Assembly (NCBI GenBank): GCA_964016885.1
Contig: OZ024741.1
Location: forward strand, 354,268,001 to 354,332,000
From: Eledone cirrhosa
Taxonomy: Eukaryota
Direction of reading: 5' to 3'
DNA length: 64,000 nt
Below the pieces are notes generated by a model. It made no database searches. It saw nothing but the letters and a program-made list of their open reading frames with translations, and was not told where the DNA came from. A program made the position numbers and the translations under genes. Below, piece by piece: positions 1-64,000 of this stretch. The stretch's first letter is position 1. Every line of letters starts with the position of its first letter.

Positions 1-598
1 CTTGAGGCAAGATTGGTTGTCCTGCTCGTATAGGACTGTCTGGCGGGTTTTCTACGGCTGGATGCCCTTCCTAACACCAACCACGTTTACAGTGTGTACT
101 GGGAGGTTTTTACTGTGTTACCTACATGGCCACATTACAGCGTGGACTGTGTTTTTTTGTCGTGACACCTACACGACCTCATTTGTTTCGGACTCGATGT
201 TGTGGTACCAACATAACTTCACATTTAAGGGGGTGGTGTGGATGGGGTGGGGAGTGTATTTTGTTAGAGGTGCCTACTGACTGTAGGTTTCGCTTTGTAC
301 TTAGGCAAGGCGGGTCTTCTGTATAACTGTGTAGCACCAAAGATCTCGGTCCAATGACATTGTCTTGGAGAGGTGTAAGTGTGTGAGGTCGGAATTTATC
401 AAGTCGTCCCAGGTTTTTCTGGGTCTGCCTACTCCGTGGCTACCGTCTATTTTTATCACCCTGCACTTCTTTATACAGCTGTCGTCTTTCATGCGCATCA
501 CGTGACCGTACCAACATAGTCTTCTCTCGAGTAAACAACATCTGATCCTCTTATTCCTAATTTCTCCCTTAGTTCGTTTATGCTTTGCCGTTCACACA
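1..598 (-). mobile_element. 5'-truncated RTE-clade LINE (ORF C-terminus plus 3' UTR)
   Basis: Minus frame RRLCWYGHVMRMKDDSCIKKC..GRPRKTW; 3' UTR with the GGATGCCCTTCCTAACACCAACC segment shared with other copies. Confidence 0.85.
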
Positions 599-599
599 C

Positions 600-1360
600 A
601 CATATATATATATGTAGTGTGTAACGTTTTTCAAAATATTTACTTCTGCGTTCACAGATTGATTTTTTTAGTTTCAGAAGATCCCGTTAAGGGTGAAAGC
701 AGCGTTTCTTTGCTTAAAATTTAATCTGTTATATTAATATATATATATATATAATTATATATTCGTGTACAGATATTTTTGCATACATAAAAACAAAATA
801 TAAACAAACGTATTTATTTCATGAAGGCACAAAATGTAGACACAATCCCGAGGCCGAGGTATTCCATTCTTCTCTCTACTGTTCCGCCCTTATAATATCT
901 GTCTGTACGTCTGGCTGTCTGCATTATGACGCTATATGTGTGTGTGAGTATATATGTATATATATATAGTGCGTGACGTTTTTCAAAATATTTACTTCTG
1001 CGTTCAAAGATTGATTTTTTCAGTTTCAGAAGATCCCGTTAAGGGTGAAAGCAGCGATTCTTTGCTTCAACTTTAATCTGTCATTTTAATATATATATAA
1101 TTATATATTTGCGTACAGATATTTGTGCATACACTAACAAAATATAAACAAAAGTATTTATTTTGCAATAATGTATTAATTTTCTTCGCATTGAAAAAAA
1201 AAACCCTGGTAATCTATGACAAATTTTTTTTATAAGTACAAAATGTAGACACCATCCCAAGACCGAGGTATTCCATACTTCTCTGTACTGTTTCAGAAAG
1301 GAGGGATAAACATGCCAATCTATGTTTAGAATCCCGAGCAACGCCGGGCCATTCTGCTAG
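600..1360 (+). mobile_element. Non-autonomous Helitron, array unit A (5' part absent, abuts an RTE insertion)
   Basis: Ends CCCGAGCAACGCCGGG hairpin + CCATTCTG + CTAG (1357-1360); same internal modules as units B and C. Confidence 0.75.
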
Positions 1361-2437
1361 TGTATATATCTAAAACAGAGAATGTCTGCCTGTCTGTCTG
1401 ACTCCCTAAAACTCGAGAACCACCCAACCGATTGTTTTCAAACTTTACACGTGATACTTATGGTCCTGTGAGTGTTTTGAGCAAAATATATTTCCAATTG
1501 TCAATGCCCTAGGGACCGCATTAGGCGCCGGAACGTCGCGCCCTTATAATATCTGTCTGTCTGTATGGCTGTCTGCTTTACAACATTATGAAGTGTGGTG
1601 TGTGTGGTGTGTGTGTGTATATATTCTCTTTGCTGACGTATTATGTTCGCTATTTTCTGTTCATTGCCAGGGAACGTCTTCACAAACCAAAGTATCATCT
1701 TCCTGTTTTCTTTTGGTTGCAAGGTTTTTCGAAATATTTACTTCTGAGTTCACAGATGGATTTTTTTAGTTTCAGAAGATCCCGTTAAAGGTGAAAGCAG
1801 CGATTCTTTGCTTAAACTTTAATCTTATTTTCGAAATATTTACTTCTGCATACACAAAAACAAAATATAAACAAACGTATTTATTTCACGAAAGCACAAA
1901 ATGTAGACACCATCCAGAGGCCGAGGTATTCCATTCTTCTCTCTACTGTTTCGCCCTTATAATATCTGTCTGTACGTCTGGCTGTCTGCATTACGACATT
2001 ATGACGCTATATATGTGTGTGTGTATATATGTATATATATATATATAGTGCGTAACGTTTTTCAAAATATTTACTTCTGCGTTCAAAGATTGATTTTTTC
2101 AGTTTCAGAAGATCCCGTTCAGAGTGAAAGCAGCGATTCTTTGCTTAAACTTTAATCTGTTATTTTAATATATATATAATTATATATTTGCGTAAGGATA
2201 TTTGTGCATACACGAACAAAATATAAACAAAAGTATTTATTTTGCAATAATGTATTAATTTTCTTCGCATTGAAAAAAAACCTGGTAATCTATGACAAAT
2301 TTTTTTTTATAAGCAAAAAATGTAGACACCATCCCAAGACCGAGGTATTCCATACTTCTCTGTACTGTTTCAGAAAGGAGGGATAAACATGCCAATCTAT
2401 GTTTAGAATCCCAAGCAACGTCGGGCCATTCTGCTAG
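1361..2437 (+). mobile_element. Non-autonomous Helitron, array unit B (1077 bp)
   Basis: 5' TGTATATATCTAAAACAGAG (TC in the other units), (CTGT)n near the 5' end, AACCGATT motif, 3' hairpin + CTAG at 2434-2437. Confidence 0.8.
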
Positions 2438-3129
2438 TCTATATATCTAAAACAGAGAATGTCTGCCTGTCTGTCTGACTCCCTAAAACTCGAGAACCAC
2501 CCAACCGATTGTTTTCAAACTTTACACGTGATACTTATGGTCCTGTGAGTGTTTTGAGCAAAATATATTTCCAATTGTCAATGCCCTTGGGACCGCATTA
2601 GGCGCCGGAACGTCGCACCCTTATAATATCTGTCTGTCTGTATGTATGGCTGTCTGCTTTACGACATTATGAATTCATGTGCGTGCGTGTGCGTATATAT
2701 ATATATATATATATTCTCTTTGCTGACGTATTATGTTCCCTATTTTCCGTTCATTGCCAGGGAACGTCTTCACAAACCAAAGTATCATCTTCCTGTTTTC
2801 TTTTGGTTGCAACGTTTTTCGAAATATTTACTTCTGAGTTCACAGATTGATTTTTTTTAGTTTCAGAAGATCCTGTTAAGGGTGAAAGCAGCGATTCTTT
2901 GCTTAAACTTTAATCTGTTATTTTAATATATATATAATTATATATTCATGTACAGATATTTTTGCATACACAATAACAAAATATAAACAAAAGTATATAT
3001 TTCACGAAAGCCCAAAATGTAGACCATCCCGAGGCCAAGGTATTCCGTACTTCTCTGTACTGTTTCGCCCTTATAATATCTGTCTGTATGTCTGCATTAC
3101 AACAGTATGACGCTGTGCGTGTGCGTGCG

Positions 3130-3160
<31 letters not shown>

Positions 3161-3546
3161 TGTAACATTTTTCGAAATATTTACTTCTGCGTTCGCAGAT
3201 TGATTTTTTTAGTTTCAGAAGATCCTGTTAAGGGTGAAAGCAGCGATTCTTTGCTTAAACTTTAATCTCTTATTTTAATATATATATAATTATATATTCA
3301 TGTACAGATATTTTTGCATACACAATAACAAAATATAAACAAAAGTATTTATTTTGCGATAAAGTATTGATTTTCTTTGCACGGAAAAAAAAAGCTGGTA
3401 ATCTACGACAAATTTTTTTAAGCACAAAATGTGGACACCATCTCGAGGCTGGCGTATTCCGTACTTCTCTGTACTGTTTCAGAAAGGAGGGATAAACATG
3501 CCAATCTATGTTTAGAATCCCGAGCAACGTCGGGCCATTCTGCTAG
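2438..3546 (+). mobile_element. Non-autonomous Helitron, array unit C (1109 bp)
   Basis: Begins TCTATATATCTAAAAC immediately after the CTAG of unit B; ends CCCGAGCAACGTCGGG...CTAG at 3543-3546. Confidence 0.8.
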
Positions 3547-3789
3547 TCTATATATCTAAAACAGAATGTCTGTGTCTGACTCCCTAAAACTCAAGAACTA
3601 CCTAACCAATTGTTTTCAAACTTTACACATGTAATACTTATGCTTCTGTGAGTGTTTTGAGCAAAAAATATTTCCAATTGGCAATGCCCTAGGGAGCGCA
3701 TTAGGCGATTTAGCAAGCTCTCTCTCTCTCTATAATCCTTAGTCTTTCTTTTTAGATAGATACATAGATATAATGTTGCGCCGTTATAA

Positions 3790-4793
3790 TATCTGTATGT
3801 CTGTCTGTCTATCTGCATTAAGACGGTCTGTATGTCTGTCTATCTGCATTAAGACGGTCTGTATGTCTGTCTGTCTATCTGCATTAAGACGGTCTGTATG
3901 TGTCTGTCTATCTGCATTAAGACGGTCTGTATGTCTGTCTGTCTATCTGCATTAAGACGGTCTGTATGTCTGTCTGTCTATCTGCATTAAGACGGTCTGT
4001 ATGTCTGTCTATCTGCATTAAGACAGTCTGTATGTCTGTCTGTCTATCTGCATTAAGACGGTCTGTATGTCTGTCTATCTGCATTAAGACGGTCTGTATG
4101 TCTGTCTGTCTATCTGCATTAAGACGGTCTGTATGTCTGTCTATCTGCATTAAGACAGTCTGTATGTCTGTCTGTCTATCTGCATTAAGACGGTCTGTAT
4201 GTCTGTCTATCTGCATTAAGACGGTCTGTATGTCTGTCTGTCTATCTGCATTAAGACGGTCTGTATGTCTGTCTGTCTATCTGCATTAAGACGGTCTGTA
4301 TGTCTGTCTGTCTATCTGCATTAAGACGGTCTGTATGTCTGCCTATCTGCCTGCATTAAGACGGTCTGTATGTCTGTCTGTCTATCTGCATTAAGACGGT
4401 CTGTATGTCTGCCTGTCTGCCTGCATTAAGACGGTCTGTATGTCTGCCTATCTGCCTGCATTAAGACGGTCTGTATGTCTGTCTGTCTATCTGCATTAAG
4501 ACGGTCTGTATGTCTGCCTATCTGCCTGCATTAAGACGGTCTGTATGTCTGCCTATCTGCCTGCATTAAGACGGTCTGTATGTCTATCTGCCTATCTGCC
4601 TGCATTAAGACGGTCTGTATGTCTGCCTATCTGCCTGCATTAAGACGGTCTGTATGTCTATCTGCCTATCTGCCTGCATTAAGACGGTCTGTATGTCTAT
4701 CTGCCTATCTGCCTGCATTAAGACGGTCTGTCTGTCTGTCTGTCTGTCTGCCTGCATTAAGACGGTCTGCCTGCCTGCCTGCCTGCCTGTCTG
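3790..4793. repeat. Minisatellite, about 28 units of 31-39 bp (GTCTGTATGTCTGTCTGTCTATCTGCATTAAGACG)
   Basis: Directly visible tandem repeat; GCATTAAGAC recurs every 31/33/35/39 bp. Confidence 0.97.
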
Positions 4794-4967
4794 AGGATAG
4801 TAGACGTGTTTCGTATCGCTCTGTGATTTGGATTTTTACCTGCTATTTTTGTGAGTGGAATTTTTTGAATTCTTTTGTATAATTAACTCTAACCCCTAGT
4901 CTGGGACTCTAGACGTCGGGTAAATATATTTTCACCCCTTTTGGGGTGAAAAATAAATATTTCAAAA

Positions 4968-6725
4968 ATGTTTATCGATATCGTCGATAACGATATCGTC
5001 GAAAACGATATCGCCATATTGGAAGCGAACGCCACGCCGACCAAAAAAACAAGCGGGAAAGAGGGAACAACAGTTCAAACTGTTGAACAACCCCTCCTCT
5101 CCAATGAAAAAAAGAATTTCAATTCAAATGAAAAAATTAATTTTCAAGAAAAAAATAACACCACAAATAAGGAAACCAACAACATTACAACAACAAACAA
5201 AGACAAAATTTCTTTTGCCCAAACACTCAGGAGAGCCACGGAATACAAAGCCATTGACATCACGAACGCCAAGGAAAATTTGCTAGAGGCTAGAAAATAC
5301 GTATCTTTTGGGGAGGATGGTTCTTTTACGATCAACTCCCCAGAAGAAGTGCGTCAACAGATTTACAAGAATACCGTAAGCTTCAGAACCATAACCAACG
5401 AAACGAGAAAGCCAGCGCAATTGACCGAAAGTCAAATCGAGCTGGTTCTGAAAGAAATTAAAAATGATATACTCTTTATTCAAAGAGGAAAGCTGTATGC
5501 CAGCATTATGGTCCGAATGAAGGACGAAATGCTGGCTCAGAAATATTCGGTGGCACCTATAGTGTCACCGCAATACACCTTCTTCCCCACATATAAAGGA
5601 AGAAGAACACAAAGGATAAGAATGTGGAGCCCTACGCCAGAAATTAACATCTGGTCCGTCCTAACAGGATTTACCGACCTAGATAAGGACATACTAATTT
5701 CAGCAGGGGAGTCCACCAGTGGACTGTTCGGGGGGAAAAGTCTGGAGGTTCTCTTACAGATGACACCTGAGAGAATCTCCGGAATACCCGACCGAGTGCT
5801 ACTGGATGGGCGAACCTACATAAATATCACAGTGGAAGGCAGGAGACCCTCATGTTACCACTGCGCTGGCAGAGGTCACCTGAGGACGGCCTGCCCTCTA
5901 CTAACAACAAAAAAACCACTGCTACAAACACCACAACAACAACAAAAACAACCAGCACCACCATCACAAAAACAACAAAATACACTACCATCACCACCAG
6001 AACAACAAAAACCAACAACACCACCACCACCACCACCACCACCACAACAACAACATCAACAACAGCTCAAGAAAACAACCCAAAACACGGTCCCACCCAG
6101 CCCCACCCCACAGAACACAAATACAAAAACAGTTCATACACAACCCGGAGATATACCCCTCCCCTCCAATACGGAAGAGGAGCTCATATCGTCGGAAGAC
6201 GAGGGGGCTCCCTTCCAAAAAGTGAAAAGAAAAAAACGTACACACACCACAACAACAAAAATAACCCCACCTGACAACACAACACAGACAATAAAACGCA
6301 AACTCACTCAACAACAACAAGCAAAAACAAACACAACACAAAAACTCTACACATACATAAACAAAAACAATGAAAACCTAACTTTAAAAATAGAAACCAA
6401 CCCTTCGATACAAACCGAAGGGCCGAATTTCGTAACGGCAATGGGGCTCCCTAACCTGAAAATGGTGAAAATCCCACTTGACATTTTTAAAACTTTAAAA
6501 GACATGTACCCTGAGGACGTGGGCCCACCCTGCACCAGGCCACTCAACCGCGTCCTCCTGAAAGGTTTTCCCCTCCCCTCCTCAAACACCCACACAACTC
6601 CAAAGATCCCAACCCCTCCACACACCAATACCCCCACACCACCACAAACCACCACCCCACCCATCAACCCCGCCACCAGCCCCATGGAAACTGAGCGACC
6701 CGAACCCCGGGACGCAGAGAGGTAA
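4968..6725 (+). CDS. Tx1 ORF1 (gag-like nucleic-acid-binding protein)
   Basis: 585-aa open frame; CCHC knuckle CYHCAGRGHLRTAC preceded by VEGRRP; P/Q/T-rich low-complexity C-terminal half; basic FQKVKRKKR patch; lies directly upstream of ORF2. Confidence 0.9.
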   Translation: MFIDIVDNDIVENDIAILEANATPTKKTSGKEGTTVQTVEQPLLSNEKKNFNSNEKINFQEKNNTTNKETNNITTTNKDKISFAQTLRRATEYKAIDITNAKENLLEARKYVSFGEDGSFTINSPEEVRQQIYKNTVSFRTITNETRKPAQLTESQIELVLKEIKNDILFIQRGKLYASIMVRMKDEMLAQKYSVAPIVSPQYTFFPTYKGRRTQRIRMWSPTPEINIWSVLTGFTDLDKDILISAGESTSGLFGGKSLEVLLQMTPERISGIPDRVLLDGRTYINITVEGRRPSCYHCAGRGHLRTACPLLTTKKPLLQTPQQQQKQPAPPSQKQQNTLPSPPEQQKPTTPPPPPPPPQQQHQQQLKKTTQNTVPPSPTPQNTNTKTVHTQPGDIPLPSNTEEELISSEDEGAPFQKVKRKKRTHTTTTKITPPDNTTQTIKRKLTQQQQAKTNTTQKLYTYINKNNENLTLKIETNPSIQTEGPNFVTAMGLPNLKMVKIPLDIFKTLKDMYPEDVGPPCTRPLNRVLLKGFPLPSSNTHTTPKIPTPPHTNTPTPPQTTTPPINPATSPMETERPEPRDAER

Positions 6726-6748
6726 GTGCCTCTTTCTTTGCCACCAAC

Positions 6749-9700
6749 ATGGCTGTCTTAAGAGTGGGTTGTCTAAATGCGCGTGGCCTGGGCTCACCTT
6801 GGAAGCAAGCTAAACTTCTAAGTGACCTCAGGTCACAATGTGTAAATGTGATGGTTATTTGCGAGGCCCGGATCAGCAGCATGCGACAGCTAACCCCCAC
6901 CTTTGATGACTTTGAGATGCACGCATCTCTGTCAGCCCGGAGGTGGGGGTGGGGTTGTCGTTCTGCTGCAAAAACATCTGGGTCTCGCTACACAGACGGT
7001 ACACTTGGACCCGGAGGGTCGACTCGTGGTTCTGGACCTTGGCAATGGCGAAGGCGAAGCTTTTAGGCTTGTCGCCGTATACGCCCCTTTTGGGGCAATG
7101 CGGTCGGACTTCTTCCATCGTCTGGAGACTTTTCTAGGGACGTCCCGCTCCTTGCTTTTAGTGGGGGACTGGAATAGTATCCTAGATGCACGTTGGGACT
7201 ATGTAGGGGCATGTCCCGATAGAGGGGGGTGTAACAGCCTTAAGGGGTTAATCGGCCGATTCGACCTGGCCGATAGATACCGACTAGATTTTCCGACTGT
7301 ACCAACCTGGACCTGGTCAAATAACAGTGGTCAATCTAGATCGTACCTAGATAGGTTCTTAGTTAGAATTAAGGATAGGGACTTTTTAAGTTGTCCAGAA
7401 ATGCTCATGGTGGGCTATTCAGACCACAAGTTAGTGACCTGCGTAGTCCACCTTGATAGAACGCATAGGCAGGGGCCCGGTTACTGGAAGCTCAACTTGT
7501 CCTTACCGGCAAGTAGAGCTTACAGGGACCGGATTAGAACCTTAGTTAAGGAGCAGTTGACGGGCGCCATCGTCAACAACAGGTGGTGGGGCTCTCTAAA
7601 AAGAGAGATTAGAGTAGTTTCAATAGGAGTTAGTAAGGAGTTAGCCTCAGATAGAAATAGGAAGGAAAGGGAGTTGGTAGTTAATGTTGAAGAGGCAATG
7701 AGAAGCGGCAACGTGGCCAGAGTGCAAGCGTCGAGAACGGTCTTGAACCAGTTCTTCGACGCAAAACACGAAGGCTGTGTTGTCCGAAGCAAAATACGTG
7801 CTCTGGGAAACGAGGGGACCGAAGATGTTAGCTGGGCCCGCGTGACAGAAGCGAAAAGTGGGATTAAATCCACTATCCGGTCTTTGCGAGACCAGGATGG
7901 ACGGCTGATCCTTGAACCTAAGCAAATGTGCGAGGCCTTTCAAAGGCACTTTGCCCAATTGTTCGGGAGGGGCGGGGAGCCGGTTGGAGGTGTGGATTTC
8001 GGTCCATACCTCGACGGCCTGCCGCGTCTTTCGGACAGGGAGGCGAGGTCCTGCGACGGGCCGATCTCAGCTGCTGAAATAGGGGACGTGCTGAGCCTAT
8101 GCGGCAAACGCAAATCTCCAGGACTCGATGGTCTGCCCTACGAACTATATATTAATATGCCGGACTTGTTCCCCGATCTCCTCGAGGCGGTCTACTGCAA
8201 CTGGCAACAGAACGGGAGAATTCCCTGTTCTGTGACCAAGGGCGTAGTCTCGCTAGTGAGGAAGGACGAGAACAAGGGGGATGACATTAGTAATTTTAGG
8301 CCCATAACTCTGCTAAATGCAGAGTTAAAGATTTTGGCGAAGGTGTTAGCGAAGAGGTTGGCGCTTGTCGTGGGGGGCCTGGTGGGAGATGCGCAGACAT
8401 GCGCTATCCCGTCCAGGTCCATCCACGACAACCTCCACCTCATGCGATACATCATAGAGAGGGTTGGGAACAAACCCGGCTTTGGTGGGGCCCTGATAAA
8501 TTTAGATCAGTCTAAAGCGTTCGATAGGGTGGACCATGGTTACCTGGATGCGGTGCTAGCGGCGGCTGGGTTCGGACCCGTTTTCAGGGGCTGGATCACT
8601 GCCATGCACAGCAGCCGCATCTGCTCTAGAGTCAAGGTGAACGGCTACCTTTCGGAGCCGTTCGAAATCACCCGCTCCATCCGACAGGGGTGCCCTCTCT
8701 CCTCCCTTCTGTATGTGTTGACTCTCGAGCCATTACTGCGGAAGTTGGAGTTGTTGCAGGGCATCCCTTTGGAACCGGGATTGCGCAAAGCGGTGTCGGC
8801 CTACGCCGATGACGTAACAGTAATGGTGTCGACCGCCTCGGAAATCGAGGCAATCGGCACCTTACTAGAGGAGTACGAAAGGTTGACAGGGGCTAAGCTG
8901 AACCGGGACAAGTCAGTCGCTTTGCAACTCGGCGAGTGGAGGGGCAAAGCGATGTCGTGCGACGGTATCGGACGGTGGACGGAGGGCCCGGTGAAGTTGC
9001 TTGGGGTCTGGTTCGGACCGGACCTCCAGGTGGAGAAAAACTGGGGTGAGGTGACGAATAGGGTGTTTGCACTGACCCAGAAGTGGGCCGAGTGCAAACT
9101 ATCCCTAAAAGGTCGGGCGGAGGTGGCGAACGCTTACATAGCGTCCGTCATCTATTACTTGACTGTCGTGCCTTGCCCGGGTGAGATCCTCGCCAAAATG
9201 GAGCGCGCCCTCTTTTATTTCCTTTGGAAGAAGAGGTCTCCTCTAGTGAGGAGATCCATCTGCTGTCAACACCCTTTGAAAGGAGGGCTGGGGATGCCGT
9301 GGCTAAAAATGCGTAAACACGCATTGAGGCTAAGGCACCTCCACGTATTCCTCACCGGTCAACCGGTGTGGGCCCCGTTTGTGAGGCGAGCCTTCCCGAG
9401 GCTCGTCTCGCTCACCGAGCTGCAGTCCTGGGTGAAGCAAAGACCGAGAAAACTGGGCGACTGGCACACCGAGTGTGCCCAGGCGCTCACGGCTCTCTGG
9501 CAGGCGGACCCGGCTATCGACGGAGACTCCACCTCGTCATTCTATAGAGGGCTGGTGGTTAGCGGGTGCGACGACGCCCTCGGAGAAGCCCTAGGCATGG
9601 AGGAGGACGAACTGGCCAGTCTATTCGGTAGGACTTTCGGCCCGGGACCTATGGACAACTTCCAGAAGTCCTTGGCCTGGCAGTGCTACCGAGGGGCTCT

Positions 9701-10178
9701 GCCCGTTCGGGATAAGCTCTACAGACACGGGCGCCCGGGTAGGGACCCCTCGAAAAAGATCTGTCCCAGATGCGTGCGCGACGAGGAAACCGTCGCGCAC
9801 GCATTGGTGCACTGCCCGGGCGTTGCCGATCTGTGGGGCTATGTCGAACGACTGCTGTCACGGGTGGGACCAATTAGGTTGACCACCGAGTCCATTGTAA
9901 CGATCAAGCCGCCTCCCCCCTTCAAAAATGAAGGAGAGGCGGTCTTCCTCTGTGTAATAGCCATGGTAAAAGAGGCTATATGGTGGACGCGTCTGAAAGG
10001 GCTGAGGTCGGACACCTTTCTCTCCGGCCAACAACTGGTCCTTTTCTTCCGATACCATTTCGGAAGAAGGATCAGGATGGAGAGAGAGGTGCTCTACTCC
10101 AGCCAGTTTTATGAAAGGTGGGTGAAAGTTGCGAGAATGGCCCGTGTGAATGGGCCTTCTCTCTACCTCAGCCTGTAG
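6749..10178 (+). CDS. Tx1 ORF2 (AP endonuclease - reverse transcriptase - C-terminal zinc finger), one frameshift near 6925-6931
   Basis: The true start MAVLRVGCLNARGL...CEAR is in the 6749 frame; the rest (VYAP, GDWN, SYLDRF, SDH, GPGYWKLN, KSPGLDG, FRPITLLN, LDQSKAFDRVDH, RQGCPLS, YADD, CPRC..ETVAHALVHC) is in the 6903..10178 frame. Confidence 0.93.
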
Positions 10179-10700
10179 GTGGAACAGAAAGAAGGGAGCA
10201 CCCTCTCTTTGTGCTCCCGTGGAGAAGGGTCGCACACTTTTTTTCGGGGGTGTGTGTGACCCCAAAACGATCCCTCCCTATTGAGGACCTTCTTGTTATT
10301 ATTTTGTTTGTTATATTTTTCTTACTCGATTTTTATGTAAACTCCCCCCACCCATGTACATGTCCCTTTCTTTTGTGCCCTAGTGGCAAATAAACAGAAA
10401 TTTGTCTGTACATAGTGTAACGTTTTTCGAAATATTTACGTCTGCGTTCACAGATTGATTTTTTTAGTTTCAGAAGATCCCGTTAAGTGTAAAAGCAGCG
10501 ATTCTTTGCTGATACTTTAATTTGTTATTTTAATATATATATATATATATAATTATATATTCGTGTACAGATATTTTTGCATACACAATAACAAAATATA
10601 AACAAAAGTATTTATTTCACGAGGCTCGATAAGGATAAATATATATCAAATATATAAGAACCCTAGAGCAAATCCCGAGCAACGCCGGGCCAATCTGCTA

Positions 10701-10746
<46 letters not shown>

Positions 10747-10924
10747 GAACCTATCTTCAAATTTGGTTTTATTTTCAATGTTAAATACACAAGTGTGTTG
10801 AACAATGAAAATAAAACAAAATTTTGAAGATAGGTTCTTAATTAGTCCATTGTTTTTAAGATCATTTCAAAGGGTTGATTGATCATGGTAAATCGATATA
10901 TTCACTAATAGATGGTGGTTATGT

Positions 10925-11160
10925 CATGTTGATCCAGTTAACTCAGCTGTATAAATGAGTTGTGATGTCACTGGTGCCAAGCTGTATTGGCCATTGCCTT
11001 TCCCTGGGACACCATCGGTGCCATGGAGAGGGGAGACTGGCATGCATGAGCAACTGCTGGTCTTCCATAAACACACCTTGCCCAGACTTGTGCCTTGGAG
11101 AGGAACTTTTTAGGTGCAAAACCATGGTCTCGATATCCAAAATCCATCTCACCATCTTTC
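10925..11160 (+). mobile_element. SINE fragment (3' body of the family at 41506)
   Basis: CCAGTTAACTCAGCTGTATAAATGAGTTG...GGTGCAAAACCATGGTC aligns with 41620-41812. Confidence 0.65.
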
Positions 11161-11639
11161 TCAAAAACAATGAACTTTAATTTTTATTTGTGAGATATAA
11201 AAGGAGGCTGAAATGTGCCAGTCGGATATCTCTATTGGGAGAAATATATAAATGATGAAGGATGCATAAATCAAAGATAAAGAAATAGAAGCAGAAAAAT
11301 CAAAGACAAAAAGTAGAAAAAGTATAAAAAAATGTAGTAGAGAAGGATAAAAAAATACATAGGAGCAAATAATCAAATAACATAAACACAAACAATAGTA
11401 TAATGAATGAGGCGAGAGTTAAGTCATCATAAGGACCCTTTTAAAAGTATGAAACAATAAATGAGTCAAAGTAAGTAAATATTTGAACTGCTTGCTGGAT
11501 GTCAGCCTTGTATCCCAACTACCACTTGTCTGTAAATTGCCATAAAAGATATTCTGATGTGTGTGGCTATAGATGAGCATTATAAATGTGGGGTTTCATG
11601 TACTGAATGGTGTACGTAAAAAATCCTTCCCTCTCAGTT

Positions 11640-11990
11640 GGAATTCACAATGTTCGTCACAAGTATGAAAATATACTCTTGACAGGTGCAATGTGTCCGA
11701 ACACGGAAGAGCCGAACTCCCACCGTTATCGCCTCCATCTCTCTCGCCCTCTCCACCTCTGTATAGTGTGCAAATGGGGTCCCGCGTGCTGGCCACCCCA
11801 CAGCCCCAGCAGACAGAATGGAGAAGGCGTTTCCCTGGAGGATGGTAAGGGAGATGCGCTGGAAGATGAACATTTATACAAAGATACACGTAGGCTTTTA
11901 GAGAGAAAGGGACAGAGCAAGACAACAAAGACAACCTTATCTAATTTGTTGCCGACTATTTTACTTTGCACCGCCATAATACTTATCTCT
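11640..11990 (-). mobile_element. 3' end of a CRE-like (restriction-like endonuclease) non-LTR retrotransposon
   Basis: Minus frame FIFQRISLTILQGNAFSIL resembles the C-terminal 'FQRISIAIQRGNA' motif; the downstream UTR recurs at 26590-26735 (-) and 41240-41440 (+). Confidence 0.6.
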
Positions 11991-12269
11991 GGATATATAT
12001 TTGTACTTAAATCGACCCCAGTGTGTTATTGGTACTTTATTTTATTGACCCCGTAAGAATGAAAAGCAAAGCTTTTAGTAAAATTTCAAATTAGAAATTT
12101 TAGTAAGGAAACAGTCCAATTGAAAATCTAACGTTTTGCTATAATCAATATGGTCTGTAATGTTCTGATTATAAAATTGGTTGTGATATTTTAAAATTTA
12201 ATTAGTCTAGGATGCTAAAATGATGTATTTTTTCAATAAATAAATCAATTTAATAACTGATAAACTTAC

Positions 12270-12372
12270 CAATTTTTACAAGATTTTGAAACAGATTGTT
12301 TGTTTGGAGAGGGAAATAGTTATTGAAAACCATATTGGAACTGCCAATCAAGTCCAACAGAATGAATTCTGT
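12270..12372 (-). CDS. QPCT: Glutaminyl-peptide cyclotransferase exon (probably exon 5)
   Basis: atttttAG|ACAGAA...AAAATTG|GTaagt; 103 nt, phase 0/1; TEFILLDLIGSSNMVFNNYFPLQTNNLFQNLVKI contains the LLDLIG motif. The downstream DDH/WHT exons were not found, so the gene probably continues left of position 1. Confidence 0.9.
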
Positions 12373-13030
12373 CTAAAAATAAGAGAATTGAATAAAATGG
12401 AAAAGTTTAATTTAGTGTCAGATAGACTAATCAATGTTCTCATCATTTTGAAAACTTTTTTTTATCTTATATAGTGTTGCATGAATATAAATAAGTTAAA
12501 CAATAAATAAACATAAACATATAAATAATAAACCTTATGAATTATCAAAGGACTAGAAGTATGAGAAATTTTTAAATGTGGGAGTCCCATATGCAGAAAA
12601 TAACTGTAATAGCAGTTGATCACTGCTATTGAGATGGAAAACATTGGACAGAGTTACTCAATCTTTTCTACTATCATATATAGTGATCAATTGTTATTAC
12701 AGTTATTTTCTGCATTTGGGATCCTCACATTTTCGGATATATATAATAAATGCTTATGCTACAACACAACATTTATTTGAAGATGGGTAAACTTAAAGTA
12801 GATAAAACAACTGTTTTTGAATTAGAAACCTTAGTTCTGAAAAATCTGAACTGATACTAGGACTAAAACTTGGTTCAGTGTGAGTATACTACAGAGCTCT
12901 GGTGTGACACTTTTATGTTACATTCAATAATTTCATTAATATTGCTTTCTGCCTCATATATTTACATTCTTCAGATTCCAATATACAGTATGTTTATATA
13001 TAATAATTTTTTTTCGCACACACGCATATA

Positions 13031-13460
13031 CAATAGAACCTTGCAGTATGAGTGCCCCATTGTACGAGTAATTTTCTGTACAAGCTGAGGCTCATGCGAA
13101 TTTTTGTCTCATAGTACGAGTGAAAATCCGCAGTACAAGCGAGTTTCACGCAAGCGACCGCTAGTTGGCGCTGAACTCCCACACGCTCTCCCAACAAGCG
13201 CAGCCGCCGTTCATTCAGTTCACGTGTTTATCTCATGTGGCTGCATCCCTATTGAGTTTTCCCAGTGTTTTTTATCATTATTTTATAATAATTAGTGGAA
13301 GAAAAACTCATAAAAATGATTTTTGGGTGGTTTTGTGGGGCTGGAACGAATTATTTATATTTTAATTAATTTCAATGAGAAAATTGATTTGTAAAATGAG
13401 TAAATGGTAAAACAAGCTCGGTCATGGGATGAATTAAACTCGTACTGCGAGGTATCACTG
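13031..13460. mobile_element. Tigger/pogo-like MITE
   Basis: TA|CAATAGAACCTTGCAGTATGAG ... CTCGTACTGCGAGGTATCACTG|TA imperfect TIRs with TA TSD. Confidence 0.65.
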
Positions 13461-13559
13461 TATATGTACAGTGCTGAAAAAGTGGGGGAGAATAATAAAT
13501 GAATAGAAAAAAGGGGCAGAGGCTCACACACTACAAGGGGTGCTGGATCTTCCATCTAA

Positions 13560-13740
13560 GAACTTTGGAGGCAAGCCTACACATTCGCAGCATTGTCACA
13601 GGTGATAGCAAAGCTAAAGCAATGGAATAACCAAGCATCCTCATGGGTAGTGGCTGATATATCAATAAGGCGAGCCATCAACAATGGCAAGAACTTTATT
13701 GCCAGCAGCTCAGCTCCCCTACAAATCTCAAATTTTCTGC
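13560..13740 (-). mobile_element. Highly decayed CRE-like retrotransposon C-terminus
   Basis: Minus translation ...EDAWLFHCFSFAITCDNAANV, a degenerate 'WL.QRLS.A..RGNAAS' motif. Confidence 0.35.
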
Positions 13741-15334
13741 AAAATGTCTATCAGTAATTGTTTCTTTATTTAATGCCCTCTTCACAGATTTCATCTATTA
13801 CATAGTGTGTTTGCATATGCATGTGTATGTATGCAAGTGTGCATACATCTGTGTGTGCATGCATGCGTACGTACACCAGAATCTTCTGGATTGAGCATGT
13901 ATGCATACACATGTACAAAACATACCAGTAATCTAGTAAGAGCAAATTTATTTTGTATGCTGATATATATTTATCTCAATTAAAATATATTAAAGTTATT
14001 TCTTATAACCCTGTGTATAATATCTGTGATTGGGTATCCATAGGATATATGGCATATTCTATGAGTGAGTATGTGTGTTCATGTAACTATGTGAAAATCA
14101 TCTTGGATATCTATATATGTTTGTCTGTACATTCATAGATTACTCTATTCACAAAACTGATTGATGGATTCAACATTAAGCTATTTGGAAATTTATCTCA
14201 ATGACACCTTTCAATTTCCAAATTTGTCTTGTACATAGAAATATCTTGTATTCATTTACAGCTATCAGTGTCATATTACATGATAATAACCATTTATTTA
14301 TATGGAATAGTTCTTGTACCCTTTACAATCTATATGTCACATTCTGATATTAATATATATAATGGATGTGGCTTTCCCAAAGCAATAAGATATAAACAGT
14401 TTATTGATTTTATTTCATATCACCAGATTACTTGTACGATTAAACTCTGGGAGTTTTACTCATTCTTTGTCTCCTATTTCTATACCAATATTCAAACTAG
14501 TTTAATGTGATGTATTTGCTTCCTAACAGTTGCAAACCATTAATAATAGTAATTATAAATATATCTCTTCCAACTGCATAAAAAGCTACCTTTGAAAATA
14601 TTTAATAAAAAAGGACATTTGTAAAGAAAATTCATAAAAAAGGACACATGTAAAGAAAATGTTGCTTTCAATAAGTCTAAAAACATAATAAATTTATTTA
14701 TAATATAATTTTAATTACAACTTTAAATATATATTTTCCAACTGTATAAAAAGTTAGCTTTGATAATAATTAATAAAAAAAAAGGACATTTATTCATATG
14801 TAAAGAAAATATTTCTTTGCAGAGCTGTTCTGCTAGAGAACAGGTCACAGGTGGTGGAATAGCGATATGGCCACCAGATATGATGGTTAGTCGCAATATA
14901 AGCGAGCACCTGTCAGACAAATAAGCAACTCCAAACCAACAGCGGTAGACTACTAAGGGAGATAGAACAATGGATGACACTATTAGCTACCAAGAAAACT
15001 CTCACAACCCAATGATGTAGCTAAGATGAGGCAAGTAAAGGCTGCCTCTGAAAAAGCCTAGTCTTTGCAGATCTGAGAAAAGTACCAGATTAGCATGAAT
15101 AAGACCACCAAAACACTGCAATGGGGCTAGATACAATAAATGTTAACCACATCCTCCTCCGTGTGGTTAACATGGGATGTGTTCAGGCATTAGGCAGAGG
15201 GGCATGTTAGAAAAATATATTGCAGTCTCCACTTCATGCTGTAAAAACTGGAAATGGGCCTGCGACCTGTCCTGGAAGGTATGAGATGGATGCACAAAGA
15301 TTGCATATCCCAAGATCCCAAAGAGGGTCTGGAA

Positions 15335-15920
15335 GGGGGCAAACCATAACCATTGGAACCTGGAACATCACAACCCTTACAGGTAAGTAGCAGGAACTAG
15401 CGGAGGAGGTTAGATGCTACCGGCAAAATATAGTCTGGGTTCCCTAAACAAAGTTCTGTGGTTCTGGTACTGTCAATTTAGATGGAGGATGGAAACTCCA
15501 CTATTCAGGTGTGTCACCAAAAATGACTGCATAGATGGGAGTGGAGATATTCATAAGCTCCCAGCTATCTGAATGTGTTATGGATCCCATTAGGAGGGAG
15601 GATTTGTCTCTTGAAGCTTAGGCTGAAACATAAGTCTCTGAGAGTGGTGCAAATTTATCAAACAAGGAGTTAGAATACAGATACTTCCTTGAAATCACTG
15701 CAACATTCGATGCAGTTAAGACTCATACATCCTGATGGGAAACTTCAATGCACATGTTGGCACTGATCGCCTGACATGGAAAGGAGTGATTTGAGTGAAT
15801 GGTGATCTCGATCTAAATACAAATGGAGAGGCCTTATTAGATTTCTGTTCTAGTAATGGACTCCTTTTAAGAACACCTCCTTCCAACACAGCGGCATCCA
15901 TAAATATACATGGTATAAGG
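15335..15920 (+). mobile_element. Decayed AP-endonuclease domain of an Expander/Rex3-like RTE LINE
   Basis: Pieces TIGTWNITTLTGK*QEL, GWKLHYSGV, ILMGNFNAHVGTD..TWKGVI, NGEALLDFCSSNGL, FQH..IHKYTWY with stops and frameshifts. Confidence 0.8.
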
Positions 15921-16203
15921 TAAATCAGAGACCTACAGGATAAAGTTGGAAGCACTGACGGATAAAGAAGTCAGGATCAGGTATGTGGATACGCATGCAG
16001 ATACAAACAGACACACACGCGGCAGGCTTCTATAGTTTCTGTCTATCAAATTTCATTCACAAGACATTATTCAACTCAAAACTATAGTAAAAGTCACTTG
16101 CCCAAGCAATGGGACTGAACTCAGGACCATATGATTGCAAAGAAAGCTCCTTAACCACACAGCCATGCTTGAATATGAATGAAACTTTGCTGCTTCAGGT
16201 TTA

Positions 16204-16785
<582 letters not shown>

Positions 16786-19345
16786 ATGAAGTATGTGTTG
16801 GACCTCCATCATTTTAAATGATGAGTATACCAATTGTTTGGATAACAGAATTACCTGCTCACAGGGCTGGATATAAACTTTGGTGGGGTTTGGGGTACTT
16901 CAGGTTGTGGAGGCCTCTCATACCAAAAACTTAGAATACACAACAAAGCCCCCAATCTGACATATCAAAGTCAGCTTGGTGCAAGTAAATTGCAATTGAA
17001 AAGTTATACATACAGGTATTAAATTCAAACATTTTAACCATTCTATAACTAAAAAGCCCAGCTGAGGGCACAAATAAATTGCTACAGCCATTACTGATCT
17101 TTGTCCAACCCATACTAGGATAGAAAAACAAACATATCTGTAAAGTGTTTGTTGATCAAATGACAACACTATAGATAGAGACAACTTTTCAGTCTGGCTA
17201 TGCATATGACAACTTCTCTACTGCTGGTGCCCTGATAAAATGCACCTGGTACACTCTGTAAAATGATTGGCATTATGAAGAGCATCTAACCAGAAGAAAC
17301 CATGTCAAATATGGAACATATGAGCTAGACATGTTTCTCTGACCAATCTAGTCTCAGACTGACAACCTGTCAAACCCATATTAGCATGGAAAACAGACAT
17401 AAAATGATGATGTTGATGATGATGATGTGAAGTATAAGGGAACCTCATCAGACTGACTTAGTCAGGCAGGGGTGCAATAAATAAATTATTTATGGTCAAG
17501 GCAGTAAATTGTTAGAACATCGGATAAAATGCTTTGCGGTATTCATTCCAAGTTCTCTGCACTCAGAATTCAAGTCATGTTGTGGTCAACTTTGCCTTTC
17601 ATCTCTTCAAGATTGTTAAAAAAGTACCATTCCAGTACTGGGGTTAATTCTTCCTGTATATTTCTTTCTCACTTGCTCTCTTTGGCTATGTTCAGACCTT
17701 GAGAGGGATGGGTTCTGTTCAGCTTGAAATGCACATATATCATATTGGCACGTCTCCATCAAGAATTAAAGACCCATGGCAAAGCATGGCACTATGCCAT
17801 CAGATGCAGTGAGCAAGGGAGAAGAATGGGGAAAGAACCTGTGAAAGAAGATAACACAGGAAGAAGTGGTGAAAGCGGATCAACGGATGCTGAAGTCCTG
17901 CAATTATGACAAGGGGCTGCAACGAGCAAGCGAGCGTGCATGCATGCGTTGGAACTCCATCAGCTCCCACGATGGATGTTCCAGTTGTTCGATCAATGGA
18001 ATTGCCTGCTCATGAAAATAATATGCATGTGGCTGAGCTTTTAAATTACAAGTAGCTCATGTTTACTAGCTGAATGAACTGGAACAACATGAAATAAAGT
18101 GCCTTCCTCAACACTACAACATGCCACTGAGAATTGAACTCAGGAACTTACAAACCCCTAAGACATAAATTGTATCAGCAGAAATATAATGCACCACCAG
18201 CATAGTCTCCTTATATGTAAAATATGTTACTACAATTGGTACTTCTCTGCAAACTTAGATTAGAACACATATGTGATCCAAAGAAAAATCACCATCTTCA
18301 GATTGGAAAATGACAGCATAAAAACAACACAAGATACCATGCTCTGACTTAGTTTCCTTAATCCTTCTTTTGACAAAGGGATTTTATCCTGAAATATTAA
18401 GGACTAATAAACACCTCCAAGATAACATTTCAACAACTTTGTTGTTATTATTTTTAACATTTAATGTCCTACTTGCATTGCTGTAGCTCTCTAAAAAAAA
18501 TACCCCAAAAATATTTTCTACAATATAAGCAAACTACAACACCCCCTTTGGCATTTAAACCAGCTGTATCTGGCCAGAATTCTCACACTTCTTTCTGCTC
18601 AAACTGGCCATAACCAGCTGCTCATATTGACATTAAGGTGTTGTTCTCAAAATAAATAACATCAAAAAATTTGATATGTATCACAAAAATATAATAATAT
18701 ATATAGAATGTAAAAAAATATAATATATATAGAAAAAAATATAATATATATAGAAAAAAATATAATATATATAGAATGTAAATTCTAAAAGGTTAAAAGA
18801 AATGTTATTAATCCGAGTGAAATGATGAATTAGTAGTCTTAACCACTAAGTCATGTAACTTCACAGCCCTAAGCCATGCAAATATAGAAAAATTGAAGAG
18901 TTTCACTAATGGAAGGTGTGAAAACTTGACAGGTGTATAATTATACACTAAGTTTGGTCTTATCTTCACCACTCACCTAACACTTAACAGTTTACCTAAC
19001 ATCTCTAGTAAAGAGTACAGGCAGAGAGTAGGCAACTGAAGAACCTTTTTATCTTTTTCACCCTTTTCGCTCAATGATATACACATGTGTCTATGTGCAT
19101 GTATATGTGTGCTCACGTGTGTACACACACAGGCACACACATACATATATTTTTGTTTTGCAAGGTTTTTTATATGAAATCGTGTGTTGAAACAAATATT
19201 GTTATATTTGGGGAGGGTCATGTTGTTCTAACATTGCCAGGAATAAAACACACTCACTGTTTGGTTTGGATTTCACTTCCGTATGTTATGAGGAAAAATA
19301 ATAGTATCACTGATGATGTCACGTGTGTGATGAAAGAACTTTGAA

Positions 19346-19384
<39 letters not shown>

Positions 19385-21032
19385 CTATATTTTTAATTGT
19401 TGGTCAATCAATGATAAACATTGATTACCAGCTAAATTAACTATAGGGATATAAAACATACGGAAGTGAAAACCAATCCAAACCAAACAGTGATTGTGTT
19501 CATTATATATTTCTGGCAATATTATAACAATATGACTGTCTCCAAATATAACAATATATGTATATATTTATATACACATATACATCATTTAAGTTAGTTT
19601 GATTCCCAACTGGCGGTTCTGGTTGGCAAATCATAATGTAACAAATCAATTAAAGTACTCAACATTATGCAAGTCATCCATCGTAGATGTGGTATCCAGT
19701 GGTTGGTGCAGGGACAGAGTAAAGTATTCATTAAACAAAAACAGAAGGCCAGACTGGAAAATTTGCTTTAAAATTTTTAATTCCGTGAAATCACTGTAAT
19801 ATTTCGATGGCCCAGCTCCATCATCAAATTATGATGCAAGACAATCTCATCAGGTGACATCCACAGAATTACTTAACAGGGTTACCGTTGAACCCAAACA
19901 TATAATGGAATAGAAAATAGAAAATTTGATTTAGGGGACTGCCTGTAAAAAAACTGTTGTATTGGTATGAGGCTACTTGATGCTAGCTTCTAGGACTGGT
20001 AGTTGTGGAGGGGGTAGTTGTGGAGTGGGTAGTTGCGGTCAAGTGATGACACACACCCTTCCCAAAGAATGTCACTCCTTAATTATAATTTTGGCTATGC
20101 TCTCCTGGAGATCTAAAGATTCTAATCTATCAGTCCATTGCCTTAAAGGGGTGCATAGCTATAAAAATATTGTCCAGCAAAGAATAGGGGTTGAGACAAG
20201 ATACAAATATATTAATTTGCAATAATAATAAGAAGACTATAACTTGTTACATAAAGGCAGTTATTTTTTATTTTAGATATCTCCGATGGTTCAGATTTAC
20301 TAGAGTATATTTACATGAATATATGTTTAGAGCTAAAATATGTGTGGTTTATCTTCATCTGGTACTATAGTTGAGTGTATCAGTGAAATCCAAAGTAAAT
20401 AGGCTGTATTCGATCAAGTATATTAAAAAATGAATGGAGGGGAAAATTGATTAATAACAAGTCAATTTTCAAGCACTCTAGGTCCTGACCAAAGTTATTC
20501 TGAACAACCTGTTACTACAAGGACCACAGGTTACAGGTTGATGGATTAATACACCCCACCGATGCTAACATACCGAGGAAGATAGTATGAAGGTGGGCAT
20601 ATAGGTAGTAAACTACATATTTTATGTTACCTCCATGGTGTTATAACTTATAAGAGAGAGGTTTCACAATATCTAACTTAGCTAGAAAAACATAGTCAGG
20701 AAAAATCTATGTTTAGTGGAAGTTATTTCTGAGGTTGATTTAAATGAAATTAAACTAAGTTAAATTAAAATGAAAAATAAAATGAAATTAGTACCACAGC
20801 TATTATTGAATGTAAGGGTCATTGAATATTATATAATATATTATATATGGAGTATACTATATAATATAATATATTATATATGGAGTATACTATATAATAC
20901 ATACAATAAATTATATATGGAGTATACTATATAATACATACAATAAATTGCCATTAGGTGGGATGCAGTAAAGTAAGAAAGTAATAATAACATGCCCCAT
21001 TACAATGAGGTATTAGCAACACGTGGCTTTAA

Positions 21033-21199
21033 CCCTTTATCATTTACATTACTCTATATATACTATTGTATTTTCATGGTAAAGGCTTTATCTCAGAGTA
21101 TCGAATCTAAGAGATTTTGATATTAATTATTTTGAGAAGAGAACAATACCTTAACATCAGTATAAATGGCCGGTTATGGCCGGTTTAAATGCTAAAGGG
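21033..21199. mobile_element. piggyBac-type MITE (family 1)
   Basis: TTAA|CCCTTTATCATTT...AAATGCTAAAGGG|TTAA. Confidence 0.8.
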
Positions 21200-21348
21200 T
21201 TAACGAAAAAGTAGTATACATAGGGAAGAAAATAGATAGAGAAGATGACAGTTAGATGGGAGAGATAGACAGGAACAAAGATAAAAAGATAGAAGGAAAA
21301 AAATGATTGTGAAAGGAAATAAATAAAAAAAGGAATAGATGGACTTAC

Positions 21349-21618
21349 CTTCTGTCTATGTTTTAAGAGACACTGTAATTCTCGAACTAAAGATAGCATT
21401 AATGCACAGGGAACTGCCGAGTCAATCGCACCTATGAACTCAAACTCATAGAATTTCTTGGAATCATAATGACAAGCCAGAATGACACGTTGGCTGGCCT
21501 TAGGGTCTAAGGTAGCAATGATAGTGGAAAATTTCACGTTTCCATTCGGAGTTTCTTGATCAAATTTATCTTCTGTAATTGTCCAACTATCCAAGCTTTG
21601 AAGCTGAGAAATAATATG
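21349..21618 (-). CDS. QPCT: Glutaminyl-peptide cyclotransferase exon (probably exon 3)
   Basis: ccattgcAG|CATATT...CAGAAG|GTaagt; 270 nt; HIISQLQSL...FSTIIATLDP...LACHYDSK...FIGAIDSAVPCALML...HRQK, containing the QC LACHYDSK and GA.DSAVPC (Zn-ligand Asp, disulfide Cys pair) motifs. Confidence 0.95.
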
Positions 21619-22483
21619 CTGCAATGGAAGACATAATAATTGTTATCGTTTTCATCTTATATTCAACTCTTCTGATACCAAACCACCTGAAATTGTCCCT
21701 GATTTTATGACACTAATGCATTTGTTTTAAAGTGTTCTTATTTAAATCTAAACTTCCCATAGTAATTCTAGGTATGAAAATTTTGTTAACAGTTTTCTCA
21801 CTGACGCACAAGACCAGTACTTAATCTTCTGGCCACTCCAGGCACACTAAATCGATGATAGAGTAATCTCCCCTTAATAGCTAATGCAGTGTGAAGGGAA
21901 ACAATTCATAAAAATTTCTAGCATGTTAAAGGTTAATCAGTACTTTATTTCATCAAACCCAGAAGGATGAAAAATGAAGTTGACCTTGTGGGACAACACC
22001 AAAACAGAGTATGGTAACTTGATACAGTAATGCATTTAGTCCAGTACACTAACAATTTTGCCAATCCACTGCCCACACACAAGCTTAATGAGAAAGTTAG
22101 TTATATTACTAAATCCTTTCAAATTCTTGATTATTTTTTTAATAATATAAAATCATATGCTGTGTTTGTCATTAGAAGTATGGTAACAAAAGAGTTAATT
22201 GACATCTTTTTACCCTTTTGATACCCAACTGCTTGGAATTACTTGTTTTGTGAAACAAAAAACACCCATTATAATTTTTTGATATTTATTTTAAAAACCC
22301 TCCATCATACTTTTATGTTTGAACATTTTGTTGAATTATGATCAAAACACCATTTTAATAATGATAAAAACATTTGATTATTTTCAAAATTAATTAAAAT
22401 ATAGATTTAGTAATTAACTATGCAGCTATGTCTACATTCAGGCAATCAAATTAGATTGAGTATAAAATCTTATAGACAGACTA

Positions 22484-22808
22484 CAGGGTGGTCTGAAAGT
22501 CTTGTCACCCCTTGTCACACATTGTTTTAACTTTCATTATTTTTTGTTTTAATAATATAATATATAATATCATTAATTATAATATATAATAATAATAATA
22601 TAATTTTCTATTTCAGAGCTCCTACAGTTTGGAAGAGAGGCTGCTTGCAATTGTATGGACACATGATCGTGTGCATTCTGGCAAGAGCATGGAGGATGTG
22701 CAACATGACTTCACTGCAAGATTCGGCAAACCAGCTCCTCCGAAGAGGAAGATACTGCGATGGGAGCTACTTTTTGGTAGGGGGTGACAAGACTTTCAGA
22801 CCCCCCTG
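22484..22808 (+). mobile_element. Tc1/mariner internally deleted element (MITE)
   Basis: TA|CAGGGTGGTCTGAAAGTCTTGTCACCCC ... GGGGTGACAAGACTTTCAGACCCCCCTG|TA (28-bp TIR, 1 mismatch); internal remnant QHDFTARFGKPAPPKRKILRWE resembles a mariner N-terminal HTH. Confidence 0.85.
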
Positions 22809-24514
22809 TAGATTAATGTTTAAAACTGCATGCATGGTCCCGTAACTCCTGGTGGAGTCACAGGAGCAGTGTATTGAAATATGGCGATTCTAGAGCAATT
22901 TTAAAAACTGGTGGAGCCCATCTCTACAGGTTTGAATACAGCAGATTTCTGCCAGAGAAGGATAAAAAGTGAGAGAAAATAAGTGAGAAAGAGATATAGA
23001 GGAAGAACCGACCCCAGTACTAGACTGGTACTTATTTTATTGACCTTGAATGGATGAAAGGCAAAGTTGACCTCGGCAAGATTTGAACTAAGAGTAAAGA
23101 GCCGAAACGAATACTGAGAAGCATTCTATCAAGCATTCTAATGACTGCCAATTTGCTGCCTTCTTAAAACTGCACTTAATGCTAGAAAATAAATGCTTCA
23201 ATAATAAGCTAGTGGGATAGAATCCGAAACTATGTGATTGTGAATTAAACTTAACAACACAGCCATGTTTGAACCTTAAGTAGCAATAAAAATATGATTT
23301 CTAATTGAGAGACAAATCCATAACAAAGTAACATTGATAAAAGTTATGGAAAATTTTAAAGCAAATCTATACCTTTATTAAATGTTTTTTTTTATTTTGT
23401 TTTTTTGCGTATGGAAGCAATAGACAGGAACATTGTTACAACATAACTGGCATTTTAAGGCAGCAATTTGCCTTGCTAAAGCAGAGATTAGACCTACAGC
23501 TCCCATGACAGGCTTCATACTCATCATGATGTCCTTTTTGAAACCATGTTTTGTGACCAGTGTTTTCCCTGGCACCAAACCTGTGTTAGCTAATGTTGAC
23601 AGTATCTCTCTATACTTCTTCATACACTGCCAGCTCATATTTTAGGGTCAAAATCCTCACTATTCCTTCCGTAATCTATTTCTACCATAGGTATCATCTA
23701 CCACTGACTTGAACACTACCTAGGCAAGATTGGAAAAACCAGAAGATGTAAAAAAACGATGATGATGGTACTTATTTCTATTAAAGTAGTGTAAAAAAAA
23801 GCATAATAGGCATAATAATTTGTATAGTTTTGATAGAACAATGCTAAATTCTGTGACAAGTTTTGAACACTGAACAGTAACCTTTAGCCATTGTCCTAGC
23901 AGTTAATTGGAGAGAGAGAGCAACAAAAGGCATAACAAAGATGTTTTGAAATAAACCTATTTTAAATAATCTATTTAAAGTTACTTTAATTGAAAATGTC
24001 AAAAAACAACAAGGAAAATATTTAACTAAAGAAATTAAATAAAAGAAAAAGAGAAAATATCACTTCACAAACTAAGTGAAGGAAAAAAGACAATACCTTT
24101 ATATGAAAGTTTTAAATCAATATTCTCAAAGTGGATTTACTGATTCTTAAGTGGTTTCATTTTATATATATATACACACACACACAAAAACATATACATA
24201 CATATATAAATATATACACATACATATATATGGGCTTGTACACATACATATATATGGGCTTGTACACACACATTCACCCTCCCTCCCTCCCTTACACACA
24301 AAGGTAAAATAAAATCCACTAAAGATCAAATAAATCACATACAAATAATAATAATCATCATCACTATAATTGTTGTTATATCTATTTTCCATGATGGCAT
24401 GTGTCAGACATGACTTTTCAGCTTGTGTTGGATAAACATTTTTGGTCGCCTCTTACAACAGGAATATAGTGTGCCTATTCTAAAAACTGGGATACACAAG
24501 ATTATATAAAATAT

Positions 24515-24632
24515 AAGGTGAGTGGCTTAGTGGTTAGAGAGTTGGATTTGCAATTGTGGGGTTGCGAGTTCAATTCTCGGACTGGGCGATGCGTTGTGTC
24601 CTTGAGCAAGACACTTTATTTCACATTGCTCC
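24515..24632 (+). mobile_element. tRNA-derived SINE head with CORE-like domain
   Basis: A box TGGCTTAGTGG, B box GAGTTCAATTC, then TGTGTCCTTGAGCAAGACACTT. Confidence 0.75.
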
Positions 24633-25139
24633 TTCTGTCAGGAAGTAGCAATGGAAAATATATATACATTATATATATAATTCCACTGATTTACATTTAT
24701 TTCTTTATTACACAACATCCCCTAATCTTCCAAGGCTTTGTGGCCTATAACCACAGACTTCCTATAGACAGGCTGTCATGCATGAATGGCTTCTGTACGA
24801 GACCAGCATAATTTACCATCTTGGCCATCTTTGCTGAGTTCTAGATCGCTTTTCCACTGGGAGTTGACCAAACACAATTTAACATGATTAAAGTGACGAT
24901 AACACATTTCTTCTGAAAAAGTTTGTGGCAGCCTAAAATAATGAATCGGATGTTTAACAATTCAACAACATTTGGACGTGCGTCTACATGTGAGAACAGA
25001 TATCTTAGGAGCTTCCGATTCCAGAGTCAGGATCAAACATTATTCGATTGTGCCTCGAGCTGATTGGCAGTGAAACATGTAATATGAAATTAAATATGAT
25101 ACAATACTTACTCTTAGTTCCCATTTATTATTATTATTA

Positions 25140-25632
25140 ATATATATGAATGTATATATAGTGTATTTTGCAATACACTGTATGCTTAATTAAAAGCATT
25201 TCGAAGACCTTACTCTATTGTTTTAGAGTAGTGACAGTCTCACTCACTTCAATTTTCAGCAAAATACACTATATATACATTCATATATATATCGCTATTT
25301 CAGAGCACCAATTCTAATTTTCAATTTCTGCTTGACCGGCAACCGCTCTGTATAATCAGTTCCTGATTATTACTAGAATTCTATAAGAATCAAACATTCA
25401 TGATTTTCAGCAAACAGGCGGAGTACTTCGCTTTGATAAGCACTAAAAAGTGCGAAACAGAGCTCTGTCAGCTTTATCTCCCCTGTTTGCTGAAAATTAA
25501 AGTAAGTGAGACTGTCACTACTCTAAAACAATAGCGTAAGGTCTTCAAAATGCTTTTAATTAAGCATACAGTGTATTGCAAAATACACTATATATACATT
25601 CATATATATATATCGCTATTTCGGAGCACCAA

Positions 25633-25640
<8 letters not shown>
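25140..25640. repeat. Foldback element with ~125-bp inverted arms and an internal direct repeat
   Basis: 25140-25263 is the reverse complement of 25486-25610 (about 4 mismatches); 25259-25318 repeats directly at 25578-25639. Confidence 0.9.
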
Positions 25641-25697
<57 letters not shown>

Positions 25698-26168
25698 AAT
25701 ATATGTGAAAGCAAGAGAGAAATGAAGCAAACATGCTTTGATGCTAATAACGGCACTCATCACCAACTGACAGTGGATGCATGCATGGCCAAATGGTTAA
25801 GTCCGCTTCACAATCATTAGTTCCCAGATTTGATTCTACTGCGTATCATTTTGGGCAAGTGTCATTTACCATAGCCTTAGGTTGACCCATGCCTTGTGAA
25901 TGAAATTGAGGAGATGGAAATTGTTTGAAAGCTTGTTGGCTGGCCAGCCTTATATACTGTATCCTGCTGAATCTCCCTGAGAATTAGATTAAGGTACATG
26001 TGTCTGTGGAGTACTCAGTGACTTGTGAGTTAATTTTACAAGCAGACCGTTCCATTGCACAAACAATTGGAACATCATCAAAAACAACAGAGGCCCATTG
26101 TATTCGTTATCCTCTTCTGTCACCCTTTCTTTCTTGTGTCACTCTACTTCTCTTCCAACAACACTTAA

Positions 26169-26378
26169 CCCTTTAGCATTTACATTACTCTCTATATATA
26201 CTATTATATTTTCATGATAAAGGCTTTATCTCACATAATATTAAATCTATGAGATTTTGATATTGTTTATTTTGAGAACAATACCTTAACATCAGTAGAA
26301 GTAGCCGGTTACAGCCAGTTTGAACAGAAAGAGGAGGGAGAATTCTGGCCGGATACGGCCAGTTTAAATACTAAAGGG
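26169..26378. mobile_element. piggyBac-type MITE (family 1)
   Basis: TTAA|CCCTTTAGCATTT...AAATACTAAAGGG|TTAA. Confidence 0.82.
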
Positions 26379-28563
26379 TTAATGCAAAAGTATTTTTTAG
26401 ATAGGTTAATTGAAATTGTAAAAGTACCATGGGGTGTCAATTCCTGTATTTTCTAAATAATAAAAAATATATTAAACCCATGAGAAAGTTATTTCATATA
26501 TTAAATAACCAACTAAATGTAAAAGACAACCAAGTAAAACAAAAGACAACCAGTTTGGAAGATAATATATATTATATCTATAAACATATATGTAAATGTG
26601 TGTCCGTGAAACATACATATACAGAAGGTCCGGACACAAAAGAACCAATCTCCCACTGTCTCTCCCCATCTCTCACTATTATGAGCAAATATGGAGGCCC
26701 CACATGCTGGCAGTCCCTCGGCCTCGGTAGACAGGCCAATTTTTATCACATCAACCTTTATCATAATCCCTCCATTCTAATATAACCTTTTATCATACTC
26801 CTCCTCTTCCATCATGACACTCATGTAACAAGTGTTATATTTGTCCATATTCATTACTCCCTACCATCAACCTCTCTTTCTCATGTTATTTTTCATTGAT
26901 ATCTACCCTACTCTCTTAACATCAGCCATATTTTATTACCATTTATGTTATTTCTTATCCAGTCTCTTAACCAGTACCCAACATGTAGCTGTCAGTGTTT
27001 ATCTTCTATTAGTCCCTCTCTTATAACCTGCTTCACTCCTCTCATTGTATTTCTTTCCCCCATCATTCTTATACACTTTCTTCTTTTACACTATTGGTCA
27101 TCATTCTCTTTTAATCAACCTGTTGGTCACATTTGCTTGGAATAAACAAAGATGATTTAGAGTAGGAAGGACAAAGCAGCCTCTCTATTTTTTATGCCAT
27201 GATAAAATGCACAAAGAACACTTTGTAAAGTGGTTAGAATTAGGAAGAATATCCAACAAGGAAAACAATAACTTCAAATAAGAACTCAGATTATGATGAT
27301 CCAAACAATCCATGCCAGTGTGGAAAACATGTACAATGGTGATTTTCCCACAGACGTTCACAGAAGGATTTAGTAAGGTAATTTTCTCATTAACTTATTA
27401 AGCCAGATATGGCTGGTTGAAATGCTAAAGGGTTAAGTCACAAACTAGGTTCACATATATATATATATATATATACATACCTACTTTATCACTTTATACA
27501 CACACACACACACACATATATATATACATACCTACTTTATCACTTTATACACACACACATATATATATATATATATTATTAAATTCAATACTACAATGAA
27601 GACATAACATGGAGAAACACAAAGACAGGCATTTCATTGAGTAAACTCAATTTATTCAAGTTGCAATGTTTCAATGATAAAGAGAACTTCCAGTAAGAGA
27701 AAACATAAGGGACTTGTAACAAATACAACATTAATCCACAAACAAAGGTATATCCTCCTACACATTTTAATGAAATGATTCAAGACTTCTACTCAAAACA
27801 TATATACATCATGAATAAGAAAATAATTTAATCATGTTACTTGCTTGTATGCATACACTCAAGTTAGATGTGATGCTAATACAAAATCTACGCCCACACA
27901 TACAAAATATCAAATAAACCACCAGACATATATAATATGTATTAGTAAGTTTACTATCCCAACTTAATTAAGATCCCAGAATAGAAATCGGTATATCAAT
28001 AACAACACAGCTATATATATTGACGTCAATCAACCTCAATGACATTTAAAGTTGTTTTTTTTATGCTTTTCTTTTCTTTTTCCTCAAACAATATTTATTC
28101 CCCCAAACAATAGATAATAAAAATTAAACTTAAAGCCAGTCTAGGAAAACATTTCCACAAATTGAAATACTCTAAAGAATTCAATAAACATGAATGTTAC
28201 TTTAACAGTGTACAAAAGAAAAAAATATTTAAATTACTTTGGATAAATATAAAATGAAAAGAGATTATATATAGATGCTCATGTGCTATGCACACATGCA
28301 CATACACATACATATACACATATATGAGTGTTATAGTTTGCTTGGAGCCTGCTCATTCTTACCTTTCCTATCAGATTTTAGTTCAATATTTACTAACTTT
28401 GCCTTTCATCCTTACAGGGTCGATAAAATAAAGTACCAGTAATGTACTGAGATAATTGCTGGCTTTGTGCCAAAAGTAGAAACACTATTTACAACACTGT
28501 TTGCATTGTAGCAGCTTCCTAAACATACCCACTTTATCACTTTATACACACACACATATATTA

Positions 28564-28605
<42 letters not shown>

Positions 28606-29109
28606 AAATTCAATACTACAATGAAGACATAACATGGAGAAACACAAAGACAGGCGTTTCATTGAGTAAACTCAATTTATTCAAGTTGCAATGTTTCAAT
28701 GATAAAGAGAACTTCCAGTAAGAGAAAACATAAGGGACTTCTGAGTTTTAGGGAGAAGTAAATTACAGAGAAGTTATTTGTGGCTATATAGGCAGCGAAT
28801 TGGCAGAGTCGTTAGAATGTCAGATAGAATGCTTGCGATATTCGTTCCAGCTGTCTGCTCTTTGAGTTCAAATCCCACCAAGGTCAACTTTGCCTTTCTC
28901 TAGTCGAGGTTGATAAAAGAATGTACCAGTCAAGTACTGGGGTTGATTCTTCCTCTATATTTTTTTCTCACTACCATTCTTCCCTCACTCTCTTTCCTTC
29001 TCTGGAAGAAATCTGCTGTACTCAGAGCTAAAGAGGAGATGGGCTCTGTCAGATGCCAGTTCAGCACTCCTATGATTCCCTCAGGAGTTACAGGATCATG
29101 CATGCATTT

Positions 29110-29945
29110 GTGACTATAGCTGTTTTCTAAACATATTCTATTTGTAATTATTAGGTTTTCTCTAAACTGTCTTATATGTCTATTAGGTGTTGTCTAAACA
29201 TGTCCTATTTGTGACTGTTAGGTATTTTCTAACCATGTACTATTTGTGATTAGTAAGTGTTTTCCAAACGTGTTCTATTTGCAAGTTAGCAATTCTCTAG
29301 ACGTCCTATTTGTGACTATTAACTCTTTTGTAAACATATTCTATTTGTGACTATTATATATAAAATAAAGTACCAGTAATGCACTGGGTAATTGCTGGCC
29401 TTGTGCCTAAAGTAGAAACAATTATTTGTGGATTGGCAGTATCGGTAGAGGGTCGGACGCCATGCTTTGCAGCAAAGAGTTACGGCTCTTTATGGTTTGA
29501 GTTCAAATCCCGCCGAGGTTAACTTTGCCTTTCATCCTTACGGGGTCGATAAAATAAAGTACCAGTAATACACTGGGATAATTGCTTGCCTTGTGCCAAA
29601 AGTAGAAACAATTATTTGTTTACTAAAATGGCGGTGGATTGGCAGTATCGGTAGAGGGTCGGACGCCATGCTTTCCAGCATAGTTACGTCCCTTTACGAT
29701 CTGAGTTCAAATCCCGCCGAGGTTGACTTTGCCTTTCATCCTTATGGGGTCGATAAAATAAAGTACCATTAATGCACTGGGTAATTTCTGGCCTTGTGCC
29801 TAAAGTAGAAACAATTATTTGTTTACTAAACATACTGTTTGTGACAATTAGCTGTTCTCTAAACATATTCTATTTATGACTATGTTTTTCTAAACATGTA
29901 CTATTTGTGATTAGGTGTTTGCTAAATGTTTTCTATTTATGACTA
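29110..29945. repeat. Degenerate ~32-bp minisatellite interrupted by a SINE cluster
   Basis: TGTTTTCTAAACATATTCTATTTGTGACTATTA-like units at 29110-29357 and 29821-29945. Confidence 0.7.
29362..29820 (+). mobile_element. Three tandem tRNA-derived Nin-domain-like SINEs (one tail only, two near full length)
   Basis: A box TGGCAGTATCGG, B box GAGTTCAAATCC, GCCTTTCATCCTTACGGGGTCGATAAAATAAAGTACCAG, tail CCTAAAGTAGAAACAATTATT; copies at ~29362, 29428 and 29630. Confidence 0.85.
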
Positions 29946-32900
29946 TTCATTAGGAGACTGCTAGACCATCATCTGTGTACAATGTTACATTTAGAACCAA
30001 TCTATTTCTTATATAAAACCCACCTGATCACTATATGCCTGATAACAATATCCAGACTATTAACCTCATCTCTAACAATGAAAATGTTTTAAATATCTAC
30101 TTATATGCTACATTTTGAATAGTACAATCACTTATTGTTGTCAGATGTTTTATTCCTGGATTGCATACATGGTACATCAATGAATTCAAACTATGAGAAA
30201 CCTATATTTCTAAAATAAAAGCAAAAACATGCTTATCCATTAGGCCACTGATGATTATATATATTTATATTTCAGCAAAGGCAGCCATATTGAGCTGGTA
30301 TCAGCATTAGACTTAGTGATTGGGTTATCAGCAAGTATTATATTTACTGCAGCTATGATTTTTCTAGAAAGAACTCAAATATAGTAAAGATATAGATATT
30401 CAAAAAAAGTTTTTATCACTACATATGAGATTAACAGTCAGAAAAAATTATAATTTTATTCTAGCTATACAAATTCCTCAGCTCCATCATAGCCATCTCA
30501 TGCTAACATCAAATAGCTTGTTGTCATCTCCTTTGAGGCAGTTAATAGACAGAACTGTCTGAATTCTTTGCACCCCAAATTCAAATCCTACAAAGGTTAA
30601 TTTTGCATTTTATCCTTTTGATATCAATAAATAAAGTACCAATCTAATAGTGGGGTTGATTCTTTCTCTATCTTTTTCTCACTTCTTCTCAATTACTTTC
30701 TCTCCTTCCCTGGAAGAAATTGGCTGTTAAGACCTGGAGAGTGGATAAGCTCAGCCAGATTTTTTTTAAATATCCAAGAAATGCCATATATCACCTCTAT
30801 AACTCCACCATACATTCATTCTCCTTTACTTGATAAGAATCATTCATTGAAAAGAAAAAAATAGCTAGAAGGATTCCTAGCAGAAATAACTGATTGATGT
30901 GATTACAGATAATGATGAATATTAGAAATAATAGATAACTGGTCTGAAAGTGATACAGTAGAAGCTGAGGAAACTGGTGATCATCTGTATCAGTAAATAG
31001 TAATTCTTTTACTTGTTTCAGTCATTAGAATGTGGCCATGCTGGGCACTGCCTTTGGTTTAGTCAATCATACTGACACCAGAACCTTTTTTTCAAGTCTG
31101 CTTCTTATTTCATTGGTCTCATTTTTGTGGAACTGGTAAGTTATGTGTCATAAACATGGAGACACACACAATCATCATCATCACTGTTTAGCATCCATTT
31201 GTCCATGCTTGCATGGGTTAAGCGGGTTGTCCACGCTGAGGCAAGTCTGGCCAGAGTTCGCCATGCCATATCTGACTCCGAAAAGGACTGTAAATTTGGC
31301 TGGGTATTTTACAGCTGGATGCCCTTCCCAACACCAACCACATTTACATGTATACACAATATATATAAATATAGATGCTTTAAAACAAACTGCTTTGTTT
31401 CATAGAAACAAGGATGTCTTTGTATCAAAAGGATTAGATCCTGTTGGAGGTCAAATTAATCTTTCATCTGTTCAGGCTAAATAAAGTAATTACCCGACAT
31501 TCATTGAGACATATTCAATTAACTGTACCTATTATTTGAAACATGTGGCTTTGTAAGGAATTTCTTCCCAAAGTCTAGAGAAAGAATTTAATCACCAAAA
31601 TTTAGTTGAACCTGATAAATTTACACAATTCTTTTCTGTTTTTGTTGTTGAAAGAATTTATCATAGTATAGTAGCTTAACTGCAGTAATACTACAAATTG
31701 CGACTCCCAGTCATCTCTTTTTAACCATCTCTAACACCTATCTTAATCATTGTATTATACTGCTTATGTAATAAGGGATAGCATTTGGTCTATCCATATT
31801 CATTACATCCACCATCACCAATTATCACTCTTTCATCATTACCTCTTTATCACTTTACCTCTCTGCCATTCATGACTGTGGATTGAGGGATGGCATCAGA
31901 TCTCTCCACATTCAGTATTCTCTACTGTCATATATTTGTCTACTAGCCTTCACCCTCTCCACCTTATGTGGTTCTTAATAGATATCGACTGCTCTCCTTT
32001 ACACTCACTTATCTTTGCCATCCATCACTTGCTGTCTCTTCACATTAACCATATTCATTGCAATCCCATCAGGCTATTTGTAATCTCTTTACCAACAACC
32101 AGCTTCCAGCTGTTACTATCTCACACCCATTACTTATTTCCTCTATCTTACTATCCTATTACTCTGTCCCTCCATCATACTCTCTCTCTCTCTCCCTATC
32201 TCCTCCTGGACATCACTAGAAAGAACAGAGGAAACTTAGAGTAGAGAAGTATTGCAAGAGATAAGGCAACCTCTCTAGAATTGGTGTCACAACAAAATGT
32301 TCATTTACATTCTGTAACAGTGATTGGTGAATGAATTGAGATAACAAAAGATAGAGAGCATTGTAGTTGTGTTAAATACATGACACCCTTTCTAATACTG
32401 GTGTCATGATAAAATGCATCCAGTATACTCTGTAAAGTGGTTGGTTCTAGGAAGGGAACCCAGCATAAAAAAAAACATGTCAAAAAATGGGACCTACAAG
32501 CAAGACAGACTCCTTTAGCCTATACATGAGGGAAGTAATTCAAAATAAAAACTGACTCAGAATATGACAATCTATGAAACCCATGCCAGCATGAAAAGCA
32601 GAAGTAAAATGATAATGATTATAATAATACCAATAAATATTTTGAACAGCTTGTATTATTTAATTCCTTTTAATACTATTTAATACATGGTATCTAACAA
32701 CATAAGCTTTAACGAGCCTAATAATATAATTGTTTCTATTTTTGGCAAAAAGGCCAGCAAGTATCCAGTGCATTACTGGTACTTTATTTTATCGACCCCA
32801 TAAGGGTGAAAGGCGAAGTTAACCTCGGCAGGATTTAATGTTAGGATAACATTGAGTAATGAAGGTATGTAGTTTAGTGGTTAAGCTATTGAACTCATGA

Positions 32901-34025
32901 ACCAGGTGGCACATTGGGTTCTTAAGCAAGATGCTCTACTTCATATTGCTTTTAAAAATATCTGAGAAATCTATGAGATGCAACTTTGAAGCAGGCCAGC
33001 TAAACCTATATAGGTATGAGCAGTAAATTTCATTTCCCTTTCAAGTCATAATAGAAATGATGTGAAGGAGAGACAAAAAATGTTTATATGTTTGTAACAT
33101 TGCTTCCATTGTAGCTATTTTCTATTGCAGATACTATTAATAGCTTTGGACAGCTAGAATGTCACAATTTTCGTTTTACTCTTACCTTATTCATCATATA
33201 AAAAATAGCGAAGTAATTGATTATGTATTGCCTACGAGATAAATCAATATTTATTTATTGCTTATATACAGTCCATATTATTAACTCCCCAGAGAAGTAA
33301 TAGTTAGATAAGACTTAAAAACCAATGTGTTTAACAGGTGGGAGTACAGAGAACCAAAAAGTGGAGAGAAAAAGAAGAAAAAAGAAAAGATTTTGATGAT
33401 GAGGAGGAGGAGGAATGAAAAGAAAAAGAAAATGAAAAAGTAAAAAAGCAAAAGGAAAACAGAATAAAGAAAAAAGGCGGTGATGGTGGCATTGATGATG
33501 ATGATGATGATGATGAGAATGCGTAGGAGGAAGAAAGGAAGAAAATGAAAAATTGAAATGGCAAGAGAGAAACAGAAAAAGAAGAAAGGAAGAATAAGAA
33601 AAAGTAAAACAAAAGAAGGTGGTGGTGATGGTGGCATTGATGAGGAGGAGGAAGAAGCAATGGTCGCATTAAGAATAATAAGAGGAACTTTACTTGTCTC
33701 AAGCAAGATACAGCTACATTTACAATGTTATCAGGCATTAAGAAAATGTCTGATATATTTTACAAATAAAGATATAATCTTTTAGTCTTTTATTGGTTTA
33801 CATCATTAGACTGCAGCCATGCTGGGGTACCACATTGATTTAAGTTGATCACATCAACTACTATTTATAATGTGGAAAGTGATATATATATAAGGTTAAA
33901 CAATGCAAAATGGATGGTAAGATGAAGGCAACGAAAAAGTTAGTTACATAGTAATCTTTGATGTTTTCTTTTGTTTCTTTCATCTTAATATTTTGGGATT
34001 TAAAATTCCCTTTGTCAGAGTTTAA

Positions 34026-34547
34026 CTCTTTAGCATTTAAACCAGCTGTAACTGGTCACTCATACTGATGTTAAGGTATTGTTCTCAAAATAAATAATAT
34101 CAAAATCTCATAGATTTGATATTATGTGATATAATTCTGTGAGGTAAGCCTTTACCATGAAAATATAATAGTAAATATAGAGTACTCATCATCATCATCA
34201 TTTCATTTTACGTCCGCTTTTCCCTGCTTGCAAGGGTGAGACGGGAACTGATTCTGGCTTGATTTCTACAGCTGGATGCCCTTCCTAACACCAACCTCAT
34301 TTACAGTGAGTGCTGGGTACTTTTTTGCCGTGGCACCTACACGACCACTTTGCAGTGGAATGATAAGGACCTCAGTCCCTATCATCTCATTTCTACAGCT
34401 GAGTAAACTGGAGCAATTTGAAATAAAGTGTCTTGCTCAAGGAAACAACACACCACCCGGTCTGAGAATTGAACTCACAACCTTTCGATTGCAAGGCCAA
34501 TGCTCTAACCACTAAGCCATGTGCCTCCATCTGTAAATGCTAGAGGG
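34026..34547. mobile_element. piggyBac-type MITE (family 1) with a nested complete SINE
   Basis: TTAA|CTCTTTAGCATTT...AAATGCTAGAGGG|TTAA interrupted at ~34186-34529. Confidence 0.75.
34186..34529 (-). mobile_element. Complete composite SINE: tRNA head + CORE-like domain + RTE-derived tail + (GAT)n
   Basis: Minus strand GGAGGCACATGGCTTAGTGGTTAGAGC...GAGTTCAATTC...CCTTGAGCAAGACACTT...AGGAAGGGCATCCAGC...GGACGTAAAATG(ATG)n; boundaries set by the host MITE. Confidence 0.8.
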
Positions 34548-36084
34548 TTAAGGAACTCTCAGAAAAAAAAAATTTTTCAATCTCTTCTCTTTGAAATTAG
34601 ATATGAATTTAAAATTTGTAACCAGCTTTCAAGCATTGTTTGATGTTTGCTGTAGTATTCACAAGAAGCTGGAGGATGATGTCAATTGCCATATATAATA
34701 TTTCATGGAATCAAATTTCTTGTGTAAATTGTTGTGTTTAGGTTGCATATGCGTGCGTGTGGGTGCGCCCTTCTTTGTCAAGTATTGTGAGCCGAGTTTC
34801 ATTCTGTTATAGTATTTATATTTTCAAGTCTAGTACTTAGTTTATTAATCTCTTTTTTTATGTTACGAAACAAACATGATATGAACCATCTTGCAAGATG
34901 AAGAACACAATATGCTGCTCAGTCCAGGCATCAAATCCATGACCTTATGATTATGAGCTGAACAGCCTAACCACTATCCCATGCACATGTGATTTAAGAA
35001 AATGTTGATGTTATTTTTAGCAGGCCAAATTACCACATATAAGCTCCTTTGTTGTCTTGATGGTTTTGATATTGTAGTGATGTATGTGTTATAAGTTAAC
35101 CAGAAGAAGAAGGGAAGGCTCTCCCAGAGCAATGAGGATGATGATGCTGATACTATGTCTCCTGAGGAAATGTGGGTGAGCTGAATTTTTATAACAGAGT
35201 GAACTCCACTAAAGACACATAATAGACAGGCAGTAGTGTTAACACTTTCGTTATCAAATTTCTAATGAAAGGCACTGCCAATGATTTTCAAATCATTTTG
35301 GCAATAATCAAGAATTTGGAGGGATTTAGTAATATAACTAGCTTTCTAATTATTTGGAACATAAAAGTTATGTTCAAAATTATGATGGAAGGTTTTTAGA
35401 TAAATATAAATAATCTAAAACAAACATTGCATCAAAGGACCAAGTGTGATTTCAGGAAATTTAGTAGCAAAAGCATTAAACAGGACAGTAGAAAACCAGG
35501 TGGGGAATAGAAACATTGGATTAGGAACTGATAGATCCAGATTAAAGGATACAAAAATTAAAGACCAGTAATATATTAAGAAATGATGGCCTAGTTAATA
35601 GATTATTGGCAACCAGCTAAGTGGTACATATCTTGTCACCATTTAATTGTTTCATTATCAAGCCAGTTGAAACTGCCCTTAGTTCTATGATACACAGTTG
35701 CCTGTTCATACTTGTATTAAAACTTTCCATCACAATTTCATGGAAGAAATTTTAGTTCAGTTATGTTCCAAACCATGTAGCTTAATAAGAAAATCAGTTA
35801 TATATTTTAATTCTTCCAAAAATTTGATTATTTTCAAAATTAAATGAAACACATTGACAGTATATTTCATTAGAAAGATGGTAATGAAAAGCTTAACTCT
35901 TAATGTCCAAGTTTACCTAGTTGTAAATAGGTATCACTTTAATGGATTTCTATAACTAGTAAATAGATTAAACCCTACCCTCAAAATTCTGAACAGGCAA
36001 TCTAACAACTACTACCTACAAACACATTTGAAAATAACAAAAATAGATATCTTTCATCAGTTAGAAATAGAATATTTTACAAAC

Positions 36085-36222
36085 CTCGCGAACTTTAATA
36101 TTTCCAAGAGTTCCTGAGATTCGAGGAATCAAAATAGGTTGCAGGTCAAGAGTCCAAAAGTCATCAAAAGTTCCAAGTGTTGTTAAATTTCTCATTGCTT
36201 TTTCACCATATAATTTTTTTTC
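36085..36222 (-). CDS. QPCT: Glutaminyl-peptide cyclotransferase (QPCT/QPCTL-like), most 5' coding exon found (probably exon 2)
   Basis: Minus strand aatttcAG|GAA...CGCGAG|GTttgt; 138 nt, phase 0/0; encodes EKKLYGEKAMRNLTTLGTFDDFWTLDLQPILIPRISGTLGNIKVRE, matching the QC 'L.P.LI.R..GS.G...VRQ' segment and joining in frame to the HII exon. Not in the ORF track. Confidence 0.88.
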
Positions 36223-36817
36223 CTGAAATTTAAAATTATATATATATATAATTATATATCAAAATTAAACAAGAAAAAACTCTAGTTACAGAAGTATAAA
36301 CAAGCCAGATGGAAAAACTTTTCTATCTAACTTCACTTATATAGATCTCCCTACCATGGGTTCATATATATATACATGCTAGCGTGGAAGATAGACGTTA
36401 AACGACGATGATGATGATATATATTTCTCATAACCCCATCCAATATCAAAATAATGTAAATGAATACAACAAACCCAGCCATGACCCACCACACAAAATT
36501 CAATTACTTAGCTACAAGAAAAACATTTAACACGATTAATTATCTTTTAAACATTATATCATACGTACACTAACAAACAAACTATAGACAGAATATAATA
36601 AATTGATGCAGACAATATATGAAATCTGCCAAAACTAAACATATTGTACTTACATTAAAAACAATTTTAAACGGAAAAGCATTCTACTCCTCCCTCAAAA
36701 ACATTTTAAGACTTAGAGAGAAACCCTTAGTATCAGAGACCTTTCAACAGAGACTTACATATTATCAGAGGCATGATACTATAATATATATAAATAATAT
36801 ATATAATAATAATAATA

Positions 36818-37003
36818 ATTGTTTCTACTTTAGGCACAAGGCCAGCAATTACCCAGTGCATTACTGGTACTTTATTTTATCGACCCCGTAAGGATGAAAG
36901 GCAAAGTCAACCTCGGCGGGATTTGAATTCAGATCGTAAAGGGACGTAACTATGCTGGAAAGCATGGCGTCCGACACTCTACCGATACTGCCAATCCACC
37001 GCC
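36818..37003 (-). mobile_element. Young full-length Nin-domain-like SINE
   Basis: Reverse complement matches 29630-29817 with about 5 mismatches; flanked by (AAT)n on both sides. Confidence 0.88.
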
Positions 37004-37024
37004 CATCTATAATAATAATAATAA

Positions 37025-38005
37025 TAGTGGGATCTCAGGAAGCTTAATTAAGAATGTAGGCTTCACATGCAGCAGCTGTGCTGAGACAGACACAGGAAAC
37101 AAGTACCACCAATCTCTGGGAGGGCTCTATAGAAACAGTAGACAGCTTCTGCTACCTAGGTGACCGAATTAGCAGCGGAGGTGTGTGTTCAGAAAGTACA
37201 ATAACTAAGGTAAGAACGGGATGGAAGAAGTTCAGGGAACTACTGCCACTGCTAACTGCAAAAGGCTTCTCCCTCAAAATGAAAGGCAGACTGTATGATG
37301 CGTGTATCCGAACAGCAATGTTAGATAGTAGTGAGACCTGGGCGCTGAAGGTGGAAGACTTACGTAGATTAGAAAGAAACGACGCCTGCATGCTCCGATG
37401 GATGTGTAATAGTAATATACGCGAACGACAAAGCATAAATGAATTGAGAGAGAGACTGAGCATAAGAGGAATAAAATGCTGTGTGCAGGAGAGGCGGTTG
37501 CGTTGGTATGGACATGTGATGCGTATGAAGGATGACAGCTGCATAAAAAGGTGCAGAGCACTAGAAGTCAATGGAAACCACGGAGTGGCGAGACCCAAGA
37601 AGACTTGGGATGAGGTGATAAAAGCCGACCTTGTCCAATTACACACGACCGTGACCTCTGGCGTCACGCAGTAATACAGAGTACCCGACCTCCCATGGGT
37701 ACAAGCTGAAGCATATAGACAATATGCCCCCACACCCTCCCACTGCAAGGTGGTCATGGAGGTGCCACGGCAAAAAAGCACCCAGCCCACACTGTAAAGT
37801 GGACGTGTAGGCGCCACTAAAAAGCACCCAGCACTCACTGTAAATGAGGTTGGTGTTAGGAAGGGCATCCAGCTGTAGAAATCAAGCCAAAATCAGTTCC
37901 TGTATGAGCAAGGCATGGTCAGCCGACCAGACACTGCCCGCAACAGACAACCCGTCTAACCCATGCTAGCATGGAAGAACGGACATAAAACGGTGATGAT
38001 GATGA
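37025..38005 (+). mobile_element. 5'-truncated RTE LINE (long-UTR family)
   Basis: 198-aa frame VDSFCYLGD...GWKKFRELLPLL...ERRLRWYGHVMR...RPKKTW, then 3' UTR ending (GAT)n at ~38004. Confidence 0.9.
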
Positions 38006-38009
38006 ATAT

Positions 38010-40661
38010 CGTCAGGGAGAATGAGAGTAACTTGGTGGTGGAATAGTAGGATGGATGAAGATGGGCATGGAAAGAATGGTAAAATGGAGGCAGAAGAGAA
38101 CATTACCAAGAAGCTAGGAGGTAGGCTAGGCAACAAGTATATTCTGCAAGGAGGGAAGCAGGAAATAAAAAAAGTTCATGCATGTTATATGACATGAGGA
38201 CCAAAGACATAAGGTGTTCGGGACTGCTAGGCTGTGTGTCAAAGACAATCAGGATGGTGTTGAGAAAAAGCGAGTCTGAGATAACAATGGTGCACTTGCC
38301 CCCCACTGACACCCCGAAAGAAAGCAGCATGGAAGTGTCATTATGAGAGACTGATGAGAATGTGTGGGAGAAAGAGCCAGCCCCAATAGAGGAACCAGCC
38401 ATGCAAATAAGCAGCAGTGTAGTAAGGACACGAAGACAGGCAAAGCAGCTGGGCCATCAGAAATAGTTGCTGAGATGCTGAAAGCATCTGGGATGGTAGG
38501 ACACACCTTAACCATCAGTATCATAAATCAACTAAAACAAAGTGGTACTATACCTAATGATAGGTGTAGCAGCATCATTGTCAACTGCTACAATGGAAAA
38601 GGTGATGCACTAGATAGAGGAAACTACTGAGGAATTAAATTGATGGACCAGGACACAAAAGTGATAGTACAACTAATTAGGGATCAAATTAACCTAGATG
38701 AGATGCAGTTCAGGTTTGTACCAGTAAAATTACCACTGACGCTCTCTCACTTGTGAGGCAACAACAACAGAAGTACCTAGCTAGAAGTAAACCCCTCTAC
38801 TTGGCATTTGTTAACTGGGAGAAAGTGTTTGACAGGGTCCCTCCATCCGGAATCTGGTTGGCACTTAGAAAGCTAAGGGTAGATGAGTGGCTCGTGAGGG
38901 TGATAAAAGCCATGTACAGAACAAGGTTAAAATTAATAAAGACTATAGCGAGGAGTTTAGCATGCAAGTGAGGGTGCACCAAGACTCCGTTCTTAGCCCC
39001 CTCCTGTTCACTATTGTCCTCTGGGCTATAACACAAAAGTTTAAAACAGGATGCCCCTGGGAATTCCTGTATGCTAATGATCTACTTCTCATAGCTGAAT
39101 CTATAGCAGAACTAGAGAAAAACCTGGAATTGAAAGGTCTTAAAGTCAACTTGGCAAAGACCAAAGTTATATTATTAAGTAGAAAGGAAAACAAGACACT
39201 GATTCCTTCGGGGAAATGGCTTTGCTTAGTGTGTAGGAAATGGGTGGTTAGAAATTCGATCTTTTGTCCTAAATGCAAACTATGGGTACAGAAGAGATGA
39301 AATGGGATCTCAGACAGACTAGCAAAGAACATAGGTTTGACATGTGGTCGATACACAGGAGCAGTAAACAGCAAGTGCACTCACGGAAAACAAGCTCTAT
39401 CAAATTCTTAGAGGGTTCTGTAAAGGCAGTTGCCAGCTTCTGTTAACTGGGTGACCAAAATAGCAGTGGAGGCAAGTGTGCCGAAAGTACAGTAGCTGGA
39501 GTGGGAACAGGATGGAAAATGTTGAGGGAGCTACTACCGCTGCTAGCTACAAAAGATTTCTTCCCCAAAAATGAAGGGCAGATTGTATGATGTGTGTATA
39601 CACACAGCAATGCTGCATGGTAGTGAAGCCTGGGCAAGGTGTGCAGAGGACCTATGAAAACTGGAAAGAAATGAAGCCTGCATGTTCTGTCTAACCCATG
39701 CTAGCATGGAAAATGGATGTGAAAAGATGATGATGATGCTGCTCTGATGGATGTGTAATAGTAAGAATGGCACTGAGAGAAATAGGCTATAAGAGGGGTC
39801 AGATGCAGTGTGCAGGAGAGGAGATTGAGGTGGTATGGACATGTGATGCATACAAAAGATGACAGCTATATAAAAAAGTGAAGGGCATTCAAAGTTGATG
39901 GAAATGATGGAAGAGGAAGACCTAGGGAAGCTTGTGATAAAATGATAAAAGCTGACCTCATACAATTTTACCTCTCAAAGGTGATGAGACAGGATCAAGT
40001 TCTCTGGCATTATGCAGAAGACCTGCCTTCTCATACTTGGGATGAAGCAAAAGTCTAGTAGTAACTAGTATGCACCACTCCCCCTCCCATACACCTCACA
40101 CGCTTTAACACGATACCCCCCCCCCCCCCCACCCTTCACCAGCTAAGGACCTTACCTTAGACCTACCTCTCCAACCCCCATCCATCCTACATTCATGTCT
40201 CCCCCCTTCCACTTTCTACGTCTGATATCTTTTAGTCCAACCCATGCAAACAAGCATGGAAAGCTGAATACGCACCCTACCCCAATGCTGCTGAAGAAGC
40301 TAAAAGCTCCCAGTCTACTGTGTAAGGTGCTCATTCAAGTGACATGACAAAAGACCACCCAGTACACTCTGTAAGGCGGTCATACCAGTGACATGACAAA
40401 TAAGCGCTCAGTACACACTGTAAGATTGTCATGATGGTGATAACAAAAAGCACCCAATCCAACCTGTCAGTTGGTCATCTTGGTATCATTATAAAAAAAG
40501 CACCCAGTGCATGCTGTAAATGTGGTTGGCATCCAACCGTAGAAACCAAGCCCAAAACAGTTCCGTATGAGTAAGACACAGTCATCTGATCTGACTTGTC
40601 TCAGAACACGGCAACTCATCTAACCCATGGAAATGGACATTAAATGGTGAAGATGATGAAG

Positions 40662-40662
<1 letters not shown>
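38010..40662 (+). mobile_element. Decayed RTE LINE (RT to 3' end)
   Basis: KTGKAAGPSEIVAEMLKA, KGDALDRGNY, LYLAFVNWEKVFDRV, VHQDSVLSPLLF, EFLYAND, GLKVNLAKTKV, WYGHV with many disablements; UTR with tandem units and GAT tail. Confidence 0.9.
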
Positions 40663-40703
<41 letters not shown>

Positions 40704-41505
40704 AGTAGCTCCCACATCACCTTGTCAAATTCCACCATCCTACCATGAAAGACTTGTGAAGAGGTGGTGAGAACAGATCTCAAAATGTTGAATGTCACAG
40801 AGGAGATGCCAAAGGAAGGTAATAAGTGGAGAGAAGCTATGTTGGAAAAGACCTAACCAATCCATGGAAGCATGGTTAAGCGGGCATAAAAAGGATGATG
40901 ATAAAAGCAAATAAGAGAAATTATATTATGTATAATAAATTTGATTATATATAACATTTCCCAAGAGATCAGTTAATAGATATGCATATTAAGACAGTAT
41001 AAAATATATGTGTGGTAATGTAAGAATGGTGGATTGGCAGAATTGGTAGAGTATCAAATAAAATGCCATTGTGGTATTTGTTCTGGTTCTTTACATTCTG
41101 AGTTTAAATCCAGTCAAAGTCAACTTTACCTTTCAACCTTTCAAGGTTCGACAAAATAAGGTATAAGCCAAGTGCAGGGGTTGATTTAATCAACATTGTC
41201 ATTCCCCCAAATTTGCATGCAAGTTGGAATGGCTCTTCTAGTGTGTTTTCCTCACCATCCTCCAGGGAAATGCCTTCTCTATTCTGTCCGGTGGGGGTCG
41301 CAGGACAGCCAGCACGTGGGCCCCCATTTGTTTAAAACAGTGAGAGATGGGGAAGAGTGGGAGAGACAGAGGCAGTGAGAGATTGGTTCCTTTGCTGTAT
41401 ATGTATATGTTTCACGGACACACACTCACACTATCATATTGGTTGAACTTTTACAAAAATGTTTTACTAACTTATTTCTTTCTTTTATATATGTGGCATA
41501 GTGAA

Positions 41506-41830
41506 GGCACATGGGTGAGTGGTTAGAGTGTTGGGCTTGCAATTGAGAGGTTATGAGTTTGATACTCGGACTGGGTGATGTGTTGCGTCTTTGAGCAAGA
41601 CACTTTATTTCACATTGCTCCAGTTCACTCAGCTGTAGAAATGAGTTGCAACTTCACTGGGGCCAAGCTGTATCGGCCATTGCTTTTTCCTTGGACAACA
41701 TCGGTGGCGTAGGGAGGGGAGACTGGGATGTATGGGTGACTGCTGGTCTTCCACAAAAAGACCTTGCCCAGACTTGTGCCTCAGAGGGAAACCTAGGTGC
41801 AAAACCATGGTCATTAGTGACCGATGGGGG
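41506..41830 (+). mobile_element. tRNA/CORE-like SINE
   Basis: GGCACATGGGTGAGTGGTTAGAG head, CTTTGAGCAAGACACTTTATTTCACATTGCTCCAG core, body shared with 10925-11160. Confidence 0.75.
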
Positions 41831-42943
41831 CCTATACAACTACTATATTTGTTGCAGTGGAAATAAATGTATGACGCATGTATGAAATGGATGTATGAGG
41901 CTTAGATTAAACTATTGGATTTCTCTTTGAGAATCAAATACACCATGAAGCTATATACTAGACCTCTGAGCGTTCCAGTTGATTCAATCAATGGAACAGC
42001 CTACTTGTGAAGCATTCTTGATTCCAACTTGCTGAGCATGCTACAGATATCTGTACCCTTCTCAGGGAAATTCAGTGTGGCACAGGGTATGACACATGAC
42101 TAACCCCTTACAGGCAACTCTTTCTTTCTTTGTTTTTTTTTACCAGCTGAATGAACTGGAGCAATGTGAAAGAAGTAAAGTGTCCGACTGAGGACACAAC
42201 ATACCACCAGGAATCAAACTACAATCTTACAATCATGAGCCAAACATGCTAACATTCAGATTGAGGAAATTAATTGCAGAAATTTGCCAAAGTGGTTCAA
42301 TCTAGGAATATATTGTCTAATTAAAATATTGCTAATGAAATCTAGCTTGGATTGGTGCAATTCCTCAGTGGATTTCCATCAAAACACTCAATTCCCTACC
42401 TAAAGAAAATGAACATCGCAGCTTTTAAGGTCGCCATTAAGTTAAAATAGTAATATGCTGAATATGAATGTCTTCCACAGCAGATATTGGAGCTAGGATA
42501 TAATTCCATTCAGTCCATATAGTTTATAACAGCTCCTGCTTCATGCATTCGTTTCCACTGCAACACATATTTCTGTCTCGGCATACCTAGCTACTAACTC
42601 ATCATTGGGGAAATTGTATATGTAATCAAATCTCTTTTACATATTAGAATTTGTCTCTTATTTGCTTTCATAATAATCATCATACTCATTATCTGCAACA
42701 TTTTTTACTACTATCCATCTTATTTAAAGTTCTCGTCATTTTAATAAAGTAGCTGGACCAGTACAAAAAAATTATACATGGATAGAAAATACCAAGGTCA
42801 ACACAAAGAAATTAAGATAAGTCCTTGGAAAGCTAATTATTGCTGAGTTAGATAAAAATCTGTTTAATTCTTAATACCCTGTATCACATGAAACAAGACA
42901 TTCTTGAAAAAGACAAAACATCACAGTGAGTGCATCACATTAA

Positions 42944-43131
42944 CCCTTTAGCATTCACATTACTCTATATATACCATTATATTTTCATGGTAAAGGCTTT
43001 ACCTCACATAATATCAAATCTATGAGATTTTGAAAGTATTTATTTTGAGAACAATACCTTAACATCAGTTTGAGCGACCAGTTACAGCCAGTTTCAACAG
43101 AAAGAGGTAGAGAATTCTGGCCATTAAAGGG
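42944..43131. mobile_element. piggyBac-type MITE (family 1)
   Basis: TTAA|CCCTTTAGCATT...TAAAGGG|TTAA. Confidence 0.78.
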
Positions 43132-44711
43132 TTAAAAATGAAAATCTTACTCTATTACTGCAAATTTTCAAAATGATCTGTTCCCTACTAGTAAAGATAC
43201 TATAAACATTTAAATTAACAAACCACAAAAAGATTTTCTTGAAAAATACAAAACAGCACTATGGTTGCAACACATTAAAAATAATAATAATACGGGAAAT
43301 TTTCACAATGATCTGTTCACTAGTAAAAACACTATAAATATTTAAATCAACAAACCTGCTTTTAAATATTTTCTCCTAAATTATTACAGGCTGTTAAGAG
43401 TTAAATGTTCATGGAAGTTTGTTTCCCATCCATATTTTTTAGATTTGTGTGGTCTCATGGTCATTCTTTTCTAGTGTATGTACTTCCTTAGGCAAGCGAG
43501 GGCATGCATTCTTTTTCTGGCACCTTGCTAATTTGGGAAACAATCTGATAACAAGGCGAAACAACAACAACAACAATAATAAAACCATAATGTCTTAATA
43601 AAATTTAAATTAAATTACCCCTCTATATATGTTAAGATGTTGCGGTGGTGGTGGTGGTGTTATTTCACCTTGGCAACTACTATAACAAATATCTCTATGA
43701 AACTACATGGCTGAATCAAACAAAATTCAATATACTTGTTGATTTATCAGAAGGGATAATAAATCAATCCTTTTGATACTAACCTGTCTGAATCTGCTCT
43801 GGATTCAATTGATACACAATTGCTCATTTTATAACATGTTCATACTTATATTAAAACCTTCCATCATAATCTTATTTAAGAAAATTTTGTTAAGCAATAA
43901 TTGATAATAATTATTACAACAAACTCATTATAAACATTTCTTTATTCAGTTTCTGTGGCTAATGATTATATTTGGGAGTAAGATGGATCTAAAATGGAGA
44001 CATTCTCTTCATCTACAGTTTCACGCTGATGTTGTATTCTATTTCTACACAGACTCTCACACCGATGTCATAGTTTTTTTATATCTCTATATAAAACCTC
44101 ACACAGATGTTGTCTATCTCTACATCAAAATCATCATATTAATGCTGTAGTCTATCTCTTCTTCATCTAGAGCTTAACACAGATGTTGCAGTCTATTTTA
44201 TTTACAAACTAAGCAAATAGAAAATGTCTATGTTAACTTGGATTTAAAGTTCATTGTTCAGTTGATATAGTTTCTGTTCACACTTTATTGTATGCACACT
44301 TTTAACTCTTTTGTTACACTATTCCTTATGAAAAACACTCCCTATGATTTTCAATTAATTTTTTAAATAATCAAGAATTGGAGGGATTTAGTAATATTAT
44401 TTTTACAGCATTAAACTAATGTTTGAAACATAATAAATTTATGATAGGTTTTTAGATAAATATAAACATTTGAAAATAACTTTCTATCATAAAATCTTGG
44501 GTGGTTTCAGGCAATTTGGTATAGAAAGGGTTAAAACATGTAGAACCAAAATGGACAAAAGCATATGGTATGGAACTTTCAGTACATGGATTTTGTTGTG
44601 TATTTAAGCAGTACACCAAAGTCTAAGCACTTCAGTTCAGCCTGTCCCAAGAAATATATAAAAGATAATAATCTAGAAATAATACTATAGATATGTGAAA
44701 CTGATCTACAT

Positions 44712-45040
44712 ATCATCGTTTTTACATCCGTTTTTCCACACTTGAGTTGGACGGATCTTTTTCAGTACAGCATCTCTCCACTCATTGCATTTCTTTGTCA
44801 TACTCTCTGCGAGTCTCAGCGATATGAGGTCAGCTCTCACCACCTCTACCCAGGTCTTTCTTGGTCGTCCTCTACTGCAGCTTCCATGCTCTGGCATATC
44901 CAGGCACCTCTTCACCCATCAATCATCCTCCATGTGCATCACATGTCCATCCCAACGGTCTTCTCTCTTGCACACCACCTCGGATTCCTCTTAAACATAG
45001 CTTCTCCCTCAGTTCATCCAAACTCAGCTTTTCTCTCACA
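44712..45040 (-). mobile_element. RTE LINE 3' fragment (short-UTR family)
   Basis: Minus frames VQERRPLGWT, MKRCLDMPEHGSCSRGRPRKTWVEVVRADL; tail GAAAAACGGATGTAAAAACGATGAT. Confidence 0.8.
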
Positions 45041-45474
45041 TAACCCAATGGAAAGTCATCTGTCACCCACTTATCACCAGAAGATCAGAGCTACTTATCA
45101 GCTTTTAATTACAGTAGAGCTTGCAATACATTTAAAACAATATTTCTATTGAAATACACTGCTTTTGTGTGCATCATTTAATTTTGAAAATTTGAAGAAT
45201 TTAATGAGATAACTAACCTTTTCATTAGTAAGCAGATGTTTGAAACACTACTTAACAAAAATTCCTTAAATAGAATTATGATGGAAGGTTTTGATATAAT
45301 TATGAACATTTTTAAAATGAGCAGTTGTGTATCATAGAACCAGGGCAGTTTTATGCAAGTTGGCATCAAAAAGCTTAAAGATATAAGCAGTGTCGTATTT
45401 AGGACAAATGAAGCCCTGTACTAGTTAAGTTATGAGGTCCCTTACTAGGGATCTGAAGAAGGTAAAAAAAAATG

Positions 45475-45755
45475 TTGGCAGGAAGAAGGATCATCTTTAA
45501 ATGAGACCAACTGAGTTTATGGATGTTATCCAACCATCTTGCCCATGGTCTACCCATGGTCTACCCGTGGGTCTCCTGCATGTTAGTTTTGCCAGTAAAA
45601 TCTGTCCACCAATTCTTTCCTTAGACATTCTAACCATATATCCAAAGTACAAGAGCTGTATCTCTTGATACAGAGAAGTAGCAGCTCTACTTGGAATGAC
45701 TCCCTGATCTCTGAGCTACACATCCTATCAAGTAACATTACTCCAAAGACCCTAA
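45475..45755 (-). mobile_element. Expander/Rex3-like RTE 3' fragment
   Basis: Minus RVFGVMLLDRMCSSEIRESFQVELLLL, RRPTGRPW; a related plus-strand piece lies at ~55885-56090. Confidence 0.6.
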
Positions 45756-46864
45756 CAACGCCACATCATTTCAATATGTTAATTCAATTCAGAATGCTGT
45801 CATGAAAGTCTCTAGAAATACTAGAAAATGGTTTTGTTTTACTTCGATATTATATTCTATTTATAATTTATTTCAGATGTAGAAGGGAATAGAAGTTGAC
45901 AGGCAAGACGAAAATAAATTGTAAAATCAATACAATTAATAATAACTATATTAAAAAATAAATCAGTCTGTCAGAACATAGTACAATGTACAATTAACTA
46001 TAATAAAAAAAAAAAAGATGTACGCTTTGCTTTTTTTTTTATTTCCAAAAGTATACAAAATTTCAAACAACAAAACAGTTTTATAAATCCCAATACTATG
46101 TCATTTTTAAAATAAATTGGAAGCTAAAAAATTTCAAAATGTAATATGACCATTCATTTTATGCAAGTATACCTATATAGTGTCTTGTTTTTTTTGTCCC
46201 TTGACGCAAATATTGTTTATTTTATTAATACAATGCAGCATTCATTTCAGCTTGGGGATATAGGGACGTTGGCATGGCAAACAGTATGACTTGGGCATCT
46301 TAAACCTGGCAGATGCCATCCTTCTGAACAGAGCCAATTTCTTCCAGATGTAGAGGAAGAATTCACCTCTACATTATGTACCCAAAATACTACTGTTACA
46401 TTAGAATCTGTTTCAAAGAATTGTCATAGAATTAAAGAACAATTGGACACAGACATAAGTGATTGTGATTTATTAAGAAGTTTGCTTCACAACAATGTAG
46501 TTACAAGTTCAATTGCACTGCACAGCACCTTGGGTATGGTTAAGACATTTGTTTTGCAATAACAAGATCTAAGGTTCAATTCTGCTGCAAGGTATCTTAG
46601 GCCATTGACTTTTACTATAGCCTTAGATCAGAGGTTCTCAAACTTTTGGGGCTGCCAATAGGTTCAGTTGAGTCACACACTATCATTTGATTCTGCTTGG
46701 TGATATTTCAAGGATAAACATGTCTGTAGAATATTCAGCCATTTAGACACTAATTCAATGAACAGGTAATCCAGTTGATTGAATATCTGAATATTAGTCA
46801 TCAAAACTAACTGAGATCCATTTTATTACTTTCTTTTATCATCTCTAACACTACTAGCTTGCTA

Positions 46865-47085
46865 TCTATATATACATTTGAGCAACTTCCGACTGTCACA
46901 CAATGTGTGTGTTTATGTGTGTTTATGTTTATGTGTGTTTATGTTTATGTGTGTTTATGTGTGTGTGTGTTTATGTTTATGTGTGTTTATGTGTGTGTGT
47001 GTGTGTGTGTGTTTATGTGTGTGTGTGTGTGTGTGTGTGAGTGTGAGTGTGAGTGTGAGTGTGTGTGTGAGTGAGTGTGTGTGTG

Positions 47086-47116
<31 letters not shown>

Positions 47117-47268
47117 TTTTTTTTTTCATGAATGTATGTCTGTGGGTGTATTTTTGTAAGTGTGTGTGTTTGGGCATCCATATCTATATACTCATACATA
47201 TAAATGTATGCATATGCACATACACACAAATTTTCACATACACATCAGCATGTTGAAAAGATTTCTAG
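46865..47268 (+). mobile_element. Short non-autonomous Helitron (family 3) carrying a compound GT microsatellite
   Basis: A|TCTATATATAC...TCAGCATGTTGA hairpin...CTAG|T; homologous to 62783-63091. Confidence 0.7.
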
Positions 47269-47604
47269 TATTCTAATACTGATCATCTAACATAACCTAA
47301 TTACTAGTTCAACAGAAAGATTAAATATTCACATGAAGTATTCAGTGTATCTATTTCAGAGCTCTCGGTACAAATAAAACCTTTCTAAAAAAAAACTTCC
47401 AATGAACCCTGTTCCCAACAACAAAGTAAAGAATTATTTCTTTGCTCTGAAGCCATTTAATTAATTTCGAAACCATTTAAAAGGCTTCTTTAACCATGAA
47501 GTTTAACATCTGAAGTTTGTCTCTTCTATTGTAGAACATCATAAACAAGAAAACAGTTGTCAAACAACAGAAAATATAATTTTCATTTCAAATAATAATA
47601 ATGG

Positions 47605-47817
47605 TTTCTTATATAGGCACAAGGCCAGCAATTTTGGAGGAGGGGGGAAAGTCGATTAAATCGACCCCAGTGCGTGACTGGTAATTTATTTTAGCGATCC
47701 TGTAAGGATGAAAGGCAAAGTTAACCTCGCCAGGAATTGAACTCAGAACATGAAGGGCCGTAACTATGCTACAAAGCATGTAATCTGACGTTCCATCGAT
47801 ACTGCTAATCCACCACA
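47605..47817 (-). mobile_element. Nin-domain-like SINE
   Basis: GTAAGGATGAAAGGCAAAGTTAACCTCG...GAACTC...CTGCTAATCCACC is the reverse of the SINE consensus. Confidence 0.75.
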
Positions 47818-47879
47818 ATCTAAACTATAATAAAGTAAGGAGTGCAGGACTGCGTACGGTTTATAATTTTTTATCCCAT

Positions 47880-48294
47880 TAGTAAAATAAGTTGGATTAC
47901 TTTGAATAAATAATGAATGAATATTACATAATTTATCTACTAAATTTCATGACTTGATTAAATATATTTTATTGTTTATTTAAAGATTCACTTCTTTAAA
48001 ATTTTCAAATGTCAACACTTCTGGTTAGCAATCGCTTATATAAACATTCATATATTTCCATCGCTAATTTTCTAATGCAGTCTATATATAATATCTTTTT
48101 TTAATGTATCATGGATTACGTTACTGATTACATAAGACAGTGTAACACAGTCTTCGTTCAATTTCTGTGTATATTGTCAATTACGATTTTATTTGTTGTA
48201 TCATATCTACATGCATATATACTTGCGTATAATATCAATATACACACTACACATGCTAGCAGAAAAACCACCCGAGGGGTGATTTTTCTGCTAG
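47880..48294 (+). mobile_element. AT-rich repeat ending in a CTAG-terminated palindrome (Helitron-like family 2)
   Basis: Aligns with 56430-56987; ends CTAGCAGAAAAACCACCCGAGGGGTGATTTTTCTGCTAG|T. Confidence 0.55.
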
Positions 48295-48526
48295 TAATAA
48301 TAATAATGATGGTGTTGATTTCTTTATTAACCACATATATTAAGAAAACATGAAAGATGGCACAGGATGACACATTGTGGGAGTTTTGTGTGTAAAAAAA
48401 GGTTATAACATTTAAAAAAAAAATCAAACAAATAAAAGAAGACCTTTGAGGGTTACTCGTGGCGACGCCCCACAAAAGCCACGATTACCCTGACAACAAC
48501 AACAATTAGTATTATTATAATCATCA

Positions 48527-49716
48527 TCTCTGAAAGGCTAGGGGGACTTGGAAAATGTGTACATCGCGTCCATCATCTATTACTGCCTGGACATCAAGCC
48601 TTACCCCCCTTTATACCTCAACAAATTGAAGCGCCTTCTCTTCAACTTCTTATGGAAGGAAGAGCTTCCATTAGTGAGGCAGTCAATCTGCAGCCAACAT
48701 CCTCTACGTGGAGGGCTGGGCATGCCATTGGCTGAAGGTGTGCAAATATGTGCTGAGGCTACAGCATCTCCAGATATCCCTAAACGGTGAACAGGTGTGG
48801 TCACTGTTTGTGAGACAAATCTTTCTGCAGCTCATCTTTTAGATTGTGCTGCAGTTGTGGGTCAAGAAGGGACTGAGACTGGGTGCTTGGCATCTGGAAA
48901 GTTGATAGGTGCTCATTAGCCTCTACCAGCTGGGCAATGTGGTCAGTGGAATAGTGGACTAGTGGTGGGCAAGTGCGATGACATTCTCAGGGTATCAATG
49001 AAATCAAACCAACCAGTCTGTTCCAAAAAACTTTTTAGCCAGAGGCTATAGACAACTTCCAGAAATCCCTGGTGTGGTAGTGCTACCAGGGGCCCCTACC
49101 AGTTCGAGATAAACTCTATAAGCATAAAAGTATGGTCAGACAGACCTGTCCCAAAATACACGTAGAGCTACAAAACCATTCTGCATGCACTTGTCCAGTG
49201 CATTACTGACTTGTGGGGTTTTGTCAAACAGCTATAGACTAAGTCCATCATGAAGATTGACCCACCATCCTTTTGGGGCTGGCAAGAGTAGGCAATTTTC
49301 CCCTGCCTGGAGGCTATAGTGAAAGAGGTTGTGTAGTGGATGTGGCTGAAAGGACTGAAGACAGACACTTTCCTCTTTGGTCAAGCCCTCATCAACCTTT
49401 TCAAGTTCTGCTTGGAAAAGAAGATAAGGGTGGAGAGGGAAGTGCTACTCCCCAGCCAGTACATTTGTTAAAAGGTGGGTGAATGTAGTGAAAATGGCCT
49501 ATCTGAATGGGCCTACTCTGACCATTCACCTCTAAACTGGATAGTTTGGAGAGGGGTTCCCGAGTCACCCCTGGTCGATACTCCCCCTATTGGGGAATTT
49601 CATTGTTATACTTGTATTGTTTGTATTATCTTTTTTTTTACTCAATTTCATGTAAACCCCCACTGTCTGCTTTTGTATTGCCCCCTATATGTCAGCACAT
49701 GTCCAAAAAAGAAATT
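48527..49716 (+). mobile_element. Old 5'-truncated Tx1 copy related to the element at 4794
   Basis: SLKG*GDLENVYIASIIYY..LFNFLWK..PLVRQSICSQHPLRGGLGMP; IDNFQKSLVW*CYQGPLPVRDKLY; similar 3' UTR ending GAAATT; many stops. Confidence 0.88.
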
Positions 49717-49879
49717 ATCATTATTTGAAACCTTTGAATTCTGCTTTTTTCCCATACCATGCCAAGTGTCAGCCCGAGACCTGAGGCAAAATTTGATAAT
49801 GCATACATTTTGCATAATACAAATGATGCCATAAGGACATAAACAACAGTAAATATGTTTGCAAGATATTTAAATTAAT

Positions 49880-50960
49880 AATTCCCTTCTCAGGACATGA
49901 ACACGCCAGTCAGCACTACTTTCTGTATCTCTTGCAGTGATGGCTTTTCATGTATCTGGTCTAAATATTCTTCAGTACCCTTTTTTATCATCCTAAGTAC
50001 ACCAACTATCACTGGTGTTGTAGAGGCTTTAAGATGCCACACTTTTTCAATTTTAATTGTCAGATCTTTATATTTACTGAGCTTTCAGAACCTTTTCAAG
50101 ATATTACGATCTGATGGAATGCTCATGTCAATTAAGGAGTGTGTTTTCTTTTTATGGTCAAATTATATCAGGTCTATTGGCCTTTATTGTTCTGTTGGTG
50201 TTCACAAGGAAGTCCCATTGGATTGTCACATTCTTGCCTCCTATCACTCAATTTGGGTGATTGTTGTACCTTTTCCCCCTGTTTTTATACCATAAAACCT
50301 GCATATTACCCAGTGTAAATATTGCCCAACTCTATCATGCTTCATTTTATATTTCTGGGAGCTATGGTCTCAGCATGCTCATCGCAGAATCAACACTAAG
50401 TCACTTTCATTTCTGATCATATTGGCTTGAACGACACTGGTCTAGTGCAGCCAAAATGAAGCTCTCTCTCTGCTTTCAGCCCAGAACTCTGCAACCACTG
50501 ATGGGTGAGAGCTTGATCTACATCAGGTTCTTTGCTACGGAGAACATACTGCTCATGCAGTGGTTTTTGCTTTCATTAAGTGCATAGTCTCCGTTGACTA
50601 TGCTTTGCCAACATTTTGATGTTCTTTGCAGTTTTAATTGCAGAATTGCCATAATTTTCAAACTGTATTCCCAATTCCCGATGATGAGGGACAGAGACCG
50701 CTGGAGAGAACTCATCCATGGATCATGTGAATTTGACCCGCCCTAGATAAATAGATTTCCAATTCTTCAGCAAACTTCCTATGATTGGATGTAATCTCTT
50801 CTTCCTTTCGTGATCTGCAACACTTTCAGCAGCCAATCATCTGTACTCTTTGAGTCCAATGGTTGATATTTAGTACGACAGCTCACGCTTGATTATTCCT
50901 CTACCTCCATTTGGTCTAGGTGGATAGAGGCCATCCACATCTGTTTTGGGGGTAATGTAG
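49880..50960 (-). mobile_element. Decayed R4/Dong-like non-LTR retrotransposon (post-RT region and restriction-like endonuclease)
   Basis: Minus pieces DVDGLYPPRPNGGRG, KPLHEQY..DVDQALTHQWLQSSGLKAE, HDRVGQYLHW, WDF..RTIKANRPDI, LIDMSIPSDRN, KLSKYKDL, PVIVGVLRMIKKG. Confidence 0.82.
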
Positions 50961-51019
50961 CTTATTACAGGACAGAAGTTTCCTGATTTTAGGGTCATAC
51001 AATAATTATTATTATCATC

Positions 51020-51210
51020 AGTGGATTGGCAGTATCAGTAGAGGGTTGGATGCCATGTTTTGCAACATATAGTTACACTCCTTAACAGTCTGAGTTCAAA
51101 TCCCGCCGAGGTTAACTTTGCCTTTCATCCTTACAGAGTCAATAAAATAAAGTACCAGTAATGCACTGGGATAATTGCTGGCCTTGTGCCAAAAGTAGAA
51201 ACAATTATTA
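51020..51210 (+). mobile_element. Nin-domain-like SINE (followed by a second SINE head at ~51218)
   Basis: GTGGATTGGCAGTATCAGTAGAG...GAGTTCAAATCCCGCCGAGG...GTAGAAACAATT; ATTATTATCATCA on both sides as candidate TSD. Confidence 0.82.
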
Positions 51211-51961
51211 TCATCAGGGCGGTGGATTGGCAGTATCAGTAGAGTGCTGGACAACATGCTAGCATGGAAGATGGATGTTAAACAATGATGATGATGATGC
51301 TTATACATTGCATTTGAATATACATGTTAAAAGTTTCAGATTTGAAGTGGAATGAAAATGTGAGGTATTATAATATTATACAAATCCCATGAATATTAGC
51401 GAAGCAAATTAAACTGCTGCAAAAAGGATTCTAAAGCAGATCAGGAAATCAGCTAGCCATGAATCTACTATAATGTCTATTCATTATTTAAAGAGAAATC
51501 TTTAGATTTTATAAATAATGATTTCTAATTTAGATACATGGCCAGCAATTTTGTGGGGAAGGTAGAATATACTGACCCCAGTACTTGACTGGTACTTTAT
51601 TTTATCCAACTTGAAAGGATGAATGGCCAAGTTGGTCACACTTGGATTTGAATTCAGGAACATTAAGAGCTGAATCAAATACTACAAAGCATTTCATTTG
51701 AGGGTCAAGCAATTGTCTATCCAGCACCCTTTAGATTTTATGAATAATGGAGAGAAATGATATTCATATATTTCTCAAGAACACTATTGATATACTTAGA
51801 AGAGAAATATTTATTACAAAAAAAAAAAAAAAAAAAAAAAAAAATCAATAACTATGTCAGAAGTTTTTTTGTTCTCAGATAAATTTATATCTGTACAAAT
51901 ATAGAATAGAGGTAACTAAGATTGCATAAATGTGTATATAAATTTACATATATTTTGTATA

Positions 51962-52113
51962 CAGTGAAATTCTGTTTTATCGAAATTCGCAGGGTATATA
52001 AAAAAATTCATTACAACAAAAATTCTTAACGAGATCAACCGAAACACCAAGTTTGTGGCCGAAGATTGAAAAAAAAATTTGTTTTGGTATTCGTTATAAC
52101 GGAATTTTACCTG
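51962..52113. mobile_element. TA-flanked pogo-like MITE
   Basis: TA|CAGTGAAATTCTGTTTTATCGAA ... TTCGTTATAACGGAATTTTACCTG|TA imperfect TIRs. Confidence 0.55.
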
Positions 52114-52439
52114 TATAGACATATAAACATGCCAATTATACATATTTCCTGGTAAATAAAAAAAAAATATAAATTAACTCAATTTTCAAACCTAGTTGGG
52201 GTTTTCATCAGAAGGTATGTATATCATTTAAACAACCTCAAGGAAATATATAACAAAGTGCTTATATATAGTAGCATCCTGAAATTCTAAGATACCTTTG
52301 TCTAACATTTAAATTAAATTTACTGCATAGATATGATGTTCAAACGTATCCTAATATTTTAGAGTTACTGAATGAAATCATATTTAGCTTTTGTGCTCTA
52401 AGTTGCATGTATAATGAATGTAATGTTATGTATGCTTAA

Positions 52440-52655
52440 CCCTCTTGCTACCAAACTCTAGTTCTATGATACAAAGCTGTTTATTTTAAAGTATTTATAT
52501 TTATCTGAAAACCTTCCATCATAAGTTTATGTAAACACTTTTGTTATGTTCCAAACACCAGCTTGATAATGAGAAGATTAGTTATATTACTAAATCCCTC
52601 CAAATTTTCTATTTACAAAATTATTTGAAAATTATTAGAGACAGTGACATAAGGG
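52440..52655. mobile_element. piggyBac-type MITE (family 2)
   Basis: TTAA|CCCTCTTGCTACCAAA...AAGGG|TTAA; relatives at ~35240-35480, 44302-44534 and 62642-63184. Confidence 0.65.
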
Positions 52656-55600
52656 TTAAATTTATTGTATATAAATGAGAAGCATTCTTATATACACAAT
52701 TAAACATTGGATAATGGGGGAAATGGTTTGTAGGACTGATAGTGAAAAACTATTTTACAATGTATCAGTCTAATTCTATAGATGAAGAAAAAAATATTTG
52801 ACATGATTTGAAAATTATAGGCAATGTCTTTAATTAGAAATGTGGAATTGAAATGTTTAAAAGTCAGAACTTCAGCTGTCACAGTTTGAAAGATTACTAT
52901 TCTTACAAGTCGCACTTAAAATAGATAAAAGAAATGCTTTTAAAGTAAATAGTCTTAAGAGACACAATTGATAGATGATGTTCTTATAATAATTCTTTCC
53001 TTATTGTTCCAAGATTAACTAAGTTCCAAATAAACAAATCATTATTTGTATGAAGTGAATATGTTATAAATAGCATTTACTAATAGTCGTAACTGAAAAT
53101 AGCTTTAACTCCTTTGTTTAACATGTGTCATTGAACATTAATATCAAATATTAATTAGTCTAAGTAGAATAGTGCCAGGCTAAATCCTTTACAGTATTTA
53201 GTTTTATTTCTGAATATTCTGAGTTCAAATTCCACTTGATTCAGTTTTGCTTTTCTGTAATAGTTCTTGTTGTGTAGCCCCCAAGTCAGTTCTGATGAAT
53301 TGAACCTATAGCAAAGCTGACCTTTACTGTAAGTTAACATTGCCACAGTTAACATTGCCTTTTATTCTTTCAAGGCTGATAAATAAAGTACCACTACAGG
53401 TCACCTGGCAAGAATGGGTTAGGAACAAAGAGATCCTGCAGTGAGCAGGATCACGTACACTGCAGGAGATTGTCACAGAGCACAGGTTCCATTTTGCAGA
53501 TCACATCCTGCACCTCCCAGAACACCACTCATCAAAAATGACAATGACAGTACTTTATTACTTTCTTTCTCTGGAAGAAATTGGCTATGTTCCAGTCTGG
53601 ATAGGGATGGGCTCCACCAGATTTGAAATACCCAAGACATGTCAGGAAGGCACGCTACAAGTCCATCAAGAGTTAAGGGCCCTTTTATTTTTATTTATTT
53701 ATTTTATTTTACTATGGCATTGGGTAGTCAGCTGAACCACTAAGTACAACTCACAGATACTACACCTCCTCTGATTAGCTAAGGATTATACTGTATACTG
53801 TAAGATTCAGTAATAAATCTTTAGATTTAACAATTGCATTTTTGTGGCTAATGGAAGTTTGTCATTTTTATGTGAAATGTTCATGTAAATAAAGTGAATA
53901 AGTTTGGACATCTGTCTTTTCTGGTGAAAAATGTTCCATCTGATCAAACAATGGAACAGTTGTGTACCGTTAACATAGTTTTCAGGGAAATTCAGTATGA
54001 TATACTGAATGACAAGGCTGGCTCTTTTGAATTACAGGTACAACTTATTTTTGACAGTTGAGTGGACTGAAGCAAGCAACATGAAGTAAAGTGTCTTGCC
54101 CAGGGACACAACACACCACATGGAATTGAACTCATGCCCTTATGATTGTGAGCCAAACCTCCTAATCATTCACATGTAAGGCAAGTACTGGAGTTGATTT
54201 AATTGAATATGTTATTTTAATGTGACAACTGATTATTATTGTTGTAATTAACATTACACAGTACTATTATTATTATTATAAGGGTGGTAGATTGGCTGTA
54301 TCGGTAGATCGTCAGACACTCAACTTCGCAGACTAGAGTTGACAGAGCCAATAGGGCAGTAAGAGGATGTTTTGTCCAAGATGCTCCATTTAATGCTGGG
54401 GATGCTGTTCTCTTGCTTACAGAGTCTCCAAATGAAATGAGACAGGGAAGTCAAATTTTTTGCTGGTTGCTGCTGTAGAAAGCAGTTCAGCAAGATGTCA
54501 AATAATCTTAAGTCTGGAGAATTGGTACAAGTGCTGGTAATAAAGTAGGTTCCACTGAAAGCAACTAAGTGTCAAAAGGTGGTGCTAAACAGGGCAACAG
54601 ATTAAAATCTACCAATAGGCTTCCATCAACCAAGTTCACTTCAAAGGTTTGGATCATCTGGATACTATGGTAGAAGGTACTTCTTCAAGGAAATGAAGTC
54701 AAGAACTACAGCATATCTCAGACATTTTAAACTTGATGGGGCTTATTGCTATCCAGGTCAGAACACAGTTAATTTCTTCCAGAAAAAGAAAATGGTGAAG
54801 CAAGATAGAAGAAGAACCAGCCTTTGTACTGGATTGGTACTTTATTAACCTCAAATGCCATGGGTGTGTGCCATGAACATCTTAATTAAATGGCCATGTT
54901 TGGTGACTTAAGAGTTGAAATCAAAATCACTTATCTAAATATGAATGAATGAATACCCGCAGTTTCCAATTAATATTTTCCATTATAACCTTTGTTTACT
55001 GTTGGTTTGTTTGTTGTTTCTTTTATTTCCCTATATACTGTATTTGGTTTCATTTGCCTCTTAATAGTTTTTCATGTGTATTGGTGGGCAATTCAACAAA
55101 GCAGATCATGTTACACAGCTGGTAATGGCACCAAATCAATCCCTTGTGTATCTTAGTCACAGCACCAAATTGCATCAGGTTTCTATGAGACATCAATCAA
55201 ACCTTTTATCATATAGTGTCAGTCTACCATAACTTGAAAGATAAATTAATCAATACTAGTGCTTAAAAAAGAATATTTCTTTATCATGTATAAAAAGTCC
55301 TACTGAAAGTGTTTAAATGAACAAGAAGACTATGAAGATTGTAACACAACCTCCTGTACTGCATGAAACCACATTAGCAAGACATTCTTGAAAAGTATAA
55401 AACAGCACTATAACTGTGTCACATTACAAATAAAAGTCTTTACTGGAAATATTCACAGCAATCTTTCCACTAGTAAAGATATTACAAACATTTGAATAAA
55501 CAAAAAACACTTTTAGATATTTTCTGGTAAATCATTATGGGCTGTTAAAAGTTATAGATTTGTTCACACTACTATTAAACGTGGTCAGTCATCCATAGTT

Positions 55601-56429
55601 AATTGTTGCTCTACCTTTGGTGATAACACTTAGTACTGCCTCTTTACAGCCCATCTTCTAAATATTTACCAGTAGGCTGACTAAGCTGACTGCTTCATCT
55701 TCAATGAAGCATTCCTTCTTTATATAAAGAGGGTGAAATGAATATTAGGGAAAGTTTGTGGCATTAGGCCACAGCAACAACAGATTCACACTGACAGTAA
55801 AACAGACTGCATGCAGCTACTGTTCTTGAAAATCTTGACATACTTTGCATTAGTCTGTGTCTAACCTGAACAAACTACTTACTGGGAATGTCTAAGGAAA
55901 GAATCACATGACAGATTTTATAGGCAAAGCCAACTGGTAGGAGACTCAGAGACTACAAGCAAGATAGTTGGATAACATCCATAACCCCAGTTGGTCTTGT
56001 TTGGGGATCCAATTGGTTCAATTGGAGATTATTGCTTCCAATAGGACCCTCTGGAAGATGTGTCACATGACTACCCCAATGATTCTCTCAGGTATAAATG
56101 GGAGGAGGAAGTGTGTTGCAAAACAGGTCTTTTAGCAAACTAACAGAAGACAAGTCAAACAGATTGATATGATACAAACAATCTCAAAGATGACCTGTAA
56201 CATTTTAAAATAGCTTTAGCAAATATAACTGATGTAGCTCAAGGTATGCAGGTAAAATATTCTATCTGCTAAAAACAACAAAAATTGACATTCTTTCTTC
56301 TAGTAAGCTACATAGCTACTTGAAATATAATATAGCACTTTTTTTTTCTCTTTATAATGCCCATATCTCATATATAATGATTGGGGAAGAGCAAGACTAT
56401 GTCCTCTTTATATATTTTTTTATCACATT

Positions 56430-56987
56430 ATTAAATCAAGTTGGATTACTTTGAATAAATTATGAATGAATATTATATAATTCATCTACTAAATTTCGTA
56501 GCTCTTGATTAAACAAATAATCTTATATACAAAATGTATTGCTTATTTCAAGATTCACTTCTTTTAAAATTTTCAAATGTCAACTTCCATTAGTGTCCGT
56601 TATATCATAACATTTTGCTGTACACTATATCACATCGCTTATATAAGTGTTCATATATTTGCATCGTTATATCATAACATCTACATATTTCCATTGTTCT
56701 ATCATAACATTTATATTCCGTCGCTAATCTCATTTTCTCCTTTTCCCTTTTCATAACATTTCGCTGTAATGTAGTTTATATAGAATATTGTCTTTTTTAA
56801 ATGTATCATGGATTACTTTACTGATTACAGAAGAGATTGTAACAAAGTCTCTCTTTAATTTCTGTGAATATTGTCAATTTACTTTTCATTTGACATATAT
56901 CTACATGCATATATATTTATGTATAACATCAATATACACACTAGACATTCTAGCAGAAACCACCCAAATGGTGGGTTTTTCTACTAG
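56430..56987 (+). mobile_element. Second copy of Helitron-like family 2
   Basis: Aligns with 47880-48294; ends CTAGCAGAAACCACCCAAATGGTGGGTTTTTCTACTAG|T. Confidence 0.55.
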
Positions 56988-57364
56988 TGACAGTAATAAA
57001 ATTATATTGTAGCATATTTTCCTATGCATATTGAAAAACTTCACTTTGTGCCATTGATCCCACAACTCTTAATGGAGCCAAGAGTAATAGGAGTATTCTA
57101 AACCAGAGAGAGAAGCGTGAGAGGGCAGAAGAATCAACCTCAGTACTGAAGTGTGTGTGTGTGTTGTTTCTAAGGAAGACAGCGAGACAGATCTGGAATA
57201 TCAAAATTAGTAATATGTGATGACATAACCACTATTAATTTGTCAATGCATTGATTTATAATGATCAATCAACTCTATGAAACAATTGTAAAACAATGAA
57301 CTAATTAAGAACCTATCTTTGCCTTATGTTTTATTTTAATTGTTCAAAACAGATATATAGATTG

Positions 57365-58703
57365 ATGAATAAGGAAAATGTGTGGGAGAAAGATAGCCTG
57401 TCTTACGTGGACACTGCAGAGGGGCCAGCAGTACAAGGTAGAAGTGTAGTAAAGCAATTAAAGAATTAAAAACAGATAAAACATCAGGGCCATCAGGAAT
57501 AGTTACTGAGATGTTGAAAGCATCTGGGATGGTAGGACACACAATAACTACCTATATTGTTGACCAAGTAATACAAAATTGTGCCATGCCCAATGACTGG
57601 CATAGCAGCAGCATGATCAACTGTTACAAGGACAAAGGTGAAACACTAGACAGGAGGAACTATTGTGGCATCAGACTGATGAACCAGGTCATGAAAGTTA
57701 CAGAAAGAGTCATTGTACAACTAATTAGGGATTGAATTAACCTAGATGAGATTCAGTTCAGATTTGTGCCAGGAAAAACTACTATGGATGCCTTCTTCTT
57801 TGAGAGGCAACTGCAGGAGAGGTATCTAGTTTAAAAAACAAAAAAAAAAAAAAACCTTTACTTAGCATTTGTCGACTTAGAGAAAGCTTTTGACAGGTTT
57901 TTACCTGCTCTGTAATTTGGTGGGCACTTAGGAAACTAGGAGTGGAAGAGTGATTAGTGATGGTGGTACAAGGCATGGATAGAAGTGCTGTCAGTAAGGG
58001 TAAAGTTAATAATGACTATAGCAAGGAGTTTAGTGACCAAATTGGAGTCCCCGAAGGTTTCATCCTTAGCATTCTCCTGTTTATTATCAGCCTCCAGGTT
58101 ATAACAGAAGAGTGTGACAAGATACCCTTGGGAACACCTGTATACTGATGACCTAACTCTCATAGCTGAATCTATGACAGAACTAGAGAAAAAATTCCTG
58201 ACCTGGAAGCATAAACTGGAATCAAAAGGTTTTAAAGTCAACTTAGCAAAGACCAAAGTTCTAATAAGTAGTAATGAAAATAATGCCCCTATCCCTTCTG
58301 GGAAATGGCCCTGTTCAGTGTGTAGGAAAGGGCTAGAAGAAATTCCTTGCCCTGTTCCAAATACAAGCTATGGTTACATAAAAGATGTAGTGGGATCACA
58401 GGCAGGCTATCAAAGAACATAGGTTTTATGTGGCTGATGTACAAGTACAGTAAGCAGCATGAGCTCCTTCAAGTGTCACAAGTCCACACTGTAAAGAGGT
58501 CATTTTGGTGTCACAATAAAAGGCACTCAGTACACACTATGAATGTTATTGGTGCTAGGAAGGACATCCAGCCATAGAAACCAAGCCAAATTCAGTCCAG
58601 TGTGATCTGGAGATGGTCATCTGCTCTGGTTTGGCTCATCTGGACAACTTGTCTAACCCATTCTAGCATAAAAAAAGGGATGTTAAATGGTGATGATGAT
58701 GAT
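57365..58703 (+). mobile_element. Decayed, internally deleted RTE LINE
   Basis: GPSGIVTEMLKASG, AFVDLEKAFD, LYTDDL, GFKVNLAKTKV, GKWPCSVCRKG..LWLHKRCSGI; jumps to the 3' UTR and (GAT)n. Confidence 0.88.
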
Positions 58704-58706
58704 ATG

Positions 58707-58744
<38 letters not shown>

Positions 58745-59199
58745 CACACACATATATATGACTGCATGGGGCAGATGTGGATTCTGCAAGCCATAGTGTA
58801 GGCAACTCATCTAAGAGAGCAGTGACTCCGATGAAAAATGCACGGTGCAGTGGTGAACCCCGTAAGCCATAGTGAAGGCTACCCATCTAGGAGAGTAGAG
58901 ACTCCAAATAAAAACTGATACAGGGTGGAGAGGACTCTTAAGTCTGGTAAGACAACCTCTCTAGTGCTGGTGACACAATGTGCCCAGTCCACTGTAAAGT
59001 GGTTGGTGATAAGAAGGGCATCCAGCCAGTAAAACCCAGCCAAAATTATGAAAAGCACAACCAATATGATTTCCATTAGTTGCAAACACAGGGCTAACAC
59101 TAGTCATGTTAGTGCTGCACATGGTAGTGGGGTGGCTAGAGTAGCCATGTGCAAGAACCCTGGGAGAAAGAGAAACTACCCCCAACTTACCCAAAGGAA

Positions 59200-60836
59200 G
59201 GACAAGCTATTGAAGTTTTAGGGTCAAAGACGCAATCAAGAAGGTAAAAAAATGGTAAAGTTGCAGGACCATCAGAAATAGTTGCTGAGATGCTAAAATC
59301 ATCGAGAGAGGTAGGAGTCAAAATAGTAACCCGTATAGTAAATCAAGTAATACATGACGGAGTCATACCCAATGACTGGCACAGCAGTACAATCATAAAT
59401 TGCTACAAGGGAGCAACTATAGAGGAGTAAAACTAATGGACCAAGTTATGAAAGTCACAGAAAGTTATAGCGCAGCTAATTAGGGAAAAAGTCAAAATGA
59501 TGAGATACAGTTTGGTTTCATACCTGGGAAAAGTATTACAGATGACCTTTTCTTAGTGAGGCAACTACAAGAGAAGTTCTTAGTAAAAAATAAACCATTA
59601 TATTTAGCTTTTGTTGATCTAGAGAAGGCCTTTGACAGAGTAACTTGATCTATTACCTGGTGGTCCTTAAGGAAATTAGGTGTAGAAAAATAGCTTGTAA
59701 GAGAAGTGCAAGCTATGTAGAGAGGAGCTGTCAGTAAAGTGAGAGTAGGAAATGAGTTTAGTGAGGAAATCAAGGTACAGGTAGGAATTAATCAAGATTC
59801 AGTTCTTAGCCCACTGCTGCTAATCATAGTTCTTCAGGCCATAACAGAGGAGTTTAAAACGGGCTGCCCATGGGAATTTTTCTATGCAGATGATTTGGTC
59901 CTTATAGCTGAAACCAAAAAAGACCTAAAAAATAAATTCCAATTATGGAAACTGAATTTGGAACCAAAATGTCAGAGTAAACTTAGCCAAAGCTAAAGTG
60001 CTAGTGAATAGGAGAGAAGACAGGACCCAGATTCCCTCAGAGAAGTGGCCATGCTGAATATGCAGAAAAGGAGTAGGCATAAACTCCATACAATGTACAC
60101 AATGTAAATCTTGGGTACATAAGAGATGTAGTGGGATAATGAGTAGACTAACAGGAAGGGAGAACTTTCCTTGCAGAAGGTGCACAGGAGAAATTGAGAG
60201 GAAGTGTGCTAATGATATAAACCTTTTCTAGTCACAGGAAGGATCCAAAGAAGTGGTTGATAGCTTCTGCTATATAGGTAACCTAATTAGCAGTGGAGGA
60301 GTATAATAGCTAGAATAAGTATAGGATGGAAGAAGTTTAGAGAACTGCTCCTGCTGTTGACAACAAGTACAAAAGGAAGGCTGTATGATGCCTGTGTGCA
60401 GTGCACAATGCTGCGTGGTAGTGAAACATGGGCTGTGACTGCAGAGGACATGCATAGACTGGAGAGAAATGAAGCAACTATATTTTGTTAGATGTGCAAT
60501 GTAAGTGTGGGGGAAAGGCAGAGCTGGGTTGAGCTGAGGGAGAAGCTGGGTTTAAGGGGAATCCAAGATAGTGTGCAGGAGAGAAGATTGTGTTGGTATG
60601 GACATGTAATGTGCATGGACAATGATCAATGGATGAAGAAATGCCAGGAAATCCCAGTGGGAGGAAGCCACAATAGTGGACAACAAAAAGACCTGGGCAG
60701 AGGTTGTGAGAGAGGATCTCAAATCGCTAAGACTGGCAGAGGAGATGATGAAGGAATGTGACAATTGGAGAGATGCCATGCTGAGAAGGACCCGTCCAAC
60801 CCATGCAATGTTGGAAAAGCGGATGTAAAAACGATG

Positions 60837-60838
<2 letters not shown>
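59200..60838 (+). mobile_element. Decayed RTE LINE (short-UTR family), RT to 3' end
   Basis: GKVAGPSEIVAEMLK, LYLAFVDLEKAFDRV, GINQDSVLSPLL, EFFYADDL, PHD-like Cys/His cluster, ERRLCWYGHV, tail GAAAAGCGGATGTAAAAACGATGAT. Confidence 0.9.
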
Positions 60839-60867
<29 letters not shown>

Positions 60868-60895
60868 CATATATATATATATATATATTAGATGA

Positions 60896-60931
<36 letters not shown>

Positions 60932-61919
60932 TCATTATCATCTAATGTTGGCTCTCCAAGCTAGCATGGGTTGAACAGGCTGTCAGGGTCTGTGACTAGA
61001 TGGGTTGGAAAGACTACATAACAATTCAGACAAAATTATTGGAGTTACAGCTACATCCAGGCAATTAAAAAGTATTCTAGCAAAGACTTTACTCAAAGAA
61101 CAGCAAAGATGTCTTACAGTAGTTACCACAATTTCCTTAGATCTGTCCTTGAAAAGAGATAAAAGAATGGCATCCCTCCAACCTTGTTACTTCTAACCAC
61201 ACAAATTGAAAAGTGGAAGGCGACTACTGAACAAATCTGCTACCACTGTCCTTTGTCCATTTCAAACTAAAATGCTGTCTTAAGAGCTTTACTTCTATTT
61301 ATCTATCTTATCGTAATTTCTGATAAAACAAATTGCCAGAATTGTTAGGACATCAAATAGAATGCTTCGCAGTATTCATTCCAGCTGTCCGAGTTCAAAA
61401 CCTGCCGAAGTCAACTTTGCTTTTAATCCTTTTGAAGTTGATAAAAAAAAAAAAGCACCAGTCCAATACTGTAGTTGATTCTTCCTCTATATATCTCACT
61501 TCTTTATCATTCTCTATCCTTCTTTGGAGAGGGTATGGGCTCCACCAGGTTTAAAATATGCCCAAACATCTCAACAGTAACCTATGACTCCATCAGGAAT
61601 TATGGCTTTACAGATACATACATAGCAATTTCTATTTCATTAAGCATGGGAGGGAGATCAAGCTAATAAATGATGGGAGCTCGCTCCAGCACATCTATCC
61701 CATCAGAATAAACATCCAAAACATGATTTAACAGTTCATCATAACATTATCATCAGGTTTACAAAACAGTGCAACCCACCTCATAGCGGCAGCACAAACA
61801 AAGAGCATCTTGAGGTTATATACTGTGCATAGTTGGTAATATTTGAATCTTATCTACAGAAATTAAATTTGATTGTTATTTCATAACACACACACATATA
61901 TACATATATATATATGTAT

Positions 61920-62297
61920 ATCATCATCACTGTTTAGCGTCCATTTTTCCATGCTTGCATGGGTTAGACGGGTTGTCCATGTTGGGAGACAAGCCTGGCC
62001 AGCGAGAACTGTAAATTTGGCAGGGCATTTTACAGCTGGATGCCTTTCCTAAACAACCACATTTACAGTGATATATATATATATATATATATATCATCAT
62101 CATTTAACGTCCATCTTCCACGCAAGCATGGGTTAGACGGGAGTTGTCCAACTTGAGGCAAGGTAGGTCGGGTGACCGTGTCTCGCTCATATAGGACTAT
62201 CTGGCAGGTTTTCTACGGCTGGATGCCCTTCCTAACACCAACCACATTTACAGTGTGGAACTGGGAACTTTTTACTTACACGGCCACATTACAGTGA
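61920..62297 (-). mobile_element. Two adjacent short RTE-tail/SINE-tail insertions
   Basis: Each starts (CAT)n..GCATGGGTTAGACGGG..GGATGCC(C/T)TTCCTAA and is bounded by (TA)n; the second closely matches positions 1-100. Confidence 0.75.
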
Positions 62298-62782
62298 TAT
62301 ATATATTCTCTGGTAATGTGTACTCATTTATAACTGGTCTCTCTTCTTGTAAGAAGAAATATCTAGAAAAATACACACACACACACAAAAGTGACATTGA
62401 AGAGGACTAATTAGATTGAAACATGTCGATTGATTTCATTAGTTGGATTTAAAAACAAGATCCACTATCAACTGTTTTCATTTTTCAGAAGTTTTCATTG
62501 ACTGATCTTAAAGAACAACTGTTATTTATTTCTAGACTTCTAGATATATTACAGTACTTTCCGAAGAATCAGCCAGAAATTAAAACAATAGAAAATATAA
62601 GTCCATTCTATATCAAATACACTAACCTCTTTAGCTTGATCTTAAACCCTTTCATTACCATATATTAAATGAAAGTCCCTGCTTAGGTTTTTAAATCATT
62701 TTGGAAATAATCAAGAAGTTGGAGAGATTTAGTAATATAACTAACTTTTCCGTTATTAAGCTAACGTTTGGAATATAAATGT

Positions 62783-63091
62783 TCTATATATAAATTTGAG
62801 CGACTTCCGTCCGTCCGTCACACAATGTTTGTGTGTAAAATGAAGGGGATGGTGAAAAAACTATAGCAAAACAGCGGCTGGCGTTCCATTTGCTATGCTG
62901 TGCGTGAATGTATCTGTGTTTATGTAAATGTATGTATGTGAATGTATGTATGTGAATGGGTGTCTGTGAGTGAGCATTATTGTAAGCGTACGTGTTTGCG
63001 CGTTTATATTTATATACTCATAGATATAAATGTATGCATATGCGCATACACACACACACATACGCGTCAGCGTGTTGAAAAGAAATCCTAG
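62783..63091 (+). mobile_element. Short non-autonomous Helitron (family 3) inserted in a TTAA MITE
   Basis: TCTATATATAAATTTGAGCGAC...TCAGCGTGTTGA...CCTAG|T; interrupts the family-2 MITE (62642-63184) without a TSD. Confidence 0.72.
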
Positions 63092-64000
63092 TACATAAAA
63101 TTATAATAGAAGGTATTTAGATAAATATAATCACTTTAAAATAATCAACTTTGTACCAGTGATTGTTTGGTATCAAAAGTGTTAACGAGATAGCCCAAAA
63201 GTAAATAAAAAAGTTGATATCTTCGGGATTTTACCATTTAAAACCACATCTATTAGACAGTTTCCGATAGTTTTTTTTTTATGAAAGGTTGAACATTGCG
63301 AACAAGTATTTCTAAACTTAGCGTGAGGTGTTGCCGATTGTAACATTTGGTGGTGAAATGCCCACCCCCTTTTTTTTTTCTTTTTCCTTCTTTCTTTCCT
63401 TTATCATTTTTGTTCATGATTTTATATTTTTGTGTCATTATACACGGTTTTGGCATATACATGTAATTTGTTTGTGCTTTCGTTCTCTAAGCATTGTATT
63501 TTTATTTTTAATTTTATACAACTATGAATAAACAATTTGATATAAAACATTTTTCTTTCCCACCCAAACAATAACTTTATGTAGCAAAGAACTAAATTTT
63601 TTAAAATGAAGCTAGATTAATAAAATGGGTTTAAATTTGATAACTTTTGATAAATTTCACAAAAATAGGTTTGGTTAAAATATACGACAAACAAATTCGT
63701 GAATGAAGAATGAACGAGAGAAAGGATGAATGAATAAAAAATATAAACAAACATCTGACACTAGTTTCTTATAGATGAAAAATATTTAGTGCTACCTTTC
63801 AAGTTTTTTTGTTTTGTTTTTTGTCACAACTAAAAAGGACCTCAACATATTTTCATGTATGAGAAATAAGCATATTAAAGACGATGCAAAGACAGTTTGT
63901 GTTACGAAATTCAGCAAGTATTTTGTCCCGTGTTATGAAACTTAACCCATTGTTTTTATCCTCTAAATAACAAATAATGATTTCAAATTTTGGCACAAAG

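What the first reader, a model, noticed from the sequence alone, without database searches (positions are those of the whole stretch)
3547..10701. Young full-length Tx1 LINE sitting at the (TCTG)n microsatellite of a Helitron: candidate transposon-targeting retroelement
Seen: the LINE begins right after ...CCTGCCTGTCTG (4793) and its 3' end GAAATT is followed by TGTCTG, after which the Helitron internal module resumes and ends in hairpin+CTAG at 10701. Established: Tx1-clade APE retrotransposons are often sequence-specific (Xenopus Tx1L/Tx2L in Tx1D/Tx2D DNA transposons; Kibi/Koshi in microsatellites; Keno, Dewa and Mutsu in RNA-gene repeats). Inference: this family may target (TCTG)n tracts supplied by an abundant Helitron, using it as a safe harbour and possibly being co-mobilised by rolling-circle transposition, since both ends of unit D are intact around the LINE. 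A single site cannot prove specificity.
Basis: partly seen in the sequence, partly recalled or inferred. Interest (0 to 1): 0.72.

Follow-up and report, generated by a model that had tools for sequence, protein, structure and literature searches.

The report
LINE targets TCTG repeats, not Helitron
A young jumping gene (a LINE retrotransposon), likely from an octopus relative, sits almost always in TCTG repeats and often stacks head to tail there; its place inside a rolling-circle transposon here is a one-off in a copy whose repeat had grown to about 1 kb, so this looks like a new repeat target for a known kind of element, not a transposon riding a transposon.

Summary
The structure is real: a 5.6-kb LINE (4794-10402) flanked by TGTCTG sits in a genuine non-autonomous Helitron. 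Repeat specificity is confirmed: 198 of 210 exact 3' ends in the genome are followed by NNRTCT, and target duplications show the repeat is target, not tail. The Helitron idea fails. Only this copy, of 120 whose flanks I read, lies in the Helitron; 0 of the 29 closest other Helitron copies carry the LINE at this junction; gapped searches found no 3' end at the two normal Helitron sites. Unit D's 35-bp minisatellite exists only here. The window copy has a private ORF2 frameshift. The family is 85% full-length, 46 of 100 copies are clustered, and some neighbours are separated by 58-170 bp duplications, which likely reflects 5' joining by pairing with the resident copy. Closest known: Kibi/Koshi and R1 arrays; Tx1 membership was not tested by tree. 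The scan had already noted this TCTG family on other DNA of this genome.

The parts
600..3546 (+). Older head-to-tail units of the non-autonomous Helitron (CTAG|TC joints); the array continues about 2.3 kb before the window start
   Evidence: units about 88% alike; L218 hits 7729-9942
3547..3791 (+). Helitron unit D, 5' part starting TCTATATATC
   Evidence: 71-89% match to the 5' parts of other copies
3792..4793 (+). Locus-unique 35-bp TCTG-rich minisatellite (28 units) ending in a CCTG/TCTG run: the landing tract
   Evidence: all 23 genomic matches of its 25-mer lie here
4788..4793 (+). TGTCTG, upstream copy of the apparent 6-bp duplication (may be target or element leader)
   Evidence: one search shows TCTG-type bases before all 85 full-length copies
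4794..10402 (+). Full-length L1-superfamily (Tx1-like) LINE, no poly(A) tail
   Evidence: 0 of 100 3' flanks have five A's
4968..6725 (+). ORF1, 585 aa, RNA-binding-like region plus one CX2CX4HX4C knuckle
   Evidence: zf-CCHC E=0.024-0.067 (below cut-off); Atlas clusters with zf-CCHC/RRM, 0.89-0.92, (both on the intact copy in L124)
6749..10178 (+). ORF2 (APE endonuclease, RT with YADD, C-terminal zinc knuckle), frameshifted near 6925 in this copy; 1145 aa in intact copies
10179..10402 (+). 3' UTR with two predicted hairpins and AATAAA (10389-10394) 8 bases before the end
   Evidence: fold without shuffle control
10403..10408 (+). TGTCTG, downstream target
10409..10701 (+). Helitron unit D, 3' part with hairpin and CTAG end, followed by T

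Best explanation
This is one copy of a young LINE family whose copies sit in (TCTG)n repeats across the genome in a fixed register, likely because its own endonuclease cuts that repeat, and its position inside a Helitron is likely incidental, following the growth of this copy's short repeat into a 1-kb tract. Shown: fixed 3' register GAAAT(T)|TGTCT, repeat on both sides, target duplications mostly 11-21 bp where they can be read, no poly(A), 85% full-length copies, same-strand clusters, no Helitron enrichment. Inferred steps: (1) the ORF2 endonuclease nicks the CAGA strand at about 5'-CAGACA/G-3' and reverse transcription is primed there; (2) the RNA probably starts a few TCTG units upstream of AGGATAG, so the cDNA end can pair with the target repeat, giving uniform full-length 5' junctions with 0-17 extra TCTG bases; (3) when a copy already sits downstream in the tract, the cDNA end probably pairs with its 5' end, which duplicates everything between nick and resident and stacks copies head to tail; (4) unequal exchange later duplicates some units. 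The window copy then lost coding capacity by a 2-base deletion.
For: 198 of 210 3' ends followed by NNRTCT; 97 of 100 and 93 of 100 by two local measures. All 85 full-length copies have TCTG/TCTC/TCCG/GTCT directly upstream, 76 of 85 two units, against 0.6% background. Target-derived variants at +2/+3 recur in the upstream duplicate: 12 of 59 full-length copies have a diagnostic duplication (11-53 bp), and 5 of 13 truncated copies gave a match of 12-23 bp, including one at a non-repeat TATCTG site. In 10 of those 12 the +1 T is not in the target, so it is element-encoded. Pure-repeat run is longer upstream than downstream (median 16 vs 7, n=35, p=0.017). Host tracts median 136 bp (n=47) against 16 bp for the Helitron's 5' tract (n=26). 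Helitron: 1 of 120 copies, 0 of 29, 0 gapped matches (the same gapped form found 15 LINE-LINE joints).
Against: Cleavage and RNA ends are untested. Flanks were read for 120 of the 210 exact 3' ends; the other 90 or so were tested only by gapped patterns that match 11 of 29 and 16 of 29 Helitron copies, so a few Helitron insertions could be missed. 47 of 59 full-length copies give no diagnostic duplication, and 8 of 13 truncated copies none. 12 of 210 ends lack NNRTCT. RNA pairing rather than the enzyme could set part of the specificity. In this copy the duplication is only 6 bp and Helitron sequence is missing beside it, so the junction may have been altered.
Confidence: 0.85

Rival explanations
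1. The LINE targets this Helitron family as a safe harbour and is carried along by rolling-circle transposition (first reader; like Tx1L in Tx1D or Tx1-Mar in Mariner-N4).
For: Both ends of unit D are intact; the Helitron is abundant (1,426 exact 5' ends) and carries two short TCTG tracts; Tx1 families that target DNA transposons are described (PMC4494074, passages).
Against: 1 of 120 copies in the Helitron; 0 of 29 closest Helitron copies with the LINE at the junction; minisatellite unique; nearest-neighbour identity among 30 Helitron 3' modules median 96.9%, maximum 98.4%, older than the LINE (window copy 30 differences from its nearest full-length relatives), so the Helitron was probably quiet by then.
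Confidence: 0.03
2. TCTG after the 3' end is a tail encoded by the element (as with repeat-tailed CR1/L2/RTE elements, recalled), which seeds the repeats instead of seeking them.
For: No poly(A); the +1 T is element-encoded; some TCTG units at the 5' end seem to travel with the element.
Against: Flanks are long, locus-specific degenerate minisatellites on both sides; variant bases downstream are duplicated upstream; truncated copies L093, L128, L147, L148, L150 have TCTG-rich sequence upstream too; at the non-repeat site L163 no TGTCTG was added.
Confidence: 0.05
3. Targeting is real but is set mainly by RNA-DNA pairing: transcripts read through AATAAA into the flanking repeat and pair with the nicked strand, with a loosely specific endonuclease.
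For: No poly(A) although AATAAA lies 8 bases from the end; R1 transcripts are proposed to carry downstream target sequence that anneals to the bottom strand (PMC2718515, passages).
Against: From +2 on, the junction follows the target and not a donor: A at +2 or +3 in 8-10 of 100 copies, mirrored upstream. Not exclusive with the best explanation.
Confidence: 0.2
4. The head-to-tail stacks and long spacer duplications come only from unequal crossing-over or from assembly errors, not from the insertion reaction.
For: Some neighbours are near-identical (0, 1, 4, 4-8 differences) and patchy mosaics occur (L121, L216). Crossing-over between alleles would also give a shared 5' part.
Against: Many neighbours differ by 16-107 bases and have their nearest relative elsewhere. 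In L145 a 112-bp non-periodic duplication separates copies with 78 differences starting at base 17, leaving little homology for a crossover.
Confidence: 0.3

Closest known systems
Kibi (TC)n, Koshi (TTC)n of teleosts and crocodilian Tx1-1_Crp group in (TTCC)n/(TTTC)n (PMC4494074 passages; PMC3812793 passages)
   Same: APE-type L1-superfamily LINE inserted specifically into a microsatellite
   Different: Target (TCTG)n is not among the targets listed in the passages read; mollusc host; relationship by RT tree not tested
Xenopus Tx1L in Tx1D and crocodilian Tx1-Mar/SINEU-3 in Mariner-N4_AMi (PMC4494074 passages)
   Same: A Tx1-type element found inside a non-autonomous DNA transposon; tandem copies around a duplication
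   Different: There up to 90% of copies are in the transposon (313 of 347 SINEU-3); here 1 of 120
R1 tandem arrays and melanogaster-type R1 5' junctions of Drosophila (PMC2718515 passages)
   Same: New copies insert into the duplication at the 5' end of a resident; upstream target sequence on the RNA is proposed to give precise 5' junctions
   Different: R1 clade, 28S rDNA, fixed 14-bp spacer; here dispersed microsatellites and spacers of 6-170 bp
Recently active L1-Tx1 families of Octopus vulgaris (PMC13282606 passages)
   Same: 13 families, 421 recent insertions covering 2,288,644 bp (mean 5.4 kb, close to this 5.6-kb element)
   Different: No target site analysis in the main text ('target site' 0 hits); whether this family is among them was not tested; supplements not seen
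Human LINE-1 ORF2p (PDB 8sxt)
   Same: EN-RT collinear over residues 7-858, E=7.5e-51, catalytic motifs aligned
   Different: CCHC-type ORF1 instead of Transposase_22, no poly(A), repeat-specific target

Membership tests
L1 superfamily non-LTR retrotransposon | Two ORFs; ORF2 with APE endonuclease, RT and C-terminal zinc knuckle, closest to L1 among solved proteins | tested here: met
   (L1 E=7.5e-51 vs R2 E=3.9e-18)
L1 superfamily non-LTR retrotransposon | Target site duplications | tested here: met
   12 of 59 full-length and 5 of 13 truncated copies show readable duplications; the rest are hidden by the repeat or absent
Tx1 clade | RT groups with named Tx1 elements in a tree | not testable with these tools
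   No named Tx1 reference came back; best hits are Argonauta (67%), unnamed ENA proteins (about 50%), turtle and fish proteins (35-42%)
Tx1 clade | Type I ORF1 (RRM plus CCHC), which PMC5203782 calls consistent with Tx1 in non-mammalian animals (passages) | tested here: inconclusive
   CX2CX4HX4C present; Pfam zf-CCHC below cut-off, no RRM hit; Atlas features point to zf-CCHC/RRM clusters
Microsatellite-specific LINE (Kibi/Koshi type) | More than 20% of flanks of one repeat type (criterion in PMC4494074) | tested here: met
   198 of 210 and 93 of 100
Microsatellite-specific LINE (Kibi/Koshi type) | [quoted passage not shown] | not testable with these tools
   needs a cleavage assay
Transposon-targeting Tx1 (Tx1L, Tx1-Mar type) | More than 20% of copies flanked by one DNA transposon family | tested here: not met
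   1 of 100 and 0 of 20
Co-mobilised Helitron cargo | Further Helitron copies carrying the same insert at the same junction | tested here: not met
Non-autonomous Helitron (canonical type; features recalled) | 5' TC, 3' CTAG with a hairpin shortly before it, insertion between A and T, no target duplication | tested here: met
   27 of 29 other copies end CTAG, 26 of them followed by T; most 5' ends read A|TC or CTAG|TC; hairpin folds
Non-autonomous Helitron (canonical type; features recalled) | An autonomous RepHel partner with the same ends | not tested
   no search made

The most novel reading that the evidence does not exclude
When this LINE lands upstream of a resident copy, the new cDNA end pairs with the resident's 5' end and copies back to the nick, so no fixed second-strand cut is needed. 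That would give the 58-170 bp duplications that end exactly at the neighbour's first base, turn truncated cDNAs into full-length copies and grow arrays from their 5' side: a neighbour-assisted insertion route that explains an 85% full-length LINE family.
Probability: 0.35. Interest if true: 0.62.

Novelty: new member of a known kind. Interest (0 to 1): 0.36.

Why it matters
The striking claim, a retroelement that targets and rides a Helitron, is not supported. What remains is a young, abundant, tailless LINE with a tetranucleotide target that I did not find listed, with 29 fully coding copies among 100 and sister families nearby that end in TATC-type repeats. The review PMC3812793 (passages) says the mechanism of microsatellite targeting is not well understood; close families with different repeats would let one map specificity by endonuclease swaps. 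The long duplications bear on how the second strand of a LINE is primed.

Tried and rejected
Helitron targeting and co-mobilisation: rejected. Avoidance of the Helitron: a rough binomial gives P=0.03 for 0 of 69 sites in the 5' tract at 4.9%, but its tracts are short and the site count is crude, so no claim is made. Encoded TCTG tail: rejected. RNA evidence: no RNA holder listed. Empty allele: four contig runs of one study laid on 4745-11200 showed no joint across the LINE among the joints printed (101 not shown; letters at 4745-4798 skipped as repeat), so this was uninformative. Named Tx1 references for a tree: none returned, so no clade tree was built; the only tree is of 91 family copies. 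Do +1 or -1 junction bases follow the tree? The TTGATAG start marks an older clade; +1 C is scattered (by eye). A paper search on R1 arrays failed twice on term format; the Tx1L endonuclease paper PMC85248 is not held. Literature searches made; none of the listings or passages read names a (TCTG)n/(CAGA)n-specific LINE, but Kojima and Fujiwara 2004, Repbase and all supplements were not seen and may hold one. UTR folds had no shuffle control and no Rfam scan was run.
Full report
What is there. The window shows a head-to-tail array of a short non-autonomous Helitron (600-3546, continuing about 2.3 kb before the window). Its last unit starts TCTATATATC at 3547 and ends in a hairpin and CTAG at 10701. 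Other copies are about 640 bp, start A|TC and end CTAG|T; 1,426 have an exact 32-base 5' end. In unit D the second short TCTG tract has grown into a 35-bp minisatellite of 28 units found nowhere else in the genome (23 of 23 matches here). A LINE of 5,609 bases follows at 4794-10402, with TGTCTG on both sides. ORF1 (585 aa) has one CCHC knuckle; ORF2 has endonuclease, RT and zinc-knuckle matches. An intact copy elsewhere (L124) gives 586 and 1145 aa and aligns to human L1 ORF2p at E=7.5e-51. The window copy has a 2-base deletion near 6925 and two missing codons, not shared by any of 47 young copies. The host is probably an octopod: the best named hit is Argonauta hians at 67%.

Target. The 24-base 3' end occurs exactly 210 times; 198 are followed by NNRTCT, against 0.95% of random window positions. 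I fetched the first 100 in genome order (C1-C4). Two are short 3' fragments without an alignment; 85 reach the 5' end, 80 of them over 5.4 kb; 29 keep both ORFs. All 85 have TCTG, TCTC, TCCG or GTCT directly upstream. None of 100 has a poly(A). The repeat is target, not tail: in 12 of 59 full-length copies not followed by another copy, a downstream stretch with non-TCTG bases is duplicated upstream (11-53 bp, eight of 11-19 bp), and 5 of 13 truncated copies gave 12-23 bp matches, one at a lone TATCTG. In 10 of the 12 the first base after GAAAT is T where the target has C, so the element ends GAAATT and the cut lies at about C|TGTCTG. Between duplication and AGGATAG there are 0-17 extra TCTG-like bases, and the pure run is longer upstream than downstream (median 16 vs 7, 35 solo copies, p=0.017). 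I infer that the RNA carries a short TCTG leader, as proposed for melanogaster-type R1 (PMC2718515, passages).

Helitron test. Only the window's copy has Helitron sequence at its junction among the 100 (69 independent sites); four other regions hold Helitron pieces 0.5-3.5 kb away. None of 20 further copies on other contigs has any within 1.5 kb. Of the 29 closest other Helitron 3' modules (loci for 30 of 44 matches), none has the LINE at the junction; one has a diverged LINE piece about 1.2 kb downstream. Gapped genome searches for a LINE 3' end within 32 bases of the two normal Helitron sites gave 0 and 0; the motifs match 11 and 16 of 29 copies, the second would not match unit D's own altered junction, and the same gapped form found 15 LINE-LINE joints. 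The Helitron's 5' tract is about 5% of 29,324 TGTCTGTCTGV sites, so 1 of 69 is no enrichment. Host tracts are long (median 136 bp, 47 solo copies) and normal Helitron tracts short (median 16 bp), which fits a hit on the one expanded copy. No co-mobilised copy exists among the best matches: the nearest is 96% alike, and nearest-neighbour identity among the 30 modules peaks at 98.4%, whereas young LINE copies differ by about 0.5%.

Stacks. 46 of the 100 copies lie in 15 same-strand clusters of 2-9. Many neighbours differ by 16-107 bases and have their nearest relative outside the cluster; others differ by 0-8 and are later duplications or assembly duplicates. Of 31 spacers, 5 were skipped (long or followed by a truncated copy) and 26 scored. 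Ten are at least 50 bp with six or more departures from the pure repeat: five match the flank upstream of the first copy with 0-1 mismatch (58, 112, 123, 123, 170 bp), two with 12 mismatches against 117 for the downstream flank, and three (L121 twice, L216) fit the downstream flank better or neither. Distinct neighbours share a longer identical 5' run than unrelated young pairs (median first difference 180 vs 79, 15 pairs, p=0.0014) but not a longer 3' run (102 vs 102, p=0.5); the pairs are not independent. One truncated young copy has a 12-bp duplication reaching 2 bases into the older copy behind it (L093). This fits new copies landing upstream of residents and closing their 5' end by pairing with the resident; crossing-over between alleles could give part of the same pattern.

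Comparison. Microsatellite-specific APE elements are known: Kibi (TC), Koshi (TTC), crocodilian (TTCC)/(TTTC), Waldo (ACAY), Mino (AC) (PMC4494074 and PMC3812793, passages). Transposon-targeting Tx1 families are known too, but need a large share of copies in the transposon, which fails here. R1 forms arrays by inserting into the duplication 5' of a resident. Tx1 membership rests on ORF1 type and domain order (PMC5203782, passages), not on a tree. The O. vulgaris repeat annotation lists 13 recent L1-Tx1 families without target analysis in its main text (PMC13282606, passages); PMC5753468 (passages) added nothing. Papers not named here were seen only as listings. Supplements, Repbase and Kojima and Fujiwara 2004 were not seen and may already hold this family or target.

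Earlier notes of this scan describe what reads as the same TCTG family at other places in this genome, with stacks, no poly(A) and sister families in TCTA/GATA and ATT repeats. I had written my reading before seeing them; they are unreviewed and not independent support. Look-ups near this place and for the Helitron idea found nothing.

Verdict. Observation confirmed; TCTG targeting supported; Helitron targeting and co-mobilisation not supported. A new member of a known kind, interest 0.36.

Noticed in passing
window 21340-21620 (-) and L218:6143-6259 (-): Two exons of a glutaminyl cyclase (QPCT)-like gene lie on either side of the Helitron array and LINE (human QC residues 56-146 and 282-317), so the whole structure is probably intronic, with the LINE antisense to the gene. 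Middle exons were not located.
   Followed up: partly
window 48526-49716 (+): Degraded 5'-truncated relative, 69-81% alike in three pieces, between TATTATTATAATCATCAT and TATCATTATT; probably a member of an ATT/ATC-associated sister family.
   Followed up: partly
L091, L097, L117, L119, L126, L151, L215, L216 (3' ends of 73-88% relatives): Older sister families share the same tracts and their 3' ends are followed by TATCT rather than TGTCT (8 of 8 printed), suggesting a shift between TCTA and TCTG targets.
   Followed up: partly
13 of 85 full-length copies, e.g. L092, L095, L120: An older subfamily (92-95% alike) starts TGTCT|TTGATAG instead of TCTG|AGGATAG and groups together on the tree; 7 copies have TCTC|AGG.
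   Followed up: partly
L216 (G000:C3:358729419-358781089): Nine-copy array; copies 5/7 and 6/8 share defects, pointing to a dimer duplication.
   Followed up: partly
L209 and L111: Short internally deleted elements (about 480 bp and less) that join a 5' end to the 3' end sit in the stacks; possible non-autonomous derivatives.
   Followed up: no
window 10740-10844, 12574-12732, 19192-19561, 25140-25609: Inverted-repeat elements (possible MITEs); the last has 124-bp arms 97% alike.
   Followed up: no
window 37060-37674 (+): 204-aa open stretch that looks like the C-terminal part of an RTE-type LINE (recalled resemblance; no Pfam hit).
   Followed up: no
window 29106-29946: 35/66-bp minisatellite interleaved with tandem copies of an abundant SINE-like repeat.
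   Followed up: no
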